A stretch of DNA of 64,000 nucleotides. It comes from an uncultured Gammaproteobacteria bacterium. Lineage in GTDB: Bacteria > Patescibacteriota > Microgenomatia > UBA10105 > UBA927. The position numbers were made by a program, and so were the translations under genes. Shown here piece after piece: positions 1-64,000 of the stretch (positions within the stretch are counted from its first letter, which is position 1; each line of letters opens with the position of its first letter). The stretch spans positions 34,148 through 98,147 of the forward strand of contig CAYMYO010000002.1 of NCBI GenBank assembly GCA_964394685.1, given 5' to 3'. The notes below the pieces were generated by a model. The model searched no databases and was not told where the DNA came from. It saw only the letters and a list, made by a program, of their open reading frames with translations.

Positions 1-18
1 TCTAGTGCGAAATTCGGA

Positions 19-432
19 ATGAAAAAGGGTTTGATTATTTTCTTATTAACAATGTTGATTACCGATGTATTATTAGGACTTCATCCGGTTATGTGGGCAA
101 CGTATGGAAGTTTTATGATTACAATTCTTATTGGATCGTGGGTGCAAAAAAAATATTCGCTATCACGATTTTTAACAGGAACATTGGTCTCATCCATTAT
201 ATTTTTTATTATCACTAATTTTGCCGTCTGGCTCGTTCCGCTTCATAGCGGGATGTACGCAAAAACTTTGACAGGTCTTATCCATTGTTATATTATGGCC
301 ATCCCATTTTTCAGGAATTCTCTTATTGGAGATTTTTTCTACGGTTTGATTTTTTATTACGGATATGAATTGGTCAAATATTGGAACGTACAACATCACA
401 CAGCATTAGTTACTAACAAAATTCGTACATAG
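19..432 (+). CDS. hypothetical integral membrane protein (about 4 TM helices)
   Basis: 137-aa ORF with hydrophobic segments throughout; no recognisable catalytic motif. Confidence 0.45.
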   Translation: MKKGLIIFLLTMLITDVLLGLHPVMWATYGSFMITILIGSWVQKKYSLSRFLTGTLVSSIIFFIITNFAVWLVPLHSGMYAKTLTGLIHCYIMAIPFFRNSLIGDFFYGLIFYYGYELVKYWNVQHHTALVTNKIRT

Positions 433-445
433 AGGAAGGTTGTGC

Positions 446-465
446 CCTGCCTGCCGGCAGGCAGG
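446..465. repeat. GC-rich perfect palindrome CCTGCCTGCCGGCAGGCAGG (type B, intergenic copy)
   Basis: 20-bp perfect inverted repeat in AT-rich intergenic DNA; related copies at 21124, 40906 and 57811. Confidence 0.6.
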
Positions 466-530
466 AATTCAACCACTGTGCCGCAACGGTTATAGTCCGA
501 TACTCTATATATGTTTGAGTCCCGAGCAGG

Positions 531-2336
531 ATGTGTATGGAGCAAGAACAATTATTAAATTACGATCAAAGGGCTGCACAAATAGGTCTTCAACAGGCCG
601 CTGAGGTAGGTCCTCATGCATACCAAGCTCGGTTAACTGGAATCAATAGAGATAAACAAAGTGCTCAGAATGAATTAGATAATCCAACAGATGCCTACTG
701 GAGTGGTGAATATCACACTGGTGTTGATGGTCATGGTAATGCTGCACTCGTCACGCCTGAACTCGGAATGATACCAGGAAGAGTTCATCGGGAAAATAGT
801 AATGCCATGTCCGATTCAACGGTAAGAAATGTTGCATATACATTTGATAGAATTCAAGAAGGGATACTTCCACATTCTTCATGGAGAGCGGCGATAGAAC
901 AAGTAAGACAATTTCGGGCCGTTCAACAAGAGGCAATGACACTACAAGATAATGAATCACTTCTTGGATTTGTAATGAATGGATTAACAACAGAGGATGG
1001 TATTGCGCTCATGCGCATGACTCGTCATGGAAATACTATTTCTTATGAAACGCGATTAGTTGGTGGAATGTCGGAAGGAGCTGCGAAAGATCTCCTGGAC
1101 CGGTTTTCTTCAAAAGATGCAGAACGAGTTTCATTAAGAGAAGGGAAAAATAGTCCATTATATTCTGTGATCAGAGGGAATATTTCCGTTGATTTAAAAA
1201 ATAAAAAACAGATTGCTGCCATTGTGCAAGACGTGTTGGATACGCGTCATGAAACAAAGTCTCAAACTGTGAGTCTTGGTACGTGCCGCACGGTCGCAGT
1301 AAACGAAGAAAAAGTTTTTAAAAAACCTATTGCGATAAAACCAATTGCTATCAAACAACAAAAGCAAGAATATGCAATAAAACAAAAACATAACAATCCA
1401 TTTGATGATTTGCCACTAGCTCCACCATACATACACACTGAAAAACAACCTAGTCAAAAACAAATATGGGATGTGTCTGTCAGACCATGGATTATTTTTG
1501 ATACACCATCAAAAAAAGAAGTACCTGTATTTTCTGAGCCGTCAGAAAAGAAAAAACAAAAAATAAATAAACCCGTTATTGACCAACGCATCCATGAAGA
1601 AAAAATACCAGAAGAAGTTACACGAGACATAACAATGACAGAACAATCTTTGGTTACTCAACCAACGATTGTATTTCAAAAAGAACCCGATTTTGTTTTG
1701 CGGGAAGAAAAACAACAAACACAAGAAAAACATGTTGTTCAAATACAGAGAGTGTTGCCTATAACAACATTTATAATAATGACCGATGTTCAAACAGTTC
1801 GTACATACGAGGAAAAAGCAATTGTGATATCGCTTGCAGCGATAAAACCAACATATAGAGAACAAACAATTCAGGAAGATATAATGGTGGCAGAACATAT
1901 TCCTATTAATGTTGAGCACCAACAAGCACAACAAGATGTTGTTATGCAGTCTAAAACAGATTCTTCTTTTGAAGTTGACCAACTCATAATTCAAGATATT
2001 AGTACAATGACAGCGACATTAGAAAAACAGCTTGCGCGGGGAGAATTAGCAAACGCAGTCACAAAATTACTATGGATGGAATTAAACGATCAGAATGAAT
2101 TTGTACCAGTCGAAGAAGTTGAAATATCGCAAGACGCAACGCATACACGGCATAATCTTCTTCATTTTTTACGCAAAGTGGTACAAAAGTACGTTGGAGA
2201 TGATGTTATTAGACAAAGGGTTGTACAACGGATTACTTCAGATAAATGGGATAATGAGATTGAGGAAATAGCAGAATATCTTACTATCCTCAAAACCCAA
2301 CGATTGTATAACCATCTATTTGCGGTAGTCAATTAA
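531..2336 (+). CDS. hypothetical large Gln/Lys/Glu-rich soluble protein
   Basis: 601-aa ORF with no TM helices; low-complexity K/Q/E-rich middle region with a short tandem KPIAIKPIAIK; first gene of a co-directional block. Confidence 0.5.
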   Translation: MCMEQEQLLNYDQRAAQIGLQQAAEVGPHAYQARLTGINRDKQSAQNELDNPTDAYWSGEYHTGVDGHGNAALVTPELGMIPGRVHRENSNAMSDSTVRNVAYTFDRIQEGILPHSSWRAAIEQVRQFRAVQQEAMTLQDNESLLGFVMNGLTTEDGIALMRMTRHGNTISYETRLVGGMSEGAAKDLLDRFSSKDAERVSLREGKNSPLYSVIRGNISVDLKNKKQIAAIVQDVLDTRHETKSQTVSLGTCRTVAVNEEKVFKKPIAIKPIAIKQQKQEYAIKQKHNNPFDDLPLAPPYIHTEKQPSQKQIWDVSVRPWIIFDTPSKKEVPVFSEPSEKKKQKINKPVIDQRIHEEKIPEEVTRDITMTEQSLVTQPTIVFQKEPDFVLREEKQQTQEKHVVQIQRVLPITTFIIMTDVQTVRTYEEKAIVISLAAIKPTYREQTIQEDIMVAEHIPINVEHQQAQQDVVMQSKTDSSFEVDQLIIQDISTMTATLEKQLARGELANAVTKLLWMELNDQNEFVPVEEVEISQDATHTRHNLLHFLRKVVQKYVGDDVIRQRVVQRITSDKWDNEIEEIAEYLTILKTQRLYNHLFAVVN

Positions 2337-2355
2337 ACACAGCCGTTTTTGTGAT

Positions 2356-2760
2356 ATGATTAATGCTATGAATAACCTGCCTGATGCGAGTGGGAAATCG
2401 ACTATTCCAACACCGACCGGAGCTATTGGAATCGGAAAAGAAGCAGAAGGTGTTTCAATTTCTGATTCCGAACAGGGGTTACACGCCGCTGGAGCTGAAA
2501 TTGAACTTCCGAAAGAAATATCAGCTATTGGGGTAACACAGCAACCGACTGTTATCTCAATCCCTCCGCCTGTCAGTCAACTGGGGGTGAAACCAACAGG
2601 ATTAAATATTCCTATCCAAACAAGTCCATCTGTCGCAATTCCCTTGTCTGATAGTGAACTAGCCCAAGGGCTTCATATAAGTGTTATTAATTCGTTTCGG
2701 TGGCTCGCAGAATGGTGCAAAAAACAACTGATGATTTTTGGAATAAAGAGTAAAGTATGA
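2356..2760 (+). CDS. hypothetical protein
   Basis: 134-aa ORF whose stop overlaps the start of the next gene (ATGA), suggesting translational coupling. Confidence 0.4.
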   Translation: MINAMNNLPDASGKSTIPTPTGAIGIGKEAEGVSISDSEQGLHAAGAEIELPKEISAIGVTQQPTVISIPPPVSQLGVKPTGLNIPIQTSPSVAIPLSDSELAQGLHISVINSFRWLAEWCKKQLMIFGIKSKV

Positions 2761-5105
2761 CAGACCAATTCGCTGATCTTACATATAAGTTAGAAATGTT
2801 TGGAATAAGTTTGTTGATTGTGCTTATTTGTTTGAGTGTCGGTATTGGACTTTTGTATGTCGCTTTTTTGTTATGGAAGTATCGAAACAGAGAAAAACGT
2901 TCACTTTCCTATGTACTTTTACAAATTGCAGTTCCACGGGAAAATGAAATTAAAATCGATGCAGCTGAGCAGATGTTTGTCAGTCTCTATGGACTCTATA
3001 ACAAAAAATGGTGGGCGTTTTTAAAACCACAAGATCATATTGCATTTGAGATTGTGGCTCGTCGTGAAGATATCCGTTTTTATGTCTCGGTTCCGAGAAA
3101 TCTCATGGATTTAGTGGAAAAACAAATCCATGGAGCGTATCCCGGAGCGGATATTAAAGAAATAGAGGAATATTCCATTTTTACAAAAGAAGGGAAAGTT
3201 GCCTTTGTTCCTCTGGTTCTTAAGTATTCAAATTATTTTCCCATTCGGACATACAAAGATCTTCCGACTGATTCATTATCATCAATTACTTCGGTGTTAG
3301 CTAAAATGCAGGAAGGGGAAGGAGCAGTCATCCAAATTCTTATTCAACCGGCAAATGATAGGTGGCGAACAAATGGTCATTCGTTTATCTCAAAAATTAA
3401 AAAAGATGAAGCAAATCCGGAAAAGGCAAATTTTAAAGTGGATCAAAAAACACTTGAGTCGATTAATCAAAAAGTTCAGAAAACAGGATTTAACACCGTT
3501 GTTCGAATTGTCGTAACATCAACCACGAAAGAGCAAGCAGAGATGCATTTGAAAAATATTCTTGCGTCATTTGATCAGTTTTCTTCGGATAATAATGAAT
3601 TCCGGGAAATCCGCTTCTTCTTAAAATATGTGTTTATGATCGATTTTATTTATCGGTATTTTCCCGTTATTAATCTTCCTTTTTATAAACAATCGAGCGT
3701 ACTAAACAGTGACGAACTTGCAACACTCTTTCATTTGCCAAATAAAACAGTTGAAACACCGCATATCTTTTGGCTCAATGCCAAGCGCGCTCCCGCCCCC
3801 ATGCTCATACCGGAATCAGGACTTTTCCTAGGTCTTTCAAAATATCGAGGAGTAGAGCGGCCGATATACATTGGCGATGATGATAGAAGAAGACACATGT
3901 ATGTGATCGGAAAAACCGGTACAGGAAAGTCACAATTATTAGAAGAACTTGTGATGCAGGATATAAACGCAGGACGTGGGGTAGCTGTTATTGATCCTCA
4001 CGGAGATTTGATCACCGGGATTATGTCTCGGATGCCTGTCGCTCGCGCTGAGGATGTGATCTATTTTGACCCATCAGATACGGAACGTCCCATGGGGATA
4101 AATATGCTTGAGGCGCACACAGAAGAACAGAAGCATTTTGTAGTGACCTCCATTGTCGGACTTATGTATAAACTCTATGATCCGATGAAAACCGGTATTA
4201 TTGGTCCTAGGTTTGAACACGCGATTCGAAACGCCATGCTAACTGTTATGTGTGAACCGGGAAATACGTTTGTGGAAGTGGTAAGAATTCTTACTGACGC
4301 TGCGTTTGTTCAGGAGCTCTTACCTAAAGTATCTGACCCAATCATACGAAGGTATTGGACGGATCAAATAGCTCAAACAGCAGATTTTCATAAGTCAGAG
4401 GTGTTGGATTACATCGTTTCAAAATTTGGCCGATTTGTCACGAATAAACTCATGCGTAATATTATTGGACAATCAAAATCTTCGTTTGATTTTCGTCATG
4501 TGATGGATGAAGGAAAAATACTCCTTGTGAATCTTGCAAAAGGAAAATTAGGCGAGGAAAACAGCAATTTCTTGGGCCTTATTCTTGTTCCCAGAATTCT
4601 CATTGCTGCCATGAGTAGGCAGGAGATGCCGGAAGCAGAGCGCCGTGATTTTTATTTGTACGTTGACGAATTTCAGAATTTTGCTACTCCTGATTTTGCG
4701 CAAATATTGTCAGAAGCCCGGAAATACAGACTCAATTTGACTGTCGCAAACCAATTCATCGGACAAATGGAAGAGGAAGTGAAAAATGCGGTTTTTGGAA
4801 ACGTTGGATCTTTAATCGCGTTTCGTGTTGGAGTGACTGATGCAAATTATCTTCAGCACGAATTCCAACCGACATTTTCAGAAACTGATCTTATCAATAT
4901 CGATAAATTTAATGCATATATCAAAACAATTGTGCATAATGAACCGGTTAAACCATTTTCCATTGATTTAACAAAAGATATGAAAAAGATCATTGCGCTT
5001 CAAAATCCAAAGATAGCTGAAGCAATCATCCAACTATCAAGACTCAAATATGGCAGGTCGAAAGAATTAGTAGAGGCGGAAGTATCCCAGCGCGCACGTT
5101 TATAA
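2757..5105 (+). CDS. membrane-anchored FtsK/HerA/TraG-superfamily P-loop ATPase (TraG/VirD4 type IV coupling protein-like)
   Basis: N-terminal TM segment; Walker A VIGKTGTGKSQ followed by VIDPHGDL (DPxGE-like); Walker B LYVDEFQNF; SEARKYRLNLTVANQ arginine-finger region typical of TraG/VirD4/HerA. Confidence 0.5.
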   Translation: MTDQFADLTYKLEMFGISLLIVLICLSVGIGLLYVAFLLWKYRNREKRSLSYVLLQIAVPRENEIKIDAAEQMFVSLYGLYNKKWWAFLKPQDHIAFEIVARREDIRFYVSVPRNLMDLVEKQIHGAYPGADIKEIEEYSIFTKEGKVAFVPLVLKYSNYFPIRTYKDLPTDSLSSITSVLAKMQEGEGAVIQILIQPANDRWRTNGHSFISKIKKDEANPEKANFKVDQKTLESINQKVQKTGFNTVVRIVVTSTTKEQAEMHLKNILASFDQFSSDNNEFREIRFFLKYVFMIDFIYRYFPVINLPFYKQSSVLNSDELATLFHLPNKTVETPHIFWLNAKRAPAPMLIPESGLFLGLSKYRGVERPIYIGDDDRRRHMYVIGKTGTGKSQLLEELVMQDINAGRGVAVIDPHGDLITGIMSRMPVARAEDVIYFDPSDTERPMGINMLEAHTEEQKHFVVTSIVGLMYKLYDPMKTGIIGPRFEHAIRNAMLTVMCEPGNTFVEVVRILTDAAFVQELLPKVSDPIIRRYWTDQIAQTADFHKSEVLDYIVSKFGRFVTNKLMRNIIGQSKSSFDFRHVMDEGKILLVNLAKGKLGEENSNFLGLILVPRILIAAMSRQEMPEAERRDFYLYVDEFQNFATPDFAQILSEARKYRLNLTVANQFIGQMEEEVKNAVFGNVGSLIAFRVGVTDANYLQHEFQPTFSETDLINIDKFNAYIKTIVHNEPVKPFSIDLTKDMKKIIALQNPKIAEAIIQLSRLKYGRSKELVEAEVSQRARL

Positions 5106-5112
5106 AAAATTT

Positions 5113-6519
5113 ATGGACCAAACAGAAGATCCTCTCAGTATAGTCCCCGTTAAAAAACACGAGAAAGTGGTATATATTTTTAATCTCTCTGAAGATGTCT
5201 GGCCGTTTATTTGTGCCATGTCCGATACGCATGAGCGTCAATTTGAGATTGATTGGAATGCCAATCTTGCGGAACGTGATCTTATCTCAATGTCCGAAGA
5301 GAATGAAGCGATATTTATCACTCCTCGTCCAATTACAGACGGTTTCATGTTGTATTACCAAAAAGTATTCGGTACGAAACATATGACCGTCCTTGTCCCA
5401 AATACGCATACCGGAGAAATTTGTGAAGATATCATTCGAGATCCAGAGATCATAGAACAATTAGTCAACGCTTCCAATTTTGTAAAGAAACTTACTCTAA
5501 TAAGCTACACAACCAGTCCGCAGTTGTTACATCTGGTAAACGTTCTATCAGTTCGCGGGATTACTGTGTATACACCAGAGTCTCCGGAAGTAACCAGCGC
5601 TTGGACAGTAAACTTTTTTGGGAGTAAATCCGGCATCAGGCAGCTTGCCCAAAAAAGTGGAACGCTTGAGCCGGATTTTAAAGTAGCTGATGGGCTCATC
5701 TGCGCATCAATATACGATGCCGCAATGATAGCGGCAAATAAATACATCAAAGAGGATGGGGTAGTGATAAAAACCAACAAAGGACATTCAGGGGCTGGAG
5801 TACTCATTTTCCGTCCGGGAGATCTTCCAAAAGAATATAAAGCGTGTGAACTGGCAATCCATAACAAATTGCAAAAAGACAGCTATTGGGAGAAATTTCC
5901 AATTGTTATTGAAGATTTACTCAATGTCAATTCTGCAATTGGTGGGGGATTTCCAAATGTTGAGTTTAAAATAACAAAAAGCGGAAAAATCGAGTTTCTT
6001 TATTACTGTGCTATGCGGGTGGATAAAAACGGTGTTTATAAAGGACAAGAAATGCATGAATCAGTTCTTCCAGAACGTATTGCCGCACGCGTTATCGATA
6101 CAGGATTTTTTATCGGCGAACAATATGCGGCATCTGGATATCGGGGGTATTTTGATGTTGACTATGTTGCAGCCAAAAATGGGGAAATTTATGTGACAGA
6201 ATCTAATGCCAGGCGAACCGGTGGAACCCATATGTATAAAGCGGCACAAGAATTAATTGGCAAAGACTTTATGACCGATTCCTATACCCTTTCCAATAAT
6301 GATTATGAGTTGCCTCATGGAATAAAACCTTCATTTGAAAAAGTTATTGAAATACTTGCTCCGGTACTCTTTAACAGTAAAACAAAAGAAGGGGTCGTAC
6401 TTGCCTCATCAAATCTGTTAAAACAGAGCAAATTTGCCTATATCATCTTCGGAAAAAGCGAAAAACGCTCCCTTGAAATTGAAGCCTCCATGGAACAGCT
6501 TCTCACCAAGCTTCAGTAA
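5113..6519 (+). CDS. ATP-grasp domain enzyme (carboxylate-amine ligase-like)
   Basis: KTNKGHSGAGVLIF glycine-rich ATP-binding loop and YVTESNARRTGG C-terminal ATP-grasp motif. Confidence 0.5.
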   Translation: MDQTEDPLSIVPVKKHEKVVYIFNLSEDVWPFICAMSDTHERQFEIDWNANLAERDLISMSEENEAIFITPRPITDGFMLYYQKVFGTKHMTVLVPNTHTGEICEDIIRDPEIIEQLVNASNFVKKLTLISYTTSPQLLHLVNVLSVRGITVYTPESPEVTSAWTVNFFGSKSGIRQLAQKSGTLEPDFKVADGLICASIYDAAMIAANKYIKEDGVVIKTNKGHSGAGVLIFRPGDLPKEYKACELAIHNKLQKDSYWEKFPIVIEDLLNVNSAIGGGFPNVEFKITKSGKIEFLYYCAMRVDKNGVYKGQEMHESVLPERIAARVIDTGFFIGEQYAASGYRGYFDVDYVAAKNGEIYVTESNARRTGGTHMYKAAQELIGKDFMTDSYTLSNNDYELPHGIKPSFEKVIEILAPVLFNSKTKEGVVLASSNLLKQSKFAYIIFGKSEKRSLEIEASMEQLLTKLQ

Positions 6520-6551
6520 ATCACCCCATTTTTTGTTATAATTGCCGTATT

Positions 6552-6623
6552 GCGCCTGTAGCTCACCGGTAGAGCACCACTCTTATAAAGTGGGGGTACC
6601 TGGCTCGACACCAGGCAGGCGCA
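6552..6623 (+). tRNA. tRNA-Ile with anticodon UAU (reads AUA); no encoded CCA
   Basis: Hand-folded cloverleaf: acceptor GCGCCTG/CAGGCGC (7 bp), D arm GCTC-ACCGGTA-GAGC, anticodon stem CCACT/AGTGG with loop CTTATAA (U33, anticodon TAT at 6584-6586, A37), 5-nt variable loop, T arm CCTGG-CTCGACA-CCAGG, discriminator A. Confidence 0.65.
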
Positions 6624-6673
6624 CAAAAATAAAATAGATTAGATTACCGTATCTAACAAAGTAAAATAATACT

Positions 6674-7546
6674 ATGAGTGAATATAAAGAAACATTATTT
6701 GGTGCTTCTGCACGAGTTTCATTTGATTTAAGAAATAACATTGCATATTGGCAACCACGTGATGCATTTTCATCAGCAGATTTAGCAAGAAAAGTAAGAT
6801 TGACAAAGCAATTTAACCAAATAATAACACAAGCTCAGGTACATCATATATATCCATTACATATTATGGAAGCCACTTCAAGCAAAGTAATTACGGGGCT
6901 TGTAAGAGGTGTCGATGTAGGTTTTTCTCGAAGATATGAGGAAATTGCTGATTTTTTATTAGTTAGGTCACCTGAAGCGCGACTGAATTCGCTCATAGCG
7001 TATTTGCGAGCAATAGATGCTTTAAATCAGCGAGGTTTAATATTTAAGGATCATAAACCTGATTCAATTATTTACCCATACCAAACTCCTGATGGTCCTG
7101 ACGGAGGAATTAGTGTTATTGATGTTGATGGTATGATAGTATGTAGTTCTCCAGTATTAGCTTGGAAAATAGACCGAACAATTCTAACTCCTCAACCAAC
7201 TAACACATTTGATTTGGAAATGTTTTTTACGAAGGGACTAACCGTAGAAACTATTGAACGAAATTTTGGATCTTTATCTGAAGGTGTTGGAAAGTTACCT
7301 TTTGACAAGCTCATTCCCGTAGGAGTGGCGTTAACTCTACAGCGCGATTTTCCTTATAGTAATAGTGCTGCAGAAGTAGCTGAAAAATTAGAAGGGTATC
7401 GAGATGGCAGCTATCAACCCCCATTTCATTCGGATGACCCTTTGCACAATATGTCAACAGCAGATGCTTACAGAGTGGATATGCGTGAATCCTTTGAAGC
7501 TGGAATTGATGTCGCAAAAGGTCTGTTAGATATTTATCAGAAATGA
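6674..7546 (+). CDS. hypothetical protein, possibly atypical protein-kinase-like fold
   Basis: 290-aa ORF; LIFKDHKPDSIIY resembles a kinase catalytic loop (HxDxKPxN-like) and VIDVDG a DFG-like motif; weak. Confidence 0.4.
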   Translation: MSEYKETLFGASARVSFDLRNNIAYWQPRDAFSSADLARKVRLTKQFNQIITQAQVHHIYPLHIMEATSSKVITGLVRGVDVGFSRRYEEIADFLLVRSPEARLNSLIAYLRAIDALNQRGLIFKDHKPDSIIYPYQTPDGPDGGISVIDVDGMIVCSSPVLAWKIDRTILTPQPTNTFDLEMFFTKGLTVETIERNFGSLSEGVGKLPFDKLIPVGVALTLQRDFPYSNSAAEVAEKLEGYRDGSYQPPFHSDDPLHNMSTADAYRVDMRESFEAGIDVAKGLLDIYQK

Positions 7547-7562
7547 GTGAGCAGATAAATTT

Positions 7563-7596
7563 GAGGTGCTTGGCTCGACGCCATGCAGGCACACAA
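7563..7596 (+). repeat. degenerate direct repeat of the 3' half of the tRNA at 6552-6623 (att-like)
   Basis: TGGCTCGACgCCAtGCAGGCaCACAA matches tRNA 6601-6627 (TGGCTCGACaCCAgGCAGGCgCACAA) at 24 of 27 positions. Confidence 0.55.
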
Positions 7597-7613
7597 CATT
7601 GAAAAAAGGGAAA

Positions 7614-7976
7614 TTAGGCTTTCTGAAGGATTATCTTCTGAAGAGGGAAATTAATTATCAATTCATACTTTGCCAGTAAAGCCGTTCCTGCCAGCGCTTC
7701 TGTCCCAGCTGTAAGCGTTGCGGGAACTGTTTCTTGTTCTCCATCAAGCTCAACTTTTACGGAGAATACCAATTCTTGACTTATTCTCCCATCGGCATAC
7801 TCTACTGGGATAATGGCGGTAAGCTCAATGCCCAAGGTAACTGCAATGTTAATTGGTAAAGAAAGATATCCGTCGAAACCCGTGTCTAAGATTGCCTCTA
7901 GTAAATTGTTTTGCTTTGCCCCGCCCACTGCCAGCTTTATTTTGGGATGATTTCGGTCATCGAAGAATGTTTCCAT
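7614..7976 (-). CDS. retropepsin-like (clan AA) aspartic protease
   Basis: ILDTGFDGYLSLP carries the DTG active-site motif in a retropepsin-like context; 120 aa. Confidence 0.6.
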   Translation of the reverse strand: METFFDDRNHPKIKLAVGGAKQNNLLEAILDTGFDGYLSLPINIAVTLGIELTAIIPVEYADGRISQELVFSVKVELDGEQETVPATLTAGTEALAGTALLAKYELIINFPLQKIILQKA

Positions 7977-8253
7977 AAGATAAAGGCTGATGATATCCGG
8001 AGAAAGTTACTGCCGAGGGGAAACCAACTTTCATTAAATAAAAGATTTTGGCCGGAAAACGTTTTTTGGCTTTTTCAATGGCTTCGACTTGGGTTTGTCC
8101 AAAAAAATACTTTCCTGACTCTACTTCGATAGCAATAAAACTGCCCAGATATTTTTTTTCCATCTTTTTGCTTATTTTTTGGTAAACTTTCTCGCCCCTG
8201 TGGGCAATTTCTGCTGGGTACACTGTTGGGAGAGAGGTTAAGGGTTTATTCAT
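7957..8253 (-). CDS. hypothetical small protein co-transcribed with the retropepsin-like protease
   Basis: 98-aa ORF overlapping the downstream protease gene by 20 nt on the same strand. Confidence 0.45.
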   Translation of the reverse strand: MNKPLTSLPTVYPAEIAHRGEKVYQKISKKMEKKYLGSFIAIEVESGKYFFGQTQVEAIEKAKKRFPAKIFYLMKVGFPSAVTFSGYHQPLSYGNILR

Positions 8254-8334
8254 GATGCCAGTTTATCATTGATAGTCAGACAATTCAATTACGTGTATCA
8301 TATATATACTCTTACTTACTGATAAACAGGCATT

Positions 8335-8889
8335 ATGGAACAGGTCATACTCGTTGATGAGGAAAATAATCAAATCGGTATTGCTGATAAAGAAACCGTG
8401 CACACAAAAAATACTCCGCTTCATCGTGCGTTCTCGTTGTTTCTTTTTAATTCCAAAAAACAACTTCTTGTAACACAACGCGCATTAAATAAGAAAACAT
8501 TTCCGGGAGTGTGGACTAATAGCGTGTGCGGACATGTGTCTCTGGGCGAAGCCGCGTTTGACGCGGTGAAACGAAGATTAAGTGATGAGTTACATGTTGT
8601 TGCTACGGATATAAAAGAAGTTTCTCCGTATCGCTACCGGTTTGCAGATGTAAACGGTGTTGTTGAAAATGAAATCTGTCCTATTTTTATCGGATTTACT
8701 AACGAAGATCCAAAACCAAGTAAGAGTGAAGTAGAAGCATGGAAATGGGTTGGTTGGAGCGAATTTTTGAAAACAGTTAAAGAACATCCCGGAACCTATT
8801 CACCGTGGAGCGAAGAAGAAGCGGTTATACTGAACAATTGTCATCCTGAACTCGTTTCAGGATCCCAGCCGCTTTCAGATGGATGCTGA
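8335..8889 (+). CDS. idi: isopentenyl-diphosphate delta-isomerase, type 1 (Nudix)
   Basis: HRAFSLFLFN...LLVTQRALNKKTFPGVWTNSVCGH matches the IDI-1 signature; the last ~18 aa (NNCHPELVSGSQPLSDGC) and the stop are encoded by the repeat element at 8838-8908. Confidence 0.75.
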   Translation: MEQVILVDEENNQIGIADKETVHTKNTPLHRAFSLFLFNSKKQLLVTQRALNKKTFPGVWTNSVCGHVSLGEAAFDAVKRRLSDELHVVATDIKEVSPYRYRFADVNGVVENEICPIFIGFTNEDPKPSKSEVEAWKWVGWSEFLKTVKEHPGTYSPWSEEEAVILNNCHPELVSGSQPLSDGC

Positions 8890-8908
8890 AATAAATTCAG
8901 CATGACAA
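8838..8908. mobile_element. 70-bp twin-hairpin TIR element (family 1), copy 1, between convergent idi and tsaD
   Basis: TTGTCAT-[ATCCTGAA-ctcgt-TTCAGGAT]-cccagccgctttcagatgg-[ATGCTGAA-ataaa-TTCAGCAT]-GACAA; terminal inverted repeats TTGTCAT/ATGACAA. Confidence 0.6.
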
Positions 8909-8915
8909 ACGGCTT

Positions 8916-9971
8916 TCATACTTCAACGGATAAATCCGGAACTGCTTCGATAGTGTGCCAGTTAACAGGAGTTCCACGGAAGAATGCATAGCTTCCAATA
9001 TATGCGGCGTTATCCGTGCAGAGCGCGACGGGAGGGCAATGGAAATTAAAAGGTAATTTCTGAAACTTTTTACGAAGTCTTAGATTTGCAGCAACACCGC
9101 CGCCAATTAAAATCGATGAAGCGTTATGCAATTCAGCTGCTTTTATTGTTTTTGCTACCAATACATCAGTAATTGCTTCTTGGACTTCATACGCAAATTC
9201 ACTTTGCAATACTTTTTCTGATTTGGATCCTGAAACAAGTTCAGGATGACAAGCATGCCATGTTCTCATGATTGCAGTTTTGAGTCCTGAAAACGAAAAA
9301 TTGAGTGTATCGTCATGAAGGAGTGGGCGGGGTAATTGTATTTTGTATTTAGTATTTTGTATTTTGTATAACGAGGCAGATTCTTGGATTGCGAGACCTC
9401 CTCGGGAACCAAATCCCAAAAGCCGGGCAGTTTTGTCAAACGCCTCTCCAGCTGCATCATCAATAGTTCCTCCGAGCCATTTCAATTCTTTAACACTATT
9501 CATGAGAAATAGTTCTGTGTGTCCACCTGAGACAACAAGACCGATTGCTGGAAATGCAATTGGACAGTCCCTCGACTTCGCTCGGGACGAATTTTCATTC
9601 GAAGACGAAAGAAAATTCGCATACAAATGAGCAAGAACATGATTAACTGGAATAAGAGGTTTTTTGGTCACATATGCAATTGTTTTAGCAGTTTCAACAC
9701 CAATAAGAAGTGATCCGATGAGTCCCGGACCGATGGTAACTGCAATTGCGTCAATTGAATCATACATGAGATGAGCTTCTTCCAACGCTTCTTGAATCGT
9801 CGGGAGAATACATTTTAATTGTTCCCGCGATGCTACTTCCGGTACAATCCCGCCATATTTTTCATGCATGGCAGAAGATGATGCTATGACATTACTTAGA
9901 ATTGTTGTTCCGTCTTTTATAACAGCAGAAGCTGTTTCATCACAGGATGATTCAATTGCGAGTATGGTCAT
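8916..9971 (-). CDS. tsaD: tRNA N6-adenosine threonylcarbamoyltransferase TsaD (Kae1/YgjD family) with three in-frame repeat-derived insertions
   Basis: MTILAIESSCDETASAV, VSGGHTEL and FSFSGLKT motifs; extra loops SSSNENSSRAKSRDC, KIQNTKYKIQ and ACHPELVSGSKSEKV are encoded by repeat sequences. Confidence 0.8.
   Translation of the reverse strand: MTILAIESSCDETASAVIKDGTTILSNVIASSSAMHEKYGGIVPEVASREQLKCILPTIQEALEEAHLMYDSIDAIAVTIGPGLIGSLLIGVETAKTIAYVTKKPLIPVNHVLAHLYANFLSSSNENSSRAKSRDCPIAFPAIGLVVSGGHTELFLMNSVKELKWLGGTIDDAAGEAFDKTARLLGFGSRGGLAIQESASLYKIQNTKYKIQLPRPLLHDDTLNFSFSGLKTAIMRTWHACHPELVSGSKSEKVLQSEFAYEVQEAITDVLVAKTIKAAELHNASSILIGGGVAANLRLRKKFQKLPFNFHCPPVALCTDNAAYIGSYAFFRGTPVNWHTIEAVPDLSVEV
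9225..9252. repeat. half copy of the family-1 element (hairpin A plus ATGACAA terminus) inside tsaD
   Basis: GGATCCTGAAacaagTTCAGGATGACAA; translated in-frame on the minus strand as CHPELVSGS. Confidence 0.55.
9338..9369. repeat. GTATTTT heptamer tandem repeat (about 4.5 units) inside tsaD
   Basis: gtattttgtatttagtattttgtattttgtat; encodes KIQNTKYKIQ on the minus strand; same array at 38289-38327. Confidence 0.6.
9566..9601. repeat. hairpin repeat family 4 (TCCCGAGCGRAGTCGAGGGA, R = a/g) inside tsaD
   Basis: The reverse complement of gtccctcgacttcgctcgggac is near-identical to the intergenic atcccgagcggagtcgagggatt at 17498-17520; followed by the palindrome cgaattttcattcg. Confidence 0.5.
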
Positions 9972-11112
9972 AGGATTTAAGTTTTATGCTGATGTAAAGC
10001 ACGGATAACATGAGAAACTGGACGACAATGAGAGCTTTCGCAGGTCCTACAGAATCAGCGATGAATCCCAAGATAGGCGAGAATAGTCCGTAGAACACAT
10101 TGCCGAAGAAGGAATTTATTGATGCGAGGGTCGCCCTCTGTCCCTCGGAATATTCTTTCTGCATGAGGTTGTTGATGCTGACTTCCTTTGCTCCGTAAAA
10201 AAGCGAAGCGGATGCTGTAATGACCGGTGAAAAAACAGTCGGGACTCCGTAAGCAATGAAATTGATAACACGTGTATATGCATACGTGACGATGAGGATA
10301 TTATACTGGCCGATTTTCCGGATAATCTTGCCGCTGAACCAGAAGCTTAAAAATGCCGCGCCAAATGACAGCATTCTCGAAAACCCGATTGCCCAGAGAG
10401 GCCAGAGTGTGCCGATGAACGCGGCATTGAAATGAAAAGATGACTCGCCGATGCCGTAGCTAACGATATCCGCAAGAGAAAGAAGCCTGAGTTTTTTATT
10501 GTTCCACAGGCGGAGCGATGAAATGCGTATGTGGGAAAAAATATTTGCTTTTTCCCGTGACGTTTTTTCCGGTTCCCGAAGAAAGAGGGATATGAAAAAA
10601 CACAAGAACTGGGGAACTACCGAGAGCCACATGACGAGGGAAAACGATTGCGCCGCAAGCACACTTCCGACAACCGCCCCGACCATGAGGGCGATCTGAA
10701 ACATGGATTTTGTTTTTCCAAGATAATGGGAGAATGTCTCTTTTTTTCTGGATTCCCTAAGAGAGTCGTAGAGGAAAGCATCATTGTTTCCGCTGTACCA
10801 GGAGCGGGATAGTCCTTCAAGAAGCGCTCCGATAAAAAGTGGCCAGTACGAACCTCCTATTGCGTAAAAAACAGCAGAGACGGCTGCTGAAAATGCGCCG
10901 AGCATGACAGTTTTTTTCCGTCCGATCATGTCTGAAAAAATTCCTGTCGGTACTTCAAAAATTGCTGACGAAACCATAATAGCGGAAAAAAGGCTCATAG
11001 CAAGCGTATACGAGCCGGTTATTTTTGCAAAATAAATGACCAGTACGGCACTATGAAATTTAAAATCCGTAAAGAAGTTAAATAGTGCGAGTAGCTTGAT
11101 ATTTCGCTCCAT
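9952..11112 (-). CDS. MFS transporter
   Basis: 386 aa with about 12 predicted TM helices and MFS-like loop motifs; overlaps the tsaD start by 20 nt. Confidence 0.65.
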   Translation of the reverse strand: MERNIKLLALFNFFTDFKFHSAVLVIYFAKITGSYTLAMSLFSAIMVSSAIFEVPTGIFSDMIGRKKTVMLGAFSAAVSAVFYAIGGSYWPLFIGALLEGLSRSWYSGNNDAFLYDSLRESRKKETFSHYLGKTKSMFQIALMVGAVVGSVLAAQSFSLVMWLSVVPQFLCFFISLFLREPEKTSREKANIFSHIRISSLRLWNNKKLRLLSLADIVSYGIGESSFHFNAAFIGTLWPLWAIGFSRMLSFGAAFLSFWFSGKIIRKIGQYNILIVTYAYTRVINFIAYGVPTVFSPVITASASLFYGAKEVSINNLMQKEYSEGQRATLASINSFFGNVFYGLFSPILGFIADSVGPAKALIVVQFLMLSVLYISIKLKSYDHTRN

Positions 11113-11123
11113 ATTAGTCTATT

Positions 11124-11540
11124 TTACTCAACTTCGAGGGATTTGGCGAGTGAAGTAGTGGAAATGTTGGGAATGCGAGGGATAATAACTGCTTTAGCGC
11201 TAATTAATTCTGCCTGTTTTTGTTTTTTTTCAAGTATTGGGTCTCCTTCTGTTAAGGCAATAATATCTGGACGAATATTTTTTATGACGTCAAAATATTC
11301 TTCATCTGTTTTAAGCGGAGAAATTGAAATAACTTCGTCAACAAATTTGATAGCAAGAAGCATTTTTTTCCGTTCCTCTTGGGTGTGGACCGGTCGATGT
11401 TCTCCTTTTAATTTTTTTATCGTTTCATCGGACTCTAACAGTACCGCAAGTTTGTCACCCAGTTTTTTCGCCTCTTCCAAAAAATATATATGACCGATAT
11501 GAATAAGATCAAAACATCCGCCCACCAAAACTGTTTTCAT
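11124..11540 (-). CDS. cytidylyltransferase-like nucleotidyltransferase (TagD/RfaE domain II-like)
   Basis: VLVGGCFDLIHIGHIYFL is the (H/T)xGH nucleotidyltransferase motif. Confidence 0.6.
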   Translation of the reverse strand: MKTVLVGGCFDLIHIGHIYFLEEAKKLGDKLAVLLESDETIKKLKGEHRPVHTQEERKKMLLAIKFVDEVISISPLKTDEEYFDVIKNIRPDIIALTEGDPILEKKQKQAELISAKAVIIPRIPNISTTSLAKSLEVE

Positions 11541-12916
11541 TGTTTTACTCCCTTAAGATACACTGCTTGCCAAGGACGGTAATTAGATACGAAGGTTTTT
11601 TCAAATATCACTTTTCCTTCTTTTGTCACGCGATAATCAAACGATGCTTTTGCTCCCCATGCGGCAAAGTCAACTTGTTTGACTGTTCCAACGGGAAGTG
11701 TCGGATCATCTTGATAAAGAGCCGGTGGTGGAGCAGATATTCCTCCGACAACATGATTAAGAATTTCCGCTTTTCTTCCATCAGTTGCTCCATAAAATTC
11801 AAACGCAAGATTAACATTTGCTAAGTCAATTTTTGTTTGGATTAATATATATACAGGAGTATCGTTAATAAATTTCAGATCTTCCGTGGGATTAAACACT
11901 GTTGCATCAAGTCCTGCTTTTGATCCGTCATCTTCATAATAATGAACACGGTATGAATGTGCACTTCGTTCAGTAACGGGAAGTCCTGCGTTGAGCGCTG
12001 CTCGAAATAATGTTGTTGAAACCTGACAAACTCCGCCACCATCACCGAGTACCGTTCTCCCATCTTTAATAATATATGCAGACTGATACCCAGTTGCTGC
12101 TGAGATATCTCCAACCGTGTCATTAAAAGAAAACGTTGTTCCTGGGGGAATAAGCACTCCATTGAGTTTTGCTGCAGCAAGAGCGACATTATGTATGCGC
12201 CCTGCGATAGATCCCGGAAATTCAGAATATCCGCGACCAATGAGTTCCTTAATACCAAATGAATTTGTTTGCTTCGTTGAGATGATTGGTTCAATTGTGT
12301 CAATTGGAATTGGTAGAATAATCAGTTTTGTGTTTGTTTGGATTGCTGATAAAAGGGCTTCTACAAATCGTTCTCGCAGTTTTTGAACATGTACCACTCT
12401 CCCTTTTTTTGATGGTTTAAAGGCAATAACCTTTCCTTTTGTAAATTGGAAGAGCGCGTTTTCCACTGGAATATTGATCGTTTCTGATATAGATGTAATA
12501 AACTGGTCTACCGCATCCGTATCCCATCGAAGTGAAGGGGGCAGATTGATTGGTTGTTTAAAATACCGCTGTCTTATGTTACTTAAAAAATGTTTTGACC
12601 GTCCGACTGATAGTGCTTGCGTTGCAGAAAGCGTGGCATCATATGATAAACCAAGTGTCTCTGCTGAAAGTGTTGCTATGTGAGATTCGAAGCGAAATTC
12701 AAATTGAATATTCGTAAGAGTGTTGTTTTTGTCGAGCCAAAATATCTCAACTTCTTTTTGTGTTTTTCCTCCAAATGGAACGTTTCCGATTGAAACAGTT
12801 GGGTAAACACGATTCAAATATGAGGTCTCAAATTTCCATACGTATCCGGCACATACGCCAAAAACGATCATGATGATCGAACAAACGATTATAGCCTTGT
12901 GGTTTCTTTTTTGCAT
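11537..12916 (-). CDS. VanW family protein with N-terminal membrane anchor
   Basis: GGGVCQVSTTLFRAALNAGLP matches the VanW signature; N-terminal TM segment. Confidence 0.6.
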   Translation of the reverse strand: MQKRNHKAIIVCSIIMIVFGVCAGYVWKFETSYLNRVYPTVSIGNVPFGGKTQKEVEIFWLDKNNTLTNIQFEFRFESHIATLSAETLGLSYDATLSATQALSVGRSKHFLSNIRQRYFKQPINLPPSLRWDTDAVDQFITSISETINIPVENALFQFTKGKVIAFKPSKKGRVVHVQKLRERFVEALLSAIQTNTKLIILPIPIDTIEPIISTKQTNSFGIKELIGRGYSEFPGSIAGRIHNVALAAAKLNGVLIPPGTTFSFNDTVGDISAATGYQSAYIIKDGRTVLGDGGGVCQVSTTLFRAALNAGLPVTERSAHSYRVHYYEDDGSKAGLDATVFNPTEDLKFINDTPVYILIQTKIDLANVNLAFEFYGATDGRKAEILNHVVGGISAPPPALYQDDPTLPVGTVKQVDFAAWGAKASFDYRVTKEGKVIFEKTFVSNYRPWQAVYLKGVKQ

Positions 12917-12985
12917 GGTATGATTATTGTATACTACGAAAACTTAAATACGAAATACGTTTTCTCAGTATGCACCCATCTAATC

Positions 12986-13049
12986 AGCTTTTTCGCTTAA
13001 GAAAGCTGTCCTTCGATAATACTCAGGATCCTGAGCCTGTCGAAGGACA
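12986..13049. promoter_or_regulatory. tandem and nested hairpins immediately upstream of the substrate-binding protein gene (candidate operator or 5'UTR structure)
   Basis: agctttttcgcttaagaaagct (6-bp stem), then gtccttcga...tcgaaggac (9-bp stem) enclosing the perfect 14-bp palindrome ctcaggatcctgag; ends 13 bp before the ATG. Confidence 0.35.
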
Positions 13050-13061
13050 AACCTGAGTAAG

Positions 13062-14552
13062 ATGGGTACACACGATTTTTTTATGATGACGCCAGTAACA
13101 AGTGCAAACGCGCAACCACAAGGGGAAATTACATTCAAACCAGAAACGGTTGTTGTGCCACCACAAAGCAACACTCCTTCAGCGATTGTTCCGGAGGTTC
13201 CACAATCTTCTTCACCTGTTCCACCACCTAATCCATGGCCGAAACGAATAATTGCATTTATTATTATCATTATTCTTATCATCGGCGCTGTCTTTGGAGG
13301 ACGATTTATATTTGGTATGTTGGAAGGATCAAAACAAGTAACAATTACCTATTGGGGATTATGGGAAAGTGATGCAATTGTAAGGCCGCTCATTACCTCG
13401 TTTGAATCAACGCATCCAAAAATTAAAGTGCAATATATCAAGCAGTCACATAAACAATATAGAGAACGGTTGCAAGCTGCAATTACTCGTGGAGAAGGTC
13501 CGGATGTATTTCGTTTTCATAATACTTGGGTTCCAATGCTTGTTCAAGAATTACAACCAGTTCCAGAAACTGTCATGACAACAAGTGAATTTCAAAGCAC
13601 GTTTTTTCCTGTCGCTTCCAATGATCTTATTGGCGGAACAACTATGTATGGAATACCGCTCATGATTGACGGACTGGGACTCTATTACAATGAAGATTTA
13701 TTTGCTCGGGCTGGAATAACGACACCACCGACTACATGGGCAGAGGTGTTGGCAATGATACCAAAAATTGCAAAGCCCGAAGGAGAAACGTTTGCGGTGT
13801 CGGCGATTGCTTTAGGGACAACCAATAATGTGGAGCATTATTCGGATATTCTGGCAACCATGTTTATGCAAAATGGAGCAAATCTCACTGCTCCAACAGG
13901 TAAAGAAGCGGAAGAAACACTTTTATTCTACAGAAAATTTTCAAATCCGAATGATCCGCTCTATACATGGAACGAAACAATGGATAATTCCATTTATGCA
14001 TTTGCATCCGGAAAAGTTGCCATGATCCTTGCCCCTTCATGGCGAGCATTTGATATAGCCGACACGAATCCTTCATTACGATTTAAAATTGCTCCCATTC
14101 CGCAATTACCGGGAAATACAGTAAATTGGGCCTCATATTGGGTAGAAGGAGTTTCTTCAAAAAGTAAATATCCAGCCCAAGCCATGGAATTTATGAAATT
14201 TTTGACAAGTAAAGAAGGAGCAACTATCCTGTATTCAGAAGAAGTCAAAGCAAGGAAATTATTTGGAGAACCATATGCGCGCATGGAACTCGCAAGCTCT
14301 TTAACAAACGATCCGTATGCAGGAGCGTATGTGACTCAAGGAAAGGATGCGCGATCATTTCCACTTGCATCCCGGACATTTGATAACGGACTGAATGATA
14401 AACTCATTAAGTATTTAGAGGACGCATTAAACGCTTTAAAAACAGGATCGTCACCAACTGCGGAACTTGAAACAATGAAACTGGGGTTTCAACAAATATT
14501 TACGACTTACGGGCTTACAACAAATACCACCTCTGCCCAACAACAGCCATAA
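13062..14552 (+). CDS. extracellular solute-binding protein (ABC transporter family 1 substrate-binding protein-like) with N-terminal TM anchor
   Basis: TM helix IIAFIIIIILIIGAVFGG, then TITYWGLWE...KVQYIKQSH...LQAAITRGEGPDVF typical of sugar-binding SBPs; no adjacent permease genes. Confidence 0.6.
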   Translation: MGTHDFFMMTPVTSANAQPQGEITFKPETVVVPPQSNTPSAIVPEVPQSSSPVPPPNPWPKRIIAFIIIIILIIGAVFGGRFIFGMLEGSKQVTITYWGLWESDAIVRPLITSFESTHPKIKVQYIKQSHKQYRERLQAAITRGEGPDVFRFHNTWVPMLVQELQPVPETVMTTSEFQSTFFPVASNDLIGGTTMYGIPLMIDGLGLYYNEDLFARAGITTPPTTWAEVLAMIPKIAKPEGETFAVSAIALGTTNNVEHYSDILATMFMQNGANLTAPTGKEAEETLLFYRKFSNPNDPLYTWNETMDNSIYAFASGKVAMILAPSWRAFDIADTNPSLRFKIAPIPQLPGNTVNWASYWVEGVSSKSKYPAQAMEFMKFLTSKEGATILYSEEVKARKLFGEPYARMELASSLTNDPYAGAYVTQGKDARSFPLASRTFDNGLNDKLIKYLEDALNALKTGSSPTAELETMKLGFQQIFTTYGLTTNTTSAQQQP

Positions 14553-15460
14553 TGATAGTATCAATGAGGTCACGTATTCTTGCTGCTATTTTATATGCTG
14601 ATATTTTTCACTACCCACTGACTATCCGCGAGCTCACGCAGTGGATAGTGTCTGATACACCAATTTCTCCTCGTGTCATACAAAACCACATAAAGAAGCT
14701 TGTGAAAAAAAATAAAATAGGGTACACACCACCGTTTCTTTATGTGTCTGGTCACAAAAAAACAATTCAATTTCGCATTGAAAGGCTTGCTGCCTCAACA
14801 AATAAATGGCAAAGAATTCGTAAAACTGTGAAAATTCTTACGTATATTCCAACGATCTGTTTGGTTGGGGTGACTGGGGGACTTGCGGTAAATAATGCTA
14901 ATAACCAAGATGATATCGACCTTCTCATCATTGCCCGGCACAATACATTGTGGGTGACACGGTTTCTTACGACACTATGTATTGAGCTATTCTCAAAAAG
15001 AAGGCATCCAAGAGATATACACGTTGTTAATGCTATTTGTCTAAACATGTTTTTGACTGATAAATCGCTTCAAATACCACAAAAAGAACAAGGATGGTAT
15101 ACAGCGCATGAAGTGTTGCAAATGGTTCCTCTATGGCAAAGAAACAATATGTATATGAAATACCTTCGTGCGAATAGTTGGACACAAAAGTGGTTTACCC
15201 GACGATACGAATTCCAAAAGCAGATTCAAATACCTTCGTACAATACTAGAAACAACAATATCAAATGGTATCAGGTGTTGGAACAACCACTCAAGGTATT
15301 TCAATTATGGTATATGAGGAAAAGAAGGACTACGGAGGTGGTTTCTGAATCAGTTATTAGGTTTCACCCGAACGATGCCCGTATATGGATACGGAAATCA
15401 TTCCTCACGAAACTTCGCCTGTATAAAGTTCCTCTTGACAAGAAGCATAATCAAATTTAA
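14552..15460 (+). CDS. nucleotidyltransferase-fold domain protein
   Basis: GVTGGLAVNNANNQDDIDLLI fits the minimal NTase motif G[GS]x9-13 DxD. Confidence 0.45.
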   Translation: MIVSMRSRILAAILYADIFHYPLTIRELTQWIVSDTPISPRVIQNHIKKLVKKNKIGYTPPFLYVSGHKKTIQFRIERLAASTNKWQRIRKTVKILTYIPTICLVGVTGGLAVNNANNQDDIDLLIIARHNTLWVTRFLTTLCIELFSKRRHPRDIHVVNAICLNMFLTDKSLQIPQKEQGWYTAHEVLQMVPLWQRNNMYMKYLRANSWTQKWFTRRYEFQKQIQIPSYNTRNNNIKWYQVLEQPLKVFQLWYMRKRRTTEVVSESVIRFHPNDARIWIRKSFLTKLRLYKVPLDKKHNQI

Positions 15461-15463
15461 AAT
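15435..15463 (+). promoter_or_regulatory. sigma-70-like promoter for groES-groEL (TTGACA-17 bp-TAAAAT) followed by a degenerate CIRCE-like inverted repeat
   Basis: TTGACA at 15435-15440 and TAAAAT at 15458-15463 with a 17-bp spacer; CACTC-aaaaa-GAGTG at about 15470-15485 shortly before the RBS GAGGAGG. Confidence 0.4.
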
Positions 15464-15524
15464 AGCAGTCACTCAAAAAGAGTGCCAAAAAATTACAGAG
15501 TTACTTTTTCTAGAGGAGGTTTGT

Positions 15525-17481
<1,957 letters not shown>

Positions 17482-17491
17482 GAACTGTAAG

Positions 17492-17520
17492 TTCGAAATC
17501 CCGAGCGGAGTCGAGGGATT
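17492..17520. repeat. hairpin repeat family 4, intergenic copy
   Basis: ttcgaaATCCCgagcggagtcgagGGGATt; the same core lies inside tsaD at 9566-9601. Confidence 0.5.
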
Positions 17521-17545
17521 AAGTTTGATTTTATTGTATTAACTC

Positions 17546-17574
17546 AAAAACCCCGGGAAACCGGGGTTTTTGTT
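17546..17574 (+). terminator. rho-independent terminator of the groESL operon
   Basis: aaaaaCCCCGGgaaaCCGGGGttttt: GC stem followed by a T run. Confidence 0.8.
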
Positions 17575-17579
17575 AAGAT

Positions 17580-18413
17580 ATGAATAATTTTAGAAAAATT
17601 ATTAATATAACAAAAGGGCCTTTAAATTATTTTAGTAGCTTATTTCAAGTTATTCAGACTTTATATACAATAGTGTTATCTTTAATACTTTTTTATAACT
17701 CACCAATTACCTTAGATTTGCGTTATAGAATTTTATTTTTGAATCCACTAATTAAATCTGCCTTACTTCTATTATTATTTTTTTCCTTTTATTTTTGGAT
17801 AAAAAATATATTTGAAAAAACTCTGTTCATCCTCGAAAGCAATAAATTTAATGCGGGATTAGTAAAAAATATAGATTCAAATACAGGCTTAATGATAGAT
17901 GACTATCATAATATTCTTCCACCCAATAGAATAGTTGTTGAAATTTATAACCAGTTTTATTCGAGAGCAATAAAATGGTCTAAAGACTGTTATCTTGCAA
18001 ATTCAATTTTAGATATATTTTACAATAAAAAAAATATATCAATTAGTATTAAATTCGAATTTTTTTCGCCGAGTAAAAAATCAACAATTGAATTTCATTC
18101 AACAGATCTAAAAATTCCTCAAACAACTAGACTAGAACCAACTCAGCTACAAAAGGAAGACTTCAGAGTAAAATTTGTTCCCTTTTTTAACGAAAAATCT
18201 TGGAGAAGGCTCGTTGTAAATATTTTAGGCTTAGTTGAAAATGAAATAGCGGGGAGAGATTTTTATTTGTCTGTTGGTAGTGAGGTATTTGGGTCTACTA
18301 GAGTCTATTTAGATGCAGGATTTATTCCAAAAAAGGTTTTTACATATTATTTTAAAGATAGAAAGATATATCGTGACTTAAGTTGTACTGATCTGGTAAA
18401 ATTTGAATTGTAA
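17580..18413 (+). CDS. hypothetical protein in a markedly AT-rich ORF (possible orphan or horizontally acquired gene)
   Basis: 277-aa ORF, N-terminal hydrophobic segments; by eye AT content is clearly higher than in the flanking genes. Confidence 0.4.
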   Translation: MNNFRKIINITKGPLNYFSSLFQVIQTLYTIVLSLILFYNSPITLDLRYRILFLNPLIKSALLLLLFFSFYFWIKNIFEKTLFILESNKFNAGLVKNIDSNTGLMIDDYHNILPPNRIVVEIYNQFYSRAIKWSKDCYLANSILDIFYNKKNISISIKFEFFSPSKKSTIEFHSTDLKIPQTTRLEPTQLQKEDFRVKFVPFFNEKSWRRLVVNILGLVENEIAGRDFYLSVGSEVFGSTRVYLDAGFIPKKVFTYYFKDRKIYRDLSCTDLVKFEL

Positions 18414-18433
18414 TTTATTAGTTCCATAACATT

Positions 18434-18871
18434 ATGAAACCGGGAATTGATTATATCGGCGTATCCGTTGGAGCAATCATTTTCAATGATGAAGGGAAAA
18501 TCCTTTTATGTAAACGAAGTCAGAATGCAAAAAATGAACGTGGATGTTGGGAAGCTCCAGGAGGTGCAGTTGAATTTGGAGAAACATTGGAACACGCAAT
18601 TGTCCGCGAGATAAAAGAAGAGTTAGGTGTTGAACTCAAGTTATTAAAACAGATGCCGGCGGCCAATCACATTATTCCAGCTGAACACCAACATTGGATA
18701 CCATCTGCTTTTATTTCTCGTATTAAAGACGGAAAAAAACCAAAAATTATGGAACCAGATAAATGTGATGAGATTGGCTGGTTTCCACTCGACAATCTTC
18801 CAAGTCTATTATCTATCATTACCAAAATTGATGTTGACCGATATAAAATGAATAAAGTAGATATTTATTGA
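18434..18871 (+). CDS. NUDIX hydrolase
   Basis: Nudix box GGAVEFGETLEHAIVREIKEELGV (Gx5Ex7REUxEExGU). Confidence 0.75.
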   Translation: MKPGIDYIGVSVGAIIFNDEGKILLCKRSQNAKNERGCWEAPGGAVEFGETLEHAIVREIKEELGVELKLLKQMPAANHIIPAEHQHWIPSAFISRIKDGKKPKIMEPDKCDEIGWFPLDNLPSLLSIITKIDVDRYKMNKVDIY

Positions 18872-18936
18872 TTGACATAATTTCAGTATATGCGGATTTT
18901 ATGTTAATCAGTTGGTGTGAGTAATTAATTAATATT

Positions 18937-19572
18937 ATGAAACAACAAGTTGATTACGTTTCTCAGACCATTGATGTTTATGATGTGATAGCTGATTCGT
19001 ACGCTAAACAAGCGCTCAAGCATGGTCCGGGAGTTCAACGAAGACATTTTTGCTCACTTGTTAAAAAAGGTGGAAAGATTTTGGATGTTGGCTGTGGATC
19101 GGGAAGAGATTGTGCATATTTTGTAACGAAAGGATTTAAAACAGTTGGTGTTGATCTTTCAGATAATCTTCTTGAGATAGCAAAAAAAGCTGTTCCAAGG
19201 GCAACGTTTATAAAACAAGATATTCGAGCGTTGACAGTTGTTCCAAATTCTTTCGACGGCATTTGGTCTTGTACATCACTTCTCCATGTAAAACATGAAG
19301 AAATTCCAGCAACACTCCATGTATGGTTTTCTATATTAAAACCAGGAGGAATCTTATTCATTCATGTAAAAAAAGGAGAAGGTGAAGTTGAGCGAGTAGA
19401 TCCAAGTGTGCCAGGAATTAAACGCTTATTCTCTCTTTTTTTAAAAGAGCAAGTAGAAATGTATTGTAAACAAGCCGGATTTACTGTACTTTCTTGTTAT
19501 GAGGTAGAGGGAAAAGATTATGAGACTGGAAAATCACCAACAAAAATAAGTTGTTTTGCAAAAAAGATATGA
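18937..19572 (+). CDS. class I SAM-dependent methyltransferase
   Basis: Motif I ILDVGCGSGRD and motif II-like VGVDLS. Confidence 0.7.
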   Translation: MKQQVDYVSQTIDVYDVIADSYAKQALKHGPGVQRRHFCSLVKKGGKILDVGCGSGRDCAYFVTKGFKTVGVDLSDNLLEIAKKAVPRATFIKQDIRALTVVPNSFDGIWSCTSLLHVKHEEIPATLHVWFSILKPGGILFIHVKKGEGEVERVDPSVPGIKRLFSLFLKEQVEMYCKQAGFTVLSCYEVEGKDYETGKSPTKISCFAKKI

Positions 19573-20465
19573 AGAAATATTTTTTGACGGAGATAACCAC
19601 AAAAGATAACCTGATTCATCAAGGGATTTATTTTGAACCGAAAGAAAAATCAGATATTGCAATATTGTGGGTGCATGGATTATCGAGTACTTATGCAAGT
19701 CATATTCCGACATGCGATGCATTTGCAGAGATATGCGAAACATATCATGTTGGGTTTGCGGCATTTAATAACAGAGGAGCGAAATTTATTGATGGAATTC
19801 AGAAACATGACCTGTCAAATCCAAAAGGATATATCCATGTTCCTGGAGGAGCAGGACAGGAAAAATTCGAAGACTGTGTCTATGATATCGATGCAGGTAT
19901 TACATTTTTAACGAGTCAGGGATACAATAAAATTATTCTTGTTGGTCGGTCGACAGGTGCAAACAAAGTATGTTTTTATGCAGGGACAGTTTTTGATGCA
20001 CGCGTTGCAGGAGTTGTGCTTATGTCTCCAATTAGTGACCGGTTAGAAATGGTTAAATCACGTCCGGATACAAAAGCTATTATTTCATACATGAAAGAAC
20101 AAATAGCAGCAGGAAAAAGTGATATCCCCATGTTTGGATTTCATTTTTTCCCACTTACCCCTAAACGGTATTTGAGCCTAGTTGAAAAAGGATCAAAAGA
20201 GGATGTGTTTGATTACGGAGATGAAAAACCGAAACTTACGGCATTTTCCAATATTATAAAACCGTTATATGTCATTTTTGGTGGGAACGATGAACATGCA
20301 GATAGACCAGTTGCTGATATTAAAAAGGTTTTTGATGCGCATGCAAAATCAAAAAAATATACAAGCACTATTGTTTCCGGCGCGCTTCATGGTTTTGATG
20401 GTATGGAAAAGCAACTAGCTCGTCTTGTCGGTGAATGGATTGATTGTAGTCTCAAGCTGTGTTAG
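19551..20465 (+). CDS. alpha/beta hydrolase (paralog of 32779-33723)
   Basis: Nucleophile elbow VGRSTGA (GxSxG); WVHGLSS...FNNRG shared with the paralog; the true start may be the ATG at 19569 (MKKYF). Confidence 0.55.
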   Translation: MFCKKDMKKYFLTEITTKDNLIHQGIYFEPKEKSDIAILWVHGLSSTYASHIPTCDAFAEICETYHVGFAAFNNRGAKFIDGIQKHDLSNPKGYIHVPGGAGQEKFEDCVYDIDAGITFLTSQGYNKIILVGRSTGANKVCFYAGTVFDARVAGVVLMSPISDRLEMVKSRPDTKAIISYMKEQIAAGKSDIPMFGFHFFPLTPKRYLSLVEKGSKEDVFDYGDEKPKLTAFSNIIKPLYVIFGGNDEHADRPVADIKKVFDAHAKSKKYTSTIVSGALHGFDGMEKQLARLVGEWIDCSLKLC

Positions 20466-20477
20466 TATCGACATGCC

Positions 20478-21386
20478 ATGAAGCAAAAGGTCTTTTTCCT
20501 CATTATTCTTCTTGTTATTATTGCTCTTATTATCGGCATTGTCCGTATGTTTGTTGGAAAATCTCCAAAACAAGGAGACCTGCGGGTAGATAGCACACCA
20601 GTTGCGAGTGTATTTTTGGATAACAAGCATGTCGGGCGAACACCGCTCGGAGCAACCTCATACAAAGTGGATGCAGGGGAATATACGATTAAAATCGTAC
20701 CTGAGTCAGCAACAACGCAATATGCCAGTTGGCAAGGAAAAATTCGAATTACCCCCAATGTTCTAACGTATGTCAATGGAACACTTGCAGAATCTGAACT
20801 TGCATCAGCTATAGATGTATTATGGCTTGAGAAAGCAACAGGAGCTAAAGGAGAGCTGTCTGTCACTACAACTCCTGACAGCGCAACGGTGATGTTTGAT
20901 GATGAGATGAAAGGTATGACACCAATAAGTATTCCAGACATCGCTCCCGGCAGTCATACCATTACCATTGCCTCACAAGGGTTTGTTACGCGAACACTAA
21001 AAGTTCAAATAACAGCTGGATATCGGCTCATTACTGCAGTGAAACTTGCTCTTTCTTCAGGAGTATCTGCACCAGAAGCATCACCATCGCCTACATTAAA
21101 AATTAGTGGTAAGCCGACTCCTACCTCGCCGGCAGGCGGGCCTGCAACAAGCCTTGTTGATCCAGTTAAACCATACGCACTTATAAAAGATACCCCAACT
21201 GGGTATCTTAATGTCCGTTTGGAAGCAAATAAAACTGCTTCAAAAGCAGGTGAAGTAAAACCAGGTGAGAAATTTAGCTTTACCAAAACGGCAACAGATA
21301 GTGCGGGAACAATATGGTATCAGATAAAATATGATGGAACAAAACTGGGATGGATATCAGGACAATATGTCGATAAAATCGAATAA
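20478..21386 (+). CDS. membrane-anchored protein with two PEGA domains and a C-terminal SH3b domain
   Basis: N-terminal TM; PEGA-like LRVDSTPVASVFLDNKHVGRTPL and LSVTTTPDSATVMFDDEMKGMTPISI; C-terminal GYLNVRLEAN...WYQIKYDGTKLGWISGQYV is SH3b-like; contains the in-frame GC palindrome PTSPAGGP. Confidence 0.55.
   Translation: MKQKVFFLIILLVIIALIIGIVRMFVGKSPKQGDLRVDSTPVASVFLDNKHVGRTPLGATSYKVDAGEYTIKIVPESATTQYASWQGKIRITPNVLTYVNGTLAESELASAIDVLWLEKATGAKGELSVTTTPDSATVMFDDEMKGMTPISIPDIAPGSHTITIASQGFVTRTLKVQITAGYRLITAVKLALSSGVSAPEASPSPTLKISGKPTPTSPAGGPATSLVDPVKPYALIKDTPTGYLNVRLEANKTASKAGEVKPGEKFSFTKTATDSAGTIWYQIKYDGTKLGWISGQYVDKIE
21124..21140. repeat. GC-rich palindrome type B inside the PEGA/SH3b gene
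   Basis: cctcgccggcaggcggg translated as SPAGG. Confidence 0.45.
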
Positions 21387-21398
21387 GAAAGAGCTTCG

Positions 21399-22304
21399 TT
21401 ACCCTCCAATTCCATAGATAACAAAAAGAACTGACATTGTCCAAATAATAACAGTTGTTAAAAGGGGTATGTCGGTAGTTAACACTTGCTCCGGGGATTC
21501 TCCCTTTCCTTCATAAATAAGCTGCATATATCGCATAATTCCATAAAGAACAAAAGGAATGGTAATCATCATCCATTTACGATCAGCTAAGGCCCCTATA
21601 CTTAACGGTTTTTCTAAGAATGTGTAATATACATAGGTAATAAATGTTGAATTTGCAAACATTGCAGTATACGTATCTAAGAGCCGTTCAGAATAATGGG
21701 AAAGTGATTCTCTTGTGTCTTTTGGAAGCACCCCTTGATATCCCTGAAGGAGCGTAAGTTCTGCTCTTCGTTTTCCAACAGCTAAAAATAAAGCAAGAGA
21801 AAGCGCAGCAAGAGAAAGCCATATAGATATGTGATATCCCGTTGCCGCTTCTCCTGCATACACACGAATAAAATATGCTGTTGTTATCGCAAGAATATCA
21901 ATAACAGCAATGTGTTTGAGAAGAAGCGAATAGGTGTATTGTAGTGTAATAAAGACAATTGAAAGAATTAAAAACGGTTTACTGATGGATGATGCAATAG
22001 AGAGTCCAACCACAAAAAATGCGGCTGATGTAAGAAACGCAATTGGTACAGGTAAGGCACCGCTCGCGACAGGTCGAAATTTTTTAAATGGGTGTTTACG
22101 ATCTTTCGCCACGTCAAGAATATCATTAATAATATATCCTGAAGATGATAAGAAACAAAATGCAATAAATGCCCAGACTGTTGTTTGAAAAATAGCCGGA
22201 TGGAAAAATTCACCGGTAAAAAGAATCGTGGTAAAAACGGCTACATTTTTCAGCCATTGTCTTGGTCGTGCGGTTTTGAGAATTGCGAAAAGAAGTTTAC
22301 CCAT
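21399..22304 (-). CDS. UbiA-family prenyltransferase (decaprenyl-phosphate phosphoribosyltransferase-like)
   Basis: YIINDILDVAKDRKHPFKKFRPVASG is the UbiA NDxxDxxxD motif; start taken at internal MGKLLF, since the longer ORF to 22439 overlaps the upstream gene. Confidence 0.6.
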   Translation of the reverse strand: MGKLLFAILKTARPRQWLKNVAVFTTILFTGEFFHPAIFQTTVWAFIAFCFLSSSGYIINDILDVAKDRKHPFKKFRPVASGALPVPIAFLTSAAFFVVGLSIASSISKPFLILSIVFITLQYTYSLLLKHIAVIDILAITTAYFIRVYAGEAATGYHISIWLSLAALSLALFLAVGKRRAELTLLQGYQGVLPKDTRESLSHYSERLLDTYTAMFANSTFITYVYYTFLEKPLSIGALADRKWMMITIPFVLYGIMRYMQLIYEGKGESPEQVLTTDIPLLTTVIIWTMSVLFVIYGIGG

Positions 22305-23341
22305 AAGAGAAACCCTCCGATACCAACAGCAATTAAAATAAAGGTAAAAATTTTCTGTTGACTGGTAACAGTTAAGGCTACCCAGCCAAGTATAGCGGAC
22401 ACTCCCCAGTAAAACAAGGCGATTTTTCGTTTCCCCCAACCAGCTGCAAGAAGAACATGATGCAGGTGTTGGTTATCTGCCCATACAGGAGATTTCCCTT
22501 TGAGAATGCGCCTGAAGAGAATGAATACCGCGTCAATAGTAGGAATTCCAAGAACAAGGAGTGCAGTTCCAAGTTTTCCATATGAGAGTATTGCGAGGAG
22601 TCCCAAAAGAAATCCAGCGAGCGTTTTCCCACTATATCCGGGCATAATTTTTTGCGGATAAAAATTCCAAGGAATAAATCCCGCCCAGGCTCCTGAGACA
22701 ATAAATGCAAGTATGGTAATAGGAATTTGGGATGGATCGGCAAGACTATATCGAAGGGACAAGAGTCCAATCACCGCTGCGCTGATCGATACAAACCCCG
22801 GCATTTGTCCCTCCACTCCTGCTGACCAACCAACGATTGTTGTGGTCCACATAAGCCAAAGAAACGCAACAATGGCCGACCAAACAAGAATAGAATGGGA
22901 TCCAAAAAAATCAACGGAAATTCGCCATGTATCAAGACGAAGTATTGTTCCATTTGCAGGATTCGTGATATAGGGAACTCCCGCACCAGCAAGGATAACT
23001 ATACCAATTGCAAGAGCGTTAGTGAAAATCCGAATATATGGACTGATGTCCTTTTTGTCGTCAAGAAGTCCAACAACAGTAAATAGAACGCATGAGATAC
23101 CAATACCGATAAATAATTTGTTCCATGGAAGATACAACATAGACATAACTGAAATGACAAGAAATATAGCAAGTCCTCCTGCCCGAGGGATAACTCCCGT
23201 ATGGGTATGAGCAGGGTGCGGTCTTTTTTTTGGATCATCGACGAGCTGATACTGTTTTGCAAAGCGGATAACCCAAGGGGTAATACCAACCATGGCAATG
23301 ATGGACAGAAAAAACGGTACTCCAATTGTTGCTATCCACAT
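22250..23341 (-). CDS. glycosyltransferase family 4 polyprenyl-phosphate sugar-1-phosphate transferase (MraY/WecA-like)
   Basis: About 10 TM helices, LLDDKKD (DDxxD) and a C-terminal HLHH motif. Confidence 0.6.
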   Translation of the reverse strand: MWIATIGVPFFLSIIAMVGITPWVIRFAKQYQLVDDPKKRPHPAHTHTGVIPRAGGLAIFLVISVMSMLYLPWNKLFIGIGISCVLFTVVGLLDDKKDISPYIRIFTNALAIGIVILAGAGVPYITNPANGTILRLDTWRISVDFFGSHSILVWSAIVAFLWLMWTTTIVGWSAGVEGQMPGFVSISAAVIGLLSLRYSLADPSQIPITILAFIVSGAWAGFIPWNFYPQKIMPGYSGKTLAGFLLGLLAILSYGKLGTALLVLGIPTIDAVFILFRRILKGKSPVWADNQHLHHVLLAAGWGKRKIALFYWGVSAILGWVALTVTSQQKIFTFILIAVGIGGFLLWVNFFSQFSKPHDQDNG

Positions 23342-23347
23342 AACGAA

Positions 23348-23707
23348 CTATATGACGAGCGTAATAACTGTTGTAACTATGATGAAAGACATAATAGAGA
23401 TGATAAGAGTGACAACCGATAAAATTTGCGAGAATACTAAATGCTCTTTGAGAAGTCGTATAGAAATACCAATGGTAGTCAGCAGCCAGCATAGTGAAGA
23501 AAAAGGAGGAAGATACAATCCAAACACTGATGTTAACCGTTCAAGACCCCATGGTCTTGAAAACCATAATGGGACAAGAGGAGGTAATGCTTTCCAAAAA
23601 AAGAGAGGAACGCAAATGGTAAGAATACAGAGAATAAAGCTGCTATATGTTGTGACACGAATAATACGATTTTGGAGATAGGTATGTAATTCAGAGTGGT
23701 AATCCAT
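23348..23707 (-). CDS. small hypothetical membrane protein
   Basis: 119 aa, 3-4 TM helices; wedged between glycosyltransferase genes with small overlaps. Confidence 0.4.
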   Translation of the reverse strand: MDYHSELHTYLQNRIIRVTTYSSFILCILTICVPLFFWKALPPLVPLWFSRPWGLERLTSVFGLYLPPFSSLCWLLTTIGISIRLLKEHLVFSQILSVVTLIISIMSFIIVTTVITLVI

Positions 23708-25004
23708 ATACTACTGTAAACGATCGATCTCCCTTAAGTATAAACGCTCGTTTTGGATATGGGGGAGGTTGTGTGACAATATGTTCTGGTTTTACAATTC
23801 CATCTCCTATATACCAAGGAAAGTGACCACCAGCAGGCATATACAAAAACACTTTATTTCTGTCTTTTGCGTAGTACATCGTTTCAAATAAATGAAGGGG
23901 ATTATCCGCATAAATAACATCGCCAGCAGCAGTCAGTGCGTTAATTTCGCGCATGGTTGTGCGATAATCAGTTTTCAGATGTTTATCCGGAAACCAGGTA
24001 TTAAACCACAATGAAAACCCTAAAAGACTAAGTGCAAGAAGGATTCTGAGAACTTTTGGTCGGAATGCTTGGATGGCAAACCCCAGTAAAAATACCTCCA
24101 TCATGGTAACCGGAATAAGGTAACGGATGACAAAAATTGGTTTAATAAATGATACGCCGATAATGACAACAAGCGGTACCAGAACCATTAAAACGAAAAA
24201 CGATACAAGTCGTCGGGATTTTTTGGGAATGAGAGCGATAAAAAATAATATGACTAATACAATTGATATTCCGGCTGTCCATGACCATCCATTTCCCGGT
24301 GTCCCTTCGTACCCAACATACATATTGCCGAGCACAGATTTAATAAGATGCATATCTACAGGAAAGTACCAGCTTTCTTTTAATTGGGAAGTTACTAAAG
24401 CAACACGTATAAGCCAAGGGGTAACGCACAGAATAATAATGGCAGTAGTTTTGAGATATGCGTTATGTAGCCATTCACGAGGAGAAACAAGTAATTTTAT
24501 ATTTGTTCCAATATAATGAAGTGTACAGACAAAAGGAACTAAAATCATATAGAGGTGTGTATAAAAACCAACAATAGCTGCAAAGCAAAATAGTTTCCAA
24601 TTGCCTTTGATATAGCTATATATAGTAAGCATGGCAAAAAACATATACCAGCCATATGCACGAACCTCAATGCCGTAATACAGAAGCATGGGATTAATAA
24701 AGAAAAGTAGTGGGATAAACCAAGAAAGCCAATGTTTTTTAAATACGTGTTCAGCAAGGTATATGGAAACGACTGTGGCAAGAGAAAATCCGACAAATGA
24801 AAGAGCGCGTACAGCAATCTCACTTTGTCCAAATATCCTCATCCATATATGGAGGATAAGATAATACAATGGAGGATCAAACGAAGATTTAGCTATTATT
24901 GCTGCAAACGATTGAGATGCGTAAAGAACGGAGAATGCTTCGTCTCTCCATAATGGTTGTGTGAGATACAAAAGAGGTGAGTGAGTAAATAAATAAGTTA
25001 GCAT
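23691..25004 (-). CDS. GT-C fold membrane glycosyltransferase (ArnT/PMT family 39/83-like)
   Basis: N-terminal WRDEAFS (DE motif), then 10+ TM helices typical of GT-C. Confidence 0.55.
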   Translation of the reverse strand: MLTYLFTHSPLLYLTQPLWRDEAFSVLYASQSFAAIIAKSSFDPPLYYLILHIWMRIFGQSEIAVRALSFVGFSLATVVSIYLAEHVFKKHWLSWFIPLLFFINPMLLYYGIEVRAYGWYMFFAMLTIYSYIKGNWKLFCFAAIVGFYTHLYMILVPFVCTLHYIGTNIKLLVSPREWLHNAYLKTTAIIILCVTPWLIRVALVTSQLKESWYFPVDMHLIKSVLGNMYVGYEGTPGNGWSWTAGISIVLVILFFIALIPKKSRRLVSFFVLMVLVPLVVIIGVSFIKPIFVIRYLIPVTMMEVFLLGFAIQAFRPKVLRILLALSLLGFSLWFNTWFPDKHLKTDYRTTMREINALTAAGDVIYADNPLHLFETMYYAKDRNKVFLYMPAGGHFPWYIGDGIVKPEHIVTQPPPYPKRAFILKGDRSFTVVYGLPL

Positions 25005-25013
25005 TACTTCTTA

Positions 25014-26492
25014 TTATACCTTTTCTGTCACGCGATATTCCAGCCGTTTCCCGAGCATGAGTCTGGTGTGGGCGTCAAGTCCGGGAAGAGCGGATAAAAA
25101 GAAAGATATGATCGGAAGCGTAAACCATTGCAAATAGAGAAACGGAAGCTTCCAAGCGGCGAACTCTTTAGGCTTCGGTGGCTTTATGCGCCAATCGATG
25201 ATAAATACAACAAGAAGAAAGATTGTCGACAAGGTAAGAATGCTTGAGGAGATGCGAGCAAGATTATGTCCAAGTACAGTCTTTGCAAATTCAGGATTGA
25301 TCATAGGCGGGATGGTGCTGCCAATAGTAAGGAGAAACCAATTTGCCGGCCAGAATATATGATGTTCTAATATCATAACTACCCGTCGTATTCGATCCCA
25401 GATAGGAATTTCTCCGTGGAGAAAGGCATTGCGAATGACATAAGGAATATCCGATACTCCCCATGCCCATCTCTTTGATTGTTCATATTGATTAATCATT
25501 GTTTTGAAAAATCCATGGCTTTCCGCCGCATCAACAAGGATCGGAAGAAAAATGCCTTTTGTTCGTACACGGCTTCCTTTTTCAAAATAGACTTTGAAAA
25601 AGAGATGATAATCTTCTGGAATAACATCGATACTCCAGTATCCAACATCAATAACAGTTTTGAGAGACAAAGAATATGTTGAGAAATTTATAAAACGGTC
25701 AGACTGAGATAGAATTGCGAGATTCCAGATGCTATTGATTGTGTTAAAAAGTTTATTAGGAAGCGGAATTCTCCAAATATTGGAATAAAAGAGTATTGCT
25801 CCCTGATAAATATGATAGTGCCTTTCTGTATCACGTAAAAATGAATCTGAGAGATAAGAAAAATACTTTGGGTGAAGAAGCGCATCGGCATCACAAGAGG
25901 TAACTGTGGTGGTTGATGGATGAATCTTTGATCCGTGGATCCGCATAAATTCTTTTGCTGCGTATGCCATGTTTGACGATTTTCCCGAGACTTCTCCAGT
26001 CACGAGTGTGTGACGTGTTACGACAAATAAACCAAAGTGATGTTCATACTCTTTTTTGAGGATGTCGCTTACTTCCTTTTCCCGATCGTCTTTTGCTTCG
26101 GTTGCAAGGACAACGACGATTTGTTTTTTTGGAAAGTCCTGCAATACTAGATTATCAAGTGTTCGACGTAAAATATGAAGTGGTTCTTTATACTCAGGAA
26201 TAATGATGACATGTCTGATTTTTTTGAACCCTTTGAGTTGTTTAATCTTGTTCAACCAGTCAACTTTGATGTGTGCTTGCATCATAAGGTATGACCGTAT
26301 AGCTGAATATCCGAGAGTGAACGACTTGTAGAACCAATACACATCAAAGGTGATTATGATATACGCAACAAATGCAGGATGCCAAAAGGATAACCAGAGA
26401 GGCATGGTGATAAGAAACCATGAAGTAAGTGGAATTGCTATTTCCAAAATTCGTCTTGTTCTATTTGGGTACAGAAGGAATATTCGGCGCAT
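25014..26492 (-). CDS. membrane-integrated processive family-2 glycosyltransferase (cellulose/chitin synthase-like)
   Basis: DAD motif in SCDADALL and QxxRW in QSKRWAWG, with N- and C-terminal TM helices. Confidence 0.6.
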   Translation of the reverse strand: MRRIFLLYPNRTRRILEIAIPLTSWFLITMPLWLSFWHPAFVAYIIITFDVYWFYKSFTLGYSAIRSYLMMQAHIKVDWLNKIKQLKGFKKIRHVIIIPEYKEPLHILRRTLDNLVLQDFPKKQIVVVLATEAKDDREKEVSDILKKEYEHHFGLFVVTRHTLVTGEVSGKSSNMAYAAKEFMRIHGSKIHPSTTTVTSCDADALLHPKYFSYLSDSFLRDTERHYHIYQGAILFYSNIWRIPLPNKLFNTINSIWNLAILSQSDRFINFSTYSLSLKTVIDVGYWSIDVIPEDYHLFFKVYFEKGSRVRTKGIFLPILVDAAESHGFFKTMINQYEQSKRWAWGVSDIPYVIRNAFLHGEIPIWDRIRRVVMILEHHIFWPANWFLLTIGSTIPPMINPEFAKTVLGHNLARISSSILTLSTIFLLVVFIIDWRIKPPKPKEFAAWKLPFLYLQWFTLPIISFFLSALPGLDAHTRLMLGKRLEYRVTEKV

Positions 26493-26523
26493 AATGACAA
26501 CCTGTATTGTATCACGAGTACCG

Positions 26524-27228
26524 TTATTTGCGTACAGCAGGAAATCCGATGGTGTCAGCCTTTCGGAAGAGAAAATAGAGGAAAAAGACTTTGAAAACTC
26601 TCAGAAGCAGTCCTTTTTCAAAACCACGCCGGCCTGATGCAGCGACATACTCTTTTTGCGTAAAAAAAATTTTTCCTTTTGTCATCATACGCCGTGCTAT
26701 TTCAATATCTTCAGCCATTTTAAATTCCGGCGGAAATCCGCCTGCTTCAAGTGCTAGTGTTCGGTAAAATGCCATATTTTGACCTGTTGCCATTGGCATA
26801 CGAAAAAGCGCAAAAAGAAACACATTCCATATAGGTTGGATTTTATTGATAAAAAATTTGTATGCCCATGGACCATCAAACACCTGATACCCGCCAAAAT
26901 ACCCAACAATTCCGGGGGTAGTCAATGCGCGTTCTATGCGGTTCAGCCAATTATGAGGAAGGAGAGCATCTGCGTCAGTAAAAGCCACAATATCGCCAGT
27001 TGCCTTCTCAAGACCTTTTTGTCGGGAAAAACCAATAGTGGATTTGGCAACAGTAATAACAATTGCGCCAGTTTTTTCAGCTACCTGGGCTGTTTTATCA
27101 GTCGATGACGCATTGACTACAATAATTTCATCCGGTTTTCGATCTAGTTTAGATAAAGAAGCAAGAGTTTTAGGGAGAAGTTCCTCTTCATTGTATGCTG
27201 GGATTACGACAGAAATGGTCATATTCAT
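26524..27228 (-). CDS. family-2 glycosyltransferase (polyprenyl-phosphate sugar synthase-like)
   Basis: VVIPAYNEEE...TDAD...DIE typical of GT2 (GT-A fold). Confidence 0.7.
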   Translation of the reverse strand: MNMTISVVIPAYNEEELLPKTLASLSKLDRKPDEIIVVNASSTDKTAQVAEKTGAIVITVAKSTIGFSRQKGLEKATGDIVAFTDADALLPHNWLNRIERALTTPGIVGYFGGYQVFDGPWAYKFFINKIQPIWNVFLFALFRMPMATGQNMAFYRTLALEAGGFPPEFKMAEDIEIARRMMTKGKIFFTQKEYVAASGRRGFEKGLLLRVFKVFFLYFLFRKADTIGFPAVRK

Positions 27229-27236
27229 ATTTCCTA

Positions 27237-28007
27237 TTATATCTTAAACAATGTTTGAGTGTTTTTTGTTGTTTGTTCTTCCACTTGTTTGACAGAAATA
27301 TTTTGTAGTTCTGCGATTGTTTTTGTAATAAGCGGGATATATTTCGGTTCATTGCGCTGTCCGCGATGTCCAGCAGGGGGTAAAAGCGGCGCATCGGTTT
27401 CCAGAAGAATCATAGAAAGAGGAATGGATGGAATGACGAGTTTGAGCTGTTTGGAATATGTTGCATTTCCGTCAAGACCTAAGAACAATCCTCGTTTTTC
27501 AATTTCCCTGACATCTGCAAGGCCTCCGGAAAAACAATGAAATACACCCTTCGGTATCGTTGGCAAGCTGTCAAGAACGTCAAATGCATCCGCGAAAGCG
27601 TCCCGGCAATGAATAATAACCGGCAGGTTATATTTGAGAGCCAGCAGTAGTTGTGCTTCAAACAATTGTTTTTGTTCTGTCTTTCTGCCAACAGCAGGAA
27701 AGTCTTCATATACATGATAATCCAGTCCGCACTCGCCGATGGCAACAATATTATTATGTGTAATTATTAATCGTTCTAAATCATGAGTATCTGGATTTCT
27801 TGTTATCTCATATGGATGAATTCCAACTGCCGGAAATACTACGTTTGGATATTGTTTTGAAAGTTCGATTGCCTGTTTTGATGTAACAACGCTATTTCCG
27901 GGATTAATAAACTTTTTTACTCCTACTTTTTTAGCATTGCCGATAACCATGGCACGGTCTTCGTCAAATTCTTTGAAGTTCAAATGACAGTGGGTATCGA
28001 TGTACAT
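27237..28007 (-). CDS. tatD: TatD family metal-dependent DNase/hydrolase
   Basis: MYIDTHCHLNF...GECGLDY...ETDAP motifs. Confidence 0.8.
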   Translation of the reverse strand: MYIDTHCHLNFKEFDEDRAMVIGNAKKVGVKKFINPGNSVVTSKQAIELSKQYPNVVFPAVGIHPYEITRNPDTHDLERLIITHNNIVAIGECGLDYHVYEDFPAVGRKTEQKQLFEAQLLLALKYNLPVIIHCRDAFADAFDVLDSLPTIPKGVFHCFSGGLADVREIEKRGLFLGLDGNATYSKQLKLVIPSIPLSMILLETDAPLLPPAGHRGQRNEPKYIPLITKTIAELQNISVKQVEEQTTKNTQTLFKI

Positions 28008-28017
28008 ACTTTTTTCC

Positions 28018-28088
28018 TTGTCATGCTGAATTTATTTCAGCATCTATTTAAAAACTAACGGGATCCCGAAACGAGTTCGGGATGACAA
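28018..28088. mobile_element. 70-bp twin-hairpin TIR element (family 1), copy 2, inverted orientation, exactly between the metG stop and the tatD start
   Basis: TTGTCAT-[GCTGAA-tttat-TTCAGC]ATC-tatttaaaaactaacg-[GGATCCCGAA-acgag-TTCGGGAT]-GACAA. Confidence 0.6.
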
Positions 28089-28089
28089 T

Positions 28090-29517
28090 TTATGCAATCC
28101 TCGGGAACAACGGCGGTTGAGATGTAACCGTTGGTCCTTTAAATTGTTTCAATATCTTTTCGGCAGTTTCCGGAAGAAATGGTTGTAATGCGTCGACAAT
28201 CATTTGAATGTCATCAACCAATCCTTTAAGAATTGTAATTAATTCTTTTCCCTGTTTTTCCCATGGTTTTGTATCGTTAATTTGTTTATCAACTCTTTTT
28301 AGATGAGCCCAAATATATTCTAGTGCTTGGTCAAATAGGAAGTTGTCCAAGTATTTTTTGGTATTGCCAGAGTGACTTTTGTAAAAATTAGGTTGATAAA
28401 CAGGAATTGTTAGTTTTGCCGATTCGCATAATTTAGCAACGCGCGAAACTAAATTTCCAAGACCATTGGCGAGGTCTGCATTATAAAGTTCTTTAAATCT
28501 GCGTTCGGAAAAATCACCATCATCATATGCCGGTATTTCCCGAAGGAGATAATACCGCAGAGCATCGGTTCCATATTTTTTTACAAGTTCATATGGATCA
28601 ATAACATTGCCAAGACTTTTACTTATTTTTTGTCCGTCAACCGAGATAAATCCGTGAATAAATATTTGTTTTGATGGCGGGAGTCCGGCTGAAAAAAGCA
28701 TTGATTGCCAGATAGCTGATTGTTGCCGCAGATTATCTTTGCCGGCAAATTGTACAACTGGCCACCATGATTCAAATGTTTTTACATCATTTGGCCAACC
28801 GATTGCAGAAATATAATTAATAAGCGCATCGAACCACACATACATGACATGATCTGGATCATCTGGTACGTCGATTCCCCATGGCATCTTACTTTTTAAT
28901 CGGGAAATACTGAAATCCTGAAGTCCTTTCCCAACAAATTCCGTTATTTCTTTTTGCCTATATGCTGGAATGACAAATTGTGGATTATTTTTATAAAGTT
29001 TTAATAATTTATCTTGATAGTTGGAAAATTTAAAGAAATAATTTTCTTCTTCAATGATTTCTAAATCCCGATTGGGATGAAGTGGACATCGCCCGTCAAC
29101 CAGCTCTGAATCCGTTTTTTCCAGTTCACATCCGACACAATATTTTGTTTTATAGTTTTTTTTGTATATGTCTCCGTTTTTATTGCATTTTTTCCAAAAT
29201 TTTTGAGCAGCATCTACGTGTTTAGGATCAGTAGTTCGAATAAAACTATTGTAACTAAGATTAAATGCTTGTTTGAGATCATCAAATTTTGCTGCATATT
29301 CATCACAATATGCTTTCGGATCTTTTTTAACCTCAATTGCTTTATCGTATATTTTTTTCCCATGTTCATCTGTACCAAAGTTAAAAAACACTGCATCACC
29401 AAGTAACCTGTGATAGCGTGCAATGACATCTGCCTGCACGATTTCCAATGCAAATCCGATATGCGGTGCAGCATTAACATACGGCAGAGTAGTGGTGAGA
29501 TAGAATTTTTTCTTCAT
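28090..29517 (-). CDS. metG: methionyl-tRNA synthetase (core enzyme without the C-terminal tRNA-binding domain)
   Basis: HIGH-type motif PYVNAAPHIGFA, GTDEHGKKI, KMSKS motif KISKSLGNVIDP, zinc knuckle CVGCE...CPLH. Confidence 0.8.
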   Translation of the reverse strand: MKKKFYLTTTLPYVNAAPHIGFALEIVQADVIARYHRLLGDAVFFNFGTDEHGKKIYDKAIEVKKDPKAYCDEYAAKFDDLKQAFNLSYNSFIRTTDPKHVDAAQKFWKKCNKNGDIYKKNYKTKYCVGCELEKTDSELVDGRCPLHPNRDLEIIEEENYFFKFSNYQDKLLKLYKNNPQFVIPAYRQKEITEFVGKGLQDFSISRLKSKMPWGIDVPDDPDHVMYVWFDALINYISAIGWPNDVKTFESWWPVVQFAGKDNLRQQSAIWQSMLFSAGLPPSKQIFIHGFISVDGQKISKSLGNVIDPYELVKKYGTDALRYYLLREIPAYDDGDFSERRFKELYNADLANGLGNLVSRVAKLCESAKLTIPVYQPNFYKSHSGNTKKYLDNFLFDQALEYIWAHLKRVDKQINDTKPWEKQGKELITILKGLVDDIQMIVDALQPFLPETAEKILKQFKGPTVTSQPPLFPRIA

Positions 29518-29557
29518 GGTTTAGTCCAATTGTACCACGATGAGGCTTTCTATTTTA

Positions 29558-29830
29558 TCAGGAAACAGAAACAGTAAGAGGGGTCTTGACGGCATGCGAA
29601 AGACGCTCGATAAAAGAAAGCGTGGGATTGGTATTGCCCGATTCGAATCGCGCGATCGCCGACTGCTTTGTCCCCATTTTTACTGCAAGAGTTTTTTGAC
29701 TCATGTTCTTTTTGATCCTCGCGTCTAAAACTTGCCGAATGAGCGCATATCGCGGTTCCAGTCGGTCGTATTCTGCTTTTATCTTTTTATTCTTCAGCGC
29801 TTCTCGTTTGAAATCTTCAACATTTTTCAT
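29558..29830 (-). CDS. XRE-family helix-turn-helix antitoxin (HigA-like)
   Basis: MSQKTLAVKMGTKQSAIARFESG is an XRE HTH; immediately downstream of the toxin gene. Confidence 0.7.
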   Translation of the reverse strand: MKNVEDFKREALKNKKIKAEYDRLEPRYALIRQVLDARIKKNMSQKTLAVKMGTKQSAIARFESGNTNPTLSFIERLSHAVKTPLTVSVS

Positions 29831-29852
29831 ATACAGAAGTATAACATAAAAG

Positions 29853-30179
29853 TTATATTTCTGTCAATCGCCGTTGAGCAATGCGCAGTTCTTTTATTGG
29901 TGTTTTTTGTGTCTTTTTCTTGAATGCATGAAGAAGGATATGCTCGCCGTGGAGATGAGTGTAGAAAATTCGAACTTCGGTTTTTCCCCGAATACGAAGT
30001 TCAAAAATATTCTTGGTAATAAATTTTGTGTGGGGGAATGTGAGCCGTGGTCCGTATGCGCGCAGAAGGTCGTACAGATGCAGAAATTTTGCTTTTGTTT
30101 GATCGTCTAAGTTGCTAATAAATTCCTCCACCGGCTTTTCTCCGCGAGCACTCTCGAAGAATCTTACCGTATAAGACAT
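29853..30179 (-). CDS. type II toxin, RelE/HigB (Gp49-like) family
   Basis: FFESARGEKPVEEFISNLDDQTKAKFLHLYDLL...IFYTHLHGEHILLHAF resembles HigB/Gp49 (DUF891); start taken at MSYTV. Confidence 0.6.
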   Translation of the reverse strand: MSYTVRFFESARGEKPVEEFISNLDDQTKAKFLHLYDLLRAYGPRLTFPHTKFITKNIFELRIRGKTEVRIFYTHLHGEHILLHAFKKKTQKTPIKELRIAQRRLTEI

Positions 30180-30226
30180 ACACACGTAGTATAACAAAGC
30201 GGGAGATCATTATTAATTTCCAAAGT

Positions 30227-30547
30227 CTATTTAGATGTTTGCGTGTATTGCCGTATAGATACCAATACCGCAATAAGAAGTATCAAATAGAGTGGGTGGC
30301 GGAGGTTGAGGGAGCGAAGGAGAAAATAGACAATACTTCCGATGGAAATGAGCAGTGCTTCTTTTTTTGAAGCAAAAATAAACATACCTATGCAGAACAT
30401 GATTATTCCAAGAATTGCATAAAAAATACATTGCATCCAGAGATTATCAGGAGTTAAACTATTGATAAACCACGCAAGACCGCATAATCCGACGATAGAA
30501 AAGATAAGATAATTAATATTCCTTTCTTTATGAAAAAACCGCTTCAT
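30227..30547 (-). CDS. hypothetical membrane protein
   Basis: 106 aa, 3 TM helices. Confidence 0.4.
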   Translation of the reverse strand: MKRFFHKERNINYLIFSIVGLCGLAWFINSLTPDNLWMQCIFYAILGIIMFCIGMFIFASKKEALLISIGSIVYFLLRSLNLRHPLYLILLIAVLVSIRQYTQTSK

Positions 30548-31499
30548 GGTAGTATTGTACTACGAATCTATGGATATCCTGCTTATAGTTCTTGCAATTG
30601 TTGTTGGATTCATTCTTTTATATATTTTACTTCGTTTTGAACGCATCAATCAAGCAGTATCAGATTCAATACGCGGTCAAACCGGCGATGTAGCTAAAAT
30701 GCTGCAGATGAACACGCGACAGCTCAATGAACGTTTGGACACTGCTTCACAGGTCATCGGAGATCTCAAAAAAAATCTCGGAGAAATGAGCGAAGTCGGG
30801 AAAGGGATCAGAAGTCTTCAGGAATTTCTGCAGTCCCCAAAACTACGGGGCAATATCGGTGAACAGGTGCTGGCTGACATGATCGGTCAGACATTTCCTA
30901 AAAAATCATTTCATCTGCAATACGCGTTCAGGTCAGGAGTAAAAGTGGATGCGGTGTTAGAAACTGATGCAGGACTTCTCTGTATTGATTCCAAATTTCC
31001 CATGGAAAACTTTACGATTATGCATAAAGGAGAGACAGAGTTGGAACGGAACCAGGCAAAAAAAGATTTTGTGAGCGACGTAAAAAAACATATCACGGAT
31101 ATTTCAAAAAAATATATTCTCCCTGAAGAAGGAACCATGGATTTTGCTCTTATGTATATCCCATCAGAATCAGTGTATTACGAGATAGCAAACAACCAGC
31201 CGCTCATGGACATGTCACGGGAGAGCAGGGTGTATCCTGTTTCTCCCAACACACTCTATGCGCATCTTCAGGTGCTACTTTTGTCTTTTCAGGGAAAAGA
31301 GCTGGAAGAACAGTCAAAAGAGGTATTTCGGATACTAAGAGCCATGCAAAAAGATTATGAAAAAGTTGATGAAGCAATTGGAACACTCGGAAAGCATGTA
31401 ACGAATGCATATAACAGCATGAGCACGGTTGCGACCAATGTCGCGCAGCTCGGGCAAAAGCTGGACCGCACGAAGAAAATCTCCGCTCCAGAAAGCTGA
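30546..31499 (+). CDS. rmuC: DNA recombination protein RmuC family
   Basis: N-terminal TM, coiled-coil region, then VDAVLETDAGLLCIDSKFP and FALMYIPSESVYYE resembling the RmuC nuclease-like core. Confidence 0.55.
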   Translation: MVVLYYESMDILLIVLAIVVGFILLYILLRFERINQAVSDSIRGQTGDVAKMLQMNTRQLNERLDTASQVIGDLKKNLGEMSEVGKGIRSLQEFLQSPKLRGNIGEQVLADMIGQTFPKKSFHLQYAFRSGVKVDAVLETDAGLLCIDSKFPMENFTIMHKGETELERNQAKKDFVSDVKKHITDISKKYILPEEGTMDFALMYIPSESVYYEIANNQPLMDMSRESRVYPVSPNTLYAHLQVLLLSFQGKELEEQSKEVFRILRAMQKDYEKVDEAIGTLGKHVTNAYNSMSTVATNVAQLGQKLDRTKKISAPES

Positions 31500-31521
31500 T
31501 TTTGGTGTATACTAAAGCTCT

Positions 31522-32778
31522 ATGCTTCATAAAGTAAAAGAGCAAATAGGCAGCTTTCTCCCAGCGCTCCGGTCCAAAAATTACCGGCTGTATTTTATTG
31601 GTCAGGGAATATCTCTTATTGGCAGTTGGATGCAGATGATAGCGGAACAATGGCTTGTGTATCCAATTTTGACAACAAACAAATCGCTTTTGGGTATCAT
31701 CGGCGCAGTGGGAATGCTTCCAATGCTTGTTTTTGTTCTGTTTGCGGGAGTACTTGTTGATCGGATAAATAAACGGAATGTTTTTTTGCTGTTTCAATAT
31801 GTATATACCGCAATTGCAATTTCGTTATTTTTTCTTATTGCTACGCATCAGATACAACTCTGGCATATATTTGTCGCGGCACTTGTTAGTGGCACTATTT
31901 TGGCATTTGAAAGTCCAACCAGGATGATCTTTGTCATGGATTTGGTTGAGAAAAAAGATCTACCAAGCGCTCTTGCACTCAACCAGGCAATGTTTAACAG
32001 CGCTCGGGCAGTTGGCCCCGCCTTGGCAGGATTTACGATTGCAGCAATCGGTATTGCTCCGACATATTTAGCAAACGGACTCAGCTTTTTTGCGGTGATA
32101 GCAAGTATTTACATGATGCGGTTTCCGAAAATGGAGAATGTCGCTATTCAACATCCGCCGATTCTCAAAGGACTCAAAGAGGGATTTCAATTTATCGGTG
32201 ATCACAAAATATATATCGCGCTTTTGGGGATTGTCGGCATTTTGACATTTTTTTCCTGGCCGATAGCGACCATTCTTCCGGTGTTTGCCCACGATATCTA
32301 TAAAACAGGAGAAGTAGGATTTGGACTATTACAAAGCGCATTTGGCATTGGTGCGGTGTTTGCCGGTTTATCATTTCATACACTGTATGGAAAAGTGACA
32401 AAAAAATATCTGCTTATATATATCGGTATGGCGGTAACAGTGCTGGTATTTAGTGTATTTGCGTGGAGTCCTTGGTTTTGGATGGCACTCGTTACTCAGA
32501 TGTTCGGTGGATGGGCAATATCAACTACCTATGCGACTGCAAATACATTAATTGTGACGACAATTCCCCAAGAATTCCGCGGACGCATGATGAGTATCTA
32601 TATGTTTGTGTTTATGGGCGGTATGCCGTTTGGAGCACTCCTTTCAAGCGGTCTTGTACATCTTGTCGGTGCCCGAATGACTGTCTTTCTTTGCGCGACC
32701 GCAATCCTTGTCGCCGGACTGACCCTCATTCTTTCCCTACGCGAAAAACTCCAAAGCAAAATCATGACAATGGTATAA
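31522..32778 (+). CDS. MFS transporter
   Basis: 12 TM helices; N-terminal LYFIGQGISLIGSWMQ is MFS-like. Confidence 0.65.
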   Translation: MLHKVKEQIGSFLPALRSKNYRLYFIGQGISLIGSWMQMIAEQWLVYPILTTNKSLLGIIGAVGMLPMLVFVLFAGVLVDRINKRNVFLLFQYVYTAIAISLFFLIATHQIQLWHIFVAALVSGTILAFESPTRMIFVMDLVEKKDLPSALALNQAMFNSARAVGPALAGFTIAAIGIAPTYLANGLSFFAVIASIYMMRFPKMENVAIQHPPILKGLKEGFQFIGDHKIYIALLGIVGILTFFSWPIATILPVFAHDIYKTGEVGFGLLQSAFGIGAVFAGLSFHTLYGKVTKKYLLIYIGMAVTVLVFSVFAWSPWFWMALVTQMFGGWAISTTYATANTLIVTTIPQEFRGRMMSIYMFVFMGGMPFGALLSSGLVHLVGARMTVFLCATAILVAGLTLILSLREKLQSKIMTMV

Positions 32779-33723
32779 CTATTCTCTTTTTTTCAGCCAC
32801 TTAACAACAGTTTCTACTAGTTCATCTTCTCTTCCCAAAAAATTATGAACAGCATTTTTTATAACAAATGCACTGAAATCTTTTGAGGCAGTTCTTTCTC
32901 TAATAAGTTCTATAGCTTTTTTTTGTTCTATTCCTGTAGCTACATCATTCTCCGGATTAATCACGACGATAGGAAGTTTTATTTTGTTAAAATTTTTGTA
33001 TTCTTTCTCCGGATGCGTTCCGTTGAAAACAAAACAGTTATTGTTCGGATTTGTATAATTCCAGAAAGTAGCTGCAGAAATCGGACAATTACTCCAGAGA
33101 CGAATAGGCATTAAATCCTTTCCTTTTCCGTCGTCAATCATACGTTTGGCAATCAGAGAATATTTTGGCCAATCAGTGATGCTAGAGTCGAACTGATAAT
33201 GAACATCTGCGGTGGTTAATAAAATTATTTTCGACACCGGATGATCGGGAATATTTACTAAATAATAACAAATTTTGTGAGGACCCAAGCTGTGTCCTTG
33301 TAAAATAATTTCAGAATAACCTAAGTTTTGAACATAACTGATTACACCCTGAAGATCATATACAGAGTCTTCAAGAATATCGAACATTGAACCACCCTGT
33401 TCCCAAATGAAACCAGTTGAAGTTTTTTTAATTAGATCCGCCATATAATCATGTCCGCGATTGTTGAATGTAAGAAACGCATACCCGTTGCGCGGGTAAT
33501 TCTCTCCCATTATTGTTACAAAATGATTTTGAATAAAATGTCCTTCTTTTCCGTGGACATGAACTATTATTTTGTTAGATGGTTTTGGAGGTTCGAAAAG
33601 AATGCAATCGAGTTCGATACCGTCAGTAGAATACGTTTTGTGCAGGGTAACTTGAGAAGCATGATGAATTTTCATAATAGCAATTATAACATTTTTAGTT
33701 TTGCATCGTAATTTCATTGCCAA
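32779..33723 (-). CDS. alpha/beta hydrolase (paralog of 19551-20465)
   Basis: GHSLG nucleophile elbow; HVHGKEGHF...FNNRGHDY shared with the paralog. Confidence 0.55.
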   Translation of the reverse strand: MAMKLRCKTKNVIIAIMKIHHASQVTLHKTYSTDGIELDCILFEPPKPSNKIIVHVHGKEGHFIQNHFVTIMGENYPRNGYAFLTFNNRGHDYMADLIKKTSTGFIWEQGGSMFDILEDSVYDLQGVISYVQNLGYSEIILQGHSLGPHKICYYLVNIPDHPVSKIILLTTADVHYQFDSSITDWPKYSLIAKRMIDDGKGKDLMPIRLWSNCPISAATFWNYTNPNNNCFVFNGTHPEKEYKNFNKIKLPIVVINPENDVATGIEQKKAIELIRERTASKDFSAFVIKNAVHNFLGREDELVETVVKWLKKRE

Positions 33724-33761
33724 CTCAAATAATTTCTAACCGGTGCTATAATCGTTTAAGA

Positions 33762-36629
33762 ATGAAATCACTATCTTCGCAAGAAAGAATTTTAAATAAA
33801 GAACAGAGAAAAGCCGTTCGGTTTGGGAGTGGGCCGCTTTTGATTATCGCAGGCGCGGGCACCGGAAAAACAACAGTGATAACGGAACGGATCAAATATC
33901 TGATTTTATCTAAAAAAGCACATCCTCAAGAAATTCTCGCCCTCACGTTTACGGAAAAAGCGTCCCGAGAAATGGAAGAGCGGATTGATTTGGCAATGCC
34001 ATACGGAACCACACAAATGTGGATCTCAACATTTCATGCATTTTGCGACCGAATACTTCGAAATGAAAGTCTTGCGATAGGGCTGGATCCAAATTATAAA
34101 CTCATGGGGGAAGCAGAGACCATTCAGTTTTATAAAGATCATCTCTTTGATTTCACCTTATCGTATTTCCGCCCGCTCGGAAATCCGACGAAATTTATTT
34201 CCGGCATGCTCCAACATTTTAATAGGCTGAAAGATGAAGACATAGATCCGACTACATATATTTCCTGGGTACAGAAACAAAAAGCATTTGAAAGCGAGGA
34301 AAAGAATAAATACATAGAATTAGCCAACGCATACAGGAAATACGAAGAATTAAAAATAAAAGAGAGTGTGGTTGATTATTCGGATCTTATCGCTAATACT
34401 CTCAAATTATTCCGCTCACGTAAAAAAATTCTTGAGGGATACCAAAAACAATTTAAATATATTTTGATTGATGAATTTCAGGATACGAATATTGCGCAGA
34501 ACGAACTGGCAATCCTTTTAGCTGGCAAAAGGCAGAATCTTACCGTTGTTTTCGATGACGATCAAAGTATTTATAAATTCCGCGGGAGTTCAATGTCAAA
34601 TACCATGCAATTTACAAAACGATTCAAAAAGTCGAAGATTATTGTTCTCACCAAAAACTACCGTTCGAGTCAGGAAATTCTTGATAGGTCCTATGACCTT
34701 ATTCAGCATAATAATCCGGATCGGTTGGAGGTTGTTGAAAAAATAAATAAGAGACTTGAATGTATTCGAAGAGTAAACGGAGAAAAAATTGAAGTACTCT
34801 ATACAGAGCGGGTTGAGGATGAAGCGGAAGCGGTGGCAAAAGAAATTAAAAAAACGATTGAACACGGTAGTACTTACAAAGATATCGCGATTCTAGTGCG
34901 TGCGAACAATCACGCAGAACCATTTGTTCGGGCACTATCGAGAGCCGGTATTCCATATCAATTCTTAGGCCCCGGGCAGCTATTTAAGCAACCAGAAGTA
35001 AAAGACATCATCGCATATTTAAAAGTACTCTATGATATCCACGATAGTGTTGCCATGTACCGGGTGCTTACCATGGACGTATTCAAGATATCTCCTCGGG
35101 ATGTCGCTGAAATTGTCTCCTATGCAAAACAACACGCAATTTCCATTTTTTCAGCCTGTGAAGAACAACAAGAAAAGATTTTGACAGTAAAACCAGTGGT
35201 TGCGATGATTTATAAACATCTCGGGCTCATTAAAAACGAAACTGCTGGACAGATTGCCTATTACTTTTTACAAGAATCCGGATTATTAAAAGAATTTACC
35301 ACCATTGATACCACAAAAGAACAGCGTAAAGCTGAAAATATCGCAGCGTTTTTCGATAAACTCAAAACATATGAAGTTGATCACGATGACGCAAGTATCT
35401 TTCGTGTTGTTGACTGGCTTGATTTGTCCATGGATCTTGGAGAATCACCACGTGCTGTCAATTCCGATTGGAATGAGGTAGATGCGGTGAACATATTGAC
35501 AATCCATTCAGCAAAAGGTCTGGAATTCCCAATTGTATTTTTGGTCAACCTTGTAAGCGCCCGGTTTCCAACAAATGAGCGTCATGAACAAATTCCCATT
35601 CCTGACGAGCTTGTGAAAGAAATTCTTCCTGTTGGAGACTATCATCTTGAAGAAGAACGCAGACTTTTTTACGTCGGGATGACGCGGGCACGGGATATGT
35701 TATACATGACCGGAGCCCAGTTTTATGGTGACGGAAAACGCGAGAAAAAAATTTCACCATTCGTCGAAGAAGCGATAGGAGAAAAACCCTCCTTCTCCGC
35801 CAGCTGGCGGATTCGGGCGAGCAAGCAACTTTTTCTTATTGATTGGAAACAAGAAAAAGAATCACAGAAAAAAATAACTACACCTCCGGTATCGTATCTT
35901 TGGTATACACATATAGAATCATTTCGCAGGTGCCCCTTGCAATATAAATACCGGTACGTTATCAAAATCCCTGTTCCAACATCGGCGGTTCTTGGGTTTG
36001 GGGATATCATGCATAAAACCATGCAGGAGTTTTATCAACAAGTGATGAAAGGAAAACATCCGACAAAAGAAACGCTTCTTTTAATCTATGAAAATAAATG
36101 GTCCGCCAGTGGGCGGATTGGTTTTAAGATTGAAACATATGAAAAAGAAATGAAGAAACACGGTGAAGAACTTCTTAAAGAATATTTTGTAAAGGGATAT
36201 GACCAAAAAACTAAAACAATTGCAGTAGAACAGAGATTTAAGATTAAAATCTCAAACGAGATTACTCTTGGAGGAAGAATTGACAGAGTTGATAGAAAAC
36301 CTGACGGATCCTTGGAGATCATTGACTATAAAACAGGTGCTGCACCAAAAAAGCGAGATGTATCAGAAGATTTTCAGCTGTCTCTGTACGCGCTTGCGGC
36401 TACTGACAAAGGAGTGTTCGGAGAAATATCAGAGAATATCATGGTTTCATTTTATTTTTTCGAAGGTCAGGAGTGCATGAGCGCGACACGGTCAAAAGAA
36501 CAGTTAGAAAAAGTAAAAGATGAGATAGTGAGTACTGCACAGGCAATGGGAACAAGTGAATTTCAACCAACACAAGGAATGTACTGCGCGTTTTGTGAAT
36601 TCAGGCTTTTGTGTGAGGCGTGGAAGTGA
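33762..36629 (+). CDS. UvrD/PcrA-family helicase fused to a C-terminal PD-(D/E)xK Cas4/AddB-like Fe-S nuclease domain
   Basis: Walker A AGAGTGKTTV; helicase motifs DEFQDTN, VGMTRAR; C-terminal RRCPLQYKY...IDYKTG...CAFCEFRLLC is a four-Cys Cas4-like nuclease; ATG at 33762 preferred over TTG at 33717; contains the in-frame GC palindrome at 35797. Confidence 0.75.
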   Translation: MKSLSSQERILNKEQRKAVRFGSGPLLIIAGAGTGKTTVITERIKYLILSKKAHPQEILALTFTEKASREMEERIDLAMPYGTTQMWISTFHAFCDRILRNESLAIGLDPNYKLMGEAETIQFYKDHLFDFTLSYFRPLGNPTKFISGMLQHFNRLKDEDIDPTTYISWVQKQKAFESEEKNKYIELANAYRKYEELKIKESVVDYSDLIANTLKLFRSRKKILEGYQKQFKYILIDEFQDTNIAQNELAILLAGKRQNLTVVFDDDQSIYKFRGSSMSNTMQFTKRFKKSKIIVLTKNYRSSQEILDRSYDLIQHNNPDRLEVVEKINKRLECIRRVNGEKIEVLYTERVEDEAEAVAKEIKKTIEHGSTYKDIAILVRANNHAEPFVRALSRAGIPYQFLGPGQLFKQPEVKDIIAYLKVLYDIHDSVAMYRVLTMDVFKISPRDVAEIVSYAKQHAISIFSACEEQQEKILTVKPVVAMIYKHLGLIKNETAGQIAYYFLQESGLLKEFTTIDTTKEQRKAENIAAFFDKLKTYEVDHDDASIFRVVDWLDLSMDLGESPRAVNSDWNEVDAVNILTIHSAKGLEFPIVFLVNLVSARFPTNERHEQIPIPDELVKEILPVGDYHLEEERRLFYVGMTRARDMLYMTGAQFYGDGKREKKISPFVEEAIGEKPSFSASWRIRASKQLFLIDWKQEKESQKKITTPPVSYLWYTHIESFRRCPLQYKYRYVIKIPVPTSAVLGFGDIMHKTMQEFYQQVMKGKHPTKETLLLIYENKWSASGRIGFKIETYEKEMKKHGEELLKEYFVKGYDQKTKTIAVEQRFKIKISNEITLGGRIDRVDRKPDGSLEIIDYKTGAAPKKRDVSEDFQLSLYALAATDKGVFGEISENIMVSFYFFEGQECMSATRSKEQLEKVKDEIVSTAQAMGTSEFQPTQGMYCAFCEFRLLCEAWK
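35797..35810. repeat. GC palindrome type A (CCGCCAGCTGGCGG) inside the helicase-nuclease gene
   Basis: Perfect 14-bp palindrome translated as SASWR. Confidence 0.5.
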
Positions 36630-37574
36630 TTAATTCTTGTCATGCTGAACTCGTTTCAGCATCTGTCTGAAAACAGCTGGGATCCCGAAACAAGTTCGGG
36701 ATGACAAAATAGCTGAAATAGGGTAATAGAGTGAAGCTCCTCCAAAACCCTCTTTAAATTTCGTAAATCCTTTCCATTCGAAAAATTGCTTTGGCTTTCG
36801 TTCATCCCATACACCAATAAAGTCAAATACGGTACACTTTCGCTTTTTTCCAATTTTAAGCGCATGCCATATAAGAAGTGTCGGCGCAAATAGCCTTTTT
36901 CCTTCATGAGTTGCTCCAGCAATCCAATAAAACGCAGTGTTATTCCAAAATAGTAACAATATGCCGGCAACGACGCGATCAGTATTGGTTTTAGCAAGAA
37001 GAATCGTCGCGTGTTTTGGATAGAATAATTTCCAAAGACGGTCAATGCCATGCGTGGTAATGCCACCAAACATTCCCGCGCCCTTGGATTTAATAGCTAT
37101 TAAATCGTTAATATCATGAGACTCTACAATCGTAAGGTTATTTTTTTCCGCTTTCCGAACAGCCCTGCGTTTAGCAGATGTAAATTTGGAAAATAGTTCT
37201 TTTGTACTTCCTGATAGGTCAATAACAATAGTTTTCGTTGGAATAAATGGGGAAGTCATGATGTGAAAAAACTTCGAAAGAGATGAAAGATATTTATTAA
37301 ATTCTTCTTGCGATACATCTTCTTTCGGTTCAACACTTAGTTGAGTTACGCGGAGTTTTTTTAGTGTCATAACCATTTTTGGGAGATAGGGAAGATGTTC
37401 AGGTCGTTGAAGCTTTGCAAGAGTTCCAATGAGCGGAATGCGGCGGTAAAAAATAGCAGTGCCATCAATAGTCGCTACGTTCCAATGCAATGCTTTAATA
37501 TACGCTTGATAAAGAGAGGATTGTTGCAGTTCCATAATTTTTCTTGTCATCCCGAATTTATTTCGGGATCCCAT
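36630..37574 (-). CDS. FemABX-family peptidyl/aminoacyl transferase (peptidoglycan bridge formation), paralog 1
   Basis: GATHEGKRLFAPTLLIWHALKIGKKRKCTVFDFIGVW...WKGFTKFKEGFGG is FemABX/GNAT-like; the first 13 codons (MGSRNKFGMTRKI, start from the element's ATGACAA terminus) and the last 24 codons lie inside family-1 elements; the native start is probably MELQQ at 37535. Confidence 0.6.
   Translation of the reverse strand: MGSRNKFGMTRKIMELQQSSLYQAYIKALHWNVATIDGTAIFYRRIPLIGTLAKLQRPEHLPYLPKMVMTLKKLRVTQLSVEPKEDVSQEEFNKYLSSLSKFFHIMTSPFIPTKTIVIDLSGSTKELFSKFTSAKRRAVRKAEKNNLTIVESHDINDLIAIKSKGAGMFGGITTHGIDRLWKLFYPKHATILLAKTNTDRVVAGILLLFWNNTAFYWIAGATHEGKRLFAPTLLIWHALKIGKKRKCTVFDFIGVWDERKPKQFFEWKGFTKFKEGFGGASLYYPISAILSSRTCFGIPAVFRQMLKRVQHDKN
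36638..36707. mobile_element. 70-bp twin-hairpin TIR element (family 1), copy 3; translated as the C-terminal 24 aa and stop of fem paralog 1
   Basis: TTGTCAT-[GCTGAA-ctcgt-TTCAGC]-atctgtctgaaaacagctg-[GGATCCCGAA-acaag-TTCGGGAT]-GACAA; the minus-strand frame reads SSRTCFGIPAVFRQMLKRVQHDKN*. Confidence 0.6.
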
Positions 37575-37614
37575 CCGTTTTCAGATGGATGCTGAAACAA
37601 GTTCAGCATGACAA
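37545..37614. mobile_element. 70-bp twin-hairpin TIR element (family 1), copy 4, between the two fem paralogs
   Basis: TTGTCAT-[CCCGAA-tttat-TTCGGG]-atcccatccgttttcagatgg-[ATGCTGAA-acaag-TTCAGCAT]-GACAA; an extra partial hairpin-B arm (ttatttcagcatc) at 37626-37638 provides the KMLK* end of paralog 2. Confidence 0.6.
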
Positions 37615-37622
37615 TACACAAG

Positions 37623-38570
37623 TTATTTCAGCATCTTTAATATTCCCCATCTTATGGAATCAGTAATACAGTAAATACGATATAAGAAAGGCTTGAGAAC
37701 AAGATCATAAGATCCGACAAATTCAATAAGTTTTGGAGAAAAGCCCGCTTTAAACCTGTGGAATCCATACCACGGATCTTTTGGGTCTGGTCCGCCAGCT
37801 GGCGGAGGACCAATTGCTCCCCACAGATCAAATGCTTGAAGTCCTTTGGACTTTCCCCATTTTATTAATTCCCATAGTAACAGGTTTGGCGCCATAACTT
37901 CACGATGTTCCCTTAAAGATGCTCCGTATGGATAGTACATAACACCTTCGTGAATAAATATAACCCATGCGGCAACTATTATATTGTTATATTTGGCTGT
38001 CCACAGAGTTGCAATTCCAGCCTTGTGCATAATGTTCCACATTGTTCGTGTGTATGTTTCGTTGTGTGCATAAAATCCTTGTCTGCTTGTTGTTTCGTAA
38101 GAAAGCTTCATATAGGTTTCAAATGCATTCTCGCTATTATCTTCTTGGATTTTTACATTATATTTTTGGGCTATTTTTATGTTGTATCTTGTTTTTGGAT
38201 GCATGGCTTTCAGAAGGTCTTCCTCAGATTTTGTCAGATCAATCACAAACGTATATTTGGTAAATAGAGGATGATGACTGGGGATAAAGTATTTTGTATT
38301 TTGTATTTTGTATTTTGTATTTTGTATGACATTTGGCTCTATTTGTATAAATATTGCATGTTTTTGTTTTCCTAATAGTATTAATTCTTCTATCATCTTT
38401 TTTGTTGGGTTGGGGCCTTTGGGAAAAAAGCCAATAGTGAATGGAGTGTAAGGGATGCGGTGAAAAGAAATATACCAAGCATAGAGCTTCACAACATCGA
38501 CTCCCATTGCTTTTCTAAATTCTGCCCACGCTTTTGTTTGAAGTGGATGAGTCATAGTGATATTATACAA
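37623..38570 (-). CDS. FemABX-family peptidyl/aminoacyl transferase, paralog 2, with in-frame heptamer-repeat and GC-palindrome insertions
   Basis: Fem-like core (YAWYISFH..., MAPNLLLWELIKWGKSKGLQAFDLWG, FKAGFSPK); KYKIQNTKYKIQNTKY is encoded by (GTATTTT)n and PPAGGPDP by CCGCCAGCTGGCGG. Confidence 0.6.
   Translation of the reverse strand: MYNITMTHPLQTKAWAEFRKAMGVDVVKLYAWYISFHRIPYTPFTIGFFPKGPNPTKKMIEELILLGKQKHAIFIQIEPNVIQNTKYKIQNTKYFIPSHHPLFTKYTFVIDLTKSEEDLLKAMHPKTRYNIKIAQKYNVKIQEDNSENAFETYMKLSYETTSRQGFYAHNETYTRTMWNIMHKAGIATLWTAKYNNIIVAAWVIFIHEGVMYYPYGASLREHREVMAPNLLLWELIKWGKSKGLQAFDLWGAIGPPPAGGPDPKDPWYGFHRFKAGFSPKLIEFVGSYDLVLKPFLYRIYCITDSIRWGILKMLK
37792..37805. repeat. GC palindrome type A (CCGCCAGCTGGCGG) inside fem paralog 2
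   Basis: Perfect 14-bp palindrome flanked by ggt...aggacc; translated as PPAGG. Confidence 0.5.
38289..38327. repeat. GTATTTT heptamer tandem repeat (5.5 units) inside fem paralog 2
   Basis: (gtatttt)x5 + gtat; a similar flank ggggataaag...gtatgac compares with ggggtaattg...gtataac at the tsaD copy. Confidence 0.6.
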
Positions 38571-38751
38571 CTAGTATGAAAAAACATACTTCTTCTTGGT
38601 TTCCCTTTCTCGATACGCGTATATTTCCTGGTATTATTTCTTTCAAATGTGTAAAAGGTCCATGTAGGTTTTTCTTACAGATGGAAATCATACTATCGCT
38701 TCTTGTTGTTATCGGAACATGTTTGTTAATTATTGTGAAGTATTTACCTCG

Positions 38752-40605
38752 TTAAAGGAGCATGTCGTCTTCATGAAATCCATGTGTTGCATCGATAGAA
38801 ACGTGTTTTTCAAGAATATGCTCCGGAATATCAGAAATAAATCGCGAGATCATGTTTTGTGTTCTTGTTCCGAAGAATAGTCTTCTGTTTGCATAGGTCA
38901 GATATAACCGTTCTTTTGCCCGTGTTATCCCTACATAACATAGTCTCCTCTCTTCCTCGAGTTCATCCCGGTCCATGAGCGCCCGCGCGTGGGGAAACAA
39001 TCCTTCTTCCATGCCAACAATATAGACAATCGGGAATTCCAACCCCTTCGCAGCATGCAATGTCATCATTGTAACAGCATTGCGTTGTCTATCATCCTTA
39101 ATTTTATTGCTATATTTCTCTTCAAGAAGCGCTACTGTTTCCAAAAACTCTGATAACACTGGATATTCAGTAGCAACGGACCTGAGTTCTTTAATGTTTT
39201 CAAGTCGTGTTGCTTCTTCTTCAACGTTGGCATCATAGAGCTCTAGATAGCAAGTTGTGTTGAGAACTTTATCCATAAGTTCAAGTGTGCTAAATGATAT
39301 GAGTTTTGCATCTGTTTTCACTGTTTGAGAAAACGTGACAAATTTTTTTAATCGTCCTAACCCAAGTTTTTCAATGCGTCTATAGGAAACAGTATCTTTT
39401 GGGTTAGCAAGAACCTTTAGATACGCAAGTACGTCTTTAATTTCTTTCCGGTCATAAAATCTAGTTCCTCCGACAAGAACATAAGGAACGCCAGCGCGTA
39501 AAAACGCTTCTTCAAGAACTCTTGATTGCGCATTCGTTCTGTAGAGAATTGCATGGTCGGTATATGGACGATTTGCCTGAAGAATTGTCGTAACAATAAA
39601 TGAAGCCTCGTCGTGTTCAGTTCTCGCTTCGTAGAGCACTACTTGATCACCACCGTGTTTATCAGTCCATAATGTTAATATTGGATGAGATGTATTTTTG
39701 GAAATAATGTTTGTAGCTGCATCCAAAATAGTTTGTGAAGACCGATAATTTTGTTCCAAGTGAAACTCCTTGATGTCTTTAAAATCGTGTTTGAAGTTCG
39801 TAATATTACGAAAATCTGCCCCCCGAAACCTGTAAATACTTTGTGATGCATCACCAACAACTGTAATGTTTTTATGACGTTTGGATAGCATCGTAGTAAG
39901 AGTGTATTGCGCGTGATTGGTATCTTGGTATTCATCAATAAGAATATACATATATTGTTCTTGATATACCCCAAGCACATCAGGATGTTTGGTAAATAAT
40001 TCAACAGTTTTTGAAAGTAAATCATCAAAATCAAGCGCATTATTTTCGATGAGTTTTTTTTGGTAAAGAAGATAGACACGAGCAACAGTTTCCTGAAAGT
40101 AGCCGCGAGCAAACTGGGGATATTCAAGGGGTCCTATCAACTCGTTTTTTGCTTCTGAGATAGTTGTCGCGATGGCGTGAGGTTTGAAGTCTTTTGTCGA
40201 TATATCTGCTTCTTTCATAACATCTTTTATTACATCGAGCTGATCTTGTTCGTCATAAATAGTAAAATTAATAGGAATGCCCATGTGTTTCCCGTCACGC
40301 CTCAAAATTTTTGCGCAAATTGAATGAAACGTACCCATCAAAGGGAAACCAATTGACAATTGACAGTTAACAAGTAACAGATTTTTGATCCGGTCTTTCA
40401 TTTCTCCTGCTGCTTTATTGGTAAAGGTGACCATGAGAATGCGGTCGGGGTCAACCTGTTTTTCAAATATAAGATAGGCTACTTTATAAGTGAGTACTCT
40501 GGTTTTTCCACTGCCGGCTCCTGCTAATATAAGCACCGGTCCGTCAGTAGCAATAACAGCTTTTTGTTGATCGCGGTTCAGTTCATTGAGGAGCGCGCTT
40601 GTCAT
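38752..40605 (-). CDS. pcrA: ATP-dependent DNA helicase PcrA/UvrD
   Basis: ILAGAGSGKTRVLT, TFTNKAAGEM, DEYQDTN, QNYRSS and VGITRAK motifs; start taken at MTSALLNELN. Confidence 0.8.
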   Translation of the reverse strand: MTSALLNELNRDQQKAVIATDGPVLILAGAGSGKTRVLTYKVAYLIFEKQVDPDRILMVTFTNKAAGEMKDRIKNLLLVNCQLSIGFPLMGTFHSICAKILRRDGKHMGIPINFTIYDEQDQLDVIKDVMKEADISTKDFKPHAIATTISEAKNELIGPLEYPQFARGYFQETVARVYLLYQKKLIENNALDFDDLLSKTVELFTKHPDVLGVYQEQYMYILIDEYQDTNHAQYTLTTMLSKRHKNITVVGDASQSIYRFRGADFRNITNFKHDFKDIKEFHLEQNYRSSQTILDAATNIISKNTSHPILTLWTDKHGGDQVVLYEARTEHDEASFIVTTILQANRPYTDHAILYRTNAQSRVLEEAFLRAGVPYVLVGGTRFYDRKEIKDVLAYLKVLANPKDTVSYRRIEKLGLGRLKKFVTFSQTVKTDAKLISFSTLELMDKVLNTTCYLELYDANVEEEATRLENIKELRSVATEYPVLSEFLETVALLEEKYSNKIKDDRQRNAVTMMTLHAAKGLEFPIVYIVGMEEGLFPHARALMDRDELEEERRLCYVGITRAKERLYLTYANRRLFFGTRTQNMISRFISDIPEHILEKHVSIDATHGFHEDDMLL

Positions 40606-40623
40606 AGAGTATAATCTTATCAT

Positions 40624-41685
40624 ATGAACCCGAAAAAATATTCACGGCTTCAGCTTGTTGTTATCATGATTCTTTTTTTTGTAAGCATTTTTTTGAGTAT
40701 CAAGACGTACCGATATATCCAAGCAGTTTCAACGCAAACAGGAATAACTCCACGTATACTCACTCAGCTTATTTTTGATGGAGCAGATTCTTTAAAATCT
40801 TCGGACGGTCGTATCAATATATTACTCCTTGGCATATCGGGAGGGACGCATGAGGGACCGGATTTGACGGATACAATGATCGTCGCTTCTGTTTCGAAAA
40901 AAAATCCTGCCTTGCCGGCAGGCAGGCCCTCAATATCTCTTCTTTCTATTCCTCGTGACATTTGGTCAGAAACATTGAAAGATAAGATTAACAGCGCATA
41001 TCACTATGGAGAAGAAAAAAGAAAAGGAGGAGGAAAAGTACTGGCGAAAGCAATTGTTGAAGATGTGACCGGACTTGTCATTCATTATGTCATTGTTGTC
41101 GATTTTTCTCGATTTGAGAATCTTATTGATATAGTAGGTGGAGTAGATATTGTTGTTCCAAAAGCATTTATCGACACCGAATATCCCATAGCAGGTAAAG
41201 AGAATGATGAATGCGGAGGGGACATCACTTTTGCATGTCGGTATGAAACAGTACAATTTCAAGCCGGATTCCAGCATATGAATGGAAGTATTGCGCTGAA
41301 ATACGTACGCAGCCGTCACGCAGAAGGGGATGAGGGAACAGATTTTGCACGAGGAAATCGTCAACAAGATGTCATCGTTGCTTTAAAAGAAAAGATTATG
41401 CGCAGTAAACCATGGCTTCATCCAAACACATCATTGAAACTACTACAAATTGCTGATATAGCAACAGATACTGATATGACCATTGGTGAGCAGCTCACTA
41501 TGGGAAAATATCTTCTCAAAGTAAAATCACCGGCAATTTCTAGAATTTCAATTGAACCGCTTCTTATGAACCCACCATCTTGGATGTATGGAAGATATGT
41601 GCTTGTTCCCGAAAAAGATTATGAAGCGATCCACGATTTTATAAAATTAAGCCTAACACAAGAAGAAGAACGCTTCCGACAGTAA
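40624..41685 (+). CDS. LytR-CpsA-Psr (LCP) family cell-envelope phosphotransferase
   Basis: N-terminal TM, then LLLGISGGTHEGPDLTDTMIV...SIPRDIW...LKYVRSRH are LCP signatures; contains the in-frame type B palindrome (PALPAGRP). Confidence 0.7.
   Translation: MNPKKYSRLQLVVIMILFFVSIFLSIKTYRYIQAVSTQTGITPRILTQLIFDGADSLKSSDGRINILLLGISGGTHEGPDLTDTMIVASVSKKNPALPAGRPSISLLSIPRDIWSETLKDKINSAYHYGEEKRKGGGKVLAKAIVEDVTGLVIHYVIVVDFSRFENLIDIVGGVDIVVPKAFIDTEYPIAGKENDECGGDITFACRYETVQFQAGFQHMNGSIALKYVRSRHAEGDEGTDFARGNRQQDVIVALKEKIMRSKPWLHPNTSLKLLQIADIATDTDMTIGEQLTMGKYLLKVKSPAISRISIEPLLMNPPSWMYGRYVLVPEKDYEAIHDFIKLSLTQEEERFRQ
40906..40926. repeat. GC-rich palindrome type B inside the lcp gene
   Basis: cctgccttgccggcaggcagg translated as PALPAGR. 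Confidence 0.5.
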
Positions 41686-42820
41686 TAATGATTGCTTTTA
41701 TGTCGAAAAATCCAGAAACTGGTACTTTTGGTGTAGGTCGTTGAGTCTCTGTTACAATAGGTGCTTCGGCAATGACCCGTTCACGAGGTGGTTGTTGCAC
41801 ATAGACAACGCGTTCCGTTGGCAGCGCAGTTGCCTCAGCAATCGGACATTCACAATTTGTTCGATCCGGACACGCAGCTTTTCTGCATCGTTTTACACCG
41901 AGTGATGTAACACACGAAAGGCCTGATTCACAATTGCTGTCAAAGTCACATGACGCGTCACATCTGCCCGGAGCACTTGTATTTACAATCGTTGGTGTTG
42001 CTGTTGGGGCTGATGTATTGGTCGGAGCAGGAGTATTGGTTGCGATTGGTACGGGAGTATTTGTATTACCAGGTTGATTTGTTGGTGTTAGGGTAGGTGT
42101 ATTTCCTCCCCCGCCGCCAGCTGGAGTTGGAATCGTAGCTGGACAGGTACCAGAAGTACTCCAAACACAATAATTTTCGTTTATAGTACAAGCATTTTGG
42201 CTTGCACCAGTGCATGTATTAATAGAGTAGGTGGTATTATATTTATGGCAACATTTTTTTGTACTGCTTACAGGAGCAGTCGTTGGCGTTGCTGTTGCTG
42301 TAGGACAAGCGTCTCTACAATCCTCCGGTGCAAAATTTTTGCAAATACAGTCGTTGTAACAATTTCCTGTATTACAACTTGGCGCTGCTGGACGAGGAGT
42401 AGGAGTATTTGTTACGGAAACAGATATTTTGCAACATTTTCTTGGCGTAGTACAATTTGTACATGAACCATTGGGTATAATCGTTCCACCGGCCTCAGTA
42501 CACTCTATTGCTGCAGGCACACAAAATATTTCTGACACTATAGCTGCTCTGCTTCTTAGCTCAGTAATTTGCTGGTATTTTTGAGAACCGTAATAAATTG
42601 CAACAGGAAGAGTTAGGATGAAAAACAAAAGCATGCCAATGAGCATGCCTTTTCCGCCTTTTTTCTTTGGTGGTTTTACTACCGGTGGGGGAGGTTCTTG
42701 TTTTTCTTCCTTCGGTGCAATAACGATTGTTTCCGGTTCAGTGGGCGGTAATGGAACCGCCTCTAATTTTTTTGAAGCTTCATCAACTATCTGCTGTGGA
42801 TTTGTTGGTTCGTCTGCCAT
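41639..42820 (-). CDS. Cys/Thr/Pro-rich cell-surface protein with N- and C-terminal TM segments
   Basis: 393 aa: cytoplasmic N-terminus, TM (MLIGMLLFFILTL), then about 40 Cys among T/P/N-rich low-complexity sequence with a GGGGG run, then a C-terminal TM; by eye GC content is higher than the local average; its 3' end overlaps the convergent lcp gene by about 47 nt. Confidence 0.5.
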   Translation of the reverse strand: MADEPTNPQQIVDEASKKLEAVPLPPTEPETIVIAPKEEKQEPPPPVVKPPKKKGGKGMLIGMLLFFILTLPVAIYYGSQKYQQITELRSRAAIVSEIFCVPAAIECTEAGGTIIPNGSCTNCTTPRKCCKISVSVTNTPTPRPAAPSCNTGNCYNDCICKNFAPEDCRDACPTATATPTTAPVSSTKKCCHKYNTTYSINTCTGASQNACTINENYCVWSTSGTCPATIPTPAGGGGGNTPTLTPTNQPGNTNTPVPIATNTPAPTNTSAPTATPTIVNTSAPGRCDASCDFDSNCESGLSCVTSLGVKRCRKAACPDRTNCECPIAEATALPTERVVYVQQPPRERVIAEAPIVTETQRPTPKVPVSGFFDIKAIIITVGSVLLLVLGLIL

Positions 42821-42829
42821 ATATCCAGA

Positions 42830-44164
42830 CTAGTGCATACGAGATGTAATAGTCAATGCCCCCCCACTAATAAATAATATACAACCAAGTAGTATTAACA
42901 TTAATGTTGGTACTATGGACCCACTCGTTGGTATCTCATCAGCGATTAATTCTCCTGTTGGAGTCGCTTCTCCGGAAGGCGTCGCAGTGGGAATCACTTC
43001 CGTTGTTGCTGATGGTGTTGCATCTCCAAGCACCTGAGATCCGCTTTTGAGAACTGTAAATGTATGTGTGATCGCAACAGGTTTACTTTTTGCGTCTTGC
43101 GTTGTTATCGTGACACTTTGTTTTCCTGGGGCGAGTGCTTGTTTTGGGGTATATCTCCAAACTCCATCTTTTCCAACAACTGTCGATCCAATCGCCGGCT
43201 CTGTAATTCCAATAGTAATAGTCACTGTTTTTCCGGGAATTCCAACGCCACTGATAAGAGGTTTTGTTGAACTAAGTGTTGCTCCTTGAATTGGAGCGGT
43301 GAGTGCAACTCCGCCAGTTAATTTATCAGATGTTACCCCTAAAACAACTTGTTTTGGTTTTGTTGTGGGCGCCACCTGTTTTTGTGCAAGTGCAGCAGGA
43401 GTGGTTTTCTTTGCGTCCCGTCCCCGGAAATCATATGTTTCTCCCAAAATAATATCAGGAACCGGTGCATCATTTAACGTATCAGTGGTTACCCGGGAAA
43501 CACTAGATCCAAGTTGGATAACAAGTGTTTCATTGGTGCGTTCTTGTGAAGTGATATACGCTGCGCCATCTTGAGTGCGAAGAAGTGACAATGGAATAAT
43601 CCACGATCCAGAAGTTCGGACAAGCGTTGATAGTGTTTGACTTCCTTCGAGACTTAAATATACGAGTGCCCCTTCAGCGGGAAGACTGCTTATCGTTTTA
43701 ACTGACCCAAACGCAGGATCAAGAAGTGGAGCGTCACTGGTTAAAGTTGGAAGAGTTGTAACAGAAAAACTTTTTTTGTCTTCTTTAGGATTTATAGGAT
43801 ACTTCTTTCCGTTAGAAAGTACAGTTGCATCATATGTCGTTGACGGAACAAGTGTTCTCACTGTTACTGAATGGGTAAGATATTTTCCCATTTTTCCCGT
43901 GATGTCCCGTTCATCAAAACTGGAATATTTTTTTCCACTAGCTGTTGTGACAAGAAGTGTGCCTGAGGTAAGTTCATCTGTTTGCCAGGTAAAGGTAAAT
44001 GATGTATCAGTGAGATTTGTTACCATGATACTTTTTGGTTCTATGGAAAGTGTTGCTTTTGTCTCTTGTCTTGTAATTCCTTCAAACAAAAATCCAATAC
44101 CACCCACAGTAATAAGAAGGAGCATGATTGCAAGAAGTGTTGGTATTCGTTTTGTTTTCTGCAT
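42830..44164 (-). CDS. membrane-anchored surface protein with fibronectin type III-like and Ig-like domains
   Basis: N-terminal TM, then LTDTSFTFTWQTDELTSGTLLV...TTYDATV (FN3-like), then beta-rich domains and a C-terminal TM. Confidence 0.5.
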   Translation of the reverse strand: MQKTKRIPTLLAIMLLLITVGGIGFLFEGITRQETKATLSIEPKSIMVTNLTDTSFTFTWQTDELTSGTLLVTTASGKKYSSFDERDITGKMGKYLTHSVTVRTLVPSTTYDATVLSNGKKYPINPKEDKKSFSVTTLPTLTSDAPLLDPAFGSVKTISSLPAEGALVYLSLEGSQTLSTLVRTSGSWIIPLSLLRTQDGAAYITSQERTNETLVIQLGSSVSRVTTDTLNDAPVPDIILGETYDFRGRDAKKTTPAALAQKQVAPTTKPKQVVLGVTSDKLTGGVALTAPIQGATLSSTKPLISGVGIPGKTVTITIGITEPAIGSTVVGKDGVWRYTPKQALAPGKQSVTITTQDAKSKPVAITHTFTVLKSGSQVLGDATPSATTEVIPTATPSGEATPTGELIADEIPTSGSIVPTLMLILLGCILFISGGALTITSRMH

Positions 44165-44168
44165 ACGT

Positions 44169-44369
44169 TTAGTAGCGTTTCTTATTTGTCAATATATCCA
44201 GTGTATCAGTATCAAGCTTCGGTGTTAAGGGTGTGATGAGTTGGTTCACCACAGCTGTATTTGTGGATGTTTTTGTTGTGCGTACAAGTTCAAAATAGAT
44301 CCACAATAACACCGTAATAAAGGTAAATATGGTAATCAGATAAAGATCCCGATCAGATTCTTGTTTCAT
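44169..44369 (-). CDS. small membrane protein in the pil operon
   Basis: 66 aa, single TM; lies between pilO and the FN3 protein gene. Confidence 0.4.
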   Translation of the reverse strand: MKQESDRDLYLITIFTFITVLLWIYFELVRTTKTSTNTAVVNQLITPLTPKLDTDTLDILTNKKRY

Positions 44370-44378
44370 ATGTTCGTC

Positions 44379-45023
44379 TTAATAACTTTGATAATACGCA
44401 GTTAATTTTAATTGTAACCGAATTTCATTTAGTCCTGCTTGTGGTAACCCACTTTTGCCTGGAGAAAATGAGATTGAGTCAATAGTAATAATGCGCTGCA
44501 TAGCTAACAGTCCACTCATAAAAGACGCAAGCACATTATATGGTCCATCAATAGATACATTGATTGGAATAGCGGTGTGTTTAACAATAGAAGATGGAAG
44601 AGCGGCACTCGGAGTAGCGACAAGGATAGGGACTGAAGCTATTTGAATACCGCTCAGTGACGCTTGTGACGTTTCGGCTAACTTTTTCAGCTGTCGCGCG
44701 ATATCAACTGCCTGAGGATTCATTGGTATGGTATAAGAGATGACTTCTAACTGAGGTTGAATATTCTCAAGTATTGCCTGTGCTTCTATAAGAGCATTAA
44801 TTTTTTCATCCATTTTTGTATTGACCTCTTTTTTATCTACAATTTCTCTCTGTAAATAGAGAATGGTTTGGATCGTAGGTTTAATTGCAAACCACCCAAA
44901 GAGAGCAACAGTTAAAAAGAAAAAGATAACAGTAGAATACCGTTTTGTTTTTGGTTTATTGAGTATTGGCTCAAGTGATCGGTAATATTTTCGATATTCC
45001 TGTGGTATAGAAAATTTATCCAT
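44379..45023 (-). CDS. pilO: type IV pilus assembly protein PilO
   Basis: N-terminal TM, coiled coil, C-terminal GPYNVLASFMSGLLAMQRIITIDSISF; located downstream of pilN. Confidence 0.55.
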   Translation of the reverse strand: MDKFSIPQEYRKYYRSLEPILNKPKTKRYSTVIFFFLTVALFGWFAIKPTIQTILYLQREIVDKKEVNTKMDEKINALIEAQAILENIQPQLEVISYTIPMNPQAVDIARQLKKLAETSQASLSGIQIASVPILVATPSAALPSSIVKHTAIPINVSIDGPYNVLASFMSGLLAMQRIITIDSISFSPGKSGLPQAGLNEIRLQLKLTAYYQSY

Positions 45024-45029
45024 ACGATA

Positions 45030-45584
45030 TTATTTTTTACCTGCCTGCGCAAGTTGCGCTGTGAGCGTGTACTGGATACCGGCAACTGTTTGTTTATCAA
45101 CAGTCCCGATTTCAATATTAGATAATTGTTTTGTTGCGCTTAAATTGATCAAAAATTGAGAAAAACTTTGGACGGTCAGTGATACAACTTGTGATGTAAT
45201 TTTACTATCATTAATTGATAGCGATTGAAAATATGTCCCCGAGGGAAGCAGCACATGCAATGTATTTATGGTGTTTGTTGGAATTTCCTGTTTCGCAAGA
45301 AGCGCTTTCATCTTGTTTAGAGAATCCTGTATTTGACGAAATTGAATTTCTAAATCCTGATTGGCGGCAATGATATCTTGTTTTTGTTGTATTTCATCTT
45401 TCAGATCTGTTAATTGACGATCTAAGCTAAACCTGGAAAGGAACGCGACAAGAACAATCATTTCTGTTGTCACCATAATATATCTGCCATACGTGGTAGC
45501 CCAGCCAATGAAGCGACCGAGTGGAGAATGTTCTTGTTGCTCAAGACCCAAGAGATTGATTGATATTTTTGGTGCGGCAGGCAT
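45030..45584 (-). CDS. pilN: type IV pilus assembly protein PilN
   Basis: N-terminal INLL motif (KISINLLG), single TM, coiled coil. Confidence 0.6.
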   Translation of the reverse strand: MPAAPKISINLLGLEQQEHSPLGRFIGWATTYGRYIMVTTEMIVLVAFLSRFSLDRQLTDLKDEIQQKQDIIAANQDLEIQFRQIQDSLNKMKALLAKQEIPTNTINTLHVLLPSGTYFQSLSINDSKITSQVVSLTVQSFSQFLINLSATKQLSNIEIGTVDKQTVAGIQYTLTAQLAQAGKK

Positions 45585-45617
45585 ACCTCCATAATATCAT
45601 AGTTATGGAGTAAAGAA

Positions 45618-45857
45618 TTATTTCTTAATAAGAAGTTTTGAGAGGCGGGATTTGAGTCGTGAAGCCTTATTTTTGTGGATCACATGAAGTTTTACTGCTT
45701 TATCCAAGAGAGAAAACACAGCTCGCAATTGTTTTTTTGTCGGAGTTTTTCTCATGGATTTCACTCCATCACGAAGGTGCGCACGGTGAGCCGCGTTAAT
45801 TACTTGTTGTTTCCGGTCCCGTCTTAATTTTTTTTCTGCTTGTGCTGTAACTGGCAT
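45618..45857 (-). CDS. rpsT: 30S ribosomal protein S20
   Basis: AEKKLRRDRKQQVINAAHRAHLRDGVK...LHVIHKNKASRLKSRL is the S20 signature. Confidence 0.8.
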   Translation of the reverse strand: MPVTAQAEKKLRRDRKQQVINAAHRAHLRDGVKSMRKTPTKKQLRAVFSLLDKAVKLHVIHKNKASRLKSRLSKLLIKK

Positions 45858-45922
45858 AGGGCAAAGTATACCTGATTAGGGTATAGCTGGTCAAGGTGAG
45901 ATTGCGTTATAATAGGGTCGTA

Positions 45923-47578
45923 ATGAAACGTGTATGGTCATTCCTTTGGAATAAACAAGCTTCGATGCGGTCGGCCGTAACTGTTCTTATCATCATGGTG
46001 TTTGCATCTCGCGTACTCGGACTCCTTCGGGACAGAATGCTCGCTGCACGATTTTCTCCCGATGAACTTGGTGTGTATTTAGCGGCGTTTCGACTTCCTA
46101 ATCTTCTTTTTGAGCTTCTTGTCATGGGAGCCTTAACATCGGCATTTATTCCTGTATACACAAAATATATAACCCTTGGAAAACAAGAAGAGGCTTGGAG
46201 AATTTCAAATACCATTATTACTATTTCCTGTATTCTATTAGCGTTCATCGCAATACCAATTCTTATCTGGACCAAAGCAGTATCACATTTCATAGCCCCT
46301 GGTTTTTCAGATGCCCAGGTAATGCAAATGATAGGGTTTACCAGATTTATGGTAGTAGCCCAAGTATTTCCACTTCTTATAGGAAATTTTTTTACCGGTA
46401 TTTTACAATCACATAATTTATTTACCGTTCCGGCAATAGCGCCTGTTGTCTACAATATCGGAATTATTATTGCCATTGTTGTTTTTTCTTCAACAATGGG
46501 ATTATGGGCACCGGTTGTAGGAGTGGGCATTGGAGCAGTTCTTTTTATGTGTATTCAAATTCCGTCTCTTATTAAACTCGGGTACCGCAGTCGAATCGAT
46601 TTAGATATACATAATCAGGGCGTACGAGAAATTGGAAAACTCATGGTGCCAAGAACAATCGGTCTTGCTATATCACAAGTGGACACAACAGTCGATCTCA
46701 TATTATCAACCCTTCTTGGAGCGCGTATGGTAACCGTGTTTCATTTTGCGCAGCATTTACAGCAATTTCCCATTGCTCTTTTCGGAGCCACAGTTGCTCA
46801 AGCAGCATTTCCCTTGTTATCCCAGGCAAGCGCATCGGGAGATAAAGATAAATTTGCTAAAACGTTATACTCAGCACTCAATCAAATCATTTTTTTCATT
46901 ATGCCGGTATCAGTGTTGTTTATGGTACTTCGAATTCCCATTGTACGGCTTGTTTTTGGTGCGTCGCGATTTGATTGGCAGGCAACGGTGCTAACCGGTA
47001 TGACGTTATCCATGTTTGCCATTTCACTTTCAGCCCAAGCGGTATCACAACTTTTCACTCGGGGATTTTATGCGCTATATGACACAAAAACCCCAGTTAT
47101 TATTGGAGTTATTACCATTTTAATTAATACAGTTTGCAGTATCGTATTTGTACAAATATATAAGTTTCCTGTGTGGTCTTTGGGATTATCAACAACCATT
47201 GCAAGCATCATCAATGCGTCACTACTTGTTGTATATCTTGGAAAACGAATAGGCGCTAGTACTATGATACATATGTTTTATACACCTGTTAAAATTGTTA
47301 TTGCGTCACTTATAACAGGACTCGCTTTATATATTCCACTCAAATTATTTGATCAACTTGTTTTTGATACAACGAGAACATCGGGACTCCTCCTTCTAAC
47401 AGGAGCAGCGAGTTTGATTGGACTTATTGTTTATGTGTTTCTCGTTTGGGTACTTGATGTACGGGAGGTAAAAACATTTGTCAGTATGATTTCTCAAATA
47501 CGCCGGCCGAAACAAATTATTTTGGAATCCGCAAGTGAAGTTGTCGGCAACGGGGGACAAAACACCCCGATTTCGTAG
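45923..47578 (+). CDS. murJ: lipid II flippase MurJ
   Basis: VFASRVLGLLRDRMLAARFSPDELGVYLAAFRLPNLLFELLVMGALTSAFIPV matches the MurJ N-terminus; 14 TM helices; start uncertain (45896, 45923 or later). Confidence 0.75.
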   Translation: MKRVWSFLWNKQASMRSAVTVLIIMVFASRVLGLLRDRMLAARFSPDELGVYLAAFRLPNLLFELLVMGALTSAFIPVYTKYITLGKQEEAWRISNTIITISCILLAFIAIPILIWTKAVSHFIAPGFSDAQVMQMIGFTRFMVVAQVFPLLIGNFFTGILQSHNLFTVPAIAPVVYNIGIIIAIVVFSSTMGLWAPVVGVGIGAVLFMCIQIPSLIKLGYRSRIDLDIHNQGVREIGKLMVPRTIGLAISQVDTTVDLILSTLLGARMVTVFHFAQHLQQFPIALFGATVAQAAFPLLSQASASGDKDKFAKTLYSALNQIIFFIMPVSVLFMVLRIPIVRLVFGASRFDWQATVLTGMTLSMFAISLSAQAVSQLFTRGFYALYDTKTPVIIGVITILINTVCSIVFVQIYKFPVWSLGLSTTIASIINASLLVVYLGKRIGASTMIHMFYTPVKIVIASLITGLALYIPLKLFDQLVFDTTRTSGLLLLTGAASLIGLIVYVFLVWVLDVREVKTFVSMISQIRRPKQIILESASEVVGNGGQNTPIS

Positions 47579-47583
47579 AAAAA

Positions 47584-48987
47584 TTACTTTTTTGACAGCT
47601 CCAAGATGGCCATGCTTTGTGCCTGCATAAACACTTCTTTTGCGAGTGTGCCGCTTGCGACAGATTCATCTGATTGAATAGATCGTCCAAATAAGAACCG
47701 TTCTTTATATGTATACGCGCCATTGGGTAACCCTGTTATTGTGACGGGCACTTGTTCGCTATGTGTACCATTGGCATCAAAATTAACTAAGAATATACGG
47801 ATAACACCACCGCGTTTCGTTGCAAACGCCGTCACCCAAGATCCTTCTCCAGTAAGTTGTAATCGCTCTCCTTTCATTGCATCAATAAATGCATAGACGC
47901 TGTAACGCGGTTTTGCTTTTTTCCCGTTTGTTGAATGGGTAAATAAACCCCATCCAGACCCGTCTTCCTGGTTCGGCCCGTCAATAAGCTCAAAGGAAAA
48001 TAAATATGTTGGACCCCCTGAGATAAGCTGTCGAATAACGGCCGCGGTATGAGCAGCGCCAAAGGCGGTACCATACATTTTATTTTTTGCTCCGGTAAAT
48101 CCAAACTCAGTAATAAGCGTTGGCTTGAGGCTAAGTCCCGGATACGGTAGGAGCCATTTGACAAGATTATGCTGATCTGTCATATATCGTTTTGGATCTC
48201 CTAAATATGTATGCCAGGAAAAGAAATCTATCCGAGCGCCGGAATTAGCAAGGCCAATAATCCAATTTTTGTAGAGCCCTGTTGTCGATGGTCCGCCGAT
48301 ATAAAATGTATTCACATTAGCGGCTTGACCTGCTCCTTGTGCTGCATACCGATATAACGTAACGTAACTCTTTTCTCCACTCATTTTCCATTTTCCAAAT
48401 TGATCTAGATCAGGCTCGTTCCACACTTCGTAGTAGACGCCGTTGATATTCTTTTCTCCTTTTCCGCTATAGTGTTCAACAGTCCGTTTGACAACAGCCG
48501 CCCAATCATCCCAATTATTTGGCACATTAATAATCGAACCATCTTTTGCGATAACCGATGGCATAAAGGAAAGAGCAAGTAACGGTTTTGCACCTGTTGA
48601 CACAATGGTATTCACGATTTGGTCTAATTTGTCAAAGTTGTAGGAAAGGTTCCCACTGGACCCGGACACCACGTCAAAATGGTCATAGATATGGTCAATA
48701 CGAATAATCTCTGGTGATAGCGCCTTTGTTTCATTAATAACGGGCGCGATCATATCATTTGCTTCTTCTCCTCCTTGTGCAAATGCGTGGTAAAAATTCG
48801 TTGAAATGGATTCTAAAGGTACACTTGCATCAACAACAATATTTGCTTTTGTTCCCGATGCCTTGGTTGCAAGAGACATAATGCCTGCAATTCCCGCAAC
48901 CAGAAGCGGTGCGAAAATGACGAGCGCGATAATGATAACTACTTTTTTTATTGACGGGGGAGCTTTTTGTTGAATAAACATAGTCAT
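47584..48987 (-). CDS. membrane-anchored clan GH-A glycoside hydrolase (GH5/GH39-like)
   Basis: N-terminal TM; YYEVWNEPD (acid/base NEP) and LITEFGF (nucleophile TEF). Confidence 0.5.
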   Translation of the reverse strand: MTMFIQQKAPPSIKKVVIIIALVIFAPLLVAGIAGIMSLATKASGTKANIVVDASVPLESISTNFYHAFAQGGEEANDMIAPVINETKALSPEIIRIDHIYDHFDVVSGSSGNLSYNFDKLDQIVNTIVSTGAKPLLALSFMPSVIAKDGSIINVPNNWDDWAAVVKRTVEHYSGKGEKNINGVYYEVWNEPDLDQFGKWKMSGEKSYVTLYRYAAQGAGQAANVNTFYIGGPSTTGLYKNWIIGLANSGARIDFFSWHTYLGDPKRYMTDQHNLVKWLLPYPGLSLKPTLITEFGFTGAKNKMYGTAFGAAHTAAVIRQLISGGPTYLFSFELIDGPNQEDGSGWGLFTHSTNGKKAKPRYSVYAFIDAMKGERLQLTGEGSWVTAFATKRGGVIRIFLVNFDANGTHSEQVPVTITGLPNGAYTYKERFLFGRSIQSDESVASGTLAKEVFMQAQSMAILELSKK

Positions 48988-50015
48988 ATTCGTATCTGTG
49001 ATGTCTGGATCATCACGCCTCCTAGTAATAATAGTAGTGAAACACCAATAAGAACAATTGTATACGTAATAGTGCCGGAAATGGGCATCGTCTCTCCTGT
49101 TAGCTCTCCGTTTGCTGTGCTTGATACGGTAAATTCAGATGAGGTTGTATTTGCTGTTCCATCTGAATTTTGAGATGTGACGACGATCGTATGCGTCCCA
49201 TCAGTCAGTGGTTGAGTTGGTGTGTATTGATAATTCCCATTTGCATCAGTGGTAACCACAACAGTAATTGGGTCAGAGTGGATAACAATTGTTACTGTTG
49301 ATCCGGGAGGAGCAACTCCTTGAATAAGAGGAGCATTGGGAGAAACACCTGATTCGTCTTTTTGAATAGAAACCTGAATTGCAGACGAACTTGCTTGGGG
49401 TGTTGGAGATAGTTGAGGTATCGCTGTTGGAGTAATGATCACTGTTGGCGAAACTGCATTTGACACGGTTGGAACGACCTGTGCATCTTGACCCATAGAA
49501 ACAGTAACGGAAGCGGGGATACTGTTAGTGAGTACATTTGGATTATTTTCTCCGAGTCCAGAAACAAACGTAGTAGTATCAAATTTTACTTGAGTTGGCG
49601 CATCAGTTGCTCCCATTGCTTTAAAGCGAATAACTGCAATCGTACCAGTTCCTTTAATGGGTTTTGTTGTATTTTCAGCGCGTACGGTAATTGATGCCGT
49701 TCCTCCTCCAACAACTCCTGAAGCAGCTATTTTTGGCGCCAGTGGACCATTTGTGATGCTGAGAGCCTCTAATTTTGTTGCGTCATAGATAAGATGAAGT
49801 TCTGCCATTGCGACATTATTAGCCGCTGTATCAATCTGTACATCAAATGAGAAAATATCACCTTTGGTTTTTGTCGTAGTACTTGGATTTAGCGCAAGAA
49901 CTGTTGCTGGAGCAGCACGACTCCGAAGTTCTTGTTGTTGTCCAACCATATATACCGTGATAGGAACAACAGTAAGAATAATAAGAAGAATGATAAAAAA
50001 GACGACTTTTTTCAT
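48984..50015 (-). CDS. surface protein with cohesin-like/Ig-like domains and a C-terminal TM anchor
   Basis: Signal/TM at the N-terminus, beta-rich T/S/V-rich domains, C-terminal hydrophobic segment IVLIGVSLLLLLGGVMI. Confidence 0.45.
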   Translation of the reverse strand: MKKVVFFIILLIILTVVPITVYMVGQQQELRSRAAPATVLALNPSTTTKTKGDIFSFDVQIDTAANNVAMAELHLIYDATKLEALSITNGPLAPKIAASGVVGGGTASITVRAENTTKPIKGTGTIAVIRFKAMGATDAPTQVKFDTTTFVSGLGENNPNVLTNSIPASVTVSMGQDAQVVPTVSNAVSPTVIITPTAIPQLSPTPQASSSAIQVSIQKDESGVSPNAPLIQGVAPPGSTVTIVIHSDPITVVVTTDANGNYQYTPTQPLTDGTHTIVVTSQNSDGTANTTSSEFTVSSTANGELTGETMPISGTITYTIVLIGVSLLLLLGGVMIQTSQIRI

Positions 50016-50061
50016 CCTATAACCAGTATGAAGTATTGACGCAGAAAATTACAATAGGGTC

Positions 50062-50098
50062 TTGACATGAATTAGCACTCGTTATATATTACTGCTAA
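50062..50098 (+). promoter_or_regulatory. sigma-70-like -35 (TTGACA) overlapping a CIRCE operator upstream of hrcA
   Basis: TTAGCACTC-gttatatat-TACTGCTAA against the CIRCE consensus TTAGCACTC-N9-GAGTGCTAA: left arm perfect, right arm 7 of 9. Confidence 0.7.
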
Positions 50099-50099
50099 T

Positions 50100-50834
50100 A
50101 TGGAAACAACATTTGATCTTACTCCAAGACAAGTTGCAATCTTGAAATCCATTATTGAGGAATTTATAACAACTGCAGAAGGGGTCGGTTCCGAAACGCT
50201 GGACAAGAAATATAATCTCGGTGTTTCGCCAGCAACAATTAGAAATGAAATGGTGAGACTAACCGATATGAAACTTCTCAAACAGTCGCATACGTCAGCT
50301 GGTCGTGCACCAACACCGGCAGCCTTAAAGTTTTATGTAGAACATCTCATGAAGCAAAAAGAAATGTCAGTTGCTGAAGAGATGTCAGTGAAAGAGAAAA
50401 TTTGGGATTATCGGCAGGAAGTGGATAAGCTGCTGCGCGAGGCAACGAAAACCCTCGCTGACAGCACAAAAACACTGGCAATTACTGCTACAAAAGATGG
50501 AGATCTCTATTTCGCGGGTGCTGCCAATATTCTCGATATGCCGGAATTTTTTGATTATGAACTCACTCACGCGCTTTTTGCAGCGCTTGACCGATTTGAT
50601 TTTTGGTGGGAACTCTTGGCTCGTGAAAGCGGACCATTTGAAATTCTCATTGGAGAAGATTTGGGAGATCGCGGCGTATTATCCCAATGTGGATATGTGT
50701 ATCATAAATTCGAAACCCCGCACGTGTCAGGAGCAATCGGCATTGTTGGTCCGTCACGCTTAAATTATCCACGGCTTATCCCCATGGTGCGCTATATGGG
50801 CGGATTAATTCATGAATTTGGGAGTAATTGGTAA
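50100..50834 (+). CDS. hrcA: heat-inducible transcription repressor HrcA (short form)
   Basis: LTPRQVAILKSIIEEF...VGSETL...SPATIRNEM...HTSAGRAPT matches HrcA. Confidence 0.75.
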   Translation: METTFDLTPRQVAILKSIIEEFITTAEGVGSETLDKKYNLGVSPATIRNEMVRLTDMKLLKQSHTSAGRAPTPAALKFYVEHLMKQKEMSVAEEMSVKEKIWDYRQEVDKLLREATKTLADSTKTLAITATKDGDLYFAGAANILDMPEFFDYELTHALFAALDRFDFWWELLARESGPFEILIGEDLGDRGVLSQCGYVYHKFETPHVSGAIGIVGPSRLNYPRLIPMVRYMGGLIHEFGSNW

Positions 50835-51286
50835 CTATGAAACAAACGAAAATGCAATCACCTATTATTATTGATGACGAGTGGAAAAACAAATATTTGC
50901 GGGCACTTGCAGATTATCAAAATCTTGTGAAACGGACTGAACAAGATGTATTTGATGTGCGTCTGTATGCAACAGAGCAATTTTTAAAAAAATTATTGCC
51001 TGTTGTTGATACGCTTGAACTTGTCGAGCATCATGTGCACAAAGAGGGACTTGCACTTGCAATGAAAGAATTACACGCAGTGTTAAACACGTATGGAGTT
51101 GAAAAAATTGATGTTGCGGGTAAACCATTTGATCCGCATATCATGGAATGTATAGAAGTTGTTGACGGAGAAAAGGATCATGTAATGAAAGTTTTGACAG
51201 ACGGGTACCGGATGCATGATAAATTGCTAAGACCATCAAAAGTACAAGTAGGTGGAGGTATAAAGGAGGAAGTATGTCTAAAATAA
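50828..51286 (+). CDS. grpE: nucleotide exchange factor GrpE
   Basis: [13 protein letters not shown]...LLPVVDTLE...[17 protein letters not shown]. Confidence 0.8.
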
Positions 51287-53163
51287 TTGGTATTGATTTG
51301 GGTACAACGAACTCTTGTGTTGCCATCATGGAAGGCGGCAGCCCGAAAGTCATCTATTCAGCGGAAGGAAGAAATGTTTTTCCTTCTGTCGTTGACCCAA
51401 TTAAAAATATTGTCGGAGATGTTGCGAAGCGGCAGATGGTGATCCATGCAAAATCGACCGTGTATTCCGTCAAACGTCTCATGGGAAGAAAATACAGTGA
51501 TAAAAGCGTCGAGCTCGACAAAAAATTGCTTCCATATGAAATAAAGAGCGGAAAAAACGACATGGCGGTCGTTGTCGTTGAAGGAAAAGAATTCACTCCT
51601 CAGGAAATTTCTGCAAAAATACTATCTAAAATAAAGACAGATGTTGAAAAATATCTTGGAGAATCGGTCAAGCAAGCAGTAATAACCGTTCCAGCGTACT
51701 TTGACGATAGCCAGAGACAAGCAACCAAACAAGCAGGAGAAATAGCTGGTCTTGAAGTCATGCGTATCTTAAATGAACCAACCGCTGCAGCGCTTGCCTA
51801 TGGACTGGATAAGAAAAATGCCCATACCATTGCTGTTTATGATCTTGGCGGAGGAACATTTGACATATCCATCCTCGAGCTTGATCTTGATGAAAAGTCA
51901 GGCGTCTATACCGTAAAAGCAACAAATGGTGACACACACTTGGGTGGAGATGATTTCGATAAACGGATTCTTGATTATTTAGCTGATGAATTTAAAAAAG
52001 AACACGGGGTAGATTTACGGAAAGACCCTCAGGCACTGCAGCGGATCCGTGATGCAGCTGAAAAATCAAAAATAGAACTGTCAAGTTCCATGGAAGCAGA
52101 AATTAACCTTCCATTTATCACCCAAGGGAAAGACGGTCCGGTGCATTTGGTTACAAAATTAACGCGAGCAAAACTGGAATCACTTGTTGGAGATCTTATC
52201 GAAAAATCCATTGAGCCGGTGAAAAAATGTTTGAGTGACGCCAAAAAAACAGTCAAGGATATCGATGAAGTGGTGCTTGTTGGTGGAATGACCAGAATGC
52301 CAAAGGTTGTGGAAGTAGTAAAGAACTTCTTTGGCAAACAACCCAATCAGTCTGTCAATCCAGATGAGGTGGTAGCAATTGGAGCTGCTGTCCAAGCTGG
52401 TGTTCTTGCTGGAGATACGAGTTATAAAGATATTGTCCTCGTAGACGTAACACCACTCACTCTTGGACTCGAAACGCTTGGAGCCGTATCAACACCGCTT
52501 ATTCAAAGGAATACCAGTGTACCAACAAGTAAAACTGAAATATTTTCAACAGCTGCTGACAACCAAACATCTGTTGAAATTAATGTCCTTCAAGGAGAAC
52601 GGGCAATGGCAGCGGATAATAAATCGCTCGGTCGATTTATTCTTTCCGGTATTCCGCCGGCGCCGCGAGGCGTCCCGCAAATTGAAGTGACATTTGATAT
52701 CGACGCCAACGGGATTCTGAACGTTGCAGCAAAAGATAAAGCAACGGGAAAAGTAAGTACCATTAAAATCACCGGTTCTACGGGACTTTCCAAAGATGAA
52801 GTGGAGAAGATGAAAAAGGAAGCAGAGGAACATGCAGCAGAAGATTCTGAAAAGAAAGACAAAATTGAAGCAAAAAATAAAGCGGAAAATCTCATCTATG
52901 TAGCGGAAAAAACCATCAAAGATGCGGGTGATAAAGCAAAAGCAGAAGATAAAACCACTATTGAAGAAAAGATAAAGGCACTGAAAGATATTCTTGAGAC
53001 AGGTAGTAAAGAAGATTTGGAAACAAAAACCAGTGAACTCTCTGATGTAGTCCAAAAAGTGGGAGCCGCTATGTATCAAGGCCAAACACCACCGACTGAA
53101 GAGCCAAAAGCAGAAGAAAAAAAGGACGACAAAAAAGTACAAGAGGGAGAAGTGGTTAGCTAA
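51274..53163 (+). CDS. dnaK: chaperone DnaK (Hsp70)
   Basis: [37 protein letters not shown]. Confidence 0.95.
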
Positions 53164-54047
53164 TGGCTACAAAAAGAGATTATTACGAAATCCTCGGTGT
53201 TTCAAAATCCGCTGGTGATGTGGAGATTAAACGTGCATATCGGAAACTTGCATTGGAGTGGCATCCGGACAGAAATAAAGCAGCACATGCAAATGAAAAG
53301 TTTAAGGAAATCAACGAAGCCTACGCGGTTCTTTCAGATAAAAGCAAACGAGAAACTTATGAACAATTTGGTCATACCGCCTTCGCCCCCGGTGGGGGCT
53401 ACGGGGCACGCGGCAGCGCAGGACAAGGGCCATTTACTTATTCTTATTCATCCAGTGGAGGAAGTCCATTTGGGAATGATTTTATTGACCCATTTGAAAT
53501 ATTTGAGCAATTTTTTTCGTCCAACGGACGACCAGCCTCTGGCTGGGGCGGTCGCGCTCGCAGCCATCCAGCGTATGAAATTACCATTGATTTTATGGAT
53601 GCGGTACATGGAGTAACAAAGGAAGTTATGGTTCCAAGAGGGGGAGCCGGCGAAGGGTCAGAAAGAAAAACAATCAAAATCCCAGCAGGTGTTGATACCG
53701 GATCACGCATTCGATTTGATGATTTTGACATTGTCATTGAAGTCAAACCCAATCGGCTATTCCTGCGGGAAGGGGACGATGTCATTGTTACCCACGAAAT
53801 CCCGTTTGTACGGGCAGTGATAGGGGGAATAGAAGAAGTGGAAACAATTGATAAACCCGTAAAAATCAGAATTCCGGCTGGCACGCAGCCAGGCACACTC
53901 ATCCGTCTTCGCGGTCAAGGAGTACCGCATGTTCGAGGCGGCGGTCGGGGAGATGCGTATATCAAAATACAACTGAAAATTCCGACCCATGTCACCCATG
54001 AACAACGGAAACTGTTGGAAAAATTAGACAAAACGATGCAACATTGA
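53163..54047 (+). CDS. dnaJ: J-domain co-chaperone DnaJ lacking the zinc-finger repeats (class B-like)
   Basis: J domain DYYEILGVSKSA...HPDRN, G/F-rich linker, C-terminal beta domains; no CxxCxGxG repeats. Confidence 0.85.
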   Translation: MATKRDYYEILGVSKSAGDVEIKRAYRKLALEWHPDRNKAAHANEKFKEINEAYAVLSDKSKRETYEQFGHTAFAPGGGYGARGSAGQGPFTYSYSSSGGSPFGNDFIDPFEIFEQFFSSNGRPASGWGGRARSHPAYEITIDFMDAVHGVTKEVMVPRGGAGEGSERKTIKIPAGVDTGSRIRFDDFDIVIEVKPNRLFLREGDDVIVTHEIPFVRAVIGGIEEVETIDKPVKIRIPAGTQPGTLIRLRGQGVPHVRGGGRGDAYIKIQLKIPTHVTHEQRKLLEKLDKTMQH

Positions 54048-54097
54048 CGTGGTAGGCTCAAATCAGTATAATAGAAGTATTGTAGTAGCAAGGGAGG

Positions 54098-54128
54098 TGG
54101 GTAAGTAACCCGCCTTTTTTTATAAAAA
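54098..54128 (+). terminator. rho-independent terminator after dnaJ
   Basis: aGGTGGGTaagtaACCCGCCttttttt. Confidence 0.7.
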
Positions 54129-54137
54129 GAGGAATAT

Positions 54138-55151
54138 ATGCCGGCAACAGTCAGAAGCGAATTTTCACTTGCACTTAACCAAGTAGCAACAGAACGGGGA
54201 CTTGATCCAAAAATAGTCCTTGAGACCATTCAAGCAGCTATCCTTGCTGCGTATCGAAAAGACTATCCAACAGATGAAGTTGATACCCTAACTGCATCTG
54301 TTGATCCTGACACTGGGGAAGCAAAAATTGTCAAAGAAGGAAAAGACGTCACTCCTTCGGGATTTGGCCGTATTGCAGCGCAAACTGCAAAACAAGTTAT
54401 CCTTCAACGGATCCGCGAAGAAGAAAAACAAGCAGTACTAACGGATTATCAAACAAAAATTGGCATGATTGTTCCGGGAATGGTGCTTCGTTTTGATGGC
54501 CCTAACATCATTGTGGATATTGGTCGAACGCAGGCGGTCATGCCGGTATCTGAGCAAAATCCGGGTGAACGGTATCATTTAAATGGGCGGCTCACGTTTT
54601 ACATTGAAGGAATTCGGGAAACTCCCCGAGGAAATGAAATTATTGTCTCACGCAGCCATAAGGGACTTGTTGAAAGACTATTTCATCGGGAAGTGCCGGA
54701 AGTTGCCCAAGGAGCAGTTGAACTACGAATAGTTGTGAGAGAGGCAGGAGGAAGAACAAAAATAGCGGTATTTTCTAAACAATCAGGCGTTGACCCTGTT
54801 GGATCTTGTGTCGGGCAAAAAGGTGTTCGGGTAACAGCAGTTATTAATGAACTCGGAGGAAATGAAAAAGTAGATATCATCCAATGGAGTGATCAGCCAA
54901 AGGCATTTATTACGGCAGCTCTAGCGCCAGCAAAAGATATTGATGTAGCGCTCAATGAAGAAACGAAAATCGCAACCGTTACGGTTCCTGAAGACCAATT
55001 ATCTCTTGCTATTGGAAGAGATGGTCAAAATGTACGGCTTGCTGCAAAATTAACCGGTTGGAAAATAGATATTCAGGGGAAACCGGTCGTTGTTAAAGAG
55101 GAAAAAACTGAAACGCCAAAAACAGAAGTAGTTCCTGAAGTCCATGCATGA
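54138..55151 (+). CDS. nusA: transcription termination/antitermination factor NusA
   Basis: N-terminal domain, S1 domain (GMIVPGMVLRFDG...IVDIG), KH domains (GVDPVGSCVGQKGVRV). Confidence 0.85.
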   Translation: MPATVRSEFSLALNQVATERGLDPKIVLETIQAAILAAYRKDYPTDEVDTLTASVDPDTGEAKIVKEGKDVTPSGFGRIAAQTAKQVILQRIREEEKQAVLTDYQTKIGMIVPGMVLRFDGPNIIVDIGRTQAVMPVSEQNPGERYHLNGRLTFYIEGIRETPRGNEIIVSRSHKGLVERLFHREVPEVAQGAVELRIVVREAGGRTKIAVFSKQSGVDPVGSCVGQKGVRVTAVINELGGNEKVDIIQWSDQPKAFITAALAPAKDIDVALNEETKIATVTVPEDQLSLAIGRDGQNVRLAAKLTGWKIDIQGKPVVVKEEKTETPKTEVVPEVHA

Positions 55152-56605
55152 AAAAAAGTCAGAAGAAATCAGAAATGTCTGTAGCACGTCCGCCGATAGT
55201 TGCGGTCTTAGGTCATGTTGACCACGGAAAAACATCCCTTCTTGATTACATAAGAAAAACCCAAGTAGCTAGCCGTGAACACGGAGGAATAACTCAACAC
55301 ATTGGTGCATATCAGATTCCAGGCATTACCTTCATCGATACTCCCGGCCACGAAGCATTTGCAAAAATGCGTACCCGCGGCGCATCAGCGTCAGATATCG
55401 CCCTTCTTGTGGTAGCAGCTGATGATGGCGTGATGCCGCAAACAAAAGAATCCATCCGGATGATAACGGAAGCGGGAGTACCCATGATTGTTGTTATTAA
55501 TAAAATCGACATGGAGACAGCAAATGTCGATAAAGTCAAAAAAGATTTAGCCCGAGCCGGTGTTCAGGTGGAAGGATTCGGAGGAACAATTCCGTTTGTG
55601 TTGGTATCCGCTAAAACCGGTGCAGGAGTAAAAGATCTTCTTGAGATCATTAAACTTGTAGCTGATGAAAAGAAACTATCCAATGAGCCAATAGCTCCTC
55701 TTGAAGCAGTGGTCATTGAAACCAGAATTGATAAAGGAAAGGGACTCGTTGCAACAGTCATTGTGAAAAAAGGAACACTTCGGTTTGGAACGACACTCTA
55801 TAACGGAGTCCAACCAATAGCGAAAGTTCGGGCCATGTTTGATGAAGCAGGAGTTGGTGTATCAGAAGCTCCTCCTTCAAAACCCGTGGAAGTATTGGGA
55901 TTTACGAAACTTCCACAGGTGGGAACCAGTATCACCGACGTCATCCAACAAGAAGCAGTATTGCCGGAACAAGCTGTTCCACTTTCGCAAGAACAAACCG
56001 TGCAACAATTCCTTTCCACAATGGAACAAAAGAAAAAATTAGCAATTATTATCAAAGCAGACACATTCGGGTCTCTTGAGGCCATTTTAGAAGCACTCGG
56101 AGCGGATGTAGACATTGTGACAGCGGGTGTTGGTGATATTGCTGATCAGGATATACTCCTTGCTAAGTCTACAGGCGCGTTTATAATTGGCTTTAATGTC
56201 AAACTCAAACAGGAAATTCAGAAACTCGCGCAAATCGAAGGAGTGGTCACGCGGACATACACCATTATTTATGAACTATTGGACGAGCTTCGTGATGTGA
56301 TTGCAGGAGCAATGGAAGTCATCATGCAGGAACGGGAACTGGGAAAAGGAACGGTGATTGCTGAATTTCCTTTTGACGGGAAACGGATTGCCGGCACAAA
56401 AGTCATCTCAGGCAGAATTGCCCGCGGAGATCAGGTGAAGATTATGCGTAAAGAAGAAGAAGTGGGCATTGCAAAAATTAAGTCTGTCCGAAAAGGAAAG
56501 CTAGAGGAAACAAAAATCGAACCAGGGAACGATTGCGGTATTTTATTTGACCGTGACGTTGCGTTTGCCATAGGTGATGATATAATCGCATTCACCAACC
56601 GATGA
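55148..56605 (+). CDS. infB: translation initiation factor IF-2 (reduced form lacking N-terminal domains)
   Basis: G domain VAVLGHVDHGKTSLLD, DTPGHEAF, NKID; C-terminal beta-barrel domains. Confidence 0.85.
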   Translation: MKKSQKKSEMSVARPPIVAVLGHVDHGKTSLLDYIRKTQVASREHGGITQHIGAYQIPGITFIDTPGHEAFAKMRTRGASASDIALLVVAADDGVMPQTKESIRMITEAGVPMIVVINKIDMETANVDKVKKDLARAGVQVEGFGGTIPFVLVSAKTGAGVKDLLEIIKLVADEKKLSNEPIAPLEAVVIETRIDKGKGLVATVIVKKGTLRFGTTLYNGVQPIAKVRAMFDEAGVGVSEAPPSKPVEVLGFTKLPQVGTSITDVIQQEAVLPEQAVPLSQEQTVQQFLSTMEQKKKLAIIIKADTFGSLEAILEALGADVDIVTAGVGDIADQDILLAKSTGAFIIGFNVKLKQEIQKLAQIEGVVTRTYTIIYELLDELRDVIAGAMEVIMQERELGKGTVIAEFPFDGKRIAGTKVISGRIARGDQVKIMRKEEEVGIAKIKSVRKGKLEETKIEPGNDCGILFDRDVAFAIGDDIIAFTNR

Positions 56606-56607
56606 AT

Positions 56608-56621
56608 CCGCCAGCTGGCGG
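56608..56621. repeat. GC palindrome type A (CCGCCAGCTGGCGG), intergenic copy after infB
   Basis: Perfect palindrome 2 bp after the infB stop; no T run. Confidence 0.5.
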
Positions 56622-56642
56622 ACTGCCTCCAATAAATATTGT

Positions 56643-57509
56643 ATGGATGATATTCATGAAGTAACCCAAGTGAAGTCCCTCATTGATAAAGCAAAAGATA
56701 TCCTCATTGTCACACACATGAACCCCACCTATGACAGTATAGGAAGTGCGCTTTCTCTCTATCTAGGATTGAAGGGGATCGGAAAAACCGTAACCATTGC
56801 CTGTGCGACACCAATGATAGTTGAATACTCAAGTTTTGTTGGAGCAAACAAGCTGCAAACAACAATTGCCAAAAAGAATTTTGTCATATCGCTTGACTAT
56901 GAAGACGGATCGATTGAAAAAGTCAGTTATAACATTGAAGGAAAGAAGTTTAACCTCATCATTGAACCCAGACCCGGGTTTGCCGAATTTTCTCAGGATA
57001 AGGTCATGTATAGCCATGCCGGAACTGCGGTGGACACCATCATCACTGTCGATACGAAGCATTTAGGAGGACTGGGGAAGGTCTATGAAGAAGATAAAGA
57101 ACTCTTTGCAACCCATCCGATTATAAATATTGATAGTCACGAAGATAATGCAAAATACGGAACAGTAAATATTGTCGGAAATTCCGGAACAACAGCGGAA
57201 CTCGTTGCGAGATTTCTTACAGCACTAGGAATTGTCCTCACAGAGGATATTGCAACAAATATTCTTCATGCACTCTATAAAACAACAAATTCATTCCAAA
57301 ACCACATCACAGCGCAAACATTTGAAGTAGCTGGCCTTTGTGTAAAAGCAGGAGGAAAGCAAATAGTTCCCCACCAACCAGTTCCCGAGCCCGTTCCTCC
57401 CGTATCACAACCCCAAGAACCGATAGCTCCGGTCGCACAGCCCAAAACTCAGAATCCCCCGGAAGACTGGTTAAAACCAAAGATCTTCAAAAGTTCAAAT
57501 TTGCTTTAA
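56643..57509 (+). CDS. DHH-family phosphoesterase (NrnA-like oligoribonuclease/pAp phosphatase)
   Basis: ILIVTHMNPTYDSIGSALSL (DHH motif I/II), HSAG..., GGG... motifs; Pro-rich C-terminal tail. Confidence 0.6.
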   Translation: MDDIHEVTQVKSLIDKAKDILIVTHMNPTYDSIGSALSLYLGLKGIGKTVTIACATPMIVEYSSFVGANKLQTTIAKKNFVISLDYEDGSIEKVSYNIEGKKFNLIIEPRPGFAEFSQDKVMYSHAGTAVDTIITVDTKHLGGLGKVYEEDKELFATHPIINIDSHEDNAKYGTVNIVGNSGTTAELVARFLTALGIVLTEDIATNILHALYKTTNSFQNHITAQTFEVAGLCVKAGGKQIVPHQPVPEPVPPVSQPQEPIAPVAQPKTQNPPEDWLKPKIFKSSNLL

Positions 57510-57617
57510 CTATGGTAGCAAAATTAGAGGTTAATAAAAAAGGTGGATTGGAAGCCGGACAATCGCGCGTCGTTGGTAATCTTAAAATTACGGGAGCGTA
57601 ATAATATTTCTTCCTTG

Positions 57618-57680
57618 TAATTTACCTCTATTTAGTGTAAAATAGCCACATTGGAGCGTAGAAAGCTGCTCCATTTTTAT
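57618..57680 (+). promoter_or_regulatory. candidate promoter (TTGTAA-17 bp-TAAAAT) and leader hairpin plus U-tract upstream of rpsO (possible S15 autoregulatory or attenuator structure)
   Basis: TTGTAA-tttacctctatttagtg-TAAAAT, then TGGAGCgtagaaagctGCTCCAtttttatt. Confidence 0.4.
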
Positions 57681-57689
57681 TAAATAGTT

Positions 57690-58133
57690 ATGCCAAAAAC
57701 AATCAAAAAGACAGTTAAGAAAGCTGAAAAAGTTGAGAAAAAAGCGGTAAAAGCCGTCAAAAAAGAAGAGAAAAAGGCTGTTAAAAAAACCACGCCTACG
57801 CACGAGCCAGCCTCGCCGGCAGGCAGGGCTACGGCGGGCAAGGCAAAAAAAGTGACAGAACCGATTCCAGTTCCGGGTGTTGAGAAAGCACAGATTATTG
57901 AACAATATCAGGTAAAACCCGGAGATACAGGGAGTCCGGAAGTACAGATTGCACTCTTAACAAGCAGAATTGAGAAATTAGCACTTCACCTGAAAACAAA
58001 CAACAAAGATAATCATTCCAGACGGGGACTGTTGGGAATCATCAGCAAACGCCGAAGACTGTTAAACTATCTTGAAAATAAAGAAAAACCCCGGTATAAA
58101 GAAATAGCAAAAAAGTTGGGGTTAACAAAGTAA
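57690..58133 (+). CDS. rpsO: 30S ribosomal protein S15 with a ~60-aa Lys/Ala-rich N-terminal extension
   Basis: C-terminal [26 protein letters not shown]...[20 protein letters not shown] is canonical S15; the N-terminus has KKAVK repeats and the in-frame type B palindrome (SPAGR). Confidence 0.8.
57811..57827. repeat. GC-rich palindrome type B inside the rpsO N-terminal extension
   Basis: cctcgccggcaggcagg translated as SPAGR. Confidence 0.5.
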
Positions 58134-58291
58134 TTTTATCCTCCGCATACTTGCGGTTGGAGAAGATCATTGGAAGTGTGATGTCTTGAATTTTTGATAC
58201 GTTCGACGGCGCCAAGCGCCGCTCAGTATCAAGAACTCGAGTTGTCTCACTTCCCATAACTTCTTCCCCTCAGGTAGGCGAGAAATATCAT

Positions 58292-60466
58292 ATGAAACTA
58301 ACACAAAAATCCGTTGAAATCGGAAATTCAGTTATAACGCTTGAAGTAGGCAGATTTGCCGAACAGGCAAGTGCCGCAGTGGTAGCCCGCAGTGGCGACA
58401 CCATGGTACTGGCAGCTGTCACAGCCTCCAGCCGCGAAACAACACTTGATTATTTTCCACTTTCCGTTGAATACGTCGAACGGCTCTATGCAGGCGGTCG
58501 CATTAAAGGATCCCGTTGGGTAAAACGGGAAGGGCGACCAACAGATGACGCAGTACTAGCCGGTCGCGTCATTGACCGGTCTATTCGTCCTTTGTTTCCA
58601 AAAACATATAAACACGATGTGCAGGTGATTATCACCACGCTCTCTGTTGACGGAGAAAATGATCCGGATATATTGGCTCTTGTTGCAGCATCCGCTGCCA
58701 TTTCCATCTCTTCCATTCCATGGAATGGCCCAGTTGCGGCAGTCCGTGTCGGATATACCAAAGAAGAGGGGAAAGACAAAGGAGCAATTCTTATCAATCC
58801 AACCGCTCCGCAACAGGAACTCAGTGAATTTGATTTTGTTGTGTCCTCAAACGCCGAGCGCGTCATGATGCTTGAGGGAGGATTCTGCGAAACACCGGAA
58901 GACGTGGTGTTTGAAGCAGTAAGCCAAGCAAAAGTAGCCAACAAAAAGATCATTGATTGCATCAATGAGTTGGTCAAAGAAGTCGGGAAAGAAAAGGTCG
59001 TTGTTGAAGAAAAACCAACAACTGAAGAACTTGAAAAGAAACTTGCGAAAGATTTCAAAAAAGAACTTGATGTTCAGTTTAAAAAACAAACAGAAAAAGA
59101 AGGCGGCGATACGGGGTTGTCGGATCTTGCCAAGGCAATAGCGGAAAAGTATGAGCAAGAACACACCACTCCGGACATCATGGTAGCTATTGATCATATG
59201 TTCAAAAACCGCATCCGGGAAGATGTACTTCTTCACGCCAAACGCGTTGACGGACGAAAAATTGATGAAGTACGGGAACTTTCTATGGATGTAAGCCTGT
59301 TACCACGAACCCACGGAAGCGCAATGTTCAAACGAGGGCAAACACAAGTTCTCACTGTTGCGACCCTTGGATCACCTGACATGGCGCAGCTTATCGAAAG
59401 CCCGACAGGAGAAGAATCAAGACGATACATTCACCACTACAGCATGCCTCCATATTCAGTCGGGGAAACCGGACGTGTGGGAACACCAAGTAGACGCGAA
59501 ATCGGTCACGGAGCTCTTGCCGAACGGGCACTCATCTCCGTTATCCCTGATGAAACAGAATTTCCCTACACCATCAGGCTTGTATCTGAAATTATGTCAT
59601 CCAACGGGTCTACATCCATGGCATCAACCTGCGGATCAACCTTAGCGCTTATGGATGCAGGAGTTCCAATCAAAGAACCGGTAGCAGGAATTTCCGTCGG
59701 ACTCATGACAAATCCAAAAGACAAAAAAGAATTTGTGCTGTTAACCGACATCGTTGGCGTTGAAGATTTCGGTGGAGACATGGATTTTAAAGTAGCAGGA
59801 ACAAAAAATGGCATTACGGCCATACAGCTCGACATGAAAGTTGATGGAATCAGTGATGAAATCGTCAAAGGAGCACTGGATCGGGCAAAAGTAGCTCGCG
59901 CCATGATTCTTGAGAAAATGCATGTACTGATCGCTTCCTCACGACCAGCTCTTTCCCAATATGCACCAAAGGTGCAGATGGTGAAAATTCCGGTTGAACG
60001 CATTGGAGAAATCATCGGTCCCGGTGGAAAAATAATCCGACAAATTCAAACAATCACCGGAGCAGTGGTTGATGTGAAAGATGACGGATCAGTATTTATT
60101 AGTTCTGTTAAACAAGAAGCAGTGGATAAGGCAGTTGCTTGGATAGAGGGAATTACCCATGAAGTGAAAGCGGGGGAAGAATATGAGGGAGAAGTGAAAC
60201 GCATGATGGCATTTGGTGCATTTGTTGAGATACTTCCCGGAAAAGAAGGACTCGTGCATGTGTCGCAAATGTCAACCGGATTTGTACAAAATCCCGCAGA
60301 TGTTGTAGCACTTGGTCAAAAAGTAAAAGTACGGGTCATTGAAATTGATGATCAGGGACGGGTAAATCTTTCGATGTTGTTTGGCGATGATGCCGCTAAG
60401 GCACCACCACGGGAACATACGGATCGCCCACGACGGCCATTTAACCGCGGCCCAAGACGATATTAA
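58292..60466 (+). CDS. pnp: polyribonucleotide nucleotidyltransferase (PNPase)
   Basis: Two RNase PH domains, KH (IGPGGKIIRQI) and S1 domains; C-terminal Arg-rich tail. Confidence 0.9.
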   Translation: MKLTQKSVEIGNSVITLEVGRFAEQASAAVVARSGDTMVLAAVTASSRETTLDYFPLSVEYVERLYAGGRIKGSRWVKREGRPTDDAVLAGRVIDRSIRPLFPKTYKHDVQVIITTLSVDGENDPDILALVAASAAISISSIPWNGPVAAVRVGYTKEEGKDKGAILINPTAPQQELSEFDFVVSSNAERVMMLEGGFCETPEDVVFEAVSQAKVANKKIIDCINELVKEVGKEKVVVEEKPTTEELEKKLAKDFKKELDVQFKKQTEKEGGDTGLSDLAKAIAEKYEQEHTTPDIMVAIDHMFKNRIREDVLLHAKRVDGRKIDEVRELSMDVSLLPRTHGSAMFKRGQTQVLTVATLGSPDMAQLIESPTGEESRRYIHHYSMPPYSVGETGRVGTPSRREIGHGALAERALISVIPDETEFPYTIRLVSEIMSSNGSTSMASTCGSTLALMDAGVPIKEPVAGISVGLMTNPKDKKEFVLLTDIVGVEDFGGDMDFKVAGTKNGITAIQLDMKVDGISDEIVKGALDRAKVARAMILEKMHVLIASSRPALSQYAPKVQMVKIPVERIGEIIGPGGKIIRQIQTITGAVVDVKDDGSVFISSVKQEAVDKAVAWIEGITHEVKAGEEYEGEVKRMMAFGAFVEILPGKEGLVHVSQMSTGFVQNPADVVALGQKVKVRVIEIDDQGRVNLSMLFGDDAAKAPPREHTDRPRRPFNRGPRRY

Positions 60467-60471
60467 TCAGT

Positions 60472-61539
60472 TTGTGTTCATGCTATTATAGAGGTATGTC
60501 TTTCCTGTCTGATCGATTGTCTACGTTACGAAAAAATCTAACTGATAAGCATATTCCACCAGAGCTCGATTTGCGGGTGAAAAGCTACTTTGAAGAAATT
60601 GAACGGTTGCAACAGGACATTGCAGCTCAGGTGCATATTGAACAACTTTTTGACTACATTGACTGGATTGTGAATCTTCCATGGAACGAGCGGACGCAAG
60701 ATGCAATCGATTTGACCAAAGCAAAAGAAATGCTTGATCATAATCATTTCGGTATGCAATCAGTGAAAGACAAGATTTTGGAATATTTAGCAGTATTAAA
60801 ATTAACACAAGACAAAAATATGCTTGCCCGGCGTGCCCCCATTCTTTGTCTTATTGGCTTGGTCGGGACCGGGAAAACAACCTTAGCAAAATCCATTGCC
60901 GATGCAATGGGACGAAAGTTCATCCGCGTTGCGTTCGGAGGATTATCAGACGCACTGGATTTAAGAGGTCAATCGCGGGTGCGTCCTGATGCGGAAATCG
61001 GACTCATTCTCAAAGGTCTTCGCTATGCAGGAAGCAAAAATCCGGTGATGCTTCTTGATGAAGTCGACCGCGTAGCTGAACATGCACGAGGCGATATCAT
61101 GGGAGTATTAATTGAGCTATTGGATCCGGAACAAAACCAAGCGTTTACCGATCATTATCTGGATTATCCGTTTGATCTTTCAGAAGTATTGTTTGTCGCA
61201 ACAGCCAACAACACCGCAAATATCTCAACAGCGGTACTGGACAGATTGGAAGTTATCCAAATGCCGTCGTATTCAGATACGGAAAAAATGACGATAGCCA
61301 AAGAGTATGTACTGCCGGAACTGTTACGCGCATCAGGGTTAACAAAAGAGAATCTGACCATTGATGATGGTATCTGGCCGAAACTCATCCGTCCTCTTGG
61401 GTACGACGCTGGAATAAGAAGCATCGAACGAACAATTAATGATGTGTGCCGTAAAGTGGCACGGATGATTGTCGAAGGAAAAGGAACAACATTCCATATT
61501 ACTGAAAGCAACATTAAAGAGTTTGTAGAAAGTTATTAA
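60472..61539 (+). CDS. Lon-type AAA+ ATPase module only (no N-terminal LON domain and no protease domain)
   Basis: Closely matches the Lon central region: LPWNERTQD...LDHNHFGMQSVKDKILEYLAV, Walker A LIGLVGTGKTTLAKSIA, MLLDEVD (Walker B), ELLDPEQNQAFTDHYL, ATANN, sensor-2 GIRSIER; ends at 355 aa where Lon would continue into the S-K protease domain. Confidence 0.7.
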   Translation: MCSCYYRGMSFLSDRLSTLRKNLTDKHIPPELDLRVKSYFEEIERLQQDIAAQVHIEQLFDYIDWIVNLPWNERTQDAIDLTKAKEMLDHNHFGMQSVKDKILEYLAVLKLTQDKNMLARRAPILCLIGLVGTGKTTLAKSIADAMGRKFIRVAFGGLSDALDLRGQSRVRPDAEIGLILKGLRYAGSKNPVMLLDEVDRVAEHARGDIMGVLIELLDPEQNQAFTDHYLDYPFDLSEVLFVATANNTANISTAVLDRLEVIQMPSYSDTEKMTIAKEYVLPELLRASGLTKENLTIDDGIWPKLIRPLGYDAGIRSIERTINDVCRKVARMIVEGKGTTFHITESNIKEFVESY

Positions 61540-61548
61540 TCTCGTTTT

Positions 61549-61618
61549 TGTCATGCTGAATTCATTTCAGCATCTATCTGAAATCGGCTGGGATCCCGAA
61601 ACAAGTTCGGGATGACAA
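61549..61618. mobile_element. 70-bp twin-hairpin TIR element (family 1), copy 5, flanked by a 16-bp perfect direct repeat
   Basis: TTGTCAT-[GCTGAA-ttcat-TTCAGC]-atctatctgaaatcggctg-[GGATCCCGAA-acaag-TTCGGGAT]-GACAA; GTAGAAAGTTATTAAT at 61525-61540 and again at 61626-61641. Confidence 0.65.
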
Positions 61619-61643
61619 CGGAAAGGTAGAAAGTTATTAATGT

Positions 61644-63395
61644 ATGAAAAAATTTTTTCATTTTAAACAAAAAACACAAAAAAAAGTCTTTCAAGGCTCT
61701 TCTTTTCATGGGCAAATAACCGGCAAACAGTCAATTCGTATTGTTCCTATCGGAGGCTCCGGTAACGTGACGAAAAACATGTTTGCATATGAGCTTCGGT
61801 ATGACGGACTCGTTCGTGACATTCTTCTTGTTGACTGCGGCATCGGATTTCCTGATGCTGACATGTATGGAGTAGATCTGGTTATTCCCGATACCAGGTA
61901 TTTAATGGACAAAAAACAATATATCCGCGGACTGGTATTTACCCATGGGCACGATGATCACATAGGAGCAATTCCTTACATCTATCCAAAACTCGGGAAC
62001 ATCCCCATGTTTGCTCCTCCACTTGCTGCTGCATTTGCCAATGTAAAACTCAAAGAAGCAAAATTGCATGTGCGGGTGAAACCCATGCAATTTTCCGACA
62101 CCATTACCCTCGGACCATTCAAAATATCATTTATTAGAATGACGCATTCTGTACCTGACACATCACATCTTGTTATTGAAACGCCCATTGGTATTTTTTA
62201 CCACGGCAGTGATTTCAAATTTGATTTCGATCCGCTTGACGGGAAAAAATCAGAAATAGAGAAAATCAATGCTGTTGGGAAGCGGGGAGTTCTATGCATG
62301 CTGACCGATTGTTTGGGAAGCGAGCGGACAGGATTTACTCCGTCAGAGCAAAAAATCAGAGATGCGATTGAAAAGGAACTAGCAATGTGTCCAGGAAAAT
62401 TTCTATTCACCACGCAATCGAGCAACATTTCCCGTATCCAACTGGCTATTGATATCGCTTTAAAAAATAATAGAAAAATTGCATTTTTTGGAAGAAGTGT
62501 TAATAAGAATGTTGAAGAAGCAGTCAATCTTGGATACATGAAATTTCCCCGCGACATGATTGTGAGAGACCGCGATTTGAAAAAAATGCATCCGTCAAAA
62601 ATGTTTCTCATTGTAGCCGGTGCCCAGGGACAACCGGAATCCGCTCTTACTCGAATGGCAAATGACAATCACATGTATGTGACGATTGCCGAAGGGGATA
62701 CGGTGATGTATAGCGCAGACCCGATTCCCGGTAACGAAAACAGTATGAATACCGTTATCGATCAAATTTATCGGACTGGAGCGCGCGTTTCATATACCAA
62801 TATCACGGAAGATTTACATGTGTCCGGGCACGGAAGCCAAGGGGATCAAATGCTTCTTCTTTCCGCAGTTGGTCCGCAGTATATTTTCCCAGTCGGAGGA
62901 ACGTATCGGCATATGATGAATTACCGGACTATTGCCATGGAATGCGGATACAAAAAATCCCAGATTCTCATGCCGGAAGAAGGGGATATACTGGAGTTTA
63001 AAATTGGTCTTGCTCCTAAAATAGCTCAGCATATCACTCTTGAAAATATCATGGTTGATGGACTGGGAGTAGGGGACGTGGGAAGTGTCGTGCTACGGGA
63101 TAGGCAAACCATTGCCAATGAAGGAATCGTTGTTGTGGTTGTTCCTGTTGAAAAATCAACCGGACGGGTAACCAGTGAGCCTGATATTATTTCAAGGGGA
63201 TTTGTTTATATCAAAGAATCCGGAGAGCTTCTGGCACGAGCAAAAAAAGTGGTAAACGAATCTCTTCGGGTGAGGCATGGACATACCATGGACTGGCGCT
63301 TCATGCGCGAAATGATCGAAGATAACCTGCAAGGATTTTTGAAAAAAGAAACCGGCCGCCAACCTCTCATAGTGCCGGTCATATTGGAAGTGTAA
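61644..63395 (+). CDS. rnj: ribonuclease J (metallo-beta-lactamase/beta-CASP family)
   Basis: FTHGHDDHIGAIPY (HxHxDH), beta-CASP and C-terminal domains. Confidence 0.85.
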   Translation: MKKFFHFKQKTQKKVFQGSSFHGQITGKQSIRIVPIGGSGNVTKNMFAYELRYDGLVRDILLVDCGIGFPDADMYGVDLVIPDTRYLMDKKQYIRGLVFTHGHDDHIGAIPYIYPKLGNIPMFAPPLAAAFANVKLKEAKLHVRVKPMQFSDTITLGPFKISFIRMTHSVPDTSHLVIETPIGIFYHGSDFKFDFDPLDGKKSEIEKINAVGKRGVLCMLTDCLGSERTGFTPSEQKIRDAIEKELAMCPGKFLFTTQSSNISRIQLAIDIALKNNRKIAFFGRSVNKNVEEAVNLGYMKFPRDMIVRDRDLKKMHPSKMFLIVAGAQGQPESALTRMANDNHMYVTIAEGDTVMYSADPIPGNENSMNTVIDQIYRTGARVSYTNITEDLHVSGHGSQGDQMLLLSAVGPQYIFPVGGTYRHMMNYRTIAMECGYKKSQILMPEEGDILEFKIGLAPKIAQHITLENIMVDGLGVGDVGSVVLRDRQTIANEGIVVVVVPVEKSTGRVTSEPDIISRGFVYIKESGELLARAKKVVNESLRVRHGHTMDWRFMREMIEDNLQGFLKKETGRQPLIVPVILEV

Positions 63396-63402
63396 TTTTC
63401 GT

Positions 63403-63447
63403 TTGTCATGCTGTCCGCCAGTTGGCGGATCAGCATCTATTTTTTTC
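63403..63447 (+). terminator. composite hairpin terminator after rnj: a type A palindrome nested in the loop of a family-1 hairpin B, followed by T7
   Basis: TTGTCATGCTG-tCCGCCAGTTGGCGGa-tCAGCATC-tattttttt; the typA stop codon (63437-63439) lies in the 3' arm. Confidence 0.6.
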
Positions 63448-64000
63448 GAAGACGCATGGTAAGCGGTGTAATTTCTAATAGTTCATCTTCTTCGATAAAA
63501 TCCAAACACTGTTCCAAAGAAAACACGGTTGGCGGATCAAGTTGGATGGCAATATCGGCATTTGCTGAATGAATGTTTGTGAGTTTTTTGATTTTACAGA
63601 CATTAATATCAATATCCTCTCCTCGATTGTTCAGTCCGATAATCATTCCAGCATATACAGGAACACTTGGACCGATAAATGATTTTCCGCGTTCCTGAAC
63701 AGTTTGCAGTGCATATCCTGTTGATTTCCCTGATTCAAAAGAAACAAGAACGCCGTTTCGAAGTTTTGGAACAACAGAGGAAAGTGGAAAATATCCAATA
63801 AATCGAGTAGAAAAAATCCCGTTTCCTCTGGTTTTGGTTAATATATCACCTCTGAATCCAAGTAAATTTCTGCTTGATATTTTATAGACCATTTTTGTAC
63901 TGCCCCGAGTGTTGGTATGAGTATCAAGAAGTTCCGCTTTTCGTTTTCCAAGTTCTTCGCTGATAACGCCGATATACGCACTTCCAATTTCAATAGTAAT
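63437..64000 (-). CDS. typA: translational GTPase TypA/BipA, C-terminal part (gene continues beyond the window end)
   Basis: The reading frame stays open to position 64000 upstream of the listed M; ...ELLDTHTNTRGSTKMVYKISSRNLLGFRGDILTKTRGNGIF...ITPLTMRLRKK matches the BipA C-terminal domain. Confidence 0.75.
   Translation of the reverse strand: MTIEIGSAYIGVISEELGKRKAELLDTHTNTRGSTKMVYKISSRNLLGFRGDILTKTRGNGIFSTRFIGYFPLSSVVPKLRNGVLVSFESGKSTGYALQTVQERGKSFIGPSVPVYAGMIIGLNNRGEDIDINVCKIKKLTNIHSANADIAIQLDPPTVFSLEQCLDFIEEDELLEITPLTMRLRKK

What the first reader, a model, noticed from the sequence alone, without database searches (positions are those of the whole stretch)
531..6519. Four-gene block with a membrane-anchored TraG/VirD4-like ATPase, an ATP-grasp enzyme and two unknown proteins, with no other T4SS genes in view
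The 782-aa protein has a TM anchor, a ~330-aa unknown domain, then Walker A/B and the SEARKYRLNLTVANQ region typical of TraG/VirD4/HerA-FtsK ATPases. It is translationally coupled to an upstream 134-aa ORF. It is preceded by a 601-aa Q/K/E-rich soluble protein and followed by an ATP-grasp ligase-like enzyme (468 aa). No relaxase, VirB4 or pilin-like genes are visible in this window, and the block ends at the tRNA that bears an integration scar. It could be cargo or a remnant of a conjugative or DNA-uptake element, or an uncharacterised ATPase-driven system.
Basis: partly seen in the sequence, partly recalled or inferred. Interest (0 to 1): 0.6.

Follow-up and report, generated by a model that had tools for sequence, protein, structure and literature searches.

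The report
Core CPR coupling-type ATPase gene pair
This is not a leftover of a mobile element: it is a chromosomal gene pair (a small protein plus a membrane-anchored, conjugation-type ATPase) found across the ultra-small 'CPR' bacteria, whose probable counterpart is essential in the one species tested, while the other two genes are only local neighbours.

Summary
The four ORFs exist as described and are tightly packed. ORF2 and the ATPase overlap by ATGA.

The window is housekeeping chromosome of a Microgenomates/Gottesmanbacteria-type CPR bacterium, with no T4SS parts.

The 782-aa protein has three parts:
- one TM helix;
- a 300-aa domain (Pfam DUF8128) whose predicted fold matches only the N-terminal domain of VirB4/TrwK;
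- a motor domain that by sequence is coupling-protein (TrwB/TraD)-like, not VirB4-like.

The family is very large (6,323 50%-clusters at E<=1e-30), occurs in all CPR classes sampled, and is about 78% identical across Gottesmanbacteria.

Only the small upstream ORF travels with it, as lineage-specific families and once as a fusion. The 601-aa protein and the PGM1-like ATP-grasp ligase are adjacent only in close relatives.

Eleven-gene synteny identifies Southlakia SEML1_0141/0142 as the counterpart pair. Both are essential in published Tn-seq but were not discussed there.

Distant full-length homologues sit in the coupling-protein position of Bacillus plasmid conjugation clusters, and next to Replic_Relax nickases in Bacillus phages.

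Best reading: the coupling-type ATPase that serves the chromosomal CPR type IV secretion system from a separate locus. This function is inferred, not shown.

It is a new member of a known, uncharacterised kind.

The parts
2356..2760 (+). ORF2, 134 aa. Small soluble partner protein with a low-complexity N-terminal part and a conserved C-terminal motif (LPLSDxExxxGL...SFRWLAEWCKK). Its stop overlaps the ATPase start (ATGA).
   Evidence: Searches show the ORF and the overlap. jackhmmer finds this family at position -1 of the ATPase in 17 loci (L001 and L002 are the same sequence), all in the upper, Microgenomates-rich part of the list. It is fused in frame to the ATPase in L036. Other CPR classes carry different small -1 families at the same position. 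The Southlakia -1 gene SEML1_0141 is essential. No Pfam, NCBIfam, PADLOC or PHROG hit.
2757..5105 (+). 782-aa membrane-anchored ATPase: TM helix, DUF8128 domain, coupling-protein-like motor. This is the conserved core of the finding.
   Evidence: More than 7,900 homologues were scored. Members are about 78% identical across Gottesmanbacteria-labelled and related genomes. There are 6,323 50%-cluster representatives at E<=1e-30.
2799..2891 (+). Single N-terminal TM helix (about residues 15-45), followed by a basic stretch. The inferred topology is N-out/C-in, which puts both domains in the cytoplasm.
   Evidence: Hydropathy maximum of 2.79 at residues 21-39. The AF2 model has a helix over residues 2-49. 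The topology follows from the positive-inside rule and is an inference.
2892..3812 (+). N-terminal alpha/beta domain (residues 46-352) = Pfam DUF8128, with a VirB4/TrwK N-terminal-domain-like fold. It ends in the invariant ELATLFH(L/F)PNK linker motif.
   Evidence: PF26449 is precomputed on the 100%-identical P0001 and on homologues. The domain model has pLDDT 90.1 and pTM 0.89. The top 14 Foldseek PDB hits are all TrwK/VirB4 chains (E 3e-8 to 6e-5, TMq 0.45-0.53), and the next hits are generic folds at E>7e-4. There is no sequence-level similarity to VirB4 N-terminal domains. E320, H326 and P328 are invariant.
3813..5102 (+). C-terminal P-loop motor (residues 353-782). It has Walker A GKTGTGKS, Walker B LYVDEFQN, the SEARKYRLNLTVANQ motif and an all-alpha insertion (about residues 456-625).
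   Evidence: Invariant columns are G385, G388, G390, K391, D637, E638, E653, R655, K656, Q666 and Q670. The best PDB sequence match is TrwB. Foldseek against TrwB gives TMt about 0.6. A CPR C-terminal-domain HMM scores TrwB at 34.7 bits and three VirB4s at about 0 bits.
531..2336 (+). ORF1, 601 aa. Soluble, fast-evolving Q/K/E-rich protein. It is a co-oriented neighbour, not part of the conserved module.
   Evidence: No family hit. Only the C-terminal ~150 aa align with the L001 protein at the same position (31% identity). L003, L004 and L020 carry large proteins there with no detectable similarity to ORF1.
5113..6519 (+). 468-aa PGM1-like ATP-grasp ligase (peptide or amino-acid ligase type). 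Its adjacency to the ATPase is lineage-specific.
   Evidence: PDB 8ynd 'ATP-grasp peptide ligase' matches at E=3e-9 over residues 63-434, PGM1 at 9e-8 and BesA at 2e-4. NCBIfam hits are PRK06524, BesA and LdmS. 821 homologues were found. It is next to the ATPase only in L001/L002/L004. In L083 and L084/85 it is next to an arginase-family gene, and in L086 the context is unrelated.
6552..6624 (+). tRNA-Ile(TAT), the downstream boundary. It is conserved just upstream of idi/NUDIX in related genomes and is a hotspot for small insertions.
446..465 (+). Perfect GC-rich hairpin (CCTGCCTGCCGGCAGGCAGG) in the 98-nt gap upstream of ORF1. It may mark the boundary between transcription units.
   Evidence: The region folds at -36.9 kcal/mol with z = -1.95. 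There is no T-run, so a terminator function is not shown.

Best explanation
What it is (well supported): ORF2 (2356-2760) and the 782-aa protein (2757-5105) form a vertically inherited, chromosomal two-gene module found in every CPR (Patescibacteria) class sampled.

The large protein belongs to the VirB4/VirD4 superfamily of type IV secretion ATPases. It has:
- one N-terminal membrane helix;
- a cytoplasmic DUF8128 domain with a VirB4-N-terminal-domain-like fold;
- a motor domain that by sequence is a type IV coupling protein (TrwB/TraD/VirD4-like), with every catalytic motif invariant.

How it most likely works (inferred): it assembles as a membrane-anchored ring ATPase at the cytoplasmic face of the membrane. 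There it acts as the substrate-receptor and energising 'coupling' ATPase of the chromosomal, monoderm-type T4SS of CPR bacteria. That T4SS cluster, usually near dnaA, lacks its own coupling protein.

The small upstream protein would bind the ATPase through its conserved C-terminal amphipathic helix and act as an adaptor or activator, analogous to TrwA-TrwB or PcfB-PcfC.

ORF1 and the ATP-grasp ligase are neighbours in this lineage only and are not needed for this mechanism.
For: Identity and conservation:
- The ATPase is 82% identical to its L001 counterpart, within the same gene order DUF6580 - large ORF - small ORF - ATPase - ATP-grasp - idi - TsaD - MFS.
- 80 loci from GTDB species representatives carry titles that span Microgenomates groups, Dojkabacteria, WWE3, Saccharibacteria, Berkelbacteria, Parcubacteria groups and Peribacteria.
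- 6,323 50%-cluster representatives reach E<=1e-30.
- The catalytic residues are invariant.

Fold and sequence class:
- The full-length model has pLDDT 86.6.
- TrwK/VirB4 aligns over both domains (E 6e-16), and TrwB aligns over the motor (TMt ~0.6).
- The N-terminal domain alone hits only VirB4 chains.
- Pfam T4CP families pass their cut-offs.
- The C-terminal-domain HMM prefers TrwB (34.7 bits) over VirB4s (~0 bits).

Partner protein:
- 54 of 75 assessable loci have a same-strand 60-300-aa ORF at -1. In 43 of them the gap is -30 to +60 nt, and 39 fall into four lineage-specific families.
- L036 carries an in-frame fusion.
- The Saccharibacterial -1 family has at least 4,793 clusters.

Link to T4SS function:
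- Full-length homologues occupy the coupling-protein position of a Bacillus plasmid conjugation cluster. In pBM69 the order is homologue - Replic_Relax - TcpC - AAA_10 VirB4.
- In Bacillus phage CP-51 the homologue sits directly next to a Replic_Relax nickase gene. In phage G it sits next to a VirB-like ATPase (gp155), with a gene annotated 'replication initiation by nicking' about 5 kb upstream.
- CPR T4SS clusters are MPF_FATA-like. 5,713 VirD4-like homologues occur in 2,918 genomes, and only 148 are near virB4 (PMC12102498).
- Wang et al. found no coupling protein in the essential Southlakia T4SS cluster (PMC10633639).
- Eleven-gene synteny between L087/L088 and SEML1_0135-0145 identifies SEML1_0142 as the DUF8128 ATPase and SEML1_0141 as its -1 partner.
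- Both are essential in Tn-seq: ES/ES/ES and GD/ES/ES.
- The window protein is 38% identical to the L087 protein over residues 18-781.
Against: - No physical or genetic link to the T4SS has been shown.
- The gene is almost never near virB4 (148 of 5,713), and there are no T4SS genes in this 64-kb window.
- Relaxases are nearly absent from CPR (109 in 3,035 genomes), so the classical DNA-coupling substrate is missing.
- The VirB4-like N-terminal domain is atypical for the well-studied T4CPs. This assignment rests on predicted structure only (TM ~0.5, no sequence signal), and Foldseek did not report target coordinates.
- NCBIfam equivalog cut-offs for TraD, VirD4 and VirB4 are far from met.
- The four -1 families are not detectably homologous to each other. 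'One conserved partner' is therefore a positional argument, and tight same-strand upstream genes are common in compact genomes.
- Orthology to SEML1_0142 rests on synteny and best-hit logic. I never held the Southlakia sequence itself, and a non-essential paralogue (SEML1_0293) exists.
- I could not examine whether the window's own genome has a T4SS.
Confidence: 0.5

Rival explanations
1. The ATPase and its small partner form a T4SS-independent machine. This would be a stand-alone membrane-anchored translocase or assembly ATPase, moving DNA, protein or envelope components, that works with a channel or partner not yet recognised.
For: - The gene is almost never linked to virB4.
- Its neighbours vary by class and are housekeeping genes: RNR/NrdR, XerC/D-type recombinase and DivIC in Microgenomates; DnaX in Parcubacteria; GyrB/GyrA in Saccharibacteria.
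- Some family members carry 600-1,200-aa extra N- or C-terminal extensions.
- The VirB4-like N-terminal domain suggests it may dock to its own membrane partners.
Against: - No candidate channel gene is conserved next to it in 82 loci.
- The nearest non-CPR contexts examined (one Bacillus plasmid, one haloarchaeal plasmid, two Bacillus phages) are conjugation- or nickase-linked.
- Its essentiality matches that of the T4SS genes in Southlakia.
Confidence: 0.3
2. One reading: the block is cargo or a decayed remnant of a conjugative or integrative element that ends at the tRNA.
For: - The protein has a T4CP-like domain.
- There is a degenerate duplicate of the tRNA 3' half downstream.
- Homologues exist on plasmids and phages.
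Against: - GC content shows no discontinuity across the block (0.36-0.41, like the flanks).
- The gene order is conserved with a related 1.02-Mb contig.
- The ATPase is the most conserved gene of the neighbourhood (82% identity), and all its catalytic residues are invariant.
- It is present in all CPR classes sampled.
- There is no integrase, relaxase or T4SS gene in 64 kb.
- The tRNA repeat brackets ORF290 on the other side of the tRNA.
- Plasmid and phage homologues are only 19-31% identical.
Confidence: 0.03
3. All four genes form one functional system. For example, the ATP-grasp ligase would make or modify a peptide, or ORF1, and the ATPase would export it.
For: - The four genes are tightly spaced on the same strand in this genome.
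- The same four-gene order occurs in L001. In L004 the small ORF, ATPase and ATP-grasp recur, but the large upstream ORF shows no detectable similarity to ORF1.
- L003 has a different (Ddl-type) ATP-grasp at the same position.
Against: - The ATP-grasp is adjacent in only 3 of 82 loci, two of which are the same sequence.
- Homologues at 60-65% identity lie elsewhere, twice beside an arginase-family gene.
- Ddl occurs next to the ATPase only in L003.
- ORF1 homology is limited to one genome.
Confidence: 0.05
4. It is an FtsK-like chromosome-segregation or dimer-resolution translocase of CPR bacteria.
For: - A XerC/D-type recombinase lies within +1 to +4 genes in 17 loci, and DivIC in 9 loci.
- DNA-metabolism genes are nearby in several classes.
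Against: - Southlakia has a canonical, essential FtsK with 4TM, alpha, beta and gamma domains (SEML1_0096).
- There is no PF01580 hit.
- The Walker A to Walker B spacing with an all-alpha insertion is T4CP-like.
- The Xer and DivIC linkage is confined to Microgenomates and Dojkabacteria synteny.
Confidence: 0.04
5. It is a component of an anti-phage defence system (HerA-type or MADS mad8-like ATPase).
For: PADLOC mad8 scores 62 bits over residues 357-692, and there are weak HerA hits.
Against: - No other MADS or HerA-partner genes are nearby.
- It is a universal, vertically inherited, essential core gene, unlike patchy defence islands.
- The hits cover only the shared P-loop domain.
Confidence: 0.02

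Closest known systems
[quoted passage not shown] 2023, Cell, Table S1
   Same: It is identified by 11-gene synteny with L087/L088 as the Saccharibacterial DUF8128 ATPase plus its small upstream ORF. The table flags it as a core family and as Patescibacteria-enriched. The architecture is the same: TM, N-terminal domain and motor (P-loop at about residues 381-800). The window protein is 38% identical, full length, to the L087 protein.
   Different: It is longer, with a ~200-aa low-complexity C-terminal tail. Its -1 protein belongs to a different sequence family from ORF2. Its essentiality has been measured (ES), whereas nothing is known experimentally for the Gottesmanbacteria gene. The Southlakia sequence itself was not available to me.
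Type IV coupling proteins TrwB (R388), TraD and VirD4
   Same: It shares the motor-domain sequence signature (PF02534, PF10412 and PF12696 pass their cut-offs). TrwB is the best solved relative (E=6e-6; Foldseek TMt ~0.6). It also shares the all-alpha insertion, the N-terminal membrane anchor, and a small gene immediately upstream (trwA-trwB, pcfB-pcfC).
   Different: It has one TM helix instead of two. It has an extra 300-aa VirB4-N-terminal-domain-like domain between anchor and motor. It is not encoded with a relaxase or T4SS genes. It is chromosomal, universal in a phylum and probably essential. NCBIfam family cut-offs are not reached.
VirB4 / TrwK (R388 cryo-EM structures 7o42, 8rtd)
   Same: Both have a two-domain layout of N-terminal domain plus RecA-like C-terminal domain of about 800 aa. 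The DUF8128 model matches only VirB4 chains in the PDB. Like virB3-virB4, a small gene lies directly upstream and is sometimes fused.
   Different: There is no sequence similarity in either domain (HMM scores ~0 bits; TIGR00929 scores 21.6 against a cut-off of 643). CPR genomes carry a separate bona fide VirB4 (SEML1_0008 in Southlakia) inside the T4SS cluster. ORF2 has no TM segment, unlike VirB3.
DUF87/T4CP-position proteins of monoderm and archaeal plasmids (e.g. Bacillus methanolicus pBM69 WP_003349917) and Bacillus phage proteins (phage G gp156, CP-51 gp91; PHROG 5156)
   Same: They are full-length homologues that include the N-terminal domain (75-92% query coverage; E down to 1e-67 for plasmids and 2e-40 for phage G; PHROG 5156 at 1.7e-95).
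   Different: Identity is only 19-31%. They are encoded on mobile elements, next to Replic_Relax nickases (pBM69, CP-51) or VirB-like/VirB4 ATPases (phage G, pBM69), so they plausibly act in DNA transfer. In haloarchaeal plasmids the N-terminal domain is a separate ORF. The CPR clade is chromosomal and relaxase-free.
PGM1-type ATP-grasp peptide ligases (PDB 3wvq, 8ynd) and BesA/LdmS amino-acid ligases (for ORF 5113-6519)
   Same: The pre-ATP-grasp plus ATP-grasp layout is shared, and 8ynd aligns over residues 63-434.
   Different: Scores are low (39 bits to 8ynd; PF18604 scores 19.3 against a cut-off of 27.5). The substrate is unknown. No biosynthetic cluster surrounds it.

Membership tests
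Type IV coupling protein (VirD4/TrwB/TraD) | P-loop motor with the T4CP sequence signature (Pfam T4SS-DNA_transf, TrwB_AAD_bind, TraG-D_C) | tested here: met
   PF02534 scores 29.8 (cut-off 20.1), PF10412 scores 26.1 (20.5) and PF12696 scores 24.0 (22). The CPR C-terminal-domain HMM scores TrwB at 34.7 bits against ~0 bits for three VirB4s. TrwB is the best PDB sequence hit.
Type IV coupling protein (VirD4/TrwB/TraD) | All-alpha domain inserted in the nucleotide-binding domain, and a TrwB-like fold | tested here: met
   The model has helices over about residues 456-625, between Walker A and Walker B. Foldseek against TrwB gives TMt 0.58-0.66 over about 420 columns.
Type IV coupling protein (VirD4/TrwB/TraD) | N-terminal transmembrane anchor directly preceding the motor | tested here: inconclusive
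   One TM helix is present. However, a 300-aa extra domain separates it from the motor, unlike TrwB or VirD4.
Type IV coupling protein (VirD4/TrwB/TraD) | Encoded with, and working with, a relaxase/Dtr module and a VirB4-containing T4SS | tested here: not met
   There is no relaxase, VirB4, VirB6 or VirB8 in the 64-kb window, nor conserved in 82 related loci. Whether it works in trans with the CPR T4SS cannot be tested with these tools.
Type IV coupling protein (VirD4/TrwB/TraD) | NCBIfam curated family cut-offs (TraD, CD1115 VirD4-like, etc.) | tested here: not met
   TIGR03743 scores 59 against a cut-off of 366. NF045973 scores 36.9 against 250. TIGR03754 scores 41.9 against 648.
VirB4 | VirB4-type N-terminal domain | tested here: inconclusive
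   Fold level: the top 14 PDB hits of the domain model are all TrwK chains (E 3e-8 to 6e-5, TMq ~0.5). Sequence level: no signal (negative bit scores against TrwK, PrgJ and Orf16). Target coordinates of the structural alignment were not reported.
VirB4 | VirB4 sequence signature of the ATPase domain (TIGR00929 / AAA_10 / CagE_TrbE_VirB) | tested here: not met
   TIGR00929 scores 21.6 against a cut-off of 643. There is no AAA_10 or CagE hit. The C-terminal-domain HMM scores ~0 bits against three VirB4s.
Pfam DUF8128 (PF26449)-containing CPR ATPases | PF26449 domain followed by a T4CP-like P-loop domain | tested here: met
   PF26449 is precomputed for the 100%-identical P0001 and for all 120 listed homologues, and for the L001 and L087 genes. 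No PF26449 match was returned by the local Pfam scan at E<=0.01, so I did not reproduce the hit myself.
FtsK/SpoIIIE DNA translocases | FtsK alpha/beta motor (PF01580), gamma domain, 4TM N-terminus | tested here: not met
   There is no PF01580, PF09397 or PF13491 hit. A canonical FtsK exists separately in Southlakia (SEML1_0096).
Integrative element inserted at a tRNA | Element bounded by a tRNA and a direct repeat of its 3' end, carrying an integrase | tested here: not met
   The repeat exists (78% over 50 nt), but it bounds 6625-7604 downstream of the tRNA. No integrase is present. The block lies upstream and is syntenic in L001.
PGM1-like ATP-grasp ligases (ORF 5113-6519) | Pre-ATP-grasp domain plus ATP-grasp catalytic domain homologous to PGM1/8ynd | tested here: inconclusive
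   PDB 8ynd matches at E=3e-9 over residues 63-434, and 3wvq at 9e-8. PF18604 scores only 19.3 against a cut-off of 27.5 locally, but it is precomputed on many homologues. Substrate and activity are not testable here.
MADS / HerA defence ATPases | ATPase encoded with the other system genes in a defence island | tested here: not met
   mad8 scores 62 bits on the P-loop domain only. No partner genes are present, and the gene is in a core-genome context.

The most novel reading that the evidence does not exclude
The DUF8128 ATPase and its small partner are the long-sought missing motor and substrate receptor of the essential CPR type IV secretion system. This would be a hybrid with a VirB4-like docking domain and a coupling-protein motor, descended from monoderm or archaeal plasmid T4CPs and domesticated as a core gene.

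The large, hypervariable proteins encoded just upstream in some lineages (ORF1 here; proteins with no detectable similarity to it in L003, L004 and L020) would be its cargo: effectors delivered to the host cell.
Probability: 0.15. Interest if true: 0.8.

Novelty: new member of a known kind. Interest (0 to 1): 0.4.

Why it matters
CPR/Patescibacteria make up a large share of bacterial diversity and live attached to host cells. Their chromosomal T4SS is essential in the only genetically tractable species, yet it has no recognised coupling protein or substrate.

This locus belongs to a phylum-wide ATPase family that has so far only been counted as 'VirD4-like homologues' and given a DUF number. 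If the orthology inferred here is right, published Tn-seq data already show that the ATPase and its small upstream gene are essential.

That gives a concrete, testable candidate for how the CPR T4SS is powered and how it selects substrates.

For the scan itself, the practical lesson is that an isolated TraG/VirD4-like gene in a CPR genome is a core gene, not a sign of a mobile element.

Tried and rejected
- Mobile-element remnant. Rejected on synteny, conservation, composition and the lack of integrase, relaxase or T4SS genes.
- Four-gene system. Rejected by co-occurrence in 82 loci and by three independent contexts of the ATP-grasp.
- FtsK substitute. I considered this because XerC/D-type recombinase and DivIC genes lie nearby in Microgenomates. 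Rejected because Southlakia has a canonical essential FtsK.
- Common ancestry of the four -1 small-protein families. hhalign found nothing (probabilities ~0.1%).
- Sequence link between DUF8128 and VirB4 N-terminal domains. None found.
- Defence-system reading. Only a domain-level mad8/HerA resemblance.
- DUF5353 check on the Saccharibacterial +1 gene. No Pfam hit. Synteny by size, strand and flanking annotated genes was used instead.
- Look-ups of the window protein and of the identical P0001 in the contig index. Both failed, so the sequence upstream of window position 1 could not be read. L001 served as a proxy.
- Literature search for 'DUF8128'. No papers.
- A first probe for a tRNA scar (24-mer, up to 3 mismatches) missed the degenerate copy. 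The repeat finder found it.

Full report
OBSERVATION

- 531-2336 (601 aa)
- 2356-2760 (134 aa)
- 2757-5105 (782 aa)
- 5113-6519 (468 aa)

They are followed by tRNA-Ile(TAT) at 6552-6624. ORF2's stop and the ATPase start overlap as ATGA. The other gaps are 19 and 7 nt. Of the four proteins, only the ATPase has a hydrophobic segment (residues 21-39, followed by KYRNREKR).

Pfam confirms weak but above-threshold coupling-protein signatures: T4SS-DNA_transf 29.8 bits, TrwB_AAD_bind 26.1, TraG-D_C 24.0 and DUF87 30.8. The closest solved protein by sequence is TrwB. The fourth protein is an ATP-grasp enzyme related to PGM1-type peptide ligases. ORF1 and ORF2 hit nothing in Pfam, NCBIfam, PADLOC or PHROGs.

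CONTEXT

The rest of the window is ordinary chromosome of a CPR bacterium. It encodes GroES/EL, DnaK/DnaJ/GrpE/HrcA, NusA, IF2, PNPase, RNase J, MetRS, MurJ, FemAB, two UvrD-type helicases, TsaD, idi and PilN/PilO. There is no relaxase, VirB4, VirB6, VirB8 or T4SS pilin. GC content is flat across the block.

A related 1.02-Mb contig (L001) has the same gene order: DUF4430 - DUF6580 - large ORF - small ORF - ATPase - ATP-grasp - idi - TsaD - MFS - ... - GroES/EL. Between these two genomes, identity varies sharply by gene:
- ATPase: 82%
- ATP-grasp: 60%
- DUF6580: 51%
- ORF2: 49%
- ORF1: 31%, over its last ~150 residues only

The tRNA does carry a scar: 6585-6634 and 7555-7604 are 78% identical over 50 nt. 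However, the scar brackets ORF290 on the far side of the tRNA. The same tRNA sits before idi in L001, L003 and L004, each with a different small insert. The block is therefore not bounded by an attachment site.

HOW WIDESPREAD THE ATPASE IS

- A word-indexed search scored 7,919 homologues. Even the 120th best hit is still about 77% identical, and those that carry source names are labelled Gottesmanbacteria, Microgenomates or Patescibacteria. All carry PF26449 (DUF8128) in front of the T4CP-type domains.
- An exhaustive search of 50%-identity representatives gave 23,949 hits at E<=1e-3 and 6,323 at E<=1e-30. Some have long extra N- or C-terminal regions.
- A scan of one genome per GTDB species returned the maximum of 80 loci. 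By record title these come from Levy-, Curtiss-, Roizman-, Woese-, Davies- and Shapirobacteria, Dojkabacteria, WWE3, Saccharibacteria, Berkelbacteria, Uhr-, Magasanik-, Falkow-, Staskawicz- and Doudnabacteria, and Peribacteria. Many MAG titles are unreliable.
- In a 19-sequence alignment down to 34% identity, Walker A (G385, G388, G390, K391), Walker B (D637, E638), the SEARKY motif (E653, R655, K656), Q666 and Q670, and a linker motif (E320, H326, P328) are invariant.

This is a core, purifying-selected gene, not a decaying one.

WHAT TRAVELS WITH IT

I called ORFs in all 82 loci, clustered the +/-6 neighbours, and ran phmmer and jackhmmer with the window proteins.

- ATP-grasp: adjacent only in L001/L002 (the same sequence from two sources) and L004.
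- ORF1: recognisable only in L001.
- Three ATP-grasp homologues at 60-65% identity lie elsewhere in other genomes, two of them beside an arginase-family gene.
- A Ddl-type ATP-grasp replaces it in L003 only.

So the 'four-gene block' is a local arrangement.

The recurrent feature is a small same-strand ORF immediately upstream. Of 75 assessable loci, 54 have one, 43 have it within -30 to +60 nt, and 39 fall into four sequence families:
- the ORF2 family (17 loci including the duplicate L002; motif ...LP(L/I)(S/T)..E...GL.....S.RWLAEW...);
- a family found mainly in Parcubacteria-labelled loci (13 loci);
- a family in Saccharibacteria-labelled loci (7 loci here; at least 4,793 clusters in the big database);
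- a fourth family (5 loci).

These families are not detectably homologous to each other. The argument is therefore positional, and the background rate of tight operonic neighbours in CPR genomes is high. In L036 the ORF2-type motif is fused in frame to the ATPase, replacing the TM helix.

STRUCTURE

With a 19-sequence alignment, AlphaFold2 gave a confident model (pLDDT 86.6):
- a long N-terminal helix;
- an alpha/beta domain (about residues 52-330);
- a RecA-type domain with an all-alpha insertion (about residues 456-625).

Foldseek against the PDB ranks TrwK/VirB4 of R388 first (E 6e-16). The ~860-890-column alignments span both domains. TrwB follows on the motor alone (TMt ~0.6), then HerA and Cag-beta.

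The N-terminal domain modelled alone (pLDDT 90.1, pTM 0.89) hits only TrwK chains in its first 14 places (E 3e-8 to 6e-5, TMq 0.45-0.53). After that come only generic ferredoxin-like folds.

At the sequence level the picture is reversed. An HMM of the CPR motor domain scores TrwB at 34.7 bits, the Tn916 FtsK-type T4CP at 12.8, PcfC at 10.7, and three VirB4 proteins at about 0. The N-terminal-domain HMM scores nothing.

The protein is therefore best described as a coupling-protein-type motor carrying a VirB4-N-terminal-domain-like module behind a single membrane anchor.

RELATIVES OUTSIDE CPR

- PHROG 5156 matches at 1.7e-95.
- tblastn finds full-length homologues (19-23% identity) in Bacillus phage G (gp156), 0305phi8-36, and SPO1-like phages such as CP-51 (gp91).
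- In CP-51 the next gene is a Replic_Relax nickase. In phage G the preceding gene is a VirB-like P-loop protein.
- 454 plasmid records match, from Bacillus, Streptomyces, Staphylococcus, Clostridium, haloarchaea and Sulfolobus. In 119 of them coverage is at least 80%.
- On pBM69 the order is homologue - Replic_Relax - ... - TcpC - ... - AAA_10 VirB4. The homologue thus sits in the coupling-protein position of a Gram-positive conjugation cluster.
- In haloarchaeal plasmids the N-terminal domain is a separate upstream ORF.

LITERATURE AND THE SOUTHLAKIA LINK

Quinonero-Coronel et al. 2025 (PMC12102498) report the following:
- 2,474 VirB4 homologues in 2,417 of 3,035 CPR genomes, forming one clade inside MPF_FATA;
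- 5,713 VirD4-like homologues in 2,918 genomes, of which only 148 are near virB4;
- almost no relaxases.

They leave open that the T4CP 'was exapted'. They also state that the Southlakia T4CP homologue is not essential.

Wang et al. 2023 (PMC10633639) state that the essential Southlakia T4SS lacks a recognisable coupling protein. Their Table S1 lists two candidates:
- SEML1_0293: 921 aa, strong PF10412 hit, non-essential.
- SEML1_0142: 1019 aa, 'TraM recognition domain-containing', core and Patescibacteria-enriched, called ES/ES/ES. It had 114 insertions in the input library and 11, 11 and 9 after selection.

SEML1_0142 is preceded at a 12-nt distance by SEML1_0141 (139 aa), called GD/ES/ES, with 9 input insertions and 0 after selection.

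A member of the Saccharibacterial -1 family (P0407) lies in this context: L20 - L35 - IF3 - YifB(506 aa, -) - 119 aa - 137 aa - 943-aa DUF8128 ATPase - 191 aa(-) - 547-aa DUF11/CLIPPER(-) - GyrB. This matches SEML1_0135-0145 gene for gene in order, strand, size and annotation. The window ATPase is 38% identical to that 943-aa protein over residues 18-781.

I therefore infer that SEML1_0142/0141 are the Southlakia counterparts of the window pair. I never held the Southlakia sequences. Neither gene is mentioned in the main text of Wang et al..

Southlakia also has a canonical essential FtsK. This removes the FtsK-substitute idea that the nearby Xer and DivIC genes had suggested.

MECHANISM

Shown:
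- domain make-up;
- conservation of the catalytic residues;
- membrane anchor;
- tight coupling to a small ORF;
- phylum-wide vertical inheritance;
- T4CP-position homologues on plasmids.

Inferred:
- It forms a ring ATPase on the cytoplasmic face of the membrane.
- It serves the CPR chromosomal T4SS from a separate locus, as substrate receptor and energiser.
- The VirB4-like domain docks it to inner-membrane T4SS subunits.
- ORF2's conserved C-terminal helix binds it as an adaptor or activator, by analogy with trwA-trwB and pcfB-pcfC, both visible as abutting or overlapping gene pairs.

The main rival is a T4SS-independent translocase. I give the coupling model about 0.5 and the independent-machine model about 0.3. 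The remaining readings (element remnant, four-gene system, FtsK-like, defence) are each at or below 0.05.

VERDICT

The locus is a new member of a known but uncharacterised kind. Its interest lies in the family rather than in this copy: an apparently essential, CPR-wide hybrid ATPase with a conserved small partner, which is a concrete candidate for the missing motor of the CPR T4SS.

Noticed in passing
window 6585-6634 and 7555-7604 (with ORF 6674-7546 between them): The 3' half of tRNA-Ile(TAT) is duplicated (78% identity over 50 nt) about 970 bp downstream. The repeat brackets a 290-aa ORF with no family hit and no integrase, so this is a small insertion at the tRNA. In L001, L003 and L004 the same tRNA precedes idi but has different small inserts around it (GIY-YIG, Ddl-type ATP-grasp, HTH ORFs).
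   Followed up: partly
window 7614-7976 (-) and 7957-8253 (-): A retropepsin-like aspartyl protease (PADLOC 'protease', 3.7e-6) overlaps a 98-aa ORF of unknown function. This two-gene cassette lies between the tRNA scar and idi and is absent from L001.
   Followed up: no
window 446-465: A perfect 20-nt GC-rich palindrome (CCTGCCTGCCGGCAGGCAGG), inside a longer stem, lies in the gap between the DUF6580 gene and ORF1. There is no T-run, so it could be a terminator-like or regulatory hairpin.
   Followed up: partly
window 5113-6519; L083 6100-8455; L084 832-3129: The PGM1-like ATP-grasp ligase family (821 homologues, mostly CPR) sits next to an arginase/agmatinase-family gene in two of three more distant genomes. 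This hints at an arginine-, ornithine- or agmatine-related ligation, unrelated to the ATPase.
   Followed up: partly
L091 5791-9352 (Bacillus phage CP-51 gp91-gp90); L092 3327-7469 (phage G gp155-gp156): Large Bacillus phages encode full-length homologues of the DUF8128-type ATPase (PHROG 5156). In CP-51 the gene sits next to a Replic_Relax nickase, and in phage G next to a VirB-like ATPase. This looks like a conjugation-like DNA-processing pair inside lytic phage genomes, of unknown role.
   Followed up: partly
L094 8788-9918 and 9908-12931 (Halorussus limi plasmid): In haloarchaeal plasmids the region homologous to the DUF8128 N-terminal domain is a separate 376-aa ORF immediately upstream of the T4CP-like ATPase. 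There is a second 'TraM recognition' ATPase and a pilin gene nearby.
   Followed up: no
L036 9521-12262: A single 913-aa ORF joins an ORF2-type C-terminal motif (..VRWLSSFVERHVKKL) directly to the DUF8128 domain, with the TM helix missing. It is either a natural fusion or deletion variant, or an assembly artefact.
   Followed up: partly
PMC10633639 Table S1 compared with PMC12102498: The 2025 census states that the Southlakia T4CP homologue is non-essential, which fits SEML1_0293. The second, DUF8128-type paralogue SEML1_0142 and its small upstream gene SEML1_0141 are called essential in the 2023 Tn-seq table and are not discussed in the main text of that paper.
   Followed up: yes
L005, L007, L020 and others (+1 to +4 of the ATPase): In 17 loci (Microgenomates- and Dojkabacteria-labelled) a XerC/D-type tyrosine recombinase lies just downstream on the opposite strand, and in 9 loci a DivIC/FtsB-like gene does. 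In 12 Parcubacteria-labelled loci DnaX lies at +1 to +5 (mostly +2). In Saccharibacteria GyrB/GyrA follow. DNA-metabolism genes thus recur nearby, which may be synteny only.
   Followed up: partly
window 44379-45584 (-): PilO- and PilN-like genes of a type IV pilus assembly system lie next to two large proteins with Ig-like domains (41639-44164). This is the only envelope-machine component in the window.
   Followed up: no
window 2757-5105, residues 357-692: The PADLOC model mad8 (methylation-associated defence system) matches the motor domain at 62 bits. That defence ATPase therefore appears to be a relative of coupling-protein-type motors.
   Followed up: no

What the first reader, a model, noticed from the sequence alone, without database searches (positions are those of the whole stretch)
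6552..6623. tRNA-Ile with a genomically encoded UAU anticodon
The tRNA folds into a canonical cloverleaf with anticodon loop CTTATAA, giving anticodon UAU. Most bacteria decode AUA with a CAU tRNA modified to lysidine by TilS. A genomically encoded UAU Ile tRNA is known only from scattered lineages (for example Mycoplasma mobile and some Bifidobacterium/Lactobacillus). It implies a different AUA-decoding strategy in this AT-rich genome, where AUA codons are frequent. The T loop has C at position 54 instead of the usual T.
Basis: partly seen in the sequence, partly recalled or inferred. Interest (0 to 1): 0.6.

Follow-up and report, generated by a model that had tools for sequence, protein, structure and literature searches.

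The report
Conserved UAU isoleucine tRNA, CPR bacterium
The window carries a real, intact isoleucine tRNA gene with a directly encoded UAU anticodon, and the same gene sits at the same chromosomal spot in dozens of related ultra-small (CPR/Patescibacteria) bacteria, so this clade probably reads the AUA codon without the usual lysidine trick, although the absence of the lysidine enzyme could not be checked.

Summary
ARAGORN and Rfam both call one tRNA in the 64 kb window, at 6552-6623(+): tRNA-Ile, anticodon UAU, 60 bits, T-loop CTCGACA with C54. An independent assembly has the identical sequence.

The window is chromosomal DNA of a CPR/Patescibacteria bacterium (Microgenomates-like), not a phage.

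The gene is ancestral. A tRNA-Ile(UAU) lies 0-4.6 kb downstream of the same VirD4-like ATPase in 25 of 31 orthologous loci that have enough flank. Across 42 distinct sequences, 20 of 21 stem pairs show compensatory changes, and C32-U33-U34-A35-U36-A37 never varies.

AUA is frequent (18.8 per 1000 codons, 22% of Ile codons) and aligns with Ile/Val/Leu in orthologues. Neighbouring CAU tRNAs are initiator and elongator Met, not Ile2.

The best reading is a working AUA decoder of the known Mycoplasma mobile / Bifidobacterium kind, in a new and much larger lineage. Whether tilS and tRNA-Ile2(CAU) are absent could not be tested.

Two extras were found:
- The window gene carries a 970-bp islet inserted in its anticodon loop, with the displaced 3' half at 7555-7594.
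- Relatives show repeated anticodon-loop insertions, including complete tRNAs nested inside tRNAs.

The parts
6534..6542 (+). Extended -10-like promoter element TGTTATAAT. The TATAAT hexamer (6537-6542) ends 9 nt before tRNA position +1.
   Evidence: Read from the sequence. 24 of 43 related tRNA-Ile(UAU) genes have a perfect TATAAT and 34 of 43 have at least 5/6 in the 45 nt upstream, mostly 8-16 nt before +1. The consensus scanner did not list it because the -35 is poor. This is a consensus match, not proof of function.
6552..6623 (+). tRNA-Ile gene with genomically encoded UAU anticodon (anticodon 6584-6586; C32 6582; A37 6587; C54 6604; discriminator A73 6623; no encoded CCA).
   Evidence: ARAGORN. 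Rfam RF00005 at 60 bits, E 1.8e-10. Identical in independent assembly L207. The family alignment A3 shows 20/21 pairs with compensatory changes.
6586..7555 (+). About 970-bp insertion (islet) in the anticodon loop, at CTTA^TAA. It begins with the 3' half that completes the working tRNA (6586-6623) and carries ORF290.
   Evidence: Direct repeat 6585-6634 / 7555-7604 at 78% identity. Relatives L121, L122 and L125 have the tRNA directly followed by IPP isomerase. The same breakpoint is seen in six other loci. That the proximal 3' half came from the insert is inferred from the known behaviour of tDNA-integrating islands (PMC4383910).
6674..7546 (+). ORF290, the cargo of the islet; function unknown.
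   Evidence: No Pfam, NCBIfam or PADLOC hit. Only two proteins in the 5.8-billion-protein database: itself and a 54% relative that sits beside toxin-antitoxin genes and not beside a tRNA. No relative in IMG/VR. The AlphaFold model is unusable, pLDDT 36.
7555..7594 (+). Displaced, decaying copy of the tRNA 3' half (A35 to A73). It also has C54 (T-loop CTCGACG) and three mismatches against the 5' half.
   Evidence: the repeat finder family D1. nhmmer with the tRNA-Ile(UAU) family profile matches model positions 34-73, E 3e-4 in a 789 kb search. Sequence read.
7614..8253 (-). Two small overlapping ORFs (120 aa retropepsin-like with a DTG motif, and 98 aa). They are absent from the relatives' tRNA-to-idi interval and are probably an earlier insertion at the same tRNA.
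   Evidence: PADLOC protease models PDLC01052 (E 3.7e-6) and PDLC01133 for the 120-aa ORF. Gene calls in L207. Absence in L121/L122/L125.
2757..5105 (+). VirD4/TraD/HerA-like ATPase (782 aa), the conserved upstream neighbour used as the synteny anchor.
   Evidence: Pfam T4SS-DNA_transf, TrwB_AAD_bind, TraG-D_C and DUF87. Orthologues at 41-97% identity in 85 loci.
5113..6519 (+). ATP-grasp-like protein (468 aa) between the ATPase and the tRNA in the window's closest relatives.
   Evidence: Weak NCBIfam and Pfam ATP-grasp matches. Syntenic in L121, L122 and L125.
8335..9971 (.). Conserved downstream neighbours: IPP isomerase (8335-8889 +) and TsaD (8916-9971 -). TsaD is the catalytic subunit that makes t6A37, a modification expected on this tRNA.
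   Evidence: NCBIfam NF002995 at 216 bits and TIGR03723 at 353 bits. Synteny shown. The t6A37 link is established knowledge (PMC3575796), not tested here.

Best explanation
This is a functional, vertically inherited chromosomal gene for tRNA-Ile(UAU) in a CPR/Patescibacteria (Microgenomates-like) bacterium, and it decodes the frequent AUA codon by direct U34-A pairing.

Proposed steps:
- Inferred: it is transcribed from its own extended -10 promoter and matured by RNase P and 3' processing.
- Inferred: it receives CCA after transcription, because none is encoded.
- Inferred: A37 becomes t6A through the Tsa complex; TsaD lies 2.3 kb downstream.
- Inferred: it is charged by an IleRS that accepts U34.
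- Shown: the gene, its fold, its deep conservation in synteny, stem covariation, the invariant UAU loop, and heavy use of AUA as an Ile codon.
- Inferred, about 0.55-0.6: in this clade it has replaced the tRNA-Ile2(CAU)/TilS-lysidine system rather than duplicating it.
- Unknown: how AUG misreading by U34 is avoided (unmodified U34 plus ribosome discrimination as in Mycoplasma mobile, or a U34 modification).

The window's copy is additionally a mosaic. A 970-bp islet integrated in the anticodon loop regenerated the 3' half and displaced the old one.
For: - One tRNA, Ile(tat), 60 bits, with perfect stems; identical in a second assembly.
- The host is chromosomal CPR DNA. The window holds TsaD, idi, MetRS, hrcA-grpE-dnaK-dnaJ, nusA-infB-rpsO-pnp, RNase J and groES/EL. 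There is no phage match.
- The same tRNA and gene order occur in Ca. Gottesmanbacteria and Patescibacteria MAGs.
- In metagenomes, 38 of 80 orthologous ATPase loci carry tRNA-Ile(UAU) downstream. Among loci with at least 2.5 kb of flank this is 25 of 31 at 49% identity or more, against 1 of 11 at 48% or less.
- Across 42 distinct sequences, 20/21 pairs change on both sides while staying paired, CUUAUA is invariant and A73 is invariant.
- AUA makes up 367 of 19,545 codons and occurs in every ORF counted.
- Window AUA codons align with I/V/L and never M in four ATPase orthologues (28/12/4/0). In E. coli DnaK they align with I6 V2 L1 M1.
- Nearby CAU tRNAs are initiators (1x72 mismatch) or elongator-Met-like; none is clearly Ile2.
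- A promoter-like TATAAT is conserved upstream.
- No viral contig carries this tRNA type.
- The precedent for the mechanism is PMC3575796.
Against: - C54 replaces the near-universal U54 and is unique among the 42 relatives, so the T-loop U54-A58 pair cannot form normally.
- No CCA is encoded.
- tilS, tRNA-Ile2(CAU) and IleRS were not seen, but only 64 kb of the genome plus local flanks of relatives could be examined. The negative tblastn over 789 kb samples one neighbourhood only.
- TilS is reported in 98% of bacteria and described as evolutionarily stable (PMC6063277). Some bacteria carry both systems (PMC3575796). Redundancy therefore cannot be dismissed.
- E. coli-type IleRS charges a UAU tRNA poorly (PMC3575796), and nothing is known about this clade's IleRS.
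- No expression or aminoacylation data exist.
Confidence: 0.8

Rival explanations
1. Redundant decoder. The genome also has TilS and tRNA-Ile2(CAU), and tRNA-Ile(UAU) is an extra or supplementary AUA reader, as proposed for Lactobacillus casei, Cyanothece and Ferrimonas.
For: Such double systems exist (PMC3575796). TilS is nearly universal (PMC6063277). Nothing here shows that tilS is absent. One neighbouring CAU tRNA (L164 8133-8205, loop CTCATAA) scores within the Ile(UAU) range on the family profile, 48 bits.
Against: Keeping two systems over the depth of this clade (ATPase identity down to about 44-50%) would be unexpected in genomes of about 1 Mb. The local AUR-box tRNA cluster holds Ile(UAU), fMet and Met but no Ile2. 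The L164 tRNA has a Met-type acceptor stem, GGCAACG (comparison with E. coli tRNA-Met is from memory).
Confidence: 0.35
2. Mobile or phage-type tRNA. The gene arrived with the inserted islet or another mobile element and is not part of the host's core decoding set.
For: An islet sits in the gene and probably supplied its present 3' half. tRNA-Ile(UAU) is very common in viral contigs, with more than 120 hits. The upstream neighbour is a conjugation-type ATPase.
Against: The 5' half and the upstream 18 nt are orthologous to L121. The gene is at the same place in 25/31 orthologous loci and shows covariation. There is no IMG/VR match to this tRNA type or to ORF290. The best viral tRNA is 76% identical, against 86% for the syntenic L121. 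The ATPase is a conserved chromosomal gene of the clade.
Confidence: 0.04
3. Decaying pseudogene. C54 and the insertion history mean that the window copy no longer works, and another gene elsewhere does the job.
For: C54 is unique among the 42 relatives. The closest relatives also have odd T-loops, A54/U58. Insertions into this gene are recurrent.
Against: All 21 stem pairs are intact and the Rfam score is 60 bits. By contrast, the displaced fragment and the L164 outer gene show what decay looks like, with several stem mismatches. The displaced old 3' half also has C54, so C54 predates the insertion and was carried by a working gene. The promoter is intact. AUA is abundant.
Confidence: 0.06
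4. Different identity. The tRNA has a UAU anticodon but is charged with another amino acid (for example Met, so that AUA = Met as in some mitochondria).
For: Identity was not measured. The body shares the GTAGCTCA...AGAGC core with Met tRNAs.
Against: AUA positions align with Ile/Val/Leu, just as AUU and AUC do, and unlike AUG. A73, U12-A23 and, in the window gene, C4-G69 match E. coli IleRS determinants (determinants are from the literature cited in PMC3575796). The 3-70 pair is G-C here but C-G in the neighbouring Met tRNAs.
Confidence: 0.02

Closest known systems
Mycoplasma mobile tRNA-Ile2(UAU) system (Taniguchi et al. 2013, PMC3575796)
   Same: A bacterial, genomically encoded UAU anticodon for AUA; C32/A37/A38 loop context; AUA is a common codon; reduced genome.
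   Different: In M. mobile, loss of tilS, unmodified U34, the IleRS Arg865 adaptation and ribosomal discrimination were all shown by experiment. None of these is known here. The case here is a whole deep clade rather than a single species.
Bifidobacterium / Neorickettsia tRNA-Ile(UAU) with eukaryote-type IleRS and no tilS (PMC3575796, PMC8450103)
   Same: A lineage-wide replacement of Ile2(CAU) by a UAU tRNA.
   Different: The IleRS type of this CPR clade is unknown, and the lineage is unrelated.
Bacteria with both tilS and tRNA-Ile(UAU): Lactobacillus casei, Cyanothece PCC 7424, Ferrimonas balearica (PMC3575796)
   Same: A UAU tRNA is present; possible redundancy.
   Different: Those are sporadic strain- or species-level occurrences. 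Here the gene is syntenic and conserved across dozens of lineages.
Archaeal tRNA-Ile(UAU) of Nanoarchaeum equitans and Korarchaeum cryptofilum (PMC8450103)
   Same: Ultra-small or reduced organisms that dispense with the C34 modification enzyme and encode UAU.
   Different: A different domain, and the enzyme lost is TiaS, not TilS.
tRNA-gene-targeting genomic islands (Islander, PMC4383910)
   Same: The window shows the hallmark pair: a regenerated tRNA plus a displaced 3' fragment as a direct repeat, with the breakpoint in the anticodon loop.
   Different: The islet is only about 970 bp, has no integrase, and carries one orphan ORF. Relatives hold 115-120-nt inserts that contain a whole replacement tRNA flanked by inverted repeats, which the classical attP x attB scheme does not produce.

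Membership tests
tRNA (Rfam RF00005) | Cloverleaf sequence and structure scoring above the family's gathering threshold | tested here: met
   60 bits against 29, full-length match. ARAGORN agrees.
Bacterial tRNA-Ile(UAU) AUA decoder (M. mobile / Bifidobacterium kind) | UAU anticodon encoded in the gene, not produced by modification of CAU | tested here: met
   TAT at 6584-6586. It is invariant in 42 distinct orthologues.
Bacterial tRNA-Ile(UAU) AUA decoder (M. mobile / Bifidobacterium kind) | Isoleucine identity (A73, A37 for t6A, Ile-type body; AUA read as Ile) | tested here: met
   A73 in 42/42, A37 invariant, U12-A23 in 37/42, C4-G69 in the window gene. AUA aligns with I/V/L like AUU and AUC. 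Charging itself was not measured.
Bacterial tRNA-Ile(UAU) AUA decoder (M. mobile / Bifidobacterium kind) | AUA codons actually used in the genome | tested here: met
   18.8 per 1000 codons, 22% of Ile codons, present in all 52 ORFs counted.
Bacterial tRNA-Ile(UAU) AUA decoder (M. mobile / Bifidobacterium kind) | No tilS and no tRNA-Ile2(CAU) in the genome | not testable with these tools
   None in the window and none in 789 kb of related flanks.
Bacterial tRNA-Ile(UAU) AUA decoder (M. mobile / Bifidobacterium kind) | IleRS adapted to U34 (basic residue at E. coli W905, or eukaryote-type IleRS2) | not testable with these tools
   There is no ileS in the window or in the loci.
Phage- or mobile-element-borne tRNA | Lies within a prophage or mobile element and is absent from the same site in relatives | tested here: not met
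   Syntenic in 25/31 orthologous loci. Flanked by housekeeping genes. No phage or IMG/VR match.
tDNA-integrated genomic island (Islander definition) | A regenerated tRNA and a displaced tRNA fragment in direct orientation bound the insert | tested here: met
   6585-6634 against 7555-7604, 78% identity. The fragment matches model positions 34-73. The insert is absent in L121/L122/L125.
tDNA-integrated genomic island (Islander definition) | Tyrosine integrase gene inside the island next to the tRNA | tested here: not met
   The only ORF (290 aa) has no Pfam, NCBIfam or PADLOC match, including at relaxed E-values.
Archaeal-type intron-containing or split tRNA (considered for the nested tRNAs in relatives) | Bulge-helix-bulge motif at the exon-intron junctions | tested here: not met
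   The junctions lie directly opposite each other in a continuous 10-14-bp helix, with no 3-nt bulges (folds; sequences).

The most novel reading that the evidence does not exclude
A whole deep branch of the Candidate Phyla Radiation (Microgenomates-like; dozens of lineages in groundwater and sediment metagenomes) has abandoned TilS/lysidine and reads AUA solely with a genomically encoded tRNA-Ile(UAU). This would be by far the largest bacterial group to do so. In the same clade, the anticodon loop of this gene (and of tRNA-Met) is the target of a so far undescribed kind of insertion that brings its own replacement tRNA or 3' half ('tRNA nested in tRNA'). That would be a self-compensating homing cassette.
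Probability: 0.4. Interest if true: 0.75.

Novelty: new member of a known kind. Interest (0 to 1): 0.52.

Why it matters
Papers up to 2026 treat bacterial tRNA-Ile(UAU) as a curiosity found in roughly 10-20 genomes (PMC3575796, PMC8450103, bioRxiv 10.64898/2026.02.03.703510). They treat TilS as an almost universal, evolutionarily stable and essential enzyme (PMC6063277).

A large, ancient CPR clade that keeps a UAU tRNA under purifying selection would do three things:
- It would add many independent sequences for studying how U34 avoids reading AUG.
- It would offer a natural test of whether TilS is dispensable on a large scale.
- It would bear on annotation of CPR genomes and on TilS as an antibacterial target.

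The recurrent anticodon-loop insertions also matter. If they are mobile, they form a compact system in which an insertion repairs the gene it breaks.

Tried and rejected
1. Phage origin. Megablast of 4000-12000 against 50,697 phage records found nothing. An IMG/VR scan for this tRNA's D-arm plus UAU loop gave 0 hits. A broad UAU pattern hit more than 120 viral contigs, but none has this D-loop or T-loop.
2. Finding the window's own genome. An exact look-up of TsaD found nothing. ORF290 is on record on a 181-kb NCBI contig, but only a 4.5-kb Logan contig was returned.
3. tilS and ileS. tblastn of E. coli TilS and IleRS against the window plus 87 loci (789 kb) gave only the MetRS cross-hit. This is uninformative because it samples one neighbourhood. 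I ran no further search on TilS. Hits carry no organism or contig link to this clade, and an E. coli query would return enterobacterial proteins first.
4. Literature. No paper in the library combines Patescibacteria/CPR with tilS, lysidine, AUA decoding or tRNA introns.
5. ORF290. There is no family match at relaxed thresholds and no viral relatives. The AlphaFold model has pLDDT 36, so no fold search was run. A kinase-like 'HKPD...DVDG' motif seen by eye is unsupported.
6. Archaeal-type intron reading of the nested tRNAs. Rejected because there is no bulge-helix-bulge, and one outer gene (L164) is visibly decaying.
7. Group I intron. Rejected because the inserts are only 104-120 nt.
8. Flanking inverted repeats as a general feature of tRNA genes in these loci. 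Only the nested ones have them: 4 of 75, against 2.5 expected by shuffling.

Full report
**1. Observation**

ARAGORN reports a single tRNA in the 64 kb window: tRNA-Ile with anticodon tat at 6552-6624 on the + strand. Rfam's tRNA model matches 6552-6623 over its full length at 60 bits (gathering score 29, E = 1.8e-10), and nothing else in the window reaches any Rfam threshold.

Read directly, the gene is GCGCCTG-TA-GCTC-ACCGGTA-GAGC-A-CCACT-CTTATAA-AGTGG-GGGTA-CCTGG-CTCGACA-CCAGG-CAGGCGC-A. All four stems are perfect. U34 A35 U36 lie at 6584-6586 and A73 at 6623. CCA is not encoded.

A Logan assembly of run SRR13723397 (L207) covers window 3983-8499 with 2 mismatches in 4517 bases and has the identical tRNA. 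The unusual bases are therefore not assembly errors.

**2. What genome this is**

The window is ordinary chromosome at about 40% G+C. It has no similarity to 50,697 phage records around the tRNA. Its genes include:
- TsaD, IPP isomerase, an MFS transporter, a VanW-domain protein and a sugar-binding protein
- groES-groEL
- a short MetRS, TatD, RmuC and two UvrD-type helicases
- FemAB paralogues, LytR and MurJ
- hrcA-grpE-dnaK-dnaJ, nusA-infB-(DHH)-rpsO-pnp and RNase J

A scan of one genome per GTDB species for the D-arm plus UAU loop of this tRNA found five contigs:
- one Candidatus Gottesmanbacteria MAG
- one 'Patescibacteria group' MAG
- three third-party MAGs labelled 'uncultured Gammaproteobacteria'

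Four of the five share the window's gene order: 782-aa VirD4/TraD-like ATPase, (ATP-grasp), tRNA-Ile(UAU), IPP isomerase, TsaD. They match at 64-72% nucleotide identity. I conclude that the window comes from a CPR/Patescibacteria bacterium of the Microgenomates type. The 'Gammaproteobacteria' labels are probably wrong; that is an inference.

**3. The gene is ancestral in a deep clade**

I aligned five ATPase orthologues (A2) and used the alignment to pull 80 loci from JGI/ENA metagenomes, at 97% down to 41% identity.

ARAGORN finds a tRNA-Ile(tat) in 38 of them, 3-4644 nt downstream of the ATPase, 31 on the same strand. Many loci without it simply end too early. Among loci with at least 2.5 kb of downstream sequence:
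- 25 of 31 with 49% ATPase identity or more have the tRNA
- 1 of 11 with 48% or less have it

With the window and the genome loci there are 43 genes, 42 of them distinct. In their alignment (A3):
- RNAalifold recovers the cloverleaf, and 20 of 21 pairs show changes on both sides that keep the pair.
- C32-U33-U34-A35-U36-A37 is invariant.
- A73 is invariant.

That is the signature of long purifying selection on a working tRNA with a UAU anticodon. At the syntenic position immediately downstream of the ATPase no locus has a CAU tRNA in place of the UAU gene; the CAU tRNAs that do occur in these loci lie further away and are treated in section 5.

A TATAAT hexamer, often preceded by TG, sits 8-16 nt upstream of most of these genes. 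It is perfect in 24 of 43 and at least 5/6 in 34 of 43. In the window it is TGTTATAAT at 6534-6542. This is a consensus match only.

**4. AUA use and meaning**

Over 52 ORFs (19,545 codons), AUA occurs 367 times. That is 18.8 per 1000 codons and 22% of Ile codons, with at least one in every ORF. By the scale used in PMC12514573 this is 'high' usage.

| Comparison | Residues aligned with window AUA codons |
|---|---|
| Four ATPase orthologues | I 28, V 12, L 4, M 0 |
| E. coli DnaK | I 6, V 2, L 1, M 1 |

The ATPase profile is the same as for AUU and AUC, whereas AUG aligns mostly with M. AUA therefore means isoleucine here and needs an efficient decoder.

**5. The neighbouring CAU tRNAs**

The same loci contain 25 tRNA(cat) genes, typically 2-4 kb from the Ile(UAU) gene. 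They fall into two types:
- Initiators, with a C1/U1 x A72 mismatch (CGCGGGG...CCCCGCAA).
- An elongator-Met-like type, with GGC/GCC-A-G/A-xG acceptor stems, a C3-G70 pair, and mostly a UUCAUAA loop.

Scored with a profile of the Ile(UAU) family, the Ile genes reach 38-73 bits and all CAU genes reach 34 bits or less. The exception is L164 8133-8205 at 48 bits. Its acceptor stem, GGCAACG, is Met-like (comparison with E. coli tRNA-Met is from memory).

So the three tRNAs of the AUR box cluster together in this clade, and the slot normally filled by Ile2(CAU) is filled by Ile(UAU). This suggests replacement but is local evidence only.

**6. What could not be tested**

- The window has none of them.
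- tblastn of E. coli TilS and IleRS against 789 kb of window plus related loci is negative apart from MetRS.
- That sequence all comes from one neighbourhood.
- The protein databases give no link from a hit to this clade.

On parsimony, I put the probability that TilS/Ile2 is absent at about 0.55-0.6. The genomes are about 1 Mb, the UAU gene has been retained for a very long time, and no Ile2 is seen in the AUR cluster.

**7. The gene is also an insertion target**

*In the window.* A direct repeat links 6585-6634 (from A35 to 10 nt past the tRNA) with 7555-7604 at 78% identity. The second copy is a tRNA 3' half. It matches family-profile positions 34-73 with E 3e-4 and has three mismatches against the 5' half.

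Between the two copies lies ORF290 (6674-7546). It has no family match and only one distant relative anywhere.

L121, L122 and L125 have the tRNA directly followed by IPP isomerase. The window therefore carries an insertion at CTTA^TAA in the anticodon loop. This is the classical mark of a tDNA-integrating island: a regenerated gene plus a displaced fragment (PMC4383910). No integrase remains. By that model the present 3' half, including C54, came from the insert.

The displaced half also has C54 (CTCGACG). C54 was therefore already present in this lineage's working gene.

*In relatives.* The same breakpoint recurs:
- 3' remnants follow complete genes in L156 (4548-4586) and L153 (5170-5201).
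- In L135, L161 and L164, a complete inner tRNA-Ile(UAU) flanked by an 11-14-bp inverted repeat sits inside the anticodon loop of an outer tRNA-Ile(UAU).
- In L156, a tRNA-Met sits inside a tRNA-Met at TTCA^TAA.

Further details of the nested cases:
- The outer genes of L135, L161 and L156 are still perfectly paired, while that of L164 is decaying.
- Only the outer gene has a promoter.
- Three of the inserts share end sequences (TGACA...TGTCA).
- There is no target duplication and no bulge-helix-bulge.

I read these as DNA-level insertions that bring their own replacement tRNA. The mechanism is unknown. I found no description of this in the library.

**8. T-loop and tertiary pairs**

Position 54 is U in 38 of the 42 distinct genes and A in three. 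The A54 genes all have U58 and are the window's closest relatives; L122 and the L135 outer gene show the same pattern. Position 54 is C only in the window.

Position 55 is C instead of U in six Ile genes and in several Met genes.

The 15-48 pair covaries: G-C 21, A-U 8, C-A 7, A-C 4.

The clade evidently tolerates T-loops that cannot carry m5U54 or pseudouridine 55. In the window, truB is not at its usual place between infB and rpsO. I did not follow that up.

**9. Comparison and verdict**

The gene works like the tRNA-Ile(UAU) of Mycoplasma mobile, where unmodified U34, an adapted IleRS and ribosomal discrimination were shown (PMC3575796). It also resembles the Bifidobacterium/Neorickettsia cases with eukaryote-type IleRS, and the archaeal cases in Nanoarchaeum and Korarchaeum (PMC8450103).

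It meets the sequence-level criteria of that class: encoded UAU, Ile identity, and AUA in use. The genome-level criteria (no tilS or Ile2, adapted IleRS) are untested.

It is not phage-type and not a pseudogene.

I rate it a new member of a known kind. What is new is the scale, a conserved syntenic gene across a deep CPR clade. The papers I could search do not mention this, and they still call such tRNAs rare (bioRxiv 10.64898/2026.02.03.703510).

Interest is moderate. It would rise substantially if TilS proves absent from the clade, or if the nested-tRNA insertions prove to be a mobile system.

Noticed in passing
L135 3601-3779; L161 8434-8622; L164 4520-4697 (-); L156 6111-6303: Complete tRNAs nested inside the anticodon loop of another tRNA of the same kind: Ile(UAU) in Ile(UAU) three times and Met(CAU) in Met(CAU) once. 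The inner tRNA is flanked by 11-14-bp inverted repeats, there is no target duplication, and the insertion lies exactly between positions 35 and 36. Three outer genes are intact and one is decaying. The whole unit folds as a double cloverleaf.
   Followed up: partly
window 6585-6634 / 7555-7604; L156 4548-4586; L153 5170-5201: Displaced 3' halves of tRNA-Ile(UAU) lie downstream of complete genes, all starting at the anticodon. In L156 the displaced half has a canonical TTCGATT T-loop, while the working half has TCCGACT.
   Followed up: partly
alignment A3 (42 tRNA-Ile(UAU) genes); Met tRNAs in L156, L179/L199, L195: Non-canonical T-loops are common in this clade: A54 with U58 (L121, L122, L125, L150, L135 outer), C54 (window), and C55 instead of U55 in six Ile genes and several Met genes. 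This suggests that m5U54 and pseudouridine 55 are dispensable here.
   Followed up: partly
window 55148-58292: The nusA-infB-...-rpsO-pnp cluster has a DHH-family gene where rbfA and truB usually sit. No truB is seen in the window. This may relate to the C55 T-loops.
   Followed up: no
L132, L139, L147, L152, L156, L157, L161, L164, L165, L171, L179, L196, L199: tRNA-Ile(UAU), initiator tRNA-fMet and elongator tRNA-Met lie within a few kb of each other, so the three tRNAs of the AUR codon box form a loose cluster. Several initiators have unusually short D-arms and odd T-loops (for example GGCGCAACTCC).
   Followed up: partly
alignment A3, positions 15 and 48: The Levitt pair covaries in an unusual way: G15-C48 (21), A15-U48 (8), C15-A48 (7, including the window) and A15-C48 (4).
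   Followed up: no
window 7614-8253 (-): A 120-aa retropepsin-like ORF (DTG motif; PADLOC 'protease' models) overlaps a 98-aa ORF. The pair lies between the displaced tRNA half and idi and is absent from relatives. It may be a small defence or toxin-antitoxin-type module inserted at the tRNA.
   Followed up: no
L121, L124, L125 (CAYWVJ01, CAYZAZ01, CAZHOQ01): Three third-party MAGs titled 'uncultured Gammaproteobacteria' carry this CPR-type tRNA. L121 and L125 also share the CPR gene order and 64-70% nucleotide identity with the window, so the taxonomic label looks wrong for them.
   Followed up: no
window 2757-6519: A 782-aa VirD4/TraD/HerA-like ATPase is a highly conserved chromosomal gene of the clade, with more than 580 metagenome matches. 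In the closest relatives it is followed by an ATP-grasp protein. Upstream are 601-aa and 134-aa ORFs with no family match. It may be part of the Patescibacteria type IV secretion apparatus (PMC12102498).
   Followed up: no
window 15811-17481: The chaperonin downstream of groES scores only 218 bits on Pfam Cpn60_TCP1, which is low for a GroEL, and its ORF starts at TTG.
   Followed up: no
L208 (SRR22387800 contig): The only relative of ORF290 (54% identity) sits next to BrnT/CopG and PIN toxin-antitoxin genes and not next to a tRNA. ORF290 therefore behaves as movable cargo.
   Followed up: partly

What the first reader, a model, noticed from the sequence alone, without database searches (positions are those of the whole stretch)
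6552..7596. Integration scar: the 3' half of the tRNA is repeated 1 kb downstream, bracketing a single kinase-like gene
Positions 7563-7596 repeat the T-arm plus acceptor 3' strand of the tRNA (24 of 27 identities across TGGCTCGACNCCANGCAGGCNCACAA). That is the arrangement of attL/attR after site-specific integration into a tRNA 3' end. The bracketed segment (6624-7562) has no integrase, only a 290-aa ORF with faint protein-kinase-like motifs (FKDHKPDSIIY, VIDVDG). It may therefore be a decayed islet or a remnant of a larger element. A retropepsin-like protease operon lies just beyond, and a TraG/VirD4-like ATPase block lies immediately upstream.
Basis: partly seen in the sequence, partly recalled or inferred. 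Interest (0 to 1): 0.6.

Follow-up and report, generated by a model that had tools for sequence, protein, structure and literature searches.

The report
Insertion scar in an isoleucine tRNA gene
One foreign gene for a kinase-shaped protein was inserted into the anticodon loop of an isoleucine tRNA gene in an uncultured Gottesmanbacteria (CPR) bacterium, leaving a decayed copy of the tRNA's back half; this is an ordinary kind of scar, but related genomes show that this tRNA is hit again and again.

Summary
The repeat is real. Bases 7571-7596 match tRNA bases 6601-6626 at 23/26, with none expected by chance. The similarity extends back to the anticodon loop: 6585-6626 vs 7555-7596 is 34/42, while the 5' half is at background (8/33). 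The window belongs to a Candidatus Gottesmanbacteria (CPR) chromosome. In 28 related loci the order p468 - tRNA-Ile(UAU) - NUDIX - TsaD is conserved, and in 18 of all 29 loci compared the tRNA lies 0-54 bp from NUDIX. The window carries 1710 extra bp there, the largest insert seen. It holds a 290-aa gene between the two tRNA copies, then an aspartic-protease-like gene pair. None of the three genes occurs in any relative.

The 290-aa protein has a protein-kinase fold (AF2 pLDDT 92; all top 50 PDB matches are kinases) and atypical GC3.

Best reading: a scar of site-specific insertion at the anticodon loop, now a single-gene islet without an integrase (CIME-like). I found no integrase and no intact parent element. 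The upstream "TraG/VirD4" block is conserved core genome, not a mobile element.

Side finding: in four relatives the resident tRNA-Ile is split at the same point by a 117-195 bp insert that carries a complete replacement tRNA-Ile.

The parts
5113..6519 (+). p468, an ATP-grasp-like protein. It is the conserved left flank of the site and not part of the insert.
   Evidence: Found directly upstream of tRNA-Ile in about 25 Gottesmanbacteria loci at 53-95% aa identity. Weak ATP-grasp hits.
6552..6624 (+). tRNA-Ile(UAU) gene, intact. This is the attL side; its 3' half (6585-6624) is the copy now in use.
   Evidence: ARAGORN; Rfam RF00005, 60 bits. An orthologous tRNA sits at the same position in 28 related loci.
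6585..6626 (+). Repeat copy 1: anticodon loop through the acceptor 3' strand plus CAA.
   Evidence: 34/42 identical to 7555-7596 in an ungapped register.
6627..7554 (+). Body of the islet: a 47-bp spacer, the 290-aa ORF and 8 bp. The repeat period is 970 bp.
   Evidence: No homologue in any of about 70 related loci (tblastn 1e-5). The empty site is seen in relatives.
6674..7546 (+). p290, the cargo gene. It encodes a divergent protein-kinase-fold protein with motifs DHKPDS (126-131) and VIDVDG (148-153).
   Evidence: AF2 pLDDT 92.4, pTM 0.92. Foldseek against PDB: all top 50 matches are protein kinases, PknB E 3.7e-6. Profile vs PDB: YabT E 0.0018. D126, K128, D130 and D150 are invariant in the 20-sequence alignment. 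GC3 is 0.21 vs 0.29-0.40 for neighbours.
7555..7596 (+). Repeat copy 2: a displaced, decaying 3' half of tRNA-Ile (attR side). The T-stem is broken and one acceptor base is mismatched.
   Evidence: Its 3' flank CATTGAA matches the flank of the tRNA in the closest relative L067 at 6/7. Folding is no more stable than shuffles.
7614..7976 (-). p120, a clan-AA (retropepsin-like) aspartic protease. It belongs to a second lineage-specific insertion between the displaced half and NUDIX.
   Evidence: TIGR03698 E 4.2e-10, below cut-off. PADLOC peptidase model 3.7e-6. Absent from all related loci.
7957..8253 (-). p98, a small partner gene that overlaps the start of p120.
   Evidence: Only a faint DUF5678 hit, E 0.16. 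Absent from all related loci.
8335..8889 (+). NUDIX hydrolase gene, the conserved right flank. In 18 of the 29 loci compared it starts 0-54 bp after the tRNA.
   Evidence: Pfam NUDIX 1.8e-18. Synteny and gap table.

Best explanation
The segment is the footprint of a site-specific insertion into the anticodon loop of the chromosomal tRNA-Ile(UAU) gene of a Gottesmanbacteria (CPR) bacterium.

The incoming DNA carried its own copy of the tRNA's 3' half. That copy now completes the working gene (6585-6624). The native 3' half was pushed 970 bp downstream (7555-7596), where it is unused and decaying.

What remains between the two copies is one cargo gene for a divergent kinase-fold protein. There is no recombinase, so the islet is now immobile or could move only with help in trans (CIME-like).

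Shown here: the repeat and its boundary, the empty site in relatives, the foreignness of the cargo, and repeated use of the same tRNA position in the lineage.

Inferred: that a recombinase (most likely a tyrosine integrase with an anticodon-centred att site) made the insertion, and that a larger parent element once existed.
For: (1) Same-strand 3'-half copy, 34/42 identical, with none expected by chance and the 5' half at background.

(2) The copy starts in the anticodon loop. Islander reports anticodon-centred attP sites in 2083 of its 3919 islands and a 3' tDNA fragment in 3760 (PMC4383910).

(3) The gene order p468 - tRNA - NUDIX - TsaD is conserved. In 18 of 29 loci the tRNA-NUDIX gap is 0-54 bp, including the close relatives L065, L064 and L071. 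The window has 1710 bp.

(4) p290, p120 and p98 are absent from all relatives. p290 has only one real homologue among 5.8 billion proteins, in a different, toxin-antitoxin-rich context with no tRNA. Its GC3 is 0.21 against 0.29-0.40 for neighbours.

(5) The displaced copy keeps the variable-loop G found in the five closest relatives. Its flank matches L067's tRNA flank at 6/7, as expected for the native half.

(6) Independent parallels exist. L066/L072 has a HEPN gene, a lone 3' half, ORF191 and NUDIX, while L074 has the tRNA, the ORF191 homologue and NUDIX. 3'-half copies starting at the same tRNA position occur in L017, L020, L022, L028 and L029, and the first copy in L017/L022 has an acceptor strand that does not pair with the resident gene's 5' acceptor strand.

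(7) A second assembly (L002) shows the same arrangement.
Against: No integrase or other recombinase was found in the islet, in 20 other window ORFs, in about 35 related loci, or in IMG/VR pattern scans.

No intact parent element or attP was recovered.

The islet is almost exactly 'tRNA half + one ORF' (8 bp between the stop codon and the repeat). That is unusually tidy for random decay of a larger island.

Several relatives carry small genes at the same junction with no tRNA fragment at all (L067, L074, L026, L014), so genes can arrive there without leaving this scar.

The native-flank argument rests on 7 bases.
Confidence: 0.7

Rival explanations
1. tRNA-takeover route. An element carrying a complete tRNA-Ile(UAU) inserted into the anticodon of the resident gene and split it, as seen in L017, L022, L028 and L031. 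Recombination between the two 5' halves then deleted the left junction. That would leave an intact tRNA, the cargo, and the old 3' half.
For: Four relatives show a resident tRNA split after ...CTTATA, with a full second tRNA-Ile inside a 117-195 bp insert. L029 and L020 show the predicted derivative: tRNA, right arm, 3' half only. The window tRNA differs from its closest relatives in both halves (D-loop C and variable-loop A), a combination seen in L074.
Against: The window has no 5'-half copy (8/33 in register). It also has none of the conserved arms GCGAAAAC...GTTTTCG or CGTRCCYGC. The sequence upstream of the tRNA (TTGTTATAATT...) is continuous with that of empty-site relatives.
Confidence: 0.15
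2. Local, non-mobile origin. The copy is the remnant of a tandem second tRNA-Ile gene or of a slippage duplication, and p290 arrived separately.
For: Tandem tRNA genes are common in bacteria (general knowledge). The copy is degenerate, and no recombinase is present.
Against: None of about 35 related loci has tandem tRNA-Ile genes at this position. In six other lineages (L017, L020, L022, L028, L029, L066) the copy begins in the anticodon loop at about the same tRNA position as the window copy. In L017/L022 the copy is a foreign allele. The 5'-half register is at background.
Confidence: 0.06
3. The copy is a functional cis element between the convergent p290 and p120 genes, for example a tRNA-like terminator or processing signal.
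For: It lies in the 67-bp gap between two convergent genes.
Against: Its folding energy is no better than that of shuffles (z +0.25 and -0.34). No terminator-like site was found there. The T-stem is broken. It is absent from most relatives, so it is not a conserved regulatory element.
Confidence: 0.03
4. Assembly artefact of a metagenome-assembled genome.
For: The source is a MAG, and repeats can mislead assemblers.
Against: An independent Logan contig (L002, 4517 bp) has both copies and encodes the same proteins at 99.8-100% identity. The two copies differ at 8 of 42 positions, so they cannot be collapsed or swapped.
Confidence: 0.01

Closest known systems
tRNA-gene-targeted genomic islands and prophages with an anticodon-centred att site (Reiter 1989; Williams 2002; Islander, PMC4383910)
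   Same: An intact tRNA gene plus a same-orientation displaced 3' fragment that begins in the anticodon loop. The inserted DNA restores the gene. The empty site is seen in relatives, and the cargo has atypical composition.
   Different: There is no integrase in the interval. The interval is only 970 bp with one gene, whereas Islander requires an integrase gene in a candidate island. The host is a CPR bacterium. The target is the tRNA-Ile(UAU) gene, whose loop contains the palindrome TTATAA.
CIMEs (cis-mobilizable elements): decayed ICE/IME remnants that keep attL/attR but lack integration and transfer genes (PMC5704250)
   Same: Flanked by attL-like and attR-like repeats, with no recombination or transfer genes. 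It lies next to another lineage-specific insertion (accretion-like).
   Different: The parent element is unknown. attR is already degenerate (8/42 mismatches). No evidence of mobilisation. The flanking ATPase block is not an ICE.
tRNA-dependent lysogeny of actinobacteriophages (PMC10865867)
   Same: In relatives L017, L022, L028 and L031 the resident tRNA is disrupted and not rebuilt, and the insert carries a full tRNA of the same isotype.
   Different: In the window the tRNA is rebuilt by a 3' half, which is the classical mode. The inserts in the relatives are only 117-195 bp and have no phage genes or integrase.
Integron gene cassettes (recalled from general knowledge, not tested)
   Same: The unit is essentially one ORF plus one recombination-site-like repeat, inserted at a fixed chromosomal site where different lineages hold different single genes.
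   Different: No IntI-type integrase, attI or attC structure. The repeats are tRNA halves. No array of cassettes is seen.
Hanks-type Ser/Thr protein kinases such as PknB and YabT (for the p290 cargo)
   Same: Bilobal kinase fold. A catalytic-loop-like motif DHKPDS and a DFG-like VDVDG motif align with HRDxKxxN and DFG.
   Different: TM-score is only 0.43-0.46. No Pfam hit at threshold. No conserved beta-3 lysine or glycine-rich loop. Only 290 aa. The family is about 20 sequences from uncultured organisms.

Membership tests
tRNA-integrated genomic island (Islander-type definition) | Intact tDNA plus a cognate tDNA fragment in the same orientation on the same replicon | tested here: met
   6552-6624 and 7555-7596, both on the + strand, 34/42 identical, none expected by chance.
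tRNA-integrated genomic island (Islander-type definition) | The fragment begins at a canonical crossover sublocation (anticodon loop, or T-loop/acceptor junction) | tested here: met
   Identity starts at ATAAA of the anticodon loop and the 5' half is at background. This is class A in PMC4383910.
tRNA-integrated genomic island (Islander-type definition) | An integrase gene lies within the interval | tested here: not met
   The only ORF is p290. It has no Pfam, NCBIfam, PHROG or PADLOC hit and a kinase fold.
tRNA-integrated genomic island (Islander-type definition) | The unoccupied site exists in related genomes | tested here: met
   18 of 29 loci have the tRNA 0-54 bp from NUDIX, including L065, L064 and L071.
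CIME (cis-mobilizable element) | Retains attL and attR but lacks integration and transfer genes | tested here: met
   Two repeat copies bracket a single non-recombinase gene. attR is degenerate.
CIME (cis-mobilizable element) | Derived from an ICE/IME and mobilisable by a related element's integrase | not testable with these tools
   No parent element or integrase was found. Excision cannot be assayed here.
Protein kinase superfamily (p290) | Bilobal protein-kinase fold | tested here: met
   AF2 pLDDT 92.4. Foldseek: 777 PDB hits at E<=1e-3, and all top 50 are protein kinases.
Protein kinase superfamily (p290) | Catalytic-loop Asp and Lys, and the metal-binding Asp of DFG | tested here: inconclusive
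   D126, K128, D130 and D150 are invariant in 20 sequences and align with the HRDxK and DFG regions of YabT and PAK4. The Asn position is Ser/Asp.
Protein kinase superfamily (p290) | Glycine-rich loop, beta-3 lysine, and a score above the Pfam Pkinase threshold | tested here: not met
   No conserved beta-3 Lys or GxGxxG in the alignment. Pkinase was hit by only 2 of 20 members, at E about 0.01.
Conjugative element / T4SS coupling protein (upstream block, p782) | VirD4/TraG-type coupling protein within a mobile element of variable presence | tested here: not met
   Only P-loop-level similarity, far below cut-offs. The block p134-p782-p468 is syntenic in about 30 Gottesmanbacteria loci at 73-95% identity.
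Clan AA aspartic protease TIGR03698 (p120) | Score above the NCBIfam cut-off | tested here: inconclusive
   39.9 bits against a cut-off of 57.35, E 4.2e-10.
tRNA-dependent-lysogeny-type insertion | The host tRNA is disrupted and not rebuilt, and the element carries a complete tRNA of the same isotype | tested here: not met
   Window: the tRNA is rebuilt and there is no 5' fragment. The structural criteria are met in relatives L017, L022, L028 and L031, but without any integrase.

The most novel reading that the evidence does not exclude
The window scar may be one product of a lineage-wide process not yet described. In this reading, the palindromic anticodon loop (TTATAA) of tRNA-Ile(UAU) in Gottesmanbacteria is a dedicated landing site for small units without an integrase. 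Some units would be single-gene cassettes, such as p290 here and the HEPN module in L066. Others are 117-195 bp units carrying a complete replacement tRNA-Ile that split and supersede the resident gene (L017, L022, L028, L031), sometimes serially.

The split halves are perfectly conserved between L017 and L022 (77/77), although their 4-fold sites are only 50% identical. The insert arms also show compensatory changes. The nested arrangement may therefore be maintained, either as an intron-like RNA or as an excisable element, rather than being mere debris.
Probability: 0.2. Interest if true: 0.75.

Novelty: new member of a known kind. Interest (0 to 1): 0.4.

Why it matters
By itself the window feature is a textbook tRNA insertion scar, reduced to a single gene.

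Its value is threefold. First, it documents site-specific gene acquisition in a CPR bacterium with a very small genome, where mobile elements and integrases are poorly known. Second, it delivers a previously undescribed small kinase-fold protein family (about 20 members, all from uncultured organisms) as mobile cargo. Third, following it up exposed tRNA-Ile(UAU) as a recurrent target across Gottesmanbacteria, including nested 'tRNA inside a split tRNA' arrangements.

If those prove to be active elements or spliced RNAs, they would be a new way for a selfish element to make itself indispensable, by replacing a possibly single-copy tRNA.

Tried and rejected
- Pattern scans of IMG/VR for the tRNA 3' half, for the 3' half of relatives, for the conserved right arm and for the left arm all gave 0 hits. 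No phage or attP was found.
- A search for p290 relatives in viral contigs found none.
- A single-sequence AF2 model of p290 failed (pLDDT 35). It was rescued with a 20-sequence alignment.
- Pfam, PHROG, NCBIfam and PADLOC gave nothing for p290.
- I tried to extend the larger occupant L066 through its ORF191 and HEPN proteins. Both assemblies break at the same base, and the HEPN relatives are ordinary HEPN-MNT modules elsewhere.
- Twenty other window ORFs were scanned for a recombinase, with none found. The scan was not exhaustive.
- The three high-GC metagenome hits to the repeat pattern (L068-L070) are chance matches in coding sequence.
- A third, older tRNA remnant just upstream of NUDIX (8254-8334) was looked for by eye and not found.
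- A group I intron explanation for the nested tRNAs has no Rfam support in the one locus scanned (L017), and none of the possible insert boundaries ends in G.
- A terminator or regulatory reading of the repeat is rejected because folding is no better than shuffles.

Full report
**Observation.** ARAGORN and Rfam agree on a tRNA-Ile with anticodon TAT at 6552-6624 (+). The 26-mer covering the end of the T-stem's 5' strand, the T-loop, the rest of the T-stem, the acceptor 3' strand and CAA recurs at 7571-7596 with 3 mismatches. No match appeared in 100 dinucleotide-preserving shuffles.

More importantly, the similarity does not stop at the T-arm. In the same ungapped register (offset 970 bp) it runs from ATAAA in the anticodon loop to CACAA, so 6585-6626 vs 7555-7596 is 34/42. 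The extra 16 bases are 11/16 identical (P about 0.0016). The 33 bases of the tRNA 5' half are at background, 8/33. The second copy is therefore the complete 3' half of the tRNA, starting in the anticodon loop. An independent Logan assembly (L002) holds both copies and encodes the same proteins at 99.8-100% identity, so this is not a mis-assembly.

**Genome context.** A search with the TsaD gene (8916-9971, -) places the window in Candidatus Gottesmanbacteria (CPR/Patescibacteria). The best relatives are 73% identical.

Across about 25 species-level MAGs, and in closer metagenome contigs recovered with the repeat pattern, the gene order is strongly conserved. It runs p302-p496 / p459-p138-(MFS)-TsaD / NUDIX, then tRNA-Ile(UAU), p468, p782 and p134.

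Two consequences follow. First, the upstream 'TraG/VirD4-like block' is core genome. p782 is 73-95% identical across the group and shows only P-loop-level similarity to coupling proteins, far below the family cut-offs. It is not a mobile element. Second, the ancestral state of the site is visible. In 18 of 29 loci the NUDIX start codon lies 0-54 bp after the tRNA 3' end, and it is immediately adjacent in L003, L004, L005, L016, L027 and L065. The window has 1710 bp there, the largest insert observed.

**What is inserted.** The 1710 bp hold p290 (6674-7546, +), then the displaced tRNA half (7555-7596), then two overlapping minus-strand genes, p120 and p98 (7614-8253). None of the three proteins has a tblastn match in any related locus.

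The nearest relatives illustrate the alternatives:
- L065, L064, L071 and L063 are empty.
- L067 (p468 95% identical) carries a PNP_UDP_1-like gene instead, with no repeat.

p120 is a clan-AA, retropepsin-like aspartic protease (TIGR03698, E 4e-10, below cut-off).

**Which copy is native.** The five closest relatives share one tRNA sequence, which has G in the variable loop. The displaced copy keeps that G, while the working tRNA has A. The seven bases after the displaced copy (CATTGAA) match the bases after the tRNA in L067 (TATTGAA) at 6/7. The displaced copy has a T-T mismatch in the T-stem and a C-A mismatch against the 5' acceptor strand, so it is decaying. This fits the classical model: the incoming DNA supplied the 3' half now in use, and the native half was displaced. 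The evidence is consistent but thin, resting on one informative site and seven flank bases.

**The cargo.** p290 has no hit in Pfam, PHROGs, NCBIfam or PADLOC. Among 5.8 billion proteins it has one real homologue (54% identity). That homologue lies on a contig full of toxin-antitoxin genes, with no tRNA and no repeat.

An exhaustive HMM search found 17 more remote relatives of similar length. The alignment has invariant D126, K128, D130 and D150, within the motifs F-x-DHK-x-DS and VD-x-D. With this alignment AlphaFold gives pLDDT 92.4 and pTM 0.92. Foldseek against the PDB returns protein kinases for all top 50 matches (PknB E 3.7e-6, TM 0.43-0.46). A profile search aligns the motif region with the catalytic loop and DFG of YabT (E 0.0018) and PAK4.

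However, the protein lacks a conserved beta-3 lysine and a glycine-rich loop, so its activity is unproven. Its GC3 (0.21) is well below that of its neighbours (0.29-0.40), consistent with foreign origin.

**Parallels in relatives.** The same tRNA position has been hit repeatedly.
- L066/L072 carries a HEPN gene, then a lone 3' half of the tRNA (no 5' half), then ORF191 and NUDIX. L074 has the tRNA directly followed by the ORF191 homologue and NUDIX. Together they form an occupied/unoccupied pair.
- L017, L020, L022, L028 and L029 have 3'-half copies that begin at the same tRNA position.
- In L017 and L022 the copy has the acceptor strand CACACCC. This cannot pair with the resident 5' strand GGGCCAG, but it equals the tRNA of L029. 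It is therefore a foreign allele and not a local duplication.

These facts argue against a slippage or pseudo-tandem origin and against a conserved regulatory role. The window copy also folds no better than shuffled sequence, and no terminator-like site lies there.

**What was not found.** I found no recombinase. There is none in the islet, in 20 other window ORFs, in the related loci, or via five IMG/VR scans. The one larger occupant (L066) is cut at the same base in two assemblies. Its HEPN relatives are ordinary HEPN-MNT modules. Involvement of an integrase is therefore inferred from the anatomy. Islander reports anticodon-centred attP sites in 2083 of 3919 islands and 3' fragments in 3760 (PMC4383910). 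The islet fits the definition of a CIME, with att sites retained and integration genes lost (PMC5704250). Its tidiness, a tRNA half plus one ORF with 8 bp to spare, is unusual for random decay and leaves room for a cassette-like mechanism.

**Side finding.** In L017, L022, L028 and L031 the resident tRNA-Ile gene is split within or just after the anticodon (after ...CTTATA in L017, L022 and L028; after ...CTTA in L031) by a 117-195 bp insert containing a complete second tRNA-Ile(UAU). Intact 5' and 3' halves of the old gene lie on either side.

Features of the inserts in L017, L022 and L028:
- They share conserved arms: GCGAAAAC-loop-GTTTTCG...CGGGTACG on the left and CGTACCCGC on the right.
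- The 8-bp left/right complementarity is kept in L028 through two double changes (CAGGCACG/CGTGCCTG).
- The junctions read CTTATA|GCG and CGC|TATAAG. This would result from recombination between the palindromic loop CTTATAAG and a palindromic CGCTATAGCG.

L017 and L022 are only 50% identical at 4-fold sites. Even so, their split halves are 36/36 and 41/41 identical, while the right arm and the spacer after the 3' half are 57-67% identical, the left arm 80%, and an older third copy 73%. Either the insertions are recent and independent, or the halves are maintained.

Rfam finds no intron in L017, the one locus scanned. The closest known analogue is tRNA-dependent lysogeny, in which the phage disrupts a host tRNA and carries a replacement (PMC10865867). 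Here, however, no phage or integrase is attached.

L029 and L020 (tRNA, right arm, 3' half) look like derivatives that lost the 5' copy. The same route could in principle have produced the window arrangement, and I keep that as the main rival (0.15). The window lacks the conserved arms.

**Verdict.** The interpretation as an integration scar bracketing a kinase-like cargo is supported by empty sites and parallels in relatives, with corrections: the crossover was in the anticodon loop, the upstream block is core genome, and no integrase was found. It is a new member of a known kind. Interest is moderate, raised mainly by the lineage-wide targeting of this tRNA and by the nested tRNAs seen in relatives.

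Noticed in passing
L017:12180-12426; L022:12135-12373; L028:11653-11924; L031:11543-11733 (all on the - strand of the locus): The resident tRNA-Ile(UAU) gene is split within or just after the anticodon by a 117-195 bp insert that contains a complete second tRNA-Ile(UAU). The outer halves are intact and would form a perfect tRNA if joined. The insert arms are conserved in L017, L022 and L028, with two compensatory changes. L031 has different arms with a 10-bp inverted repeat, GTGAAAATTT.
   Followed up: partly
L022:12374-12468: An older, third 5' copy of the tRNA lies upstream. It is itself interrupted in the D-loop by a 50-bp GC-rich hairpin-like insert (cctgcccgcc...ggcgggg). Decayed third 3' copies (R2) lie just before a 165-aa ORF in L017 and its homologue in L022. 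This suggests serial replacement.
   Followed up: no
L014:12580-13251; L013:7117-7782; L016:11567-12228 (in two pieces); L004:11613-12257: A 223-aa ORF with an N-terminal HTH sits immediately upstream of the tRNA 5' end in 4 of about 30 lineages, and looks broken in L016. Its only hits are to HTH regions, including that of DNA invertases. It may be a free-standing homing or recombination protein tied to this tRNA locus.
   Followed up: partly
window 531-6519: The block p601-p134-p782-p468 (HerA/VirD4-like P-loop ATPase with DUF8128, plus an ATP-grasp protein) is syntenic and highly conserved across Gottesmanbacteria. p782 also occurs at about 33% identity in Collierbacteria and other Microgenomates, near p302/p496. 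It is a conserved CPR system of unknown role, not a conjugative element.
   Followed up: partly
window 6552-6624 and orthologues: Every Gottesmanbacteria tRNA recovered at this locus is a tRNA-Ile with a genomically encoded UAU anticodon. In the window's subclade the T-loop reads CTCGACA (C at position 54) instead of the usual T. Most of these genes lack an encoded CCA.
   Followed up: no
L066, L072 and L073, position 1: Three contig records from two sources (JGI and ENA) begin at exactly the same base inside the HEPN gene. This suggests a repeat or a strain-variable boundary inside the element integrated there.
   Followed up: no
L028:11580-11732: The right arm plus 3' half is tandemly repeated as an 80-bp unit (two full copies plus CTATAA). 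The arm contains an extra partial acceptor end (GGTAGTCCCACCC). The native 3' half next to NUDIX is missing.
   Followed up: no
window 17001-20000: A low-GC stretch (0.32-0.37) holds a 277-aa ORF without Pfam hits, a second NUDIX gene (18434-18871) and a methyltransferase. It may be another acquired segment.
   Followed up: no
L001:2566-3423 and L075:1294-2109: p290-family genes in other organisms sit among toxin-antitoxin genes (BrnT/CopG, PIN, RHH-PIN). This suggests the family travels in variable, TA-rich regions.
   Followed up: partly
L032:9167-9270: A run of N masks the 5' end of the tRNA-Ile in this locus, so ARAGORN misses it. About 390 bp with no match to any window protein lie between this tRNA and NUDIX.
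   Followed up: no
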